Below the pieces are notes generated by a model that worked only from the letters and a program-made list of their open reading frames with translations, ran no database searches and had not been told where the DNA came from. The translations under genes and the position numbers were made by a program. DNA of 32,000 nt. It comes from Trichlorobacter lovleyi SZ (GTDB lineage Bacteria; Desulfobacterota; Desulfuromonadia; Geobacterales; Pseudopelobacteraceae). Shown here in pieces: positions 1 through 32,000 of this stretch. The stretch lies in contig NC_010814.1 in the NCBI RefSeq assembly GCF_000020385.1, forward strand, positions 2,730,001 through 2,762,000, given 5' to 3'. Positions within the stretch are counted from its first letter, which is position 1, and each line of letters begins with the position of its first letter.

Positions 1-2
1 TG

Positions 3-3000
3 CAGCGTGCCCTGGGAGACAAGGTGGCAGGCCGCAAGGCTGCCATGTCTGCAGAAGTGCCGGTCGTGCCGGGCACCGAAGACCCGATTGAGAAAGAAGA
101 AGAGGCGCTGAAGTTTGCCAAGGACTCCGGCTATCCGATCATCATCAAGGCGGCAGCCGGTGGCGGCGGCCGCGGTATGCGGGTGGCCCGCAACAAGAAA
201 GAGCTGCTGGAAGGGCTGGTTGCTGCCCGCAGTGAGGCCAAGGCCGCCTTTGGCAACGCCACCGTCTTTCTGGAGCGCTACATCGAGAACCCCAAGCATA
301 TCGAAGTGCAGGTCATGGGTGACAACTACGGCAATCTGGTGCATTTTTTCGAGCGTGACTGCTCGATCCAGCGCCGCCACCAGAAGGTGGTTGAGTTCGC
401 GCCGTCACTCTGCCTGACCCAGCAGCAGCGGGAAGAGATCTGCACCGCCGCCCTGAAGATCGCCGGTCAGGTCAAATACCGAAACGCCGGTACGGTCGAG
501 TTCCTGGTGGATCAGGAGGGCAGTTTCTACTTCATTGAGATGAACCCCCGCATCCAGGTCGAGCATACCGTCACCGAGATGATCACCGGCCGCAACCTGG
601 TGCAGAATCAGATCCTGGTGGCCCAGGGCTACAAGCTGTCCGACCCGGAGATCAACATCCCGTCCCAGAGCGCCATTGATATGCGCGGCTATGCCATCCA
701 GTGCCGGATCACCACCGAAGATCCCTCCAACAACTTTGCCCCGGACTTCGGCACCCTGACCACCTACCGTTCCGCTGCCGGCGCAGGTATCCGTCTGGAT
801 GCGGGCAACGCCTTTACCGGCGCCCAGATCACCCCCCATTACGACTCACTGCTGGTCAAGGTCAGCTCCTGGGGTCTCAACTTCAAGGATGCCGCCTCGA
901 TCATGCACCGCGCCCTGCAGGAGTTCCGGGTCCGTGGTGTCAAGACCAACATCGGCTTTCTGGAGAACGTGATCACCCACTCGGTCTTCCTGAACGGCAA
1001 GTGCGACACCTCCTTTATCGAGAAGCACCCCGAGCTGCTGCAGTTCCGCGAGAAGAAAGACCGTGCCAGCAAAGTGCTCTCCTTCCTGGGGGACGTGATC
1101 GTCAACGGCTCACCCGGCATTGTCAAACCGCTGAAATCGGCCGACCTGATTGAAGCAAAAGTACCGGAAATCGATTACACCCAGCCCCGCCCCTCCGGCT
1201 CCCGTGACCTGTTCATGAAACTGGGTGCCGAAGGGCTTTCCAAGTGGATTCTGGAGCAGAAAAAGCTGTTGATCACCGATACCACCATGCGGGATGCCCA
1301 CCAGTCCAACCTGGCCACCCGGGTACGGACCCATGACCTGCTCAAGATCGCCGAGCCCACCTCCTACCTGGGGGCCGATCTGTTCTCTCTGGAATGTTGG
1401 GGCGGCGCCACCTTTGACGTCTCGATGCGCTTCCTGCGTGAAGATCCCTGGCAGCGGCTGCACAAGCTTTCCGAAGCGATCCCCAACATCCTGTTCCAGA
1501 TGCTGCTGCGCGGCTCCAACGCCGTGGGTTACACCAACTATCCGGACAACGTGGTACAGAAGTTCGTGGAAGAGGCAGCCAACTCCGGCGTCGACATATT
1601 CCGGGTCTTTGACTCCCTGAACTGGACCACCGGCATGCAGGTGGCCATGGAGGCGGTCCGCAAGTCCGGCAAGATCTGCGAGGCGGCCATCTGCTACACC
1701 GGCGACATCACCGATCCCAAGCGGGACAAGTATCCGCTGGAATACTACGTCAACATGGCCAAAGAACTGGAGAAGATGGGCGCTCATATCCTGGCCATCA
1801 AGGATATGGCCGGCCTGTTGAAGCCGCTGGCCGCCTACAAGCTGGTCAAGGCCCTGAAAGAAAACATCGGCATCCCGGTCCACCTGCACACCCACGACAC
1901 TTCATCCAACGGCTCCGCCATGCTGCTGAAGGCCAGCGAGGCCGGGGTGGATATCGTGGATGCCGCCCTCTCCTCCCTGTCCGGCCTGACCGCCCAGCCC
2001 AACCTGAACGCGCTGGTCGCCACCCTGGAAGGAAGCGAACGTGATCCGCAGGTTAATGCCGCCGGCCTGCAAAAGCTGGCCAACTACTGGGAGACGGTCC
2101 GGGATTATTATGCACCGTTTGAATCAGGCCTCAAGTCCGGCACTGCCGAGGTCTATCACCACGAGATCCCGGGCGGTCAGTACTCCAACTACAAGCCGCA
2201 GGTGGCGGGCCTGGGCCTGCTTGAGCGCTGGGACGAGTGCAAGGAGATGTACCACAAGGTCAACATGATGTTCGGCGACATCGTCAAGGTCACCCCCTCC
2301 TCCAAGGTGGTAGGCGATATGGCCATGTTCCTGGTCAAGAACAACCTGCAGCCCGAGGATGTCTACACCACCAAGGAAGACCTGGCCTTCCCGGAATCGG
2401 TTGTCGGCATGTTCAAGGGGATGCTGGGCCAACCGTACCAGGGCTGGCCGGAAGAGCTGCAGAAGATTATCCTGAAAGGCCAGCAGCCGATCACCTGCCG
2501 CCCCGGCGAACTGCTTGAGCCGGCTGATTTTGAAGAGGAGCGGGTCAATCTGGAAGAAAAACTGGGACACCGGATCGATGACAAATCACTGATCTCGGCC
2601 ATTCTCTACCCCAATGTCTATCCTGAGTTCGATAAGTACCGTCAGGAATACTCCGACACCTCGGTCATTCCGACCCCGATCTTCTTCTACGGGCTGGAGC
2701 CGGGCCAGGAAACCTCCATTGAAATCGAACCTGGCAAGACCCTGATCATCAAGCTGAACGCCATCGGCAAGCTGCATGACGACGGCACCCGCACCGTCTA
2801 CTTTGAACTGAACGGCAACAACCGTTCAGTCGTGGTGCGGGACCAGTCTGTCCAGAACAGCGATGCCTTCCGTGAAAAGGCAGACAAAGGTAATGCCGGC
2901 CATGTCGGCGCACCGATGCCGGGCAAGGTGCTCAAGGTCAACGTCAAGGCCGGCGACGAAGTCAAGGCCGGTGATGTCCTGATGGTAACCGAGGCGATGA

Positions 3001-3107
3001 AGATGGAGACCAACATCAAGGCCAAGGCCGACGGTAAAGTGGCTGAGGTCAAGTTCAAAGAAGGGGACAAGGTGGAGAAGGAAGATCTCGTGATTGTCAT
3101 GGGCTAG
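3..3107 (+). CDS. pyc: pyruvate carboxylase, 5'-truncated by the window edge (rest of the biotin carboxylase domain + carboxyltransferase + biotinyl domain)
   Basis: The frame is open from the window edge: QRALGDKVAGRK precedes the first listed start. ATP-grasp motifs are present (YPIIIKAAAGGGGRGMRV, EMNPRIQVEHTVTE), as is a carboxyltransferase region (PVHLHTHDTSS). The biotin attachment motif EAMKME lies at 2991-3008. Stop TAG at 3105-3107. Confidence 0.95.
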   Translation, partial: QRALGDKVAGRKAAMSAEVPVVPGTEDPIEKEEEALKFAKDSGYPIIIKAAAGGGGRGMRVARNKKELLEGLVAARSEAKAAFGNATVFLERYIENPKHIEVQVMGDNYGNLVHFFERDCSIQRRHQKVVEFAPSLCLTQQQREEICTAALKIAGQVKYRNAGTVEFLVDQEGSFYFIEMNPRIQVEHTVTEMITGRNLVQNQILVAQGYKLSDPEINIPSQSAIDMRGYAIQCRITTEDPSNNFAPDFGTLTTYRSAAGAGIRLDAGNAFTGAQITPHYDSLLVKVSSWGLNFKDAASIMHRALQEFRVRGVKTNIGFLENVITHSVFLNGKCDTSFIEKHPELLQFREKKDRASKVLSFLGDVIVNGSPGIVKPLKSADLIEAKVPEIDYTQPRPSGSRDLFMKLGAEGLSKWILEQKKLLITDTTMRDAHQSNLATRVRTHDLLKIAEPTSYLGADLFSLECWGGATFDVSMRFLREDPWQRLHKLSEAIPNILFQMLLRGSNAVGYTNYPDNVVQKFVEEAANSGVDIFRVFDSLNWTTGMQVAMEAVRKSGKICEAAICYTGDITDPKRDKYPLEYYVNMAKELEKMGAHILAIKDMAGLLKPLAAYKLVKALKENIGIPVHLHTHDTSSNGSAMLLKASEAGVDIVDAALSSLSGLTAQPNLNALVATLEGSERDPQVNAAGLQKLANYWETVRDYYAPFESGLKSGTAEVYHHEIPGGQYSNYKPQVAGLGLLERWDECKEMYHKVNMMFGDIVKVTPSSKVVGDMAMFLVKNNLQPEDVYTTKEDLAFPESVVGMFKGMLGQPYQGWPEELQKIILKGQQPITCRPGELLEPADFEEERVNLEEKLGHRIDDKSLISAILYPNVYPEFDKYRQEYSDTSVIPTPIFFYGLEPGQETSIEIEPGKTLIIKLNAIGKLHDDGTRTVYFELNGNNRSVVVRDQSVQNSDAFREKADKGNAGHVGAPMPGKVLKVNVKAGDEVKAGDVLMVTEAMKMETNIKAKADGKVAEVKFKEGDKVEKEDLVIVMG

Positions 3108-3134
3108 ACCATCCCTGTCAGGATACGCATCTAA

Positions 3135-3178
3135 CACGACAGCCTGCTCCGGTGATCCGGGGCAGGCTGTCGTGTTTC
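3135..3178 (+). terminator. rho-independent terminator of pyc
   Basis: A 13-bp perfect stem, cacgacagcctgc (3135-3147) pairing with gcaggctgtcgtg (3162-3174), is followed by a short T run. Confidence 0.7.
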
Positions 3179-3289
3179 CACTGGACAAGCTGCGGGAATT
3201 GGGCTAGAAACAGCCATTATAACAGCCTCATGGAAGAGAGCGATGCTGATCAGTCCACCAGACACCCAATACTCAACGTAAGAACCACC

Positions 3290-3322
3290 AAAACCCGCCA
3301 GAAATGGCGGGTTTTGCTTTTT
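3290..3322. terminator. second, orphan terminator-like hairpin (usable on either strand)
   Basis: Stem aaaacccgcc (3290-3299) pairs with ggcgggtttt (3306-3315) and is followed by gctttttt. No annotated ORF lies between the pyc terminator and this hairpin. Confidence 0.5.
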
Positions 3323-3595
3323 TAAAACTGTAAAGTTTTTTTACACATAATCACAAAACCGCAGCCCTTCGCAGTTCCGGAACTGGCAAATTTCTTTACA
3401 CCCTGTCCCTGACCAGCACGTCAAACAGGAAAAGCTTCAACAATGGCAAAATTCATCAGCTCACTGACAGCGTCAAGTAATCATACAGGCTACTTGTCAG
3501 CTCAAGCGACATCGCCCTGGCTGCCAGTGGCACCGTCAAACGGGTCATTACGTACACCCAGACACTGAATCTGACTGAATTGAAAGGTGGCTATC

Positions 3596-4297
3596 ATGAA
3601 GAAACTGCTCGTCTTAACAACTCTTGTTGTGCTGTTCTGCTCTGCATCGGAAATCCGGGCAGCGACGCTTTACTTTAAAAACGGCGATGAATTTGAGTAT
3701 CAACGCTATTGGGAAAGAAACGGTCGCATCCATGTTCAGATCAACAAAGAGTCTGAAGTCGATTTTGCCAAGGATGAACTCGATCTTATTAAGTCAAAAA
3801 TTGCAGTTAAACCAGCTAAAACGATACTGCATACTGCAGATAATATCCGCCCGCCATCAGCTTCTGACACGCTCCCCCATGGCTATCGAACGCCCACCAC
3901 TCAAACTAAATTCTCCACCCTCCAAGAGGAACTCAGCAGCATTTACGGTAATTTCTACACGGCTATGCGCTCAGGCAATTTCAATACCCTGTTGAAGTAT
4001 GTTACCGGTAAGCAACGAAAGACAACTGAAAAGCTGATTAATGCTCCAGAGTCACAAAAAACACTTTTCAGACAAATGATTACCAATCTCCCTGCGGATT
4101 ATACGGTAACCGGATTTTCAGCAGCACCTGGTGGGAAAAAGGCGACCCTTGTAACCAGAAGAAAGATGCTGACTGGGGTATATGACGTAAATGGCGTAAA
4201 GACTCACGAGGAAACCTCCTACATCAGCAACACTGTGGAATTTATCAAGCAAAACAATGAATGGAAAATTGCTTTGGCCCAGGATTCGTTACAATAG
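3596..4297 (+). CDS. hypothetical exported protein (signal peptide; possibly NTF2-like C-terminus)
   Basis: ATG at 3596 is preceded by gaaaggtgg. N-terminus MKKLLVLTTLVVLFCSASEIRAA is a typical Sec signal with an AxA-type cleavage site. The gene is visibly lower in GC than its flanks. No family was recognised. Confidence 0.65.
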   Translation: MKKLLVLTTLVVLFCSASEIRAATLYFKNGDEFEYQRYWERNGRIHVQINKESEVDFAKDELDLIKSKIAVKPAKTILHTADNIRPPSASDTLPHGYRTPTTQTKFSTLQEELSSIYGNFYTAMRSGNFNTLLKYVTGKQRKTTEKLINAPESQKTLFRQMITNLPADYTVTGFSAAPGGKKATLVTRRKMLTGVYDVNGVKTHEETSYISNTVEFIKQNNEWKIALAQDSLQ

Positions 4298-4418
4298 TCC
4301 CGTTCCTGAGAATTACACAAGTCTAACTGGCTTACAGCAATATTCAGTTTTCCGATAGCAACACTCCGACATTGTTGCAGTTTGTTTTGTACAGACAAAA
4401 CCATGAAAGGAATCACAC

Positions 4419-4925
4419 GTGAAGTGTCCTAATTGTGGCTACATCAGGAAACCAGACGACTTATGCCCAGAGTGGCAATGTCCTTCATGTCAAATGGCCT
4501 ATAACAAAATAGCGCAGCGCAACATTTATCCCGACGCGGCCCGTGAGACTATCCGTAGCAACCTCATTATCACAAGCAACAATCAACCAAGCATTTTGAA
4601 AGCAATAGTAATTGCAGTTCTAGTATGCTGTTTTTTATATATCGGCTACTCCATTGCAATAAATCCTTCATTTCTAAACAATCTTGCAATATCTACGCAG
4701 GATACCAGAGAACAGATTGAAAACAAGAAGGTTGAACTACAGGCTTATGAAGATGCTCTACAAAAAATTGAAGCTGATATTGCTAATGCAAGAGCAAACG
4801 TCGGCATCTGCCCTATAACTGGACAGCCAAATCAATTTAACCTGACACAAGATCCCAGACCGGAACTACAGTCAAAGATTGAAAAATTGAGGCAAGAGAT
4901 CAGGCATCTTGAAAACAAATCATGA
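4419..4925 (+). CDS. hypothetical zinc-ribbon / single-TM / coiled-coil protein
   Basis: GTG start follows gaaagga. Two CxxC pairs (CPNCGY ... CPSCQ) are followed by a hydrophobic helix (ILKAIVIAVLVCCFLYIGYSIAI) and a heptad-like C-terminus (ENKKVELQAYEDALQKIEADIANA). The gene is low in GC. Confidence 0.55.
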   Translation: MKCPNCGYIRKPDDLCPEWQCPSCQMAYNKIAQRNIYPDAARETIRSNLIITSNNQPSILKAIVIAVLVCCFLYIGYSIAINPSFLNNLAISTQDTREQIENKKVELQAYEDALQKIEADIANARANVGICPITGQPNQFNLTQDPRPELQSKIEKLRQEIRHLENKS

Positions 4926-4985
4926 CATCTCCCCCCAAAAGCACCTGACCCGAATAGAATAGTCATCACAACGACCTGCTGCTTA

Positions 4986-5032
4986 CACTACAAACGCCCT
5001 GCCCGGATAATCCGGACAGGGCGTTTGTAGTG
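4986..5032. terminator. bidirectional terminator hairpin between convergent genes
   Basis: A 16-bp perfect stem, cactacaaacgccctg (4986-5001) pairing with cagggcgtttgtagtg (5017-5032), lies between the stop at 4925 (+) and the stop at 5054 (-). Confidence 0.7.
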
Positions 5033-5053
5033 TACACCATCACAACAGGCTGA

Positions 5054-6346
5054 TTAGCGTTGGCTGCGGCCACGTTGCTGATAGCCTGCTTTTGATTTGG
5101 GGGCGGCACCGCCTTTACCGGCACCTGCACCCTGACGACGTTGGCCACCGGCAGCAAAAGGACGACGCCCTTTACCGGCACCGTTGCCGCCACGGCCGGG
5201 AACCGGCAGGGTGCTGACCGGCTCAAGACCGGGGATGGTGTGCATCTGGACAGTCTGACCGGTGTAACGCTGGATCCGCTGCAGGTAGACCGCATCAGCA
5301 GGGGATACAAAGGAGATGGCAACTCCGGTGGCACCGGCACGGCCGGTACGACCGATCCGGTGTACATAGTCTTCAGCTGCCCGGGGCAGGTCAAAGTTGA
5401 TAACATGGCTGATGCCGTTGATATCAAGGCCACGGGCTGCCACATCGGTGGCAACCAGAAAGCGCACTTTGCCGCGACGCAGGTTGGTCAGGGTACGGGT
5501 ACGGGCGCCCTGGGTCATGTCGCCATGCAGGGCAGCAGCAGAGAGACCACGATCATACAGATCACGGGCCAGGGTATCGGCATCCCGTTTGGTGGCAGAG
5601 AAGATGATCGCCTGGGTAATGGTTGGATCCTCCAGCAGGTGATGCAGCATCTTGTGCTTGTGTCCCAGGTTGTCGGTCAGGTGCATCCGCTGCTCAATGG
5701 AGTCATGGTTTTCCTTGGGGCTGGAGATGGCGATCCGTGACGGGTCCTTCAGCAGACGTCCGGCCAGACGTGCCATCGGGTCATCCATGGTGGCGGTAAA
5801 CAGCAGGGTCTGGCGCTTTTTGGGGGTGGCAGCGGCAATCTGATCAACCGCATCAGTAAAGCCCATGTCCAGCATCCGATCTGCCTCATCCAGCACCAGC
5901 AGTTCTACCCGTGACAGGTCAATCCGGCCACGCTCAAGGTGGTCGATCAGACGGCCCGGAGTAGCAACAATCAGGTCAACCGGCTGACGCAGCAGACGGA
6001 CCTGGTCGGGGTACGGCATGCCGCCCACGATGGAGCCGTAACGCATACGCAGAAAGCGGCCATATCGGGCCACCGAATCAGCAACCTGGGCAGCCAGCTC
6101 ACGGGTGGGGGTCAGCACCAGTACACGGGGGCCGATCCCGGCCGGCCCCGGTTTTGCCAGACGCTCAAGGGCCGGGATGATGAAGGCAGCGGTCTTACCG
6201 GTGCCGGTCTGGGCAGAGGCGATCAGATCGCGTCCGGAGAGCGCCTGAGGAATGGCCTCGGCCTGAATCGGTGTCGGGGTGGCATAACCACAGACGGAAA
6301 TGGCCTTCTGGATGGAAGCGTGCAAATTCAGTTCAGCAAACGACAT
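5054..6346 (-). CDS. rhlE: ATP-dependent DEAD-box RNA helicase (RhlE-like) with a basic Gly/Arg-rich C-terminal tail
   Basis: Motifs present: Q-motif region, AQTGTGKT, PTRELA, DEAD (VLDEADRMLDMGF), ARGLD, HRIGRTGRAG. Start is set at the internal ATG (MSFAELNL) because aggag lies 7 nt upstream; the listed ORF extends to 6367. Confidence 0.93.
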   Translation of the reverse strand: MSFAELNLHASIQKAISVCGYATPTPIQAEAIPQALSGRDLIASAQTGTGKTAAFIIPALERLAKPGPAGIGPRVLVLTPTRELAAQVADSVARYGRFLRMRYGSIVGGMPYPDQVRLLRQPVDLIVATPGRLIDHLERGRIDLSRVELLVLDEADRMLDMGFTDAVDQIAAATPKKRQTLLFTATMDDPMARLAGRLLKDPSRIAISSPKENHDSIEQRMHLTDNLGHKHKMLHHLLEDPTITQAIIFSATKRDADTLARDLYDRGLSAAALHGDMTQGARTRTLTNLRRGKVRFLVATDVAARGLDINGISHVINFDLPRAAEDYVHRIGRTGRAGATGVAISFVSPADAVYLQRIQRYTGQTVQMHTIPGLEPVSTLPVPGRGGNGAGKGRRPFAAGGQRRQGAGAGKGGAAPKSKAGYQQRGRSQR

Positions 6347-6824
6347 AAAAATCTCCTGATTCAACACGAGCGGAAACCTGCCGGCATCGCTGTTTAAGTC
6401 TGTCGAATCGTTTGTACATGTGTCGTGTGGAGGGCGCGTCGGGACAACCGTTATCCCCGTAGGATCAGCGCATCAACCACGTGTGGCCGGCAGTACTCAT
6501 TCAGATTCCCGGCAGGCAAAACAAACCTGCACGAAAGAGGGAATCAACTGTCGCAAACCAAACGCGGTGCTGCAGAATCGGGAAATAAACCGGATGCAGA
6601 AGGGGGTCAGGCAGCGAAATAACGAGGCGAAAAATCAACTTTTAATGTTTACGCGATTACATCCAGAAATACAAGTAAAATAAGTTCACGGGACAAATAA
6701 GTATAAAAACGTCATGAGGAAGGCCGGTTACCAGGCGCGCGGAACGCAGCGACCGAGACATACCGGACAGGTAGGCGAGGAAGTGAGTACCGCGTAACGC
6801 CGTAGACGGCCTCCGCAATAGTTT

Positions 6825-7583
6825 TCAGGTGAGCCGTCCTTGCAGTCGTAGCAAGCCATCCAGAATAGTGGCCGGATGGGGTGGACAACCAGGGATATAG
6901 AGATCAACCGGCAGCAGTGTATCAAGGCCAAGACTGATCTGAGGAGAACCGCTGAACGGGCCGCCCGCTATGGCACAGGCACCGCAGGCCACCACAATTT
7001 TGGGAGCAGGAATCGCCTCCCAGGTCTTGAGCAGTGCCTCACGCATGTTTTCACTGACCGGGCCGGTCACCCAGATCCCGTCGGCATGACGGGGAGAGGC
7101 AACGAACTGAATCCCGAAACGCCCCAGGTCCCAGCCGATGGTGGTCAGCACGTTGCTGTCTGCCTCACAGGCATTGCAGCCGCCGGCGCTGACCTCGCGA
7201 AACTTGAGCGAACGGCCGAACAGTTTGCGCAGATCAGGGGAGAGCGGTTGCGCCAGCTTCTGTTCCCCATTGGTCTGCACCAGCAGCTCTTCACGTCTGG
7301 ATACCGCCAGGCGGTGATCATTCCCGAAACCAACGCAGGAGGATGCCGGACAGTCAGCGCAGAAGAGACATTTGCCCATATCAAGCACCAGTCCGTTTTC
7401 AGAACAGCTGAGCGCACCAAAAGGGCAGGCTGCCACACATGCGGTGCCATCCAGATCACAGAGCAGATCCCTCTGAAGTGCCGGATAGCCACGGAACCGC
7501 TCCGGCAGGACCACCGGCCCGTCAGGATAGGCCATGGTCCGGTGACCCTGGATACTCAGACGTTCTTTAAGGGCACGCAGCAT
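6825..7583 (-). CDS. ehrS: Ech-hydrogenase-related complex small subunit (NuoB/HycG family) with an N-terminal ferredoxin-like extension
   Basis: NuoB-type 4Fe-4S ligand motifs are present (GGCNACE, ACGACAIAGGPF, IPGCPPHP). The N-terminal region carries CLFCADCPASSC. It is the last gene of a tightly packed minus-strand operon. Confidence 0.85.
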   Translation of the reverse strand: MLRALKERLSIQGHRTMAYPDGPVVLPERFRGYPALQRDLLCDLDGTACVAACPFGALSCSENGLVLDMGKCLFCADCPASSCVGFGNDHRLAVSRREELLVQTNGEQKLAQPLSPDLRKLFGRSLKFREVSAGGCNACEADSNVLTTIGWDLGRFGIQFVASPRHADGIWVTGPVSENMREALLKTWEAIPAPKIVVACGACAIAGGPFSGSPQISLGLDTLLPVDLYIPGCPPHPATILDGLLRLQGRLT

Positions 7584-7594
7584 GTTTGTTCCCC

Positions 7595-9115
7595 TTACAG
7601 GTCAAACCCGCAGTAAGATAAGTTAAAGCTCTTGTTACAGAGCGGAAAGTCAGAAATCTGTTCATTGCGCAGCGCCATGGCCAGTCCCTGCCAGTTATGG
7701 AAGGAGGGGTCGGTGATCTTGTACTGTCTAAAGCGCCCAGCGGAGTCAGTGATCGCCAGGTGGCAGATTTCCCCCCGCCAGCCTTCGGTTAATGCCACGG
7801 TCAGCTGATCACCCTGCAGCGGTTTCAGTTCTGCGGCATGCGCTCCTTTAGGTAGCTGCCGCAACTGTTCCACACAGAAATCCAGCGATTTCTGGCATTC
7901 TTCCCAGCGCACACTGCTGCGGCTGCAGACATCACCATGATGGGCAGTGGCAATCGGCACCTGGGCCATACGATAGATTCCAAAGGGGTAGTCAGAACGG
8001 ACATCCCGCTTCAGGCCGCAGGCCCGGGCAGCAGGCCCCACCAGCCCCATCTCAACCGCAGACTCAGCCGATACAACGCCGGTCCCCTCCAGACGGGACA
8101 TGACCGACGGGGTGTTCCAGAGTAGTTCAATGGCACTGGTCAACTCCGCCCGCCCCGTTGCCAGCCGGTTTTGCAACTCTTCACGCTGCGCCTGATCCAG
8201 GCCAAAGACCGTACCGCCCGGTTTCAGCAGGCCACGGCCAAAGCGGCTGCCACAGATAAAGGCGCTCATATTGAGAAAATCACCCCGGATTCTTCCACAG
8301 AACGAGGCAGTCGGCAGATAGCCCACATCACCGGCAATCGCCCCCAGATCACCGGTATGGTTGGCCAGACGTTCAAGCTCCAGGGCAATACCCCGCAGAG
8401 CATGGGCTGTTGCCGGCGGATGGCTTTTCGACAACGACTCAAGCACCATGCAGTAGGCCAGACCATGACCGATACTGGTATCTCCGGCAATCGCCTCCAT
8501 CTGGCGCAGGGTTTGGGGATGGGGCCCGTTGAGCAACAGCTGTTCAATACCGCGGTGCTGATAGCCCAGAGATATCTCAAGGTGAAAGACCTGCTCCCCA
8601 TGGCACTGAAAACGGAAATGCCCCGGTTCGATCACCCCGGCATGGACCGGACCGACCGCCACCTCATGGATCTCTTCACCCTCCACCCGGTAGTACTCCA
8701 TTACCCCGACCTGGATCGGCTGATCATCAGCACGGCCCCAGGCATCGTGCCCGCGCACTGCTGAATGGACAAAACGGACCGGCTTGAACCAGGGGTGCCC
8801 GACAAAACGGATGCCGCACTGTTCGGCAATCTCCCGCTCAAACAGTTGCAGCTGGGGGCACTGAACCGCAATGGAAGGAAATTCCGTGCCGTTGCAGATC
8901 GTCTGCATGATCCCCAGCACGCCATCAGCAGGGGAAGCCAGCAGACAGTACAGGGTGATTGCCCCATCTGCCGGAAAACCACAGTAGCTGCTGACCCGCC
9001 AGCCCCGGCCGGTCATCTCGAGGATAGTCTGCAGAAAGCGATCCTGGTCGCAACAGGGGATATCAGCACAGGCAATGGCCCGGCCATTGTAGATCAGGCG
9101 CAGGGTATCGTTCAT
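7595..9115 (-). CDS. ehrL: Ech-hydrogenase-related complex large subunit (NuoC-NuoD/HycE-like) lacking the NiFe cysteine ligands
   Basis: Group-4 hydrogenase/NuoD-like core (GPVHAGVIEPGHFRF, GYQHRGIEQ). Where the L1 motif R-x-C-G-x-C is expected, the sequence reads EAIAGDTS (8474-8494). The C-terminus reads SFNLSYCGFDL instead of DPCxxCxxR. ATGA overlap with the upstream gene. Confidence 0.85.
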   Translation of the reverse strand: MNDTLRLIYNGRAIACADIPCCDQDRFLQTILEMTGRGWRVSSYCGFPADGAITLYCLLASPADGVLGIMQTICNGTEFPSIAVQCPQLQLFEREIAEQCGIRFVGHPWFKPVRFVHSAVRGHDAWGRADDQPIQVGVMEYYRVEGEEIHEVAVGPVHAGVIEPGHFRFQCHGEQVFHLEISLGYQHRGIEQLLLNGPHPQTLRQMEAIAGDTSIGHGLAYCMVLESLSKSHPPATAHALRGIALELERLANHTGDLGAIAGDVGYLPTASFCGRIRGDFLNMSAFICGSRFGRGLLKPGGTVFGLDQAQREELQNRLATGRAELTSAIELLWNTPSVMSRLEGTGVVSAESAVEMGLVGPAARACGLKRDVRSDYPFGIYRMAQVPIATAHHGDVCSRSSVRWEECQKSLDFCVEQLRQLPKGAHAAELKPLQGDQLTVALTEGWRGEICHLAITDSAGRFRQYKITDPSFHNWQGLAMALRNEQISDFPLCNKSFNLSYCGFDL

Positions 9116-10551
9116 AAGCGCACCTCCAGCATGGCTGCGCCGTCTTTCAACAGCTGCAGCAGCGCCTCGGGCGGCCAGACCCCCAGCCAGACAATCACCA
9201 GCAACATCACCAGTGGCGGCCCCACGGTCAGCAGTTGGTCGCGATAATCGCTTTTTCCCAGATCAGTACGGGGTCTGCCCATCACCATCGGCAGCACGGT
9301 CAGGGCCATGCCGATAAAGATCACCGCCAGGAACAGCAGAAACAGCCCGCCCACCAGATACTGACGTTGAACAAAGATGCTGCTGATAATGGAGAATTCA
9401 CTGATAAAGGGAGAGAACGGCGGTGAGCCGGTAATGGCGATAAATCCGGCCAGAAAGAGCCCGCCTGACCAGGGCAGCCGGGTCAGCGCCCCCTGCACGA
9501 CCTCGGTGGTCTTACCGCCGTAGGAACGGTGGATATTGCCGGAGGAGAGAAACAGCACCCCCTTGGTCAGACCGTTGTTAATCAGGTGGAACAGCACCCC
9601 GAACAGGGCACCTTTACCGATCCCCAGACCTATGGCCAGGATACCGACATGCTCAACACTGGAGTAGGCCAGCATCCGTTTAAAATCATGCTGGCGGGCC
9701 ATGAACACCGCTGCCACCGCCATGGAGAGCAGCCCCAGCACCACCAACACCTGCTGAAAGAACAGCAGTTCAGTCACTGAAGCCAGACAGATCTGATAGA
9801 TCCGCAAAATGGCCAGAAAGGCGCAGTTAACCAGGCCGCCAGCCAAAAGCGCCCCCACCAGACCAGGGGCCTCGCCATAGGCATCCGGCTTCCAGGTATG
9901 CAACGGCGCCAGACCCAGCTTGGAGCCGTAGCCCACCAGCAGAAAGATAAAGGCAGCATGCAACCAGCCACGGTTCAACAGTCTGGCATCCTCCAGCAGG
10001 TCAGACAGCAACAGGGTGGCATCCTGATGGGCAACGTGGGTGGCATAGGCCAGAAACAGCAGTCCCAGCAACGCCAGGGCGATCCCCACCGAGCAGATCA
10101 GCAGATACTTCCAGGTGGCTTCAATGGAACGGGCGTTGCGGTTAAAGTAGATCAGCGGCGCCATGGAGACGGTGGTGGTCTCCACCGCCACCCAGAGCAG
10201 ACCAAGATGTTGGCAGAGGGTCACCAGCGACATGGCTGCCAGACAGACCAGCAGCCCCAGACAGAGTACCCGGTTGGAACGCTCCTGACGGTAGGCCAGG
10301 TAGCCGACCCCGTAGACCGCACAGACCGCAAACAGGGCACTGACTGCCAGCAGAGTAATCTTGCCCAGCGGGTCCAGCCAGAGCCAGCTGCCCGGCACCT
10401 TAATTGACGGCGTGGCGATCAGGTAGAGACTTAAGGCCAGATGCGGCAGGGCAATGATCGGCAACAGCAGCGGACGCACACGATTGTCCGGTATCAGCCA
10501 GGCAATCAGTCCCCCCAGTAGCGGCAGCAGCACGAGCAGATAGGTCAGCAT
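9112..10551 (-). CDS. ehrD: Ehr complex HyfF/NuoN-like antiporter-type membrane subunit
   Basis: Polytopic membrane protein of the NuoL/M/N (Mrp antiporter-like) family (WKPDAYGEAP, MLAYSSVEHVGI). Start is set at MLTYLLVLL (ATG 10551) because gggagg lies upstream and it follows the previous stop by 5 nt; the listed ORF extends to 10608. Confidence 0.8.
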   Translation of the reverse strand: MLTYLLVLLPLLGGLIAWLIPDNRVRPLLLPIIALPHLALSLYLIATPSIKVPGSWLWLDPLGKITLLAVSALFAVCAVYGVGYLAYRQERSNRVLCLGLLVCLAAMSLVTLCQHLGLLWVAVETTTVSMAPLIYFNRNARSIEATWKYLLICSVGIALALLGLLFLAYATHVAHQDATLLLSDLLEDARLLNRGWLHAAFIFLLVGYGSKLGLAPLHTWKPDAYGEAPGLVGALLAGGLVNCAFLAILRIYQICLASVTELLFFQQVLVVLGLLSMAVAAVFMARQHDFKRMLAYSSVEHVGILAIGLGIGKGALFGVLFHLINNGLTKGVLFLSSGNIHRSYGGKTTEVVQGALTRLPWSGGLFLAGFIAITGSPPFSPFISEFSIISSIFVQRQYLVGGLFLLFLAVIFIGMALTVLPMVMGRPRTDLGKSDYRDQLLTVGPPLVMLLVIVWLGVWPPEALLQLLKDGAAMLEVRL

Positions 10552-10555
10552 CACC

Positions 10556-11206
10556 CTATTCCTCCCGTAGCGTCTGCAGACGTGAGGTATCCACGCTTGA
10601 AAACTCACGGCTGATATGATTGATCACAATTCCCATCACAAAAATCCCCACCAGAAGGTCCAGCAATGCGCCAGCCTCAACCATGAACGGCATCGCCTCA
10701 GCCAGCAGCAGACCAAAGATAAAGATGCCGTTTTCCAGCACCAGATAGCCGATAACCTGTGAAATCGCCTTTTTGCGGGTGGTCAGAATCAGGAAACCGG
10801 TCATCAGGGTGGCGATGGAGGCCGGCACAAACAGCAGATCACGATGTTCCGGAGCCAGCGGCAGCTTCTGGGCAAACACAAAGGCCAGGGCCGTAAAGAC
10901 CGCCCCCAGCAGCAGGGTGGGCACATAGCCGATGAACGGCTCAACCTCACGCCGGATCTGGGCCTTGCGCACCGCATCATTCAGCAGGTAGGGAATCACA
11001 ACCCCTTTGGCCAGGATGATGCTGACCGTAATGGCCAGCAGGTGCCCGGAAAAAGGGTGCAACAGACCCGGTATGATCCCCAGAATCACCCCCTGGGCCG
11101 CCACTGCCCTGATGACAAAGGCCATCCTGCTGGAACCCAGCATGATAAAATTGATCAGCATCACCAGCACCAGCAGTTGATCGGCAAGAGAAACCATCTG
11201 CATCAC
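10556..11206 (-). CDS. ehrC: Ehr complex HyfE-like small membrane subunit
   Basis: Hydrophobic 216-aa protein in the HyfE position between the NuoH-like and HyfF-like genes. The start is ambiguous (GTG 11206, ATG 11203 or ATG 11197); all overlap or abut the upstream stop. Confidence 0.75.
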   Translation of the reverse strand: MMQMVSLADQLLVLVMLINFIMLGSSRMAFVIRAVAAQGVILGIIPGLLHPFSGHLLAITVSIILAKGVVIPYLLNDAVRKAQIRREVEPFIGYVPTLLLGAVFTALAFVFAQKLPLAPEHRDLLFVPASIATLMTGFLILTTRKKAISQVIGYLVLENGIFIFGLLLAEAMPFMVEAGALLDLLVGIFVMGIVINHISREFSSVDTSRLQTLREE

Positions 11207-12114
11207 CTCACTATCAGCAACATGGCAAAGGCGGAAAGGATCGTGGCTGCCACCAGCAGCTGCGGAATCCTGACCAGCCGTAAACGGGCCATGACCGATT
11301 CCACCACCCCGATCAGCACCGCCAGAAACAACATGGCTGCCACAAAAGCCACCCAGTCAACCAACAGGTTACCGCTCTTGAACGGCAGGGCCAGATTGAC
11401 AAAAACCGCCCCCAGCACAAACAGTTTCAGGGCAGCACCATACAGGATCAGACCAAAGGCCGGACCGCTGTGATCCAGCACCATCACCTCATGGATCATG
11501 GTCAGCTCAAGGTGGGTGTTGGGGTCATCAAAGGGAATCCGGCAGTTCTCAGCCAACAGTGCAATAAACAGCGCCCCCACCAGCAGCAGCATGGAAGCTC
11601 CGGCGCTGACCCATACCGCTGGTGAGGGATAGATCAGCATCGGCGTCAGGGAGAGGCTCTTGCTCATCCGGGCCAGGGTGATCAGGATAAAAAACAGGGT
11701 CGGTTCCACTAGGCAGGCAAAGGTCACTTCACGGGCCGCCCCCATCCCTTCAAAGGGGGAGCCGGTATCAAGGGCGGCACTGGTGGTAAAGAAACGGGCC
11801 AGACCAAACAGGTAGGCGAACAGGATCATATCGCCATTAAACGAGATAATGGACGGATGATTGCCCAGCGGCACCAGCAGGGCAGCCAGCAGGGTAGCAG
11901 CCAGGGTCACCACCGGCCCGGCCCGGAAGACCCAGGTGGTGGTGCTGCTGAAGACCGAACCTTTGCGAAACAGCCTGGCCAGATCATAGTAGGGCTGCAG
12001 ATAGGGTGCCCCCACCCGCCCGGCAAAGGCGGCCTTGGTCTTGTTGATCACCCCCAGCAACAGCGGCGGCATCACCAGTAGCAGCAGAATATGAAACAGA
12101 GTGCTCGGCATCAT
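11203..12114 (-). CDS. ehrB: Ehr complex NuoH/HycD-like membrane subunit
   Basis: NuoH-family features (GSPFEGMGAAREV, NCRIPFDDPNTHLELTMIHEVMVLD). Start is set at MMPSTLF (ATG 12114), which forms an ATGA overlap with the stop of the upstream gene; the listed ORF extends to 12213. Confidence 0.8.
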   Translation of the reverse strand: MMPSTLFHILLLLVMPPLLLGVINKTKAAFAGRVGAPYLQPYYDLARLFRKGSVFSSTTTWVFRAGPVVTLAATLLAALLVPLGNHPSIISFNGDMILFAYLFGLARFFTTSAALDTGSPFEGMGAAREVTFACLVEPTLFFILITLARMSKSLSLTPMLIYPSPAVWVSAGASMLLLVGALFIALLAENCRIPFDDPNTHLELTMIHEVMVLDHSGPAFGLILYGAALKLFVLGAVFVNLALPFKSGNLLVDWVAFVAAMLFLAVLIGVVESVMARLRLVRIPQLLVAATILSAFAMLLIVR

Positions 12115-14111
12115 GGCTGACTCCAGACCATCAGGACAAACAGGGTGGCAAAGACATACAGGATGTAGAGATGCAGGTGCCCGTGCTGCATCCGGCGCAG
12201 CCAGGCCAGACACCAGTCAGCCCCCTGCAGGGACGGAATAATCATCTGATCCAGAATCCGCTCTGTGGTGATACTGACAAAGCGGGCTGAGGCAGGAAAC
12301 GCGCCGCTCAGACCGGACAGCCGCCCCCGGGATCCCACCAGACCACTGATCAGACCGGTAATCAGTTCAGAAAAGGCACTGCCGGTGTACTGCATTCGGG
12401 GGGTCGGGGCCAGGTAGCCGCAGCCCCAGGTACTGGATACCGCCAGAGGTGCCCTCTGCACCAGAAAACGCCAGATCAGCCAGACCAGCAGAATCACGGC
12501 CAGCAGCAGACCGTTCAGCAGGGTCAGCTGCTGCAACGGCACCGCTCCGGCAACCTGACTGAACAGCAGTGGCGAGACCCCTGCATACTGGATCACTGCC
12601 GGTGCCACCAGCTGCAGCAGCAGTGGCGCTCCGATCCCCGCAAGCAGGCAGATTCCGGCCAAAAGCCCCATCGGCAGCAGCATGGCAAGCGGCGACTCAT
12701 GGCCATGGGCCAGTTCCGGATCACGGGGCACCCCAAGAAAGACCGCCCCGTACAGCTTGACAAAGGTTATCACCGCCAGACCGCCCACCAGGGCCAGGAT
12801 TGGCGCCACAAAGCCGATTACCGGCAGATCGGCAAGCATGCCGTCTGAAAAGGCGCCAAAGTAGAGAAACAGCTCGCCAACAAAGCCGTTCAGCGGCGGC
12901 AGGCCGCAGATGGCAAGGGAGCCGACCAGAAACAGGGGAGCGGTGCGGGGCAGGATGCGGGAAAGTCCCCCCATCCGGTCGATCTGGCGGGTACCGGTGG
13001 CATGGATGATCGCCCCGCTGCCCAGAAACAGCAGCGGCTTGAACAGGGCATGGTTGATGATATGGATAAAGGCTCCGGCCAGACCCAAGATTGCCAGCAC
13101 ACGGTCACCGGACTGGATTCCCACCAGCGCCATCCCCAGACCGATACAGATGATGCCGATATTTTCAATACTGCTGCAGGCCAGCAGTCGCTTCAGATCC
13201 CGCTGTGCCGATGCCAGGGCAATACCGGTAATTGCCGAAACAGCCCCCAGCAGCAGCACCAGCCAGCCAAACCAGACCGGCAGCTGCTGAAAAAACGAAA
13301 CAGCCCTGATGATGCCGTAGATCCCCACCTTGAGCATGATGCCGGACATCAGGGCCGAGACATGACTGGGGGCGTTGGCATGGGCACCGGGCAGCCAGAT
13401 ATGCAGCGGCATGATGCCGGCCTTGGCGCCAAATCCGATCAGGGCCGCCACCAGCATCACCAGGGTCACGGTACCACCCAGGGCCAGACTGTGGGCGGCA
13501 GGAAAGGCAAACGAACCGGTCTCCCCCTTCAGCAGCGCAAAGAATACATACAGCGCCATGCTGCCGGTATGGGTGGCCAGCAGATAGACCGTACCGGCCC
13601 GTTGCACCTGTAGATTCTGCTGATCGGTCATCAGCAGCAGCCAGGAAGAAAGGGCCATCACCTCCCAGGCAATCAGCAGCAGCAGACCATCGCGGGCCAC
13701 CAGCACCAGCGCCATGGAGGCCAACAGCAGACCGGAAAACAGGGTAACCCGCTTTTCAACAGCTGGCTGGACGGCTGCAGGCAGATAGGCCAGGCCATAG
13801 AGCGAACAGCAGAGCGCAGCTAATAACAGGGGGAGCAGAAAGAGTGCAGAAAGAGGGTCAACCGAGAGTTCAGAGGGGCCAAAGGGGAGCGGCCAATCAA
13901 GCAGGTAACGGGTTGCAGGGGCACCACCAAGAATCTGCAGTGCTCCTGCCATGCCCCATAGGGCAGCACAGGCAGTGATACAAACCGACAGGATCTGACC
14001 TGGTCCGGGCCGCTTCAGCAGCAGGCCGGGCAGGCCGCTCAATCCGATCAGTGCAATTGCCCACAACAGGCTACTGACCGGATCAACGTCTATGTTCCAG
14101 ACAAAGACCAT
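12111..14111 (-). CDS. ehrA: Ehr complex NuoL/HyfB-like antiporter-type membrane subunit
   Basis: 666-aa polytopic protein with NuoL/HyfB motifs (GIMPLHIWLPGAHANAPSHVSALMSG, NHALFKPLLFLGSGAIIH) and the HyfB-type C-terminal extension (TWGCGYLAPTPRMQYTGSAF). First gene of the operon. Confidence 0.85.
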   Translation of the reverse strand: MVFVWNIDVDPVSSLLWAIALIGLSGLPGLLLKRPGPGQILSVCITACAALWGMAGALQILGGAPATRYLLDWPLPFGPSELSVDPLSALFLLPLLLAALCCSLYGLAYLPAAVQPAVEKRVTLFSGLLLASMALVLVARDGLLLLIAWEVMALSSWLLLMTDQQNLQVQRAGTVYLLATHTGSMALYVFFALLKGETGSFAFPAAHSLALGGTVTLVMLVAALIGFGAKAGIMPLHIWLPGAHANAPSHVSALMSGIMLKVGIYGIIRAVSFFQQLPVWFGWLVLLLGAVSAITGIALASAQRDLKRLLACSSIENIGIICIGLGMALVGIQSGDRVLAILGLAGAFIHIINHALFKPLLFLGSGAIIHATGTRQIDRMGGLSRILPRTAPLFLVGSLAICGLPPLNGFVGELFLYFGAFSDGMLADLPVIGFVAPILALVGGLAVITFVKLYGAVFLGVPRDPELAHGHESPLAMLLPMGLLAGICLLAGIGAPLLLQLVAPAVIQYAGVSPLLFSQVAGAVPLQQLTLLNGLLLAVILLVWLIWRFLVQRAPLAVSSTWGCGYLAPTPRMQYTGSAFSELITGLISGLVGSRGRLSGLSGAFPASARFVSITTERILDQMIIPSLQGADWCLAWLRRMQHGHLHLYILYVFATLFVLMVWSQP

Positions 14112-14301
14112 AGCAAAACGGTTCCATTAATTGAGAAATAGCGCTGGACCATTTAAAACAGAGACAGCGTTTTAGCAGATGCGGTTTTTCTATACCACAT
14201 ACGGAAAGAACATGGTATATTTTTTTAGCAAGTGGCGTTTATTGGCCTCTGACACTGCAGAAACAATGTTATTGTGCATCACAGAAAGGCAGCTCTCAGC
14301 T

Positions 14302-14991
14302 ATGCAATTAAAGGCATCGGATGCGGCTCAGGCCCTGCATGTGGATGAAAAAACCGTTCTGCGCTGGATCAGAAATGACAAACTGCCGGCTGAACAGATC
14401 CGGGGTGACTATCATATCAACCGGGTTGACCTGCTGGAGTGGGCCACTGAACGGGGGATCAAGGTTGATCCGGCTATCTTTGAGCTTGATGATTCTGACG
14501 ATACCCGTCCGCTGCCACTGTTAAGTCAGGCCCTTGAGGCCGGTGGCATTCACTGCAATGTGGCAGGCAGCGATGTCCAGTCTGTACTGCAGCAGGTGGT
14601 GGATCTGCTGAACCTGCCGGAAGAACTTGACCCTGATTTTGTGCTGCAGGTGCTGCTGGCCCGGGAAGCGATGGGCACTACGGCGGTGGGTGACGGCATC
14701 GCCATCCCCCATGTGCGCAACCCGCTGCTGCTGCGGCTGCCGGTGCCCAGGGTATCGCTCTGCTTTCTGGCCCAGCCGGTGGATTTTGGCGCACTGGATG
14801 GCAAGCCGGTGCAGACCCTGTTCACCATTACCAGCCCCACGGTACGCACCCACCTGCATCTGCTTTCAAAACTGGCCTATGCCCTGCGAGATGACCGGCT
14901 TCGTCAGGTATTAAAGACACCCTGTCAGCGGGAGCAGATACTTGCAACCCTGCGCCAGATTGAAAGCGACATCGGAAAGGGCAGCCCATGA
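14302..14991 (+). CDS. fusion protein: excisionase/MerR-type HTH + PTS EIIA(Ntr)/PtsN-like domain
   Basis: N-terminus MQLKASDAAQALHVDEKTVLRWIRNDKLPA is a typical excisionase-family HTH. The C-terminal domain carries the EIIA-2 active-site context GDGIAIPHVR. Start is set at the internal ATG 14302; the listed ORF begins at 14179. ATGA overlap with the next gene. Confidence 0.8.
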   Translation: MQLKASDAAQALHVDEKTVLRWIRNDKLPAEQIRGDYHINRVDLLEWATERGIKVDPAIFELDDSDDTRPLPLLSQALEAGGIHCNVAGSDVQSVLQQVVDLLNLPEELDPDFVLQVLLAREAMGTTAVGDGIAIPHVRNPLLLRLPVPRVSLCFLAQPVDFGALDGKPVQTLFTITSPTVRTHLHLLSKLAYALRDDRLRQVLKTPCQREQILATLRQIESDIGKGSP

Positions 14992-16979
14992 GCTACGGGG
15001 CCTGGGCAGTTGATCCAACACTGTTGCTGATGGGTGCAGTGCTGCTTGCTGCCCTGTCCGGCCTGCCGTTGTTGTTGAAACCGCTCTCCCCTGTCCCTGC
15101 CCAGCGCCTGAGTGTCTTGCTGATTATCCTGGCAACCATTGCCGGGCTTGTCGGTGCCATCAGCAGCCTGCTTTCCGGCAGCAGCACCAGCTACCTCATC
15201 TCACTGCCGCTCCCCTTTGGTCCGCATATCCTGGCCCTTGATCCCCTTTCAGCCCTGTTTGTGATTCCGATTCTGCTGGTGGCCTGCAGCTGCAGCATCT
15301 ACAGTCTGGGGTACTGGCCCGCTGACCACCATCCCCGCACCATCCGCAAAATCAGCATCTTCTTTGGCCTGCTGGTGGCGGCGCTGCTCTGGGTGCTGGT
15401 GGCCCGTTCCGTGGGGCTGTTCCTGATCGGCTGGGAGATCATGGCCCTGACAGCCTACTTTGTGTTGACCACCAATGACGATGAAGCAGAGGTACGCACA
15501 GCCGGCAGCCTTTACATGATCTGCACCCATACCGGCACCCTGGCACTGTTTGGCCTGTTTTCCCTGCTGGCATCGGCAACCGGCAGTTTCCAACTGCCAG
15601 CAACTGCCAGCCTTGACGGCGCAGCCCCCTTTGCCACGGCCGTGCTGCTGCTGGCCCTGCTGGGCTTCGGCCTCAAGGCCGGTATCATGCCGCTGCATAT
15701 CTGGCTCCCCTCTGCCCATGCCAACGCCCCCAGCCATATCTCCGCCATCATGTCCGGGGTAATCCTTAAAATCGGCATCTACGGCCTGGTCCGCACCCTC
15801 TCCTGCTTCAGCACTGTCCCGCTCTGGTGGGGGGTTACCATCCTGACCCTGGGGGTGATCTCCGGCGTTATCGGCGTTGCCTTTGCCATCGGCCAGCATG
15901 ATCTGAAACGGTTGCTGGCCTACCACAGCATTGAAAACATCGGCATCATCTACATCGGCATCGGTGTGGCCCTGATCGGCGCCTCTAACGGCTCAAACCT
16001 GTTGATCCTGCTGGGGATGGGCGGCGCACTGCTGCATGTGATCAACCACGCCCTGTTCAAGGCGTTGCTGTTTCTGGGGGCCGGATCAATCATCCATGCC
16101 ATCGGCACGCGGGAAATTGACCGGATGGGGGGCCTGCTGCGCCGGATGCCCTGGACCGCCTTTTTTTTCCTGATCGGCGCGGTGGCCATCTGCGGCCTGC
16201 CCCCCTTAAACGGTTTTGTCAGTGAACTGCTGATCTATCTGGGCCTGTTCAATGGGGCCATGCAGGGCAACGGAGCTGCAGCAGTTGCCCTGGCAGCACC
16301 GTTTCTGGCACTGGTTGGCGGACTGGCAGTGGCCTGTTTTGTCAAGGTCTTCGGGGTGGTTTTTCTGGGAACTGCCCGGACTGATCAGGCTGCCCGGGCC
16401 CATGAAGCCGGCAGCAGTATGAAGCTTCCCATGGCACTGCTGGCCCTGGTCTGCATCACCATCGGCCTGCTGCCGGCCCTGGTGGCACCGCTGCTGGATG
16501 CAGCTGTTACGGCCTGGCGTCCCGGACTTGCAGTCTCAGAGCTACGGCTTGCCGTTGCTGCACCACTGGGGTGGGTTACCCTGCTGGGGCTTGCCCTGCT
16601 TGCTGCCATTGCCCTTTTTTACCGGATCAGCCAGCGCCGCAGCAGCGATCCAACCAGCGAGACCTGGGGCTGCGGCTATCTGGCACCCACCAGCCGGATG
16701 CAGTACAGTTCATCATCCTTTGCAGAGATGCTGATCAAGCTGTTTAGCGGTATCCTGCGTCCCCATAGCCACCTGCCTGAGATCAGCGGTTCATTCCCGG
16801 CATCCAGCCGCTTTGAAAGCCATCTGCCGGAGACCGTACTGGAGCGGATCTACCTGCCGTTCCTGGTCTGGGCCAATGAAAAACTGACCCCGCTGCGGCA
16901 CCTGCAACATGGTCATCTGCACCTGTATATCCTCTATACCCTGCTGACATTGATTGCCCTGCTGGCCATTCCCCTGTAA
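14988..16979 (+). CDS. second NuoL/HyfB-like antiporter-type membrane subunit (paralog of 12111..14111)
   Basis: Collinear with ehrA over its full length. Shared blocks include GIMPLHIWLPSAHANAPSHISAIMSG, NHALFKALLFLGAGSIIHAIGTREIDRMGGL, TWGCGYLAPTSRMQYSSSSF and HGHLHLYILY. By eye, about half the residues are identical. Confidence 0.85.
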   Translation: MSYGAWAVDPTLLLMGAVLLAALSGLPLLLKPLSPVPAQRLSVLLIILATIAGLVGAISSLLSGSSTSYLISLPLPFGPHILALDPLSALFVIPILLVACSCSIYSLGYWPADHHPRTIRKISIFFGLLVAALLWVLVARSVGLFLIGWEIMALTAYFVLTTNDDEAEVRTAGSLYMICTHTGTLALFGLFSLLASATGSFQLPATASLDGAAPFATAVLLLALLGFGLKAGIMPLHIWLPSAHANAPSHISAIMSGVILKIGIYGLVRTLSCFSTVPLWWGVTILTLGVISGVIGVAFAIGQHDLKRLLAYHSIENIGIIYIGIGVALIGASNGSNLLILLGMGGALLHVINHALFKALLFLGAGSIIHAIGTREIDRMGGLLRRMPWTAFFFLIGAVAICGLPPLNGFVSELLIYLGLFNGAMQGNGAAAVALAAPFLALVGGLAVACFVKVFGVVFLGTARTDQAARAHEAGSSMKLPMALLALVCITIGLLPALVAPLLDAAVTAWRPGLAVSELRLAVAAPLGWVTLLGLALLAAIALFYRISQRRSSDPTSETWGCGYLAPTSRMQYSSSSFAEMLIKLFSGILRPHSHLPEISGSFPASSRFESHLPETVLERIYLPFLVWANEKLTPLRHLQHGHLHLYILYTLLTLIALLAIPL

Positions 16980-17013
16980 ACTACGCACATCCCGACTTCA
17001 TCAGGAGCCTGCC

Positions 17014-17496
17014 ATGACGCCGTTCAACCGGTCACGAACCACCCTTGCCGCCACTGTTTTTTGCCTTTTGCTACTACCCGCGCTCTGCTGGTCCACAGAG
17101 CCCAAACGTTCACGGGGACAGACCGTCTATGTTCCGGCCTACTCCCATGTCTTTACCGGACCACGGGCCAATCCCTATAACCTGGCCATCAGTCTGACGG
17201 TCAGAAACACAGATCCTTCCGCCGGTATGACCGTGACCGCCATTGACTATCACGACCACAACGGCAGGCTGATCCGCCGCTATGCCCCCTCCCCCCTTGG
17301 CCTGACACCGCTGGCCTCCAGCTATATACATCTGGAAGAAAAAGATACCAGCGGCGGGTTTGCCCCCAAGTTCATTGTCCGCTGGGAATCCCCGCGCCCG
17401 ATCAGCGCACCGGTGATTGAGGCGGTCATGATCGGCGCCACCTCAGGCCAGGGGATCTCCTTTGTCAGCCAGGGACAGGTGATTCAGGAGCGGTAA
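17014..17496 (+). CDS. exported DUF3124-like protein
   Basis: aggag lies 7 nt upstream of ATG 17014. Signal peptide (TLAATVFCLLLLPALCWS). Blocks I recall as typical of DUF3124: GQTVYVPAYSHVF, LTVRNTD, GGFAPKFIVRW, PVIEAVMIG, GISFVSQGQVI. The family assignment is from memory and has not been searched. Confidence 0.65.
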   Translation: MTPFNRSRTTLAATVFCLLLLPALCWSTEPKRSRGQTVYVPAYSHVFTGPRANPYNLAISLTVRNTDPSAGMTVTAIDYHDHNGRLIRRYAPSPLGLTPLASSYIHLEEKDTSGGFAPKFIVRWESPRPISAPVIEAVMIGATSGQGISFVSQGQVIQER

Positions 17497-17525
17497 CCCG
17501 GCTGTTTCAAAAATGTGACAGACTC

Positions 17526-17554
17526 TTGACAGAAGCTGCTACTCGGCAGATGAT
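17526..17554 (+). promoter_or_regulatory. candidate sigma-70 promoter for the GAPDH gene
   Basis: Perfect -35 TTGACA (17526-17531), a 17-nt spacer, then a -10-like GATGAT (17549-17554). About 35 nt upstream of the RBS gagggg and ATG 17590. Confidence 0.35.
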
Positions 17555-17589
17555 GAGGAGTTTTTATTTTATCCGAGGGGAACAACGGT

Positions 17590-19032
17590 ATGAAAAGTAA
17601 ACAGGAAGATCACCTGAAGGAATGGCAGGGGCTGGAAGAGGCAGCAGAGCAGATACTGCCTCTGGTTGGCCAGCTCTACCGCGAACGGAACATCGTCTGC
17701 ACGGTCTATGGCCGTTCACTGGTACACAGCACCACCATCGACATCCTCAAGGCCCATCGCTTTGCCCGTCTGATCATTGATGAAGAACTTTCTGCACTTA
17801 AAACCCTGCCGATTGTCGAGGCGATCTGCCAGCTTGATCTGGCCCCGGCCCGGATCGATATCGGCAAGCTTGCCGTCGGTTTCGGTAATCAGCAGGCAAC
17901 CACCAGTATCAGCGACTACCTCCGGGGTGAACTGGCAAGCGTCAATACCGGACGCCACACTCTGCTGGATGAGCCGCAGGATATCGTCCTGTACGGCTTT
18001 GGCCGGATCGGCCGCCTGCTGGCCCGCCTGCTGGTTGAAAAATCCGGCAGTGGCGAAAAGCTGCGCCTGCGGGCAGCAGTGGTACGCAAAGGCAGTGCCG
18101 ATGATCTGCTCAAGCGGGCCAGCCTGCTGCGCCGCGACTCGATCCACGGCCAGTTCAGCGGCATCATCACCGTGGATGAGGAAGAAAACGCCATCATCGC
18201 CAACGGCAACATGATCCGGATCATCTACGCCGATGCCCCGGAAAATGTTGATTACAGCGCCTACGGCATCAACAACGCCATCCTGATCGACAACACCGGC
18301 AAATGGCGTGACCGTGAAGGACTGGGCCGCCACCTGCAGGCAAAAGGGATCAGCAAAGTAATCCTGACCGCACCGGGCAAGGGCGATATCCCCAACGTGG
18401 TGGCCGGGGTCAACAACGAACTGATCACCCCGGACGAGCAGATCTTCTCCGCTGCCAGCTGCACCACCAACGCCATTGTGCCGGTGCTGAAGGCGATCCA
18501 TGACCGTTTCACCATCCAGCACGGCCATGTGGAGACCTGTCACTCCTACACCAACGACCAGAACCTGATCGACAACTACCACAAAGGTTCACGCCGTGGC
18601 CGCAGTGCCCCGCTGAACATGGTTATTACCGAGACCGGTGCAGCCAAGGCCGTTGCCAAGGTGATCCCTGACCTGGCCGGCAAGCTGACCGGCAATGCCA
18701 TCCGGGTGCCGACCCCCAACGTCTCTCTGGCGATCCTGAACCTGGGACTTGGTCAGGAAACCACGGTCAAGGAACTGAACAGCTTCCTGCGGGATACCGC
18801 CCTCAACTCACCGCTGCAGAACCAGATTGATTATGTGGTGTCACCGGAAGTGGTCTCCAGCGACTTTGTCGGCTCACGCCATGCCGGTGTGGTTGATTCC
18901 CTGGCCACCATTGTCCAGGGTAACCGCTGCGTGCTGTATGTCTGGTACGATAACGAATTCGGCTACAGCTGTCAGGTGGTGCGGATGGTGCAGAAAATGG
19001 CGGGGATCGAACTGCCGTCACTCCCCAACTAA
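17590..19032 (+). CDS. gap: glyceraldehyde-3-phosphate dehydrogenase, long form (about 130-aa N-terminal extension)
   Basis: Rossmann motif IVLYGFGRIGRLLARLL begins near residue 132. Catalytic SCTTNA is present (AASCTTNAIVPVLKAI), and the C-terminal block WYDNEFGYS is typical of GAPDH. Confidence 0.9.
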   Translation: MKSKQEDHLKEWQGLEEAAEQILPLVGQLYRERNIVCTVYGRSLVHSTTIDILKAHRFARLIIDEELSALKTLPIVEAICQLDLAPARIDIGKLAVGFGNQQATTSISDYLRGELASVNTGRHTLLDEPQDIVLYGFGRIGRLLARLLVEKSGSGEKLRLRAAVVRKGSADDLLKRASLLRRDSIHGQFSGIITVDEEENAIIANGNMIRIIYADAPENVDYSAYGINNAILIDNTGKWRDREGLGRHLQAKGISKVILTAPGKGDIPNVVAGVNNELITPDEQIFSAASCTTNAIVPVLKAIHDRFTIQHGHVETCHSYTNDQNLIDNYHKGSRRGRSAPLNMVITETGAAKAVAKVIPDLAGKLTGNAIRVPTPNVSLAILNLGLGQETTVKELNSFLRDTALNSPLQNQIDYVVSPEVVSSDFVGSRHAGVVDSLATIVQGNRCVLYVWYDNEFGYSCQVVRMVQKMAGIELPSLPN

Positions 19033-19057
19033 GCCAGCCTCCCGGCCCCCGCTGCAA

Positions 19058-19102
19058 TGAAGCCTCATCAGCTCTAATGTCTGATGAGGCTTCACTTTTA
19101 TT
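19058..19102 (+). terminator. rho-independent terminator of gap
   Basis: A 14-bp perfect stem, tgaagcctcatcag (19058-19071) pairing with ctgatgaggcttca (19081-19094), is followed by cttttatt. Confidence 0.75.
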
Positions 19103-19253
19103 CACCTATCTGAAACTTTAAATTGCAGGCCCTGCTGCAACCCTTATTGCATACGGCGGCACTATCCTGCCGCGCCTTTTAAGTAGCAACGGGGTCTTCC
19201 AACGTGCCTGGATTAAAACGACAACATACGCAACCTGGAAGCCTGCCCCCACA

Positions 19254-19315
19254 GGTTCCATGGACCTTATCCGTGGTAGAAATGCTATTAAAACCGGGTA
19301 GTATCCTGTTTTTTT
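19254..19315. repeat. repeat family A, copy 1 (vsr-5'-fragment-like segment + terminator-like hairpin); the most diverged copy
   Basis: ccatggaccttatccgtggtagaaatgctattaaaaccgggtagtatcctgttttttt aligns with copies 2 and 3. It is directly tandem to copy 2. Confidence 0.7.
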
Positions 19316-19320
19316 ACTGA

Positions 19321-19382
19321 TGGAACATGGGCCTGATCCGTGGTAGAAATGCTGAGAAAACCGGCGAGTGTCCCGCTTTTTT
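19321..19382. repeat. repeat family A, copy 2
   Basis: tggaacatgggcctgatccgtggtagaaatgctgagaaaaccggcgagtgtcccgctttttt matches copy 3 at most positions when aligned by eye. Confidence 0.75.
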
Positions 19383-19561
19383 GCCCCGCCACTGACCATC
19401 CCGGCCTCCCATGAAACAGAGATCATGATGGAGATCCCGAAGCATGACAGCCATCTGGAGGCGCTGGAACCGGAGTCGATACGAGAGACGATTTCAGAAG
19501 AACTGGTTACTGCCACTGACAGACAAAAAAATAACCTTTAAGTTATAAATAGCCTTGCATT

Positions 19562-19584
19562 AAATAATATTTGTATTATTATTT
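19562..19584. promoter_or_regulatory. AT-rich inverted repeat; candidate operator upstream of the XRE-family gene
   Basis: AAATAATA (19562-19569), a 7-nt spacer, then TATTATTT (19577-19584), about 30 nt upstream of ATG 19615. XRE-type antitoxin-like regulators commonly autoregulate through such palindromes. Confidence 0.35.
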
Positions 19585-19614
19585 ATACAAATCCAGATAA
19601 CAAAGAGGTTATGT

Positions 19615-20076
19615 ATGCAAGCCAGACATAAACTAATCATACGCCAGCAACTTGATAAAACCCTTGCCGGCCTAAAAGCTACAAACACCAAGGTTCCGGT
19701 AAAGGGGTGGATACGGGCAATTCGTGAGGCACTGGGTATGTCCGGCAGGCAGCTGGCCCAACGGTTGAAGGTCTCACAGCCCCGCATTCCCCGGCTTGAG
19801 CAGGATGAACTGACCGGATCAGTCACAATAAAGACCATGCAGCAGGTGGCTGAGGCTTTGGACTGTGCCTTTGTCTATGCCCTGGTGCCCCGTACCTCTT
19901 TGGAGAACACCCTGAGAGGCCAGGCTCGACTGGTTGCACAAGATCGTATAGAGCGGGTTGCTCATAGCATGCTGCTGGAGGCGCAGTCATTATCTGCTGA
20001 AGAACAGCAGAAATCGCTTGAGGCAACCATTAATGAACTGGTTCGTGAAATGCCAAAAGAGCTGTGGGACAAGTAA
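19615..20076 (+). CDS. XRE-family HTH protein of the 'mobile mystery protein A' type
   Basis: RBS agagg lies 7 nt upstream. HTH region GWIRAIREALGMSGRQLAQRLKVSQPRIPRLEQDE ... VYALVP. It is paired with a downstream Fic gene, as described for TIGR02612/TIGR02613 (recalled, not searched). Confidence 0.8.
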   Translation: MQARHKLIIRQQLDKTLAGLKATNTKVPVKGWIRAIREALGMSGRQLAQRLKVSQPRIPRLEQDELTGSVTIKTMQQVAEALDCAFVYALVPRTSLENTLRGQARLVAQDRIERVAHSMLLEAQSLSAEEQQKSLEATINELVREMPKELWDK

Positions 20077-20078
20077 GC

Positions 20079-20663
20079 ATGAGATTTGATTATCCAGAAG
20101 GCGCAACGCCGCTTGATCCTGATGAGGCGCAAGGATTACTGCTCTCCCACATAACCAGCCGCAATGAGCTTGATCGATGGGAACAGGAAAATATTGCCGA
20201 GGCAGAAGCATGGGCTTTCCGGCGCACACCTCGTGACATCCTGACTGAAGGTTTTATAAAGCGTCTGCATAAGCGGATGTTTGGCACGGTCTGGCGCTGG
20301 GCAGGCAAAAAACGGGACACCGGCAAGAACATCGGAGTGCCAGCCTGGCAGATAGATACAGAGTTGCATAACCTCTGTGCTGATTGTGCAACCTGGATTG
20401 AGCACAACGCCTACCCGGCAGATGAGATAGCAGCACGTTTTCATCACCGTTTAACAGCGATCCATCCCTTCCCCAACGGTAATGGACGACATGCCCGCCT
20501 GATGACGGATATTGTACTGGTGCATCTGTTAGGGCAACCACGCTTTAGCTGGGGTAGCGGTAATCTGGTTAATGCCGGGGAGTGCCGCAAGCAGTATATT
20601 GAAGCTCTGCGTGCTGCTGACAGTCTGGATTATGGGCCGCTGTTGGTGTTTGTAAGATCGTAA
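20079..20663 (+). CDS. Fic-family protein of the 'mobile mystery protein B' type
   Basis: Fic core motif HPFPNGNGRHARL is present. Starts 3 nt after the stop of the upstream HTH gene (ATG 20079; the listed ORF uses GTG 20064). Confidence 0.85.
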   Translation: MRFDYPEGATPLDPDEAQGLLLSHITSRNELDRWEQENIAEAEAWAFRRTPRDILTEGFIKRLHKRMFGTVWRWAGKKRDTGKNIGVPAWQIDTELHNLCADCATWIEHNAYPADEIAARFHHRLTAIHPFPNGNGRHARLMTDIVLVHLLGQPRFSWGSGNLVNAGECRKQYIEALRAADSLDYGPLLVFVRS

Positions 20664-20711
20664 GCTGAAGATGCTGGATAAAGGCGGGTATTGGGAGGTT
20701 GTTAAGCCGGA

Positions 20712-20840
20712 ATGACTGACCATCTCGACAAAGCCAAACGCTCATGGAACATGAGCCGGATTCGTGATGGAGATGCTGCGAAAACCGGGGAGTGTCCCGT
20801 TTTTTGCTTAGGCCACACTGCACGTTGTTTTTTTATGTAA
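20712..20840 (+). pseudogene. vsr: 5' remnant of a very-short-patch-repair endonuclease (vsr) gene, truncated after about 18-25 codons
   Basis: MTDHLDKAKRSWNMSRIR... parallels the E. coli Vsr N-terminus MADVHDKATRSKNMRAI (recalled). After about codon 20 the similarity is lost, and the frame runs through a hairpin and T run to a stop at 20838-20840. Confidence 0.6.
20745..20805. repeat. repeat family A, copy 3 (embedded in the vsr remnant)
   Basis: tggaacatgagccggattcgtgatggagatgctgcgaaaaccggggagtgtcccgtttttt. Only this copy retains the upstream vsr start codon context. Confidence 0.75.
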
Positions 20841-20972
20841 TCATAGGGCGAGGACAGCTTTAACTGTCCCCCTAAGAGTTTTGTTTTCAGAGCATCCAAG
20901 ATATGTTTTGACTAAAAATCAACATTTAAGCAATATATACTTTACTTAAAATGCTTTTTTAGGACATTTAAC

Positions 20973-22436
20973 ATGATCGCGACATCATCAGAGCTGATTA
21001 CCGTATTGCGTCAGTATAACCCCTGGTGGCGCAACGCTTCGGCTTCAGATCTACCAAGCTGGAGACGGCGAGCCTTCCACGGCATCCTTACCTGGATGCA
21101 GGAGCCACCAGCGCCACGGGCACTCTTGCTTTCCGGCGCACGGCAGGTTGGCAAGACCACGCTTTTTCTACAGGTAATCCAGGAGCTGATTGACAACGGC
21201 GTTCCCCCCACCAAGATACTCTATGCTACTTTTGACCACCCCTTGCTCAAGTTGTTGGGGCTGGATGGCCTGATCAAACTATGGCGTGAATTTGAGCCGG
21301 AAAGTGACGGCATAGAATACCTTTTTCTTGATGAAATCCAGACGGTGCGCGATTGGCAGACCTGGCTGAAGTTACAGGTTGATTTTGAGAAAAAACGCCG
21401 GATAGCCGTAACCGGTTCAGCCACCCCGCTGGTGACAGAAGGGCAGGAATCCGGTGTCGGTCGCTGGCATACCCTTCGTTTATCCACCCTTTCGTTCTTT
21501 GAGTATCTGCAACTGAAGCAGGTAAATATCCCACCGTTGCCGGAGATAAACTCACTTGCCCGGCTCTTTGACTGGACACCGGCACAATTTGCCACCGTCT
21601 CAGCAGACGCTGCACCGCTCGTCGCACATTTTCATGAATACCTGCTGCGGGGCGGTTTTCCGCAAAGTGTGGTAATGGGCAGCGTAACCGCTGCACAGAA
21701 ACTGTTGCGAGAAGACATTGTCGATAAGGTACTGAAACGGGATATGACGGCGCTTTTCGGGGTGCGGCATATTCTGGAGCTTGAACAGGTCTTTCTCTAC
21801 CTCTGCCTGCATGGCGGTGGCATACTGGATATGCAGACCTTATGCGGCGATCTGGAACTCAAAAAACCGACTGTGAACAACTTTATCAACCTGTTGGAGG
21901 CAACCCACCTGATCTACAAATTGCCACCGTTCGGTTATGGCAAAGAGATCCTGCGTGCCCGGTACAAAGTGTATCTGGCTGATGCTGCCATTTCACCGTC
22001 GGTGTTGCTTAAGGGAAATTCACTTCTGGAAGACCCGATAGCACTGGGGATTGCCGTTGAAACCGCCTTCTTTAAGCATGTTTTTGCCCGATACTACTCG
22101 CGCAGTGCAGGTTTTTCCTACTGGCGCGGCAAAAGCGACCGTGAAGTAGACATTGTTGCCGAGGTTGAAGGGCGGTTGACACCGTTTGAGGTAAAATACC
22201 GTTCACAGCATACCGGCGCCGGTGAATTGAAGGGACTGACCCAGTTTTGTGAAACCCGCCAGGCGCCACGCGGCTATGTTATTACCAGAGAAATGCAGGA
22301 CTTCTCCATCCTCACATTGGAAAAGGAAGTGAATACCAGGACCGGCAAAGCGCCAATCCGTATAGCCAAGATACCAGCGCCGCTGGCCTGTTACTGGCTG
22401 GGCAAGACTGAACTGGATGAACTGCCGGGAGACTAG
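20973..22436 (+). CDS. AAA+ ATPase of the AAA_14/DUF4143 type
   Basis: N-terminal YNPWW signature, Walker A LLSGARQVGKTTL, Walker B YLFLDEIQ. The C-terminal half resembles the DUF4143 region (REVDIVAEVEGRLTPFEVKY). Confidence 0.8.
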   Translation: MIATSSELITVLRQYNPWWRNASASDLPSWRRRAFHGILTWMQEPPAPRALLLSGARQVGKTTLFLQVIQELIDNGVPPTKILYATFDHPLLKLLGLDGLIKLWREFEPESDGIEYLFLDEIQTVRDWQTWLKLQVDFEKKRRIAVTGSATPLVTEGQESGVGRWHTLRLSTLSFFEYLQLKQVNIPPLPEINSLARLFDWTPAQFATVSADAAPLVAHFHEYLLRGGFPQSVVMGSVTAAQKLLREDIVDKVLKRDMTALFGVRHILELEQVFLYLCLHGGGILDMQTLCGDLELKKPTVNNFINLLEATHLIYKLPPFGYGKEILRARYKVYLADAAISPSVLLKGNSLLEDPIALGIAVETAFFKHVFARYYSRSAGFSYWRGKSDREVDIVAEVEGRLTPFEVKYRSQHTGAGELKGLTQFCETRQAPRGYVITREMQDFSILTLEKEVNTRTGKAPIRIAKIPAPLACYWLGKTELDELPGD

Positions 22437-22463
22437 CAAAACCGTAACGCCGGGGAACAGATT

Positions 22464-22520
22464 GGGGTAGGCTTGACTTATTGACTTTCAGGCAAATAGC
22501 AAAAAGGCAAGCCTGACCCC
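22464..22520. repeat. 12/13-bp inverted repeat with a 32-nt loop at a compositional junction
   Basis: ggggtaggcttg (22464-22475) pairs with caagcctgacccc (22508-22520) with one bulged base. It sits between the AAA ATPase stop and the in-frame TAG (22522) that opens the truncated ATPase ORF. Confidence 0.55.
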
Positions 22521-22542
22521 ATAGACTCTATGCCACCAACCA

Positions 22543-23382
22543 TTGCCAGATGAACCGCTGGTCGATGGGCTAGGGGCAGTTCGACTTCAGTTTGAGCGCG
22601 ACCGACTCGACGGAGAACTTAAGGAGGCTGACGAGTTGCTTGGAGTCCTCCAACGTGATGAACAGCGTTTGATGGCAGAGATCACAACGGCTGAAGAAAG
22701 ACTCCGCATGCTTGAGAATGAGCTAGCTCCGGCCCGTCAAGCAGTATCGGCGTTGATCCAGGAGGAGGTCAGTTCTATTGACATGGGTATAGGCGTATTG
22801 AATGAAAGACAGCGCCATCTGAGGCGTATCTCAGCAGCCTTCGAGCTCGGCCAGCAGCTAACTGATCGCATTTCAGACATAGAGCGTGAGATCGAGCCGC
22901 TTCAGGATGCAATCGACGAGGCAGTACGTTCGACGGACTTTGATGCGGCCGCGTCGATGCTTGAAGATGGCATGAATGCCTATTTGTCAAAGATCAACAT
23001 TCTCCGCCCGGGGGTATGGCGCCATAGTCCAATCAAGATTGATGTTTCCCGTTTTCGCTTCACTATGAGGGTTGGTGCTCGGCGGTGGCATGCTGCACTC
23101 GGAGGGACTGATTCACTTTATTTCTTAATGGCGTACCACTATGGGTTGCTCACTCTCACGAGTAAAAGTGGCTGTCATTATCCTGGGCTGTCAATCATAG
23201 ATGTCCCAGGTGAGTTTTCTGGAGAAGCGGTCGAAGACAAGGAAAACTTTATAGTGCAGCCGTTTGTCGAACTGCTGAATCGAGACGAGTACAAGGGATC
23301 GCAGCTCATCATTACCGGAGCCTCGTTTACTGGGCTCGAGGGGGCGCATCGGCTGCTCCAGACCCATGTCTATGTAGCGTAG
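22543..23382 (+). pseudogene. C-terminal half of a coiled-coil SMC/ABC-type ATPase (DUF3732-like); the N-terminal Walker A half is absent
   Basis: A long coiled coil is followed by a signature-like LGGTDSLYF and a Walker-B-like PGLSIIDVPGEF ... QLIITG. The frame is closed by TAG at 22522. The only start is an RBS-less TTG. No Walker A is present anywhere in the ORF. Confidence 0.5.
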
Positions 23383-23434
23383 TTCGCTACATATCCTGAT
23401 AAGAAGGCAAAATCTTAAGTTGAGGAGATTTCAT

Positions 23435-24394
23435 TTGTCGCAGCGGCTTCTTCCAATTGATGTTATTCCAACTGAGCTTTGGCAAAAACAGTCAGAACTA
23501 TTGAGGCTTCCGGATCAGCTCAAGACTGCTTACTGTTCAAAGATCGAATCACTTGGCCTGATTGACATTGCCACTCTCCACGTTGACGAAGATGGTCCGG
23601 CCGGAGGAATGTCAGATCAAGAAACAAAAAAGCACTTTGCTCGCCGGTTCCCTGCTTCTTGCGGGCGTGTTCAGCTTGCAGTTTTGGATCCGAAAGACGA
23701 GTTATCCAGCGCTTCAGATCTTATAATTAATTCATTTGCTGGAGGTAAAGTTGCGCTATTGGACGTTCCGTGCGGTGCTGGTGCTGCTTTCGCATCTGTG
23801 CTTTCAACAATTGCCTCGCTACGACGGGCATCGTGTATTCCTTGCAACCCACTTGAGGTCAATATTATTGGTGGAGACCTATCTCCTTTTGCACTAGGTT
23901 TAGCGTGTGATCTTCATAATTCTTTGAAAGATAGCCTTGCTGAAGTATCAATCACATCAAAATTCACGGCTGTCGATTGGAATGCCAGAGATAAGCAGAA
24001 AACTGTTGAGCTATTAAGAACTTGGGAGCAGGCATGTGTAGGTGTCAGGGCTAGACTTGCGGTTACCGCCAATTTCTCGGACTTTTTAGGGCATGGTAGC
24101 AACTTCAAAGATTGTAAACTACATCTTGAGGATATCTTCCGTTGGGCAAATACTCCTGGTGCGCGCTTTGTCTGGTTCGAACCTCAAACAAAGTCGGCAA
24201 CGACCATGTTTGAGCGACTTTTGGAGCTTATTGCCGCTATGAAGCTCCGAATCCTTAGTCACTTTCCCAATCCCGGTCCGAACGGTTCACCTAGACTATC
24301 ACAGGCGCGCTTAGAGCATCCCTTTGATTCAGATCGTAATTTTCCTGTTCGGCTCTCAGTGATGCTCCTGAGAGATAACGGAGACATTCTTTGA
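23435..24394 (+). CDS. SAM-methyltransferase-like protein (N6-adenine MTase-like fold with a degenerate catalytic motif)
   Basis: Motif I-like VALLDVPCGAGAAF (23750-23791), a motif II/III-like NIIGGDLSPFALGLA, and a motif IV position reading TANFSDF (N at 24071) instead of NPPF/Y. Start is uncertain: TTG 23435 follows gaggag by 7 nt, the listed ORF uses TTG 23420, and the first in-frame ATG is codon 64. Confidence 0.6.
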   Translation: MSQRLLPIDVIPTELWQKQSELLRLPDQLKTAYCSKIESLGLIDIATLHVDEDGPAGGMSDQETKKHFARRFPASCGRVQLAVLDPKDELSSASDLIINSFAGGKVALLDVPCGAGAAFASVLSTIASLRRASCIPCNPLEVNIIGGDLSPFALGLACDLHNSLKDSLAEVSITSKFTAVDWNARDKQKTVELLRTWEQACVGVRARLAVTANFSDFLGHGSNFKDCKLHLEDIFRWANTPGARFVWFEPQTKSATTMFERLLELIAAMKLRILSHFPNPGPNGSPRLSQARLEHPFDSDRNFPVRLSVMLLRDNGDIL

Positions 24395-26127
24395 GGGTTC
24401 AGAATCTCGCAGCGCGCGCCGCAAATGATTACCGAGGAAGGGACATAGTGACTTACCTCGCACTTCGCTACTATCTTCTAGCCCATAGTGCAAGAAATGA
24501 TCGTTGGGCTCGCGAAATTGCAACAAGCATCACATTACACAGAAACTCAGTGCCATACCGAGAGTTCGAAGTTTATAAGGGCTTGCAGGAAAGGTCTTCA
24601 GGGCACGAACCAGTAATAGATTATCGAAAAGTTCACTATCCTGCGCCAACTGAGGCATTGGCTGAGGCGGCATTACTATCTGAGTTAGCACGCGTAGGAG
24701 GGCCTTTCTCCCGTCACGAATGCGTGTTCAGCAATGTTCTATCAGCGCATGGAACGGCAGGAAGCGTCGAACCTTACTTTACTTGGTGGGCAAAGAGGCA
24801 GAAGGCTATCGAAGCTTCCTGCAGGCAGAACCTTTCTGCGACAGTCGTTTATCTTGACCTTCAGAAGTTTTATCCCAGCGTCTCAACTGAACTTGCGAGC
24901 GCAACATGGAAAGGTGCTGCTGCATCGGTCCAACTAGGTCAATACTGGGTAACTCTTGGGGATAAGCTTCTCGCTGATTACAGCACAATTCTAGGTGGGC
25001 GTGGCGGCTTGTTGTCGGGGCCGGTGTTCGGACATGTGGTCGGAAATATCGTTCTTCGGGGGTTGGATGACACGCTTCACTCCCATTATCCGGGCAGATG
25101 TTTTCGATATGTCGACGATATTGCACTTGTTATCCCATTTGCTGACATGAAATCTGCCAAGACGTTGCTTAAAGAAGCTCTTCCTGAAGGACTCCATATT
25201 AATGAAGCTAAGACGCTCGAAATGGAAGCGAAAGAGTGGATAAGTATTACATCATCCTTCGAATCGGAGATGGACACACTTTCGTGGGGTCGTTTCGTCT
25301 CGGGCCTAAAATTTTTCTTGTTTGCGCATAAGGGTAGTCTTGAGCTATTGCAACCGGCCGCTTTGGCTGAGGGGTTTCGGCTACCTTTGCGTGATAACAA
25401 AACCGCGGCACAAGAGCAGACCACAGTGCAGCGGTTTATTCAGCGTATACGAGCACCGTGGTTTGATCGAGAAAAGGCACCGACAAAGGTCTCGGACGTC
25501 TTGCGTCTTGCACGCGAGGCCCGCGAGAAGATGACGCGAGCGTTCAACGAGGCATCGGAGGCAGTATCTGGTATACCTAGCAACCAAAAGATGCGTCGGA
25601 AATTGCAGATACAAAAGCTACGATATGCTGCTAAGCGCTTACTTTTCCTTGCACCACAGGACCAACTTGGGCATCTCGCTGGGATGATTGAGGATGTTCC
25701 AGAAATATCTGAGCTGCACGCCATTTTTGTTGCATTGTCGTCGCGAGACGTTACAAATTTGCTTGCTTACTCAAGTTCAGTTGCACAAGCAGCAGCGCAG
25801 GTCCTCTTGGCTGATGGTGGAAAATTTCGTTGTTCGTCAACTAAATGGATTAATGCACAAGAAGATGCGTGGTCAGTACTTCGAATGAATGGCGTACCAC
25901 TAATTGACGCGGGACTTGAACAAATACAAGATTCTCCTATGGTCCGCTTCGCTGCCCGTCGCCCATATAATCCTCACGAACGACAACAACTTACTGACTA
26001 TTATCGCGAACTCCACGCAGTGTGTGATATTCGCCAAGTGGATCATCAGGAACTATTAGCTACGGCTATTAATGGAGCAGACCCAATTACGTTTGACGCT
26101 TTACATCTGCTCGGACTGTCGTCGTAA
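24391..26127 (+). CDS. reverse transcriptase, stand-alone defence/Abi-like type (RT domain about residues 75-290 + about 290-aa helical C-terminal domain)
   Basis: RT motifs in order: RKVHYPAPTEALAEAALL (motif 1), VVYLDLQKFYPSV (motif A, Asp at 24856-24858), GGLLSGPVFGHVVGNIVL (motif B), FRYVDDIALV (YVDD at 25108-25119), GLHINEAKT (motif D). TTG start overlaps the upstream stop (TTGA). No maturase/endonuclease or nitrilase-type domain was recognised. Confidence 0.85.
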   Translation: MRVQNLAARAANDYRGRDIVTYLALRYYLLAHSARNDRWAREIATSITLHRNSVPYREFEVYKGLQERSSGHEPVIDYRKVHYPAPTEALAEAALLSELARVGGPFSRHECVFSNVLSAHGTAGSVEPYFTWWAKRQKAIEASCRQNLSATVVYLDLQKFYPSVSTELASATWKGAAASVQLGQYWVTLGDKLLADYSTILGGRGGLLSGPVFGHVVGNIVLRGLDDTLHSHYPGRCFRYVDDIALVIPFADMKSAKTLLKEALPEGLHINEAKTLEMEAKEWISITSSFESEMDTLSWGRFVSGLKFFLFAHKGSLELLQPAALAEGFRLPLRDNKTAAQEQTTVQRFIQRIRAPWFDREKAPTKVSDVLRLAREAREKMTRAFNEASEAVSGIPSNQKMRRKLQIQKLRYAAKRLLFLAPQDQLGHLAGMIEDVPEISELHAIFVALSSRDVTNLLAYSSSVAQAAAQVLLADGGKFRCSSTKWINAQEDAWSVLRMNGVPLIDAGLEQIQDSPMVRFAARRPYNPHERQQLTDYYRELHAVCDIRQVDHQELLATAINGADPITFDALHLLGLSS

Positions 26128-26129
26128 GA

Positions 26130-26160
26130 CGTAAAAACCAGGGACATCCCGGTTTTTACG
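26130..26160. terminator. hairpin immediately after the RT stop (possible terminator or module boundary)
   Basis: cgtaaaaacc(a)ggg - acat - cccggtttttacg: a 13-bp stem with one bulge. The T run lies inside the stem, so this is not a canonical intrinsic terminator. Confidence 0.4.
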
Positions 26161-26260
26161 CAAAAATATGCTGTCATTTCCTCCCGTGATAACCACTTCT
26201 TACTGATATGTTGACTTGTAATCCAGGTCATGTGACCGTATCCTACGGTGTTGCGGGGCC

Positions 26261-26339
26261 GCTCGAAGCGAAATCATGATCAAAGAAGATACTGTGACAA
26301 GGTTGCTTGATAAAGAAACAGAGAGCGGGGAGCTTACCC
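26261..26339. repeat. repeat family B, copy 1 (duplicate of the 5' end of the 27371 gene)
   Basis: The core, 26272-26339, matches 27367-27434 with 5 mismatches in 68 nt; 11 further upstream nt match more weakly. It encodes MIKEDTVTRLLDKETESGELT and continues to a TGA that overlaps the RhuM ATG. Confidence 0.8.
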
Positions 26340-26361
26340 CCGAATTTTGTGAGGGTAGAGC

Positions 26362-27353
26362 ATGAACCAAGACGATAACGCGATTGTCCTCTATCAGGCT
26401 CCTGACGGGTCATCTTCCCTTCAGGTCCAACTCGACCATGACACCGTCTGGCTGACACAGGCTCAAGTTGCTGAACTTTTTGATGTAAATGTTCCTGCGG
26501 TATCAAAGCATATCAGGAATATTCTGGGCAGCGGAGAGCTGGATGCAGCCGCAACTGTTTCCAAAATGGAAAGAGTTCAGCTTGAAGGTGGGCGGAAAGT
26601 CAAGAGAAGCCAGGTCTTATACAGTCTGGATATGATCATTTCTATTGGTTATCGTGTCAATTCTGCAAAGGCTACCAGGTTTCGTATCTGGGCGACCAAG
26701 GTTCTGCGCGACCATATCGTCACAGGGTACACGCTCAACGAGCAGCGGTTGCGGGAGGAGAGCGCCAAGCTTCAGGCGATGCAGCAGACAGTGGCGTTGC
26801 TGGCGCGAACCCTGACCAATCAGGAGCTGGTAAGCGATACCGGCAGGGACGTGCTGCGTGTCATCGACGATTACGCCTATGCTCTGGCAACCCTTGACCG
26901 CTACGACCACGGGACGCTGGCCATCGAAGGAACTACCGCCAGGCACTGTACGTCATCAGTTACGACGAGGGGATTCGCATCGTCAACGCCATGAAGGGGG
27001 ATTTCAATGGTCTGTTCGGTCTGGAAAAGGATCAGGGATTCAAGAGCGCACTCGGTGCCATCTACCAGACCTTCGGCGGTGAGGAACTCTATCCGAGCGT
27101 GGAGGAAAAGGGAGCGAACCTCCTGTACTTTGTCGTCAAGAACCATGCCTTCAGCGATGGCAACAAGCGGATAGCCGCTGCCCTGTTCATCTACTTCCTG
27201 GGCATGAACGGCATTCTCTACCATGCCGATTGTTCAAAGAGACTGGCGGACAACGCCCTGGTGGCGCTGACCCTGCTCATCGCCGAGAGCCGTCCGGAAG
27301 AGAAAGAGACTATCGTCAAGGTGATCGTTAACCTTATCAACCGGAATAACTGA
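26362..27353 (+). pseudogene. RhuM-family + Fic/Doc-domain gene interrupted by a frameshift (or a sequencing error)
   Basis: The N-terminal ORF (26362-26994) carries RhuM blocks LDMIISIGYRVNSAKATRFRIWATKVL. The Doc/Fic motif HAFSDGNKRIAAALFIYFL lies in a second ORF (26991-27353) in a different frame. That second frame is open from 26898, placing the shift at about 26925-26945. Confidence 0.75.
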
Positions 27354-27355
27354 CT

Positions 27356-27434
27356 GCTCGCGCCTGAATCATGATCAAAGAAGATACGGTGACAAGGCTG
27401 CTTGATAAGGAATCCGAGAGCGGGGAGCTTACCC
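27356..27434. repeat. repeat family B, copy 2 (true 5' end of the 27371 gene)
   Basis: See copy 1. This copy begins 3 nt after the RhuM-Fic stop codon. Confidence 0.8.
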
Positions 27435-28750
27435 GAAAGGCCGTTGCGCTTTTGGCCGAGGCTGCCGCAGTGCAGGGAACGCTGCATCTGCCCGGCGTGC
27501 GCGATGCGTATCGCTGGCGGCTGGAGCAGGTTGTGCTGCTGGCCGGACAGGCGCTGGAAGGTGCGGGGGAGAGCCGCGAGGCGGCGCTGCTGCATTGGGT
27601 GCTGGTGCAGGCTTGCGCGGCTCGGGCAGAGGATGCGCGCTACGGCGCCGGGCAGCTTTCTCGCGGTGCTCAGCGGGCGCCCACGCTGGAGGATTGCGAC
27701 GACGGCTGGCAGCGGGTAGAGCAGATCGCCAGTACTGCCGAAGAGGCGGCATTGGCGGCCGCAGGTTTTGCCCAGCGACTGAATACGGACAAAGCGAGAG
27801 CGATGGCCCTTAGAGCTGAAGTTGCTGCAAAGTCTGCCAGAAAAACCGTCCAGGAACGCAACCGCGCCTATACCTTCCATGCCGATCCCGGCTTTTCTTT
27901 TGGCGAAGGCTGGTACCTGGCTGCGGCGGCACTGTTTGCCGGCCTTTCCATCCAGATCAGACCCGGGGCTGCCCACGAAATTCAGGCCAGACGATTTCTT
28001 TTAGATGCCGGGCTGGAGGGAGCCCTTCGCCCCTATCGGCCTCGACCGGCCAGCCCCAAGCATCTGACACATATCATTGCCGAGGCTTTTCGAGCTGACG
28101 CGCAACAGGCACAGGGCACCCTGCGCACCGCTTTTCTGGGTGACGAATCAGCGTCGGCTCCCTTACGAGCATGGATCTATGACAAAGTGGGTGGGACGCC
28201 GGAACAGAAGGTGCTACTGTGGGTCCGAACAGGTGACCACCATGTCCAGCGCAATACCTGTTTTGATGAGTTGCGTCAGCTTTCCGAACTGGTAGTGAAT
28301 ACAGGGCTCACACCCATCTTTTTCGGCGATAATGTTCCGCGAGAGCTTGTTCCGCAAGGGGCGGTTAACCTGACCCTGTGCTGGAAAGAGCCGCTCTTCC
28401 AGGGACCGGAGATGCGCCGGGCACAGCTTCACCTGTTTGAAGAGTTAAGATGCCGACACGGCCTGATGGGCCAGATTGGCGTGACCACCGCCGGTATGGA
28501 CGGACCGGCGCTTATGGGATTGCCCACCCTGTACCTTACCCGGGAACACAATGTCCGGCTGGGCAAGTGGGTGGGAGCCGTTCCGGGATATCAGGAGGTT
28601 GTGCGGGAACCGGGCTATTTCGCAATCATCCGTACCACCCTGCATCAGTGGCAGCAGTGCCCCCCCAGAGGCGAGGCAATTACCATTGAGGTCCGCAAGG
28701 TGGTGACGTTTAAGCCAAGCAGTGTGCTTAAGGACGCTATCAACAAATGA
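27371..28750 (+). CDS. hypothetical protein; the C-terminal half resembles a GT-B / glycosyltransferase-family-9-like Rossmann domain
   Basis: 459-aa high-GC ORF. The C-terminal pattern KVLLWVRTGDHHVQRN..ELRQLSELVVNTGLTPIFFGDN ... GQIGVTTAGMDGPALMGLPTLYL is reminiscent of the heptosyltransferase donor-binding half. This is a pattern resemblance only. Confidence 0.55.
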   Translation: MIKEDTVTRLLDKESESGELTRKAVALLAEAAAVQGTLHLPGVRDAYRWRLEQVVLLAGQALEGAGESREAALLHWVLVQACAARAEDARYGAGQLSRGAQRAPTLEDCDDGWQRVEQIASTAEEAALAAAGFAQRLNTDKARAMALRAEVAAKSARKTVQERNRAYTFHADPGFSFGEGWYLAAAALFAGLSIQIRPGAAHEIQARRFLLDAGLEGALRPYRPRPASPKHLTHIIAEAFRADAQQAQGTLRTAFLGDESASAPLRAWIYDKVGGTPEQKVLLWVRTGDHHVQRNTCFDELRQLSELVVNTGLTPIFFGDNVPRELVPQGAVNLTLCWKEPLFQGPEMRRAQLHLFEELRCRHGLMGQIGVTTAGMDGPALMGLPTLYLTREHNVRLGKWVGAVPGYQEVVREPGYFAIIRTTLHQWQQCPPRGEAITIEVRKVVTFKPSSVLKDAINK

Positions 28751-28901
28751 TCTTCCACTGCACCAAGGCACTTGCTGCTAAACTGCCAGAAGTGTCGCCA
28801 ATACCGCTAGCGGCTGTGAATCCTCTCGGCAGCCACAGCACAACGTGCCTGTTGAACTGAATCGTGTATATGCCTGACAGGATGTTTCTCCCCTTGCCAC
28901 A

Positions 28902-31583
28902 TTAATTACCTCTCCAAGTCCTGCCCAACCGTCCGGCCCACTTCTCCCCTTCCAGCAGCAGAAACACCGCCACTGCCGGTAACAGTACCAGCCCGAGCTG
29001 TTCCCAGGTAAGGGCCGTGGTGCGGAAAAAGCCCTGCAACTGCGGCAGCCAGATGGCCAGCCCCTGCAGCAGCAGCACACTGGCGGCCATGGCCAACAGC
29101 GGCAGGTTGCTGAACAGCCCCATCTGCAGGAACGAACTGCGGAAGGAACGCAGCCCCATGGCCTGGGCGATCTGGGCCAGGGCCAGGGAGGCAAACAGTA
29201 CAGTCTGCCAGGGACCGCCTGACTGCCAGGTGAACCAGGTAACCAACATGCAGGAGCCGCCGATCAGGCTGCCGGTCAGCACAACATAGCGGATGGTGCG
29301 GCGGTCAAAGATCTGGCTGTCCGGCGCAATGGGCGGACGCTTCATAACATCCGGTTCTGCCCGCTCCAGACCCATCCCCAGCCCCAGCAGGCCATCGGTC
29401 AGCAGGTTCAGCCAGAGCAGTTGCAGCGGCGTCAACGGCATCCCCAGCCCCAGAAACGGCAGGATCAAGACGGCCAGGATCTTGCCGGTGTTGCCTGCCA
29501 CGGAAAAGACCACAAACTTGCGGATGTTGTCGTAAATGGTGCGGCCTTCCTCCACCGCCGCCACAATGGTGGCAAAGTTATCATCCAGCAGCACCATGTC
29601 CGAGGCTTCCCGGGCCACATCAGTGCCCACCTTGCCCATGGCCACCCCCACATCAGCCTTTTTCAGGGCCGGGGCATCATTGACCCCGTCACCGGTCATG
29701 GCTGCCACACCGCCGCTGCGCTGGATCGCATCCACAATCCGCAGTTTGTGCTCCGGCGCCACCCGGGCATAGACCGAAACCCTGGACACCGCCTCATCAA
29801 ACTGCTCCGGATTGAGCCGATCCAGTTCAACACCGGTCAGGGCACCGCCTGCATCATCAATCCCTACCTGACGGGCAATGGCACGGGCAGTCAGGGGGTG
29901 GTCGCCGGTGATCATAACCGGCCTGATACCGGCAGTCAGGCAGCGCTGTACCGCTGCTTGTGCCTCCTGCCGTGGCGGGTCGGTCAGGGCTGCCAGACCG
30001 ATACAGATAAACTCCTGCGCCAGGGACTCCAGGCGATCATCGTCATCCGGCTGCAGCACCCGCAGTGCCAGGGCCAGCACCCGCTGCCCCTGATTTGAAA
30101 GCCGGTCTGCAGCAGCCAGCAGCGCCTTGGTATGATCATCCGTCAGCGCGACGATCTTGCTGTTCAGCACAATTGCGCTGCACAGTGCCAGCACACTGTC
30201 CAATGCCCCTTTGGCTGCCAGCAGCTTACCCCCTGGCGGCAGCGGAGGCAACGGCAGAAGGCCGGGGGCCAGCGCGGTAATCTGATGCACGGTGATCATC
30301 CGCTTGGTGGTTGAATCAAAGGGGATCTCGGCGATCCGTGGCAGGGCCTGTTCCAGTTCACTCCGGTACAGGCCTGCAGTTGCGGCAGCAGAGACCAGGG
30401 CACCTTCAGTGGGGTCACCCAGTACCGACTCTTCACCATCTGCAACCTTCAAGACCGCATCATTACAGAGTGCGCCGATCATCAACAGCAACCTGTCCGA
30501 TGCGGCATCTTCGGCCCCACCAACAATACTATCCGTGTTCATCAGCCCGGTCACGGCCATCCGGTTCTGGGTCAGGGTACCGGTCTTGTCGCTGCAGATC
30601 ACGGTGACTGAACCCAGCGTCTCCACCGCCGGAAGCCGCCGGATCAGGGCATGGCGTTTCAGCATCCGCTGGGCCCCCAGGGCCAGGGTGATGGTAACCA
30701 CCGCAGGCAGCCCTTCCGGGATGGCAGCCACTGCCACACTGACCGCCAGCAGCAGCATCTCTTTCAGCGCCTCGCCCCGCAGCATCCCCACCCCGAAGAT
30801 CAGGCCTGCCACCACCACCGAAACCACGGCCAGCACCTTGCCCAGCCGGTCCAGCCGTTTCTGCAGCGGGGTCCACTCCTGCCCCACCTGCTGCAGCATG
30901 GTGGCGATACTGCCCAGCTCGGTCTGCATGCCGGTGGCCACCACCAATGCCACAGCCCGGCCAGCCGAGACCAGAGTTCCCATAAACAGCAGGTTGCGAC
31001 GATCACCCAGCGGCAGCTCTCCGCTTGCAATCAGGTCAGTATGCTTTTCCACCGCCTCTGACTCACCGGTCAGCAGCGCCTCCTGCACCCGCAGGCCGTG
31101 GGCCTCCAGCAGGCGGCAATCAGCCGGAACCACGCTGCCCGCCTCCAGCAGTACGATATCACCGGGCACCAGCTGCAGCGAAGGCAGCTCCTGCACCACC
31201 CCATCCCGCCGCACCCGCACCAGCGGCACAGCCATCCGCTTCAGGGCGGCAATGGCCCGCTCTGCGCGGAAATCCTGGGCAAAGCCCAGCAGCGCAAACA
31301 GGATCACAATGGCAAAGATGGTGGCGGCATCCTTGAAAGATCCCACCAGACCGGAAACCACCGCAGCTGCGCTCAGAATCAGGGCCATGGTGGAAGTAAA
31401 CTGCTCCCAGAGGATCTGCCAGGGGGTACGCCCGGCCTGCTCGGTCAGCTCATTCTGCCCATACTGCTGTAGACGACGAGCGGCCTGATCCGCAGTCAAA
31501 CCGCTCTCAGCAGCTGATTGCAGCATTTCCAACGCATGATCAACACCCAGGGCATGCCATACTGTTTCAGGTTTTCTGTTCAT
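28902..31583 (-). CDS. cation-transporting P-type ATPase (P2-type, Ca2+/Mg2+-ATPase-like)
   Basis: Motifs TGESEAV, ICSDKTGTLTQNRM (phosphorylation site), KGALD, DPPR, MITGDH, TGDGVNDAPALKKADVGVAMG. The N-terminal cation-ATPase-N region (GLTADQAARRLQQYGQNEL) and C-terminal TM helices are present. Confidence 0.93.
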   Translation of the reverse strand: MNRKPETVWHALGVDHALEMLQSAAESGLTADQAARRLQQYGQNELTEQAGRTPWQILWEQFTSTMALILSAAAVVSGLVGSFKDAATIFAIVILFALLGFAQDFRAERAIAALKRMAVPLVRVRRDGVVQELPSLQLVPGDIVLLEAGSVVPADCRLLEAHGLRVQEALLTGESEAVEKHTDLIASGELPLGDRRNLLFMGTLVSAGRAVALVVATGMQTELGSIATMLQQVGQEWTPLQKRLDRLGKVLAVVSVVVAGLIFGVGMLRGEALKEMLLLAVSVAVAAIPEGLPAVVTITLALGAQRMLKRHALIRRLPAVETLGSVTVICSDKTGTLTQNRMAVTGLMNTDSIVGGAEDAASDRLLLMIGALCNDAVLKVADGEESVLGDPTEGALVSAAATAGLYRSELEQALPRIAEIPFDSTTKRMITVHQITALAPGLLPLPPLPPGGKLLAAKGALDSVLALCSAIVLNSKIVALTDDHTKALLAAADRLSNQGQRVLALALRVLQPDDDDRLESLAQEFICIGLAALTDPPRQEAQAAVQRCLTAGIRPVMITGDHPLTARAIARQVGIDDAGGALTGVELDRLNPEQFDEAVSRVSVYARVAPEHKLRIVDAIQRSGGVAAMTGDGVNDAPALKKADVGVAMGKVGTDVAREASDMVLLDDNFATIVAAVEEGRTIYDNIRKFVVFSVAGNTGKILAVLILPFLGLGMPLTPLQLLWLNLLTDGLLGLGMGLERAEPDVMKRPPIAPDSQIFDRRTIRYVVLTGSLIGGSCMLVTWFTWQSGGPWQTVLFASLALAQIAQAMGLRSFRSSFLQMGLFSNLPLLAMAASVLLLQGLAIWLPQLQGFFRTTALTWEQLGLVLLPAVAVFLLLEGEKWAGRLGRTWRGN

Positions 31584-31642
31584 GGCTGACAGTATACCAC
31601 CAATGCTTCACTTTTCAGCCAGATGATAGTACACTGCCGACC

Positions 31643-31822
31643 ATGAGCAAATCAGCCGCTGTCCTGTTAATCTGTTTCATTATTGCCATTCTGGGGTTTG
31701 CCACCTGGCAACTCTTTCTTGGCAGGTTTGAGGCTGCCTTTTCCGCCCTGCCCTTTCTGGTAATCCTCTACCTGTTTGTCGCCCCCTGGAAAAAACAGAT
31801 ACCACGCAACGAACAATCTTAA
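31643..31822 (+). CDS. small two-TM membrane protein (59 aa), not in the supplied ORF track
   Basis: ATG 31643 to TAA 31820-31822, encoding MSKSAAVLLICFIIAILGFATWQLFLGRFEAAFSALPFLVILYLFVAPWKKQIPRNEQS. It ends 14 nt before the next gene. No family was recognised. Confidence 0.35.
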   Translation: MSKSAAVLLICFIIAILGFATWQLFLGRFEAAFSALPFLVILYLFVAPWKKQIPRNEQS

Positions 31823-31836
31823 TCTGGAGTATCCCG

Positions 31837-32000
31837 ATGTCTGCATCCCGTTTCTTTGGCGCCATCATCCGCCATCCTCGTATAGTGCTGGCCGTTGCCC
31901 TGCTGTTGGCTGCCTTGTCAATTGTCTACACATCCCAAAAGCTGGAGTTCCTGACCGGACGTGATGATCTGATGCCCCGCCATGCGGCGTTTCAGCAGGA
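31837..32000 (+). CDS. N-terminus of an MMPL/RND-superfamily transporter (HpnN-like), 3'-truncated by the window edge
   Basis: ggag lies 8 nt upstream of ATG 31837. MSASRFFGAIIRHPRIVLAVALLLAALSIVYTSQKLEFLTGRDDLMP resembles the typical N-terminal TM1 and start of the periplasmic loop in MMPL-type exporters. Only 54 codons are visible. Confidence 0.45.
   Translation, partial: MSASRFFGAIIRHPRIVLAVALLLAALSIVYTSQKLEFLTGRDDLMPRHAAFQQ

Follow-up and report, generated by a model that had tools for sequence, protein, structure and literature searches.

The window analysed here is a 32,000-nucleotide stretch of the Trichlorobacter lovleyi SZ genome. It carries a methyltransferase-like (MT-like) gene followed on the same strand by a reverse transcriptase (RT) gene (Table 1). 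The RT begins at a TTG codon with GGAG 6 nt upstream, and direct reading confirmed that this codon overlaps the stop codon of the MT-like gene, as the initial annotation had stated. The longest ORF of the MT-like gene starts at TTG 23420 (23420-24394, + strand, 324 aa), and the residue numbers of the MT-like protein follow this 324-aa frame. Translation probably starts at TTG 23435, because GAGGAG with a 7-nt spacer precedes this codon and gene callers chose the same start; the called protein (P0042, 319 aa) is 100% identical to the product from TTG 23435.

Table 1. Features of the MT-like/RT locus in window coordinates.
Feature	Position	Strand	Evidence
LmuB-like ORF, upstream of the pair	22543-23382		Matches LmuB profile positions 364-578 of 643 only (PADLOC)
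MT-like gene (UG36 partner), 319 aa from TTG 23435	23435..24394	+	SD-like GAGGAG, gene call, PADLOC, AF2, Foldseek
Recombinant tract, approximate ends: MT-like Rossmann domain and about the first 30 RT codons	23690..24485	+	Sliding identity versus L081
MT-like motif I, D115-V-P-C-G119-A-G121-A122, glycine-rich SAM-binding loop after beta1	23762..23785	+	Alignment of 56 homologues; model
MT-like loop after beta4, N217-F-S-D-F221, where catalytic motif IV would lie	24068..24082	+	Alignments; follows strand E211-217
TTGA stop/start overlap, MT-like/RT translational coupling	24391..24394	+	Read directly; 4-nt overlap dominant in related loci
UG36 RT gene, 578 aa	24391..26127	+	ORF list; PADLOC RT_UG36; AF2 pLDDT 90.6; Foldseek
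RT motif C, Y240-V-D-D243, catalytic aspartates	25108..25119	+	R239-YVDD243 invariant in 66/66 sequences

In the AF2 model, the RT has an N-terminal extension (about aa 1-130), a fingers/palm region (about 130-295) and an all-helical C-terminal domain (about 296-578). The complete, ordered RT motif set described initially was found with every motif at its place, namely RKVHYPAP (aa 79-86), YLDLQKFYPSV (154-164), LLSGPVFGHVVGN (207-219), YVDD and HINEAKT (269-275). D156 of motif A and K274 of motif D are invariant in the 66 RT sequences together with motif C, and the alignment shows that the window RT keeps every catalytic residue. Tyrosines outside the canonical motifs were also inspected for a candidate priming residue. 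Y22 (64/66), Y115 (64/66), Y237 (65/66) and Y129 (57/66) are common, but none of the tyrosines is universally conserved among the 66 sequences, and the RT in the window has N at 115 and C at 237. The conservation pattern therefore singles out no priming residue.

The RT matched the PADLOC RT_UG36 profile (model PDLC03775) at positions 3-555 of 557 with an E value of 2.7e-166 and 552.7 bits. The next-best profile was UG20 (3e-11), and UG35 was repeatedly among the top runner-ups for the RT domain. By these profile scores, the RT almost certainly belongs to UG36. The best full-length structural matches in Foldseek were AbiA, DRT6, AbiK, DRT4/UG15 and Abi-P2, and all of them were loose (TM 0.36-0.42, rmsd >11 Å). 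Pfam RVT_1 reached 18.3 bits against a cut-off of 29.6. A group II intron RT was rejected, since Pfam found no maturase (X) domain in the RT and Rfam found no group II intron RNA within window positions 19000-28000. The NCBIfam models for retron RTs, Drt2 and Drt3a scored far below their cut-offs. The profile and Foldseek searches thus agree with the initial assignment to the UG/Abi (DRT) kind rather than to group II intron, retron or DGR RTs.

In 2022, Mestre et al. (NAR) listed UG36 among the UG/Abi RTs but left it unclassified; they associated it with methylase-domain genes and predicted a defensive role (PMC9226505). Those genes are their clusters 169/2186, the likeness of UG36 to the fused UG25/UG35 was already noted, and no evidence of an alphaRep domain was reported; the defence call relied on manual locus inspection, not on statistical enrichment (PMC9226505). 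This published description is short and purely computational. A full-length profile match, a separate methylase-domain gene beside the RT, the lack of any further recognisable domain and a locus of the defence-island type are all common to the window pair, and no tested feature of the pair differs. The initial annotation had called the RT an orphan and its pairing unlike any named type. Both statements have to be withdrawn, because the RT belongs to UG36, whose association with methylase-domain genes is published. UG36 is a rare module that is already catalogued, and this locus is a further instance rather than a new kind of system. The group has a name and a known partner, but it is not experimentally characterised, and our literature search found no experimental work on any UG36 system.

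The MT-like protein carries LLDVPCGAGAAF at aa 112-123, which includes motif I. Among 56 MT-like homologues, G119 and G121 never vary and the conservation of D115, P117 and A122 is at least 90%, so the SAM-binding motif I noticed initially is indeed kept. In the AF2 model (pLDDT 89.9, pTM 0.90), the protein has the seven-stranded topology of class I MTases (strands E109-115, 145-153, 178-186, 211-217, 248-255, 294-299 and 307-318). Motif I sits between strand E109-115 and helix H122-136, and the conserved acidic residue of motif II, D153, ends beta2. The top Foldseek matches were all SAM-MTases (E about 1e-4, TM ≤0.40). This beta1-beta7 topology, the glycine-rich loop after beta1 and the acidic residue ending beta2 are shared with class I SAM-MTases. 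In contrast, no Pfam family was matched at threshold, the best TM was only about 0.40, and both the loop after beta4 and the N-terminal extension are the family's own. The extension (about 105 aa, GPxGG...HFxxRFxxSxxRxQ) is conserved and has no known counterpart. About 20 residues are invariant or near-invariant in the family, including G62, G63, H72, R83, Q85, R135, S155, E254 and P255.

None of the Pfam/NCBIfam MTase models passed for the MT-like family, with Methyltransf_31 as the best one (E 0.0033, 3 of 56 members). A PDB profile search with the MT-like protein matched motif I only (E 0.08), and among characterised MTases the profile and Foldseek searches found nothing close to it in structure or sequence. 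The protein does match the N-terminal domain of PADLOC RT_UG35 with an E value of 2.7e-9 (range to 4e-8). A motif IV of the (D/N/S)PP(Y/F/W) type is not present. NPPY/F is needed only by amino-methyltransferases, and the family consensus at the NFSDF position is a non-canonical (A)NFSGF(L). The MT-like gene is under purifying selection, with dN/dS of 0.10-0.16. The earlier description as a degenerate methyltransferase therefore does not hold, because NFSDF follows the family consensus, selection is purifying and the fold is confidently that of a class I MTase. The model and the alignments show the partner as a conserved class I Rossmann-fold protein with an intact motif I, the acidic residue of motif II and a family-specific post-beta4 loop. 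The NFSDF motif does not show a non-catalytic sensor role, though the protein may have one.

Of 72 UG36-like loci, which come from many phyla, about 66 carry the MT-like gene immediately 5' of the RT in the same orientation, mostly with the 4-nt overlap. In most of the remaining loci, the RT lies at a contig edge (L020, L041, L059) or is broken (L048). One exception (L072) is a full-length UG36 RT preceded only by an overlapping 143-aa ORF. In the reciprocal test, an RT was found just downstream of four out of four independently chosen MT-like genes. Three natural MT-RT fusions were also identified (L033, 902 aa; P0227, 780 aa; P0173, 663 aa), and no third protein-coding gene conserved with the pair was found among the 72 loci. 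Comparison of the loci shows that the two genes form a conserved, translationally coupled unit, which appears as a single polypeptide in some lineages. It is very likely that they work as one functional unit. Purifying selection, the invariant catalytic residues of the RT, the conserved MT motifs and the two confident models speak for function in both genes.

Recombination has acted within this unit. The tract covering the Rossmann domain is 67-86% identical to the close relative L081, whereas both flanks are 92-98% identical. Compared with L081, MT codons 86-319 have a dS of 1.5 and a dN/dS of 0.10, and codons 1-85 have 99% amino acid identity. Close relatives have therefore exchanged the Rossmann domain by recombination, with 96% identity retained in the RT.

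The GC content at the locus is about 0.48-0.50 versus about 0.60 in the housekeeping flanks, consistent with the lower-GC block seen initially. The defence-type neighbours in the window are an HTH-Fic gene, an AAA_14/DUF4143 ATPase (PDC-S01), a Lamassu remnant and a RhuM-Fic gene. The Fic, RhuM-Fic and AAA ATPase genes listed in the initial annotation were thus found again, but its vsr remnant was not located. A complete Lamassu upstream of the pair was rejected: the LmuB match of the adjacent ORF is partial, and a complete LmuB together with LmuA (and LmuC) is lacking. In L081, an intact LmuA (Cap4 nuclease), LmuC and a 637-aa LmuB precede the same MT-RT pair, and the homology between the window and L081 begins inside the lmuB of L081, at window position 22528. 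Judged from this sequence comparison, the LmuB-like ORF is a 5'-truncated Lamassu remnant that lies outside the UG36 module. In the window, a search of the + strand ahead of the pair gave no sigma-70-like promoter, so expression of the pair here may depend on read-through from upstream genes.

At other UG36 loci, a type I R-M operon can lie immediately ahead of the pair, and further neighbours are an Eco57I-like MTase with SNF2, UvrD, Schlafen, Mrr, Thoeris-like genes and an intact Lamassu. Of more than 70 loci, only about 5-10 have R-M genes next to the pair, and two loci (L084 and L085) have non-defence neighbours. The family is rare and patchy across many phyla. No UG36 copies were found on phages, only one distant copy was found among 72,556 plasmids, and the pair brings no integrase, transposase or intron RNA features of its own. 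By guilt by association with these defence-gene neighbourhoods, the UG36 pair likely has an anti-phage role, and the initial view of an experimentally uncharacterised candidate defence module among defence-type genes stands. The region 23435-26127 is probably an intact UG36-type two-gene RT module in a small chromosomal defence islet.

Whether a non-coding RNA accompanies the pair was examined in the flanks. The upstream intergenic region is about 50 nt, and the homology between the window and its two closest relatives (L081 and L083) breaks off 2 nt past the RT stop. No shared flank sequence was found among about 55 loci, Rfam gave no match, and in at least six loci the pair is flanked on either side by a substantial gene no more than 75 nt away. 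A hairpin after the RT stop codon is specific to the window, and downstream hairpins are not enriched in 67 loci. These comparisons show that no flanking non-coding RNA is conserved with the pair. DNA synthesis by the RT is predicted, with a slight preference, to be ncRNA-independent, although an RNA template may lie within the coding region or come from phage or operon mRNA.

UG36 resembles several known RT systems. UG35 and UG25, the Class 1 UG/Abi RTs with a methylase fused N-terminal to the RT, have the same MT-then-RT domain order, and the N-terminal domain of UG35 is homologous to the window MT-like protein. In contrast, MT and RT are normally separate overlapping genes in UG36, the UG35 profile gives the window RT about 500 bits less than the UG36 profile does, and the partners of UG35 (a UvrD-like helicase) and UG25 (DUF1848) are not conserved in UG36, with UvrD in only about 4 of 72 loci. 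The Class 1 polymerases AbiK, Abi-P2, AbiA, DRT4/UG15, DRT6/UG12 and Drt3b share with UG36 the RT palm/fingers followed by an all-helical C-terminal domain of about 280 aa, and also show no sign of a dedicated ncRNA. Their sequence similarity to UG36 is limited to the RT core with a loose superposition (TM ≤0.42), they have no SAM-binding partner, and a conserved priming tyrosine was not identified in UG36. The Class 1 enzymes studied so far carry out untemplated DNA synthesis, protein-primed in some cases (PMC13174585, PMC12783706). The Class 2 DRTs (DRT2, DRT9, DRT10, Drt3a) and retrons are also RT-based defences with a similar RT core, but they need a structured ncRNA beside the RT, and none is conserved at UG36 loci.

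The MT-like and RT proteins would form a complex. The RT would make DNA without a dedicated ncRNA template, most likely in an untemplated, protein-primed way as in AbiK, Abi-P2, AbiA, DRT4 and Drt3b; untemplated or protein-primed synthesis is favoured because the RT architecture resembles the Class 1 UG/Abi polymerases. The MT-like subunit would use SAM, either to methylate nascent DNA, a nucleotide or the priming site, or to gate the RT activity. Phage infection would then let the RT product accumulate or act, and phage propagation would be stopped. For the MT-like subunit, a catalytically active MTase and a pure SAM sensor are evenly matched predictions.

A different role of the MT-like subunit is as a non-catalytic SAM sensor or guard that holds the RT inactive until SAM depletion by a phage SAM lyase, or the binding of another phage factor, releases it; this takes up the binding or sensor role suggested initially. 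Phages use SAM lyases to evade R-M or BREX. Motifs I and II are conserved next to a loop without a canonical catalytic motif, the pair repeatedly follows immediately after SAM-dependent type I R-M operons and Eco57I-like enzymes, and swapping of the Rossmann domain beside a nearly unchanged RT is a pattern typical of recognition modules. However, many genuine class I MTases have no NPPY-type motif, the conserved MT-like residues exceed the needs of SAM binding alone, the swapped tract is under strong purifying rather than diversifying selection, and R-M genes adjoin only a small part of the loci. We consider such a sensor unlikely. A guard of SAM-dependent restriction, in which the MT-like subunit senses SAM occupancy instead of methylating and, once a phage destroys or sequesters SAM to evade type I R-M or BREX, the apo-sensor releases the RT to make toxic untemplated protein-primed DNA, is improbable. 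It would explain the conserved SAM pocket with the non-canonical loop, the recurrent placement behind hsdR/hsdS and the Rossmann-domain swapping, and if true, its metabolite-guard logic is, as far as we know, not described for any RT-based system. A Class 2-like, ncRNA-templated RT (as in DRT2, DRT9, DRT10 and Drt3a), with a template in or beside the operon that is too divergent to detect, is a somewhat weaker candidate than the SAM sensor. The PADLOC runner-ups include the Class 2 profiles Drt3a and UG17 (E 1e-7 to 1e-9), the Class 2 enzyme DRT9 also aligns with most of the RT length in Foldseek (about 547 columns), the median flanks of 78 nt upstream and 169 nt downstream leave room for a small RNA in many loci, and the 234-nt downstream spacer of the window folds somewhat better than shuffles (z = -2.3). 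Against this reading stand the abrupt end of homology after the RT, the window-specific hairpin, the lack of conserved flank sequence or Rfam match, and the loci tightly enclosed by other genes.

The module could also serve no defence at all, being a regulatory or housekeeping RT-MTase, or a selfish element that accumulates in variable islands. The manual basis of the published defence call and the two loci with non-defence neighbours fit this reading. The rare and patchy distribution does not, nor do the low-GC islets, the defence neighbours in many loci, or the lack of mobility features, of phage copies and of more than one plasmid copy. To our knowledge, all characterised UG/Abi relatives are antiviral, and a non-defensive role is improbable. 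The idea that an orphan RT came to lie beside a decaying R-M methylase fragment by chance is supported by the non-canonical motif IV and by nothing else. It is refuted by the conserved adjacency with the 4-nt overlap and by the purifying selection, and the natural fusions and the lack of any Pfam N6_Mtase-type match also speak against a decayed fragment, so we give this explanation practically no weight.

To the description of UG36, the analysis adds the 4-nt coupling and the natural fusions, a conserved MT fold with conserved non-canonical motifs, the lack of space for an ncRNA, the Class 1-like architecture and recombination within the MT domain. At about 2.7 kb, the pair in the window is a compact and intact module whose boundaries, start codons and targets for point mutation are defined. 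The 72-locus comparison points out the residues to mutate, and predicts that a clone of the pair would require no ncRNA. As far as we know, every DRT studied since 2024 writes DNA in a new way, such as de novo genes, poly-dA, random ssDNA and protein-templated repeats. If such a polymerase is obligatorily coupled to a SAM-binding enzyme, the system would contribute a new chemistry (a methylated or otherwise modified DNA product) or a new trigger logic (SAM sensing).

The pair consists of an MT-like gene and a reverse transcriptase (RT) gene of the UG36 group. The PADLOC profile RT_UG36 matched the window RT end to end (E 2.7e-166), and the next best profile reached 3e-11. Pfam returned an RVT_1 match alone, which was sub-threshold, and the NCBIfam Drt2, Drt3a and retron models scored far under their cut-offs. 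UG36 was defined as an 'unclassified' UG/Abi group that is associated with methylase-domain genes and is reminiscent of UG25/UG35, in which a methylase is fused N-terminally; its defence role was predicted from locus inspection, without a test (Mestre et al. 2022, PMC9226505). No literature after that study on UG36, UG25 or UG35 was found in the library searched, nor a DRT number for UG36, and the DRT numbering now runs up to DRT10 (UG17) and DRT11 (UG5). Because the association of UG36 with methylases is published and no later literature was found, the pairing is catalogued yet uncharacterised. The initial annotation was thus right in calling it uncharacterised but not in recognising no named type, given the UG36 profile match and the published definition. 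The window pair is a genuine and intact UG36 instance, known in kind and experimentally unexplored.

The two ORFs overlap by the tetranucleotide TTGA. All of the sequence motifs initially quoted for the pair are present, and YVDD lies exactly at 25108-25119. The RT start is preceded by GGAG 6 nt upstream, and conservation in the family alignment extends from residue 4 on. For the MT-like gene, TTG 23435 (319 aa) is more probably the start than TTG 23420; GAGGAG lies 7 nt upstream of it, and it was also picked by the gene callers (protein P0042). The GC content across the pair is 0.47-0.50 versus about 0.60 in the flanks. Since housekeeping genes (pyruvate carboxylase, Mrp/Nuo-type antiporter subunits, GAPDH and a P-type ATPase) occupy the window outside about 19.1-28.8 kb, the pair is located in a small chromosomal islet.

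Features of the islet around the MT-like and RT genes (coordinates within the window)
Feature	Coordinates	Strand	Remarks
65-nt direct repeat, three copies	19250-19314; 19317-19381; 20741-20805		75-85% identical
HTH_3 gene and Fic/DOC gene	19615-20663		153 aa and 199 aa; 13-nt overlap; left edge of the low-GC islet
Imperfect inverted repeat	about 22464-22530		GGGGTAGGCTTG...CAAGCCTGACCCC
LmuB-like ORF	22543-23382	+	279 aa; LmuB profile positions 364-578 of 643 (C-terminal part)
MT-like ORF, longest form	23420-24394	+	324 aa; TTG start (ORF list)
Divergent tract in the module	23690-24485		identity profile against L081
UG36 RT ORF	24391-26127	+	578 aa; TTG start (ORF list)
Hairpin	26129-26161		13-bp stem; -17.4 kcal/mol; no trailing T-run
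79-nt repeat, two copies	26261-26339; 27356-27434		87% identical; 1095 nt apart
RhuM N-terminal ORF	26362-26994		210 aa
Fic-domain ORF	26991-27353		120 aa; 4-nt overlap with the RhuM ORF, different frame

The MT-like and RT genes form a conserved, coupled and sometimes fused pair, in which the catalytic and SAM-binding residues are intact. The RT family is rare, as a word-indexed search of 5.8 billion proteins found 41 clusters at 90% identity. A scan at one genome per species gave 80 loci, 72 of which carry a UG36-like RT, and these span Verrucomicrobiota, Gamma-, Beta- and Epsilonproteobacteria, Acidobacteriota, Planctomycetota, Cyanobacteria, Bacteroidota, CPR and others. An MT-like homologue (phmmer E 1e-19 to 1e-64) was found directly upstream on the same strand in about 66 of the 72 loci, usually with an overlap of 4 nt. 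Loci without it mostly have the RT at a contig edge or a broken gene, and in one (L072) a full-length UG36 RT is preceded by only a 143-aa overlapping ORF. In the reciprocal test, all 4 of 4 MT-like proteins taken from the MT search have a UG36-type RT just downstream, which is 538-582 aa long or split into 271 and 315 aa (L087). Three natural MT-RT fusions were found, of 902 aa (locus L033), 780 aa (protein P0227) and 663 aa (protein P0173), and the window MT-like protein matches the N-terminal domain of the fused UG35 profile. No third conserved gene was found, the commonest neighbour family occurring in 7 of the 72 loci. Because the MT-like gene recurs beside the RT and no other family does, the functional unit is considered to be two genes. 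The coupling and the fusions suggest that the two proteins probably form a complex.

The MT-like protein represents a separate family of predicted SAM-binding Rossmann proteins that is under selection, because its motifs are conserved, a class I fold is modelled, database matches are generic only and dN/dS is low. Invariant or near-invariant positions among 56 (alignment A2) and 94 (alignment A3) homologues include G62, G63, H72, F77, S80, R83 and Q85 in the N-terminal part, and D115, P117, G119, G121, A122, R135, P141, P144, D153, S155, W187, F219, E254 and P255 in the rest. The NFSDF motif, for which the partner had been called degenerate, lies within the family consensus (A)NFSGF(L), and the gene is conserved. 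The AlphaFold model (pLDDT 89.9, pTM 0.90) has the seven-strand class I MTase topology, with DxPCGxGA after beta1 and D153 at the end of beta2. In class I MTases, the glycine-rich motif after beta1 and the acidic residue ending beta2 are the two classic SAM-contacting elements. An N-terminal extension of about 105 residues bears many of the invariant residues. The top PDB matches in Foldseek are almost all SAM-dependent MTases (E about 1e-4, TM at most 0.40), including MrsA, DOT1, SABATH enzymes, GNMT, FtsJ, Dnmt2 and BCDIN3D, and PDB and Pfam profile searches matched the motif I region and nothing further. For assignment to a known MTase family, Pfam searches of each member, the PDB profile search and Foldseek gave generic class I similarity alone. 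An exhaustive profile search found 437 representative clusters, of which 268 reach E ≤ 1e-30; nearly all are of 300-330 aa. Compared with its two closest relatives, the gene has a dN/dS of 0.13-0.16.

The MT-like gene is mosaic when compared with L081, one of the two closest relatives. Identity of 94-98% extends from the LmuB remnant across the spacer and into the MT gene up to codon 85. Over 23786-24385, which is the whole Rossmann domain, it drops to 67-77%, and the remaining RT is again 92-98% identical. The 100-nt windows flanking 23786-24385, one of them spanning nucleotides 1-100 of the RT, have 85-86% identity. In the divergent tract dS is 1.5 (saturated), dN/dS is 0.10 and every motif is kept. 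As a divergent but constrained tract sits between near-identical flanks, the comparison indicates a likely exchange, by recombination, with an allele that is divergent yet functional; as a single event, it should be read with caution.

The window pair stands behind a truncated Lamassu remnant. In L081, an intact Lamassu (80-3731) precedes the same MT-RT pair, whose RT is 96% identical; this Lamassu comprises LmuA carrying a Cap4 nuclease domain, LmuC and LmuB of 637 aa. The homology between the window and L081 starts inside lmuB, with the breakpoint at about 22528. The LmuB-like ORF is thus the 3' remnant of lmuB, and the upstream Lamassu genes have been replaced in the window by the HTH-Fic genes and an AAA_14/DUF4143 (PDC-S01) gene. 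Since L082 is 100% identical to window 20017-25603, the window sequence was also assembled in JGI metagenome 3300050186. In other genomes the pair lies directly behind type I R-M operons, and at other loci its neighbours are Eco57I-like MTase/SNF2, UvrD, Schlafen-AlbA2, Mrr, toxin-antitoxin and Thoeris-like genes. The pair was absent from 50,697 phage records, and 72,556 plasmids yielded a single distant copy. At L087 (1-10896), L036, L037, L051 and L065, it is inserted 1-25 nt after hsdS or hsdR of a type I R-M operon, and at L087 Thoeris-like TIR/SIR2/STALD genes follow it.

Several other features were observed in the window. The imperfect inverted repeat lies right at the lmuB breakpoint. 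The HTH_3 and Fic/DOC genes look like a toxin-antitoxin-like pair. The 65-nt repeats are placed upstream of this pair and in the interval from Fic to the AAA_14/DUF4143 gene; possibly they are a REP-like or regulatory element that sets the islet cassettes apart, and no attC-like core was recognised in them. The 79-nt repeats exactly bracket the RhuM/Fic segment, and the right copy holds the start and the first ~20 codons of ORF 27371-28750, so the segment looks like an insertion with duplication of the 5' end of this ORF. Added together, the RhuM and Fic ORFs are as long as a normal protein of the RhuM family (about 340 aa, for example L055 8931-9959) and are probably one frameshifted gene. 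The vsr remnant reported in the initial annotation was not found in the window. A second low-GC patch (window 3000-5000, 0.42-0.48) lies between pyruvate carboxylase and a DEAD-box helicase, and its ORFs 3587-4297 and 4419-4925 have no Pfam matches.

The predicted RT structure appears closest to Class 1 UG/Abi enzymes. D156, R239-Y-V-D-D243, K274, K63 and R79 are invariant among 66 sequences. In the model (pLDDT 90.6), a helical/beta extension at the N-terminus leads into the fingers/palm core, and the C-terminal 280 or so residues form an all-helical domain. Over the full length, Foldseek gave its best matches to the Class 1 enzymes AbiA, DRT6, AbiK, DRT4/UG15 and Abi-P2, superposed only loosely (TM 0.36-0.42); DRT9, of Class 2, can also be aligned over most of the length. 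Class 1 enzymes studied to date need no nucleic-acid template for DNA synthesis, and several of them prime it from a tyrosine, the position of which varies; for Class 2 enzymes the template is a dedicated ncRNA (PMC13174585, PMC12783706, PMC13213688). Among the 66 RTs, no universally conserved candidate for the priming tyrosine was found, including Y129, which resembles Tyr125 of DRT4. Two positions that are tyrosine in 64/66 and 65/66 members are N115 (24733-24735; S114-Y115 in the family) and C237 (25099-25101; just before RYVDD) in the window RT and its nearest relatives, which matters if either tyrosine primes synthesis in other members.

Neither a third gene nor a flanking RNA is conserved with the pair, and its neighbourhoods are of the defence-island type. 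An RNA of the Class 2 type beside the operon appears unlikely, because the homology edges, the flank comparison, the tightly packed loci and the Rfam scan are all negative. DNA homology begins at 22528 with L081 (91% identity overall) and at 23080, the contig start, with L083 (79%), and with both it stops at 26126-26129, no more than 2 nt away from the RT stop, though both contigs run on. The spacer upstream of the pair is about 50 nt. All-against-all blastn found no shared flank sequence across about 55 loci, in at least 6 loci the pair is flanked on each side by a gene of 182-979 aa no more than 75 nt away, and the Rfam scan gave nothing meaningful. The hairpin starting 2 nt after the RT stop codon is absent from L081 and L083 and probably represents a local terminator or a junction feature outside the conserved module. 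Across 67 loci, downstream hairpins showed no enrichment. A flanking ncRNA thus has no support from the Rfam scan, flank blastn, boundary mapping against relatives or hairpin enrichment. It is possible that an RNA template lies within the coding sequence, or that a foreign template is used.

Additional protein partners were rejected. The LmuB-like ORF has no homologue beside any of the 72 other UG36 loci, and AAA_14/DUF4143, Fic and RhuM do not recur beside the pair in 72 loci, RhuM and Fic1 giving one match each, kilobases from the RT. A mechanism is proposed for the two-gene unit. The MT-like and RT proteins would act as a complex, in which the RT would polymerise DNA with no dedicated ncRNA; the Class 1 mode, untemplated and protein-primed, is the most likely one. 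The MT-like subunit would use SAM either catalytically, on the product, a nucleotide or the primer, or as a regulatory ligand; that it serves as a SAM-occupancy guard coupled to the RT is quite improbable. The RT product, or its accumulation on infection, would block the phage.
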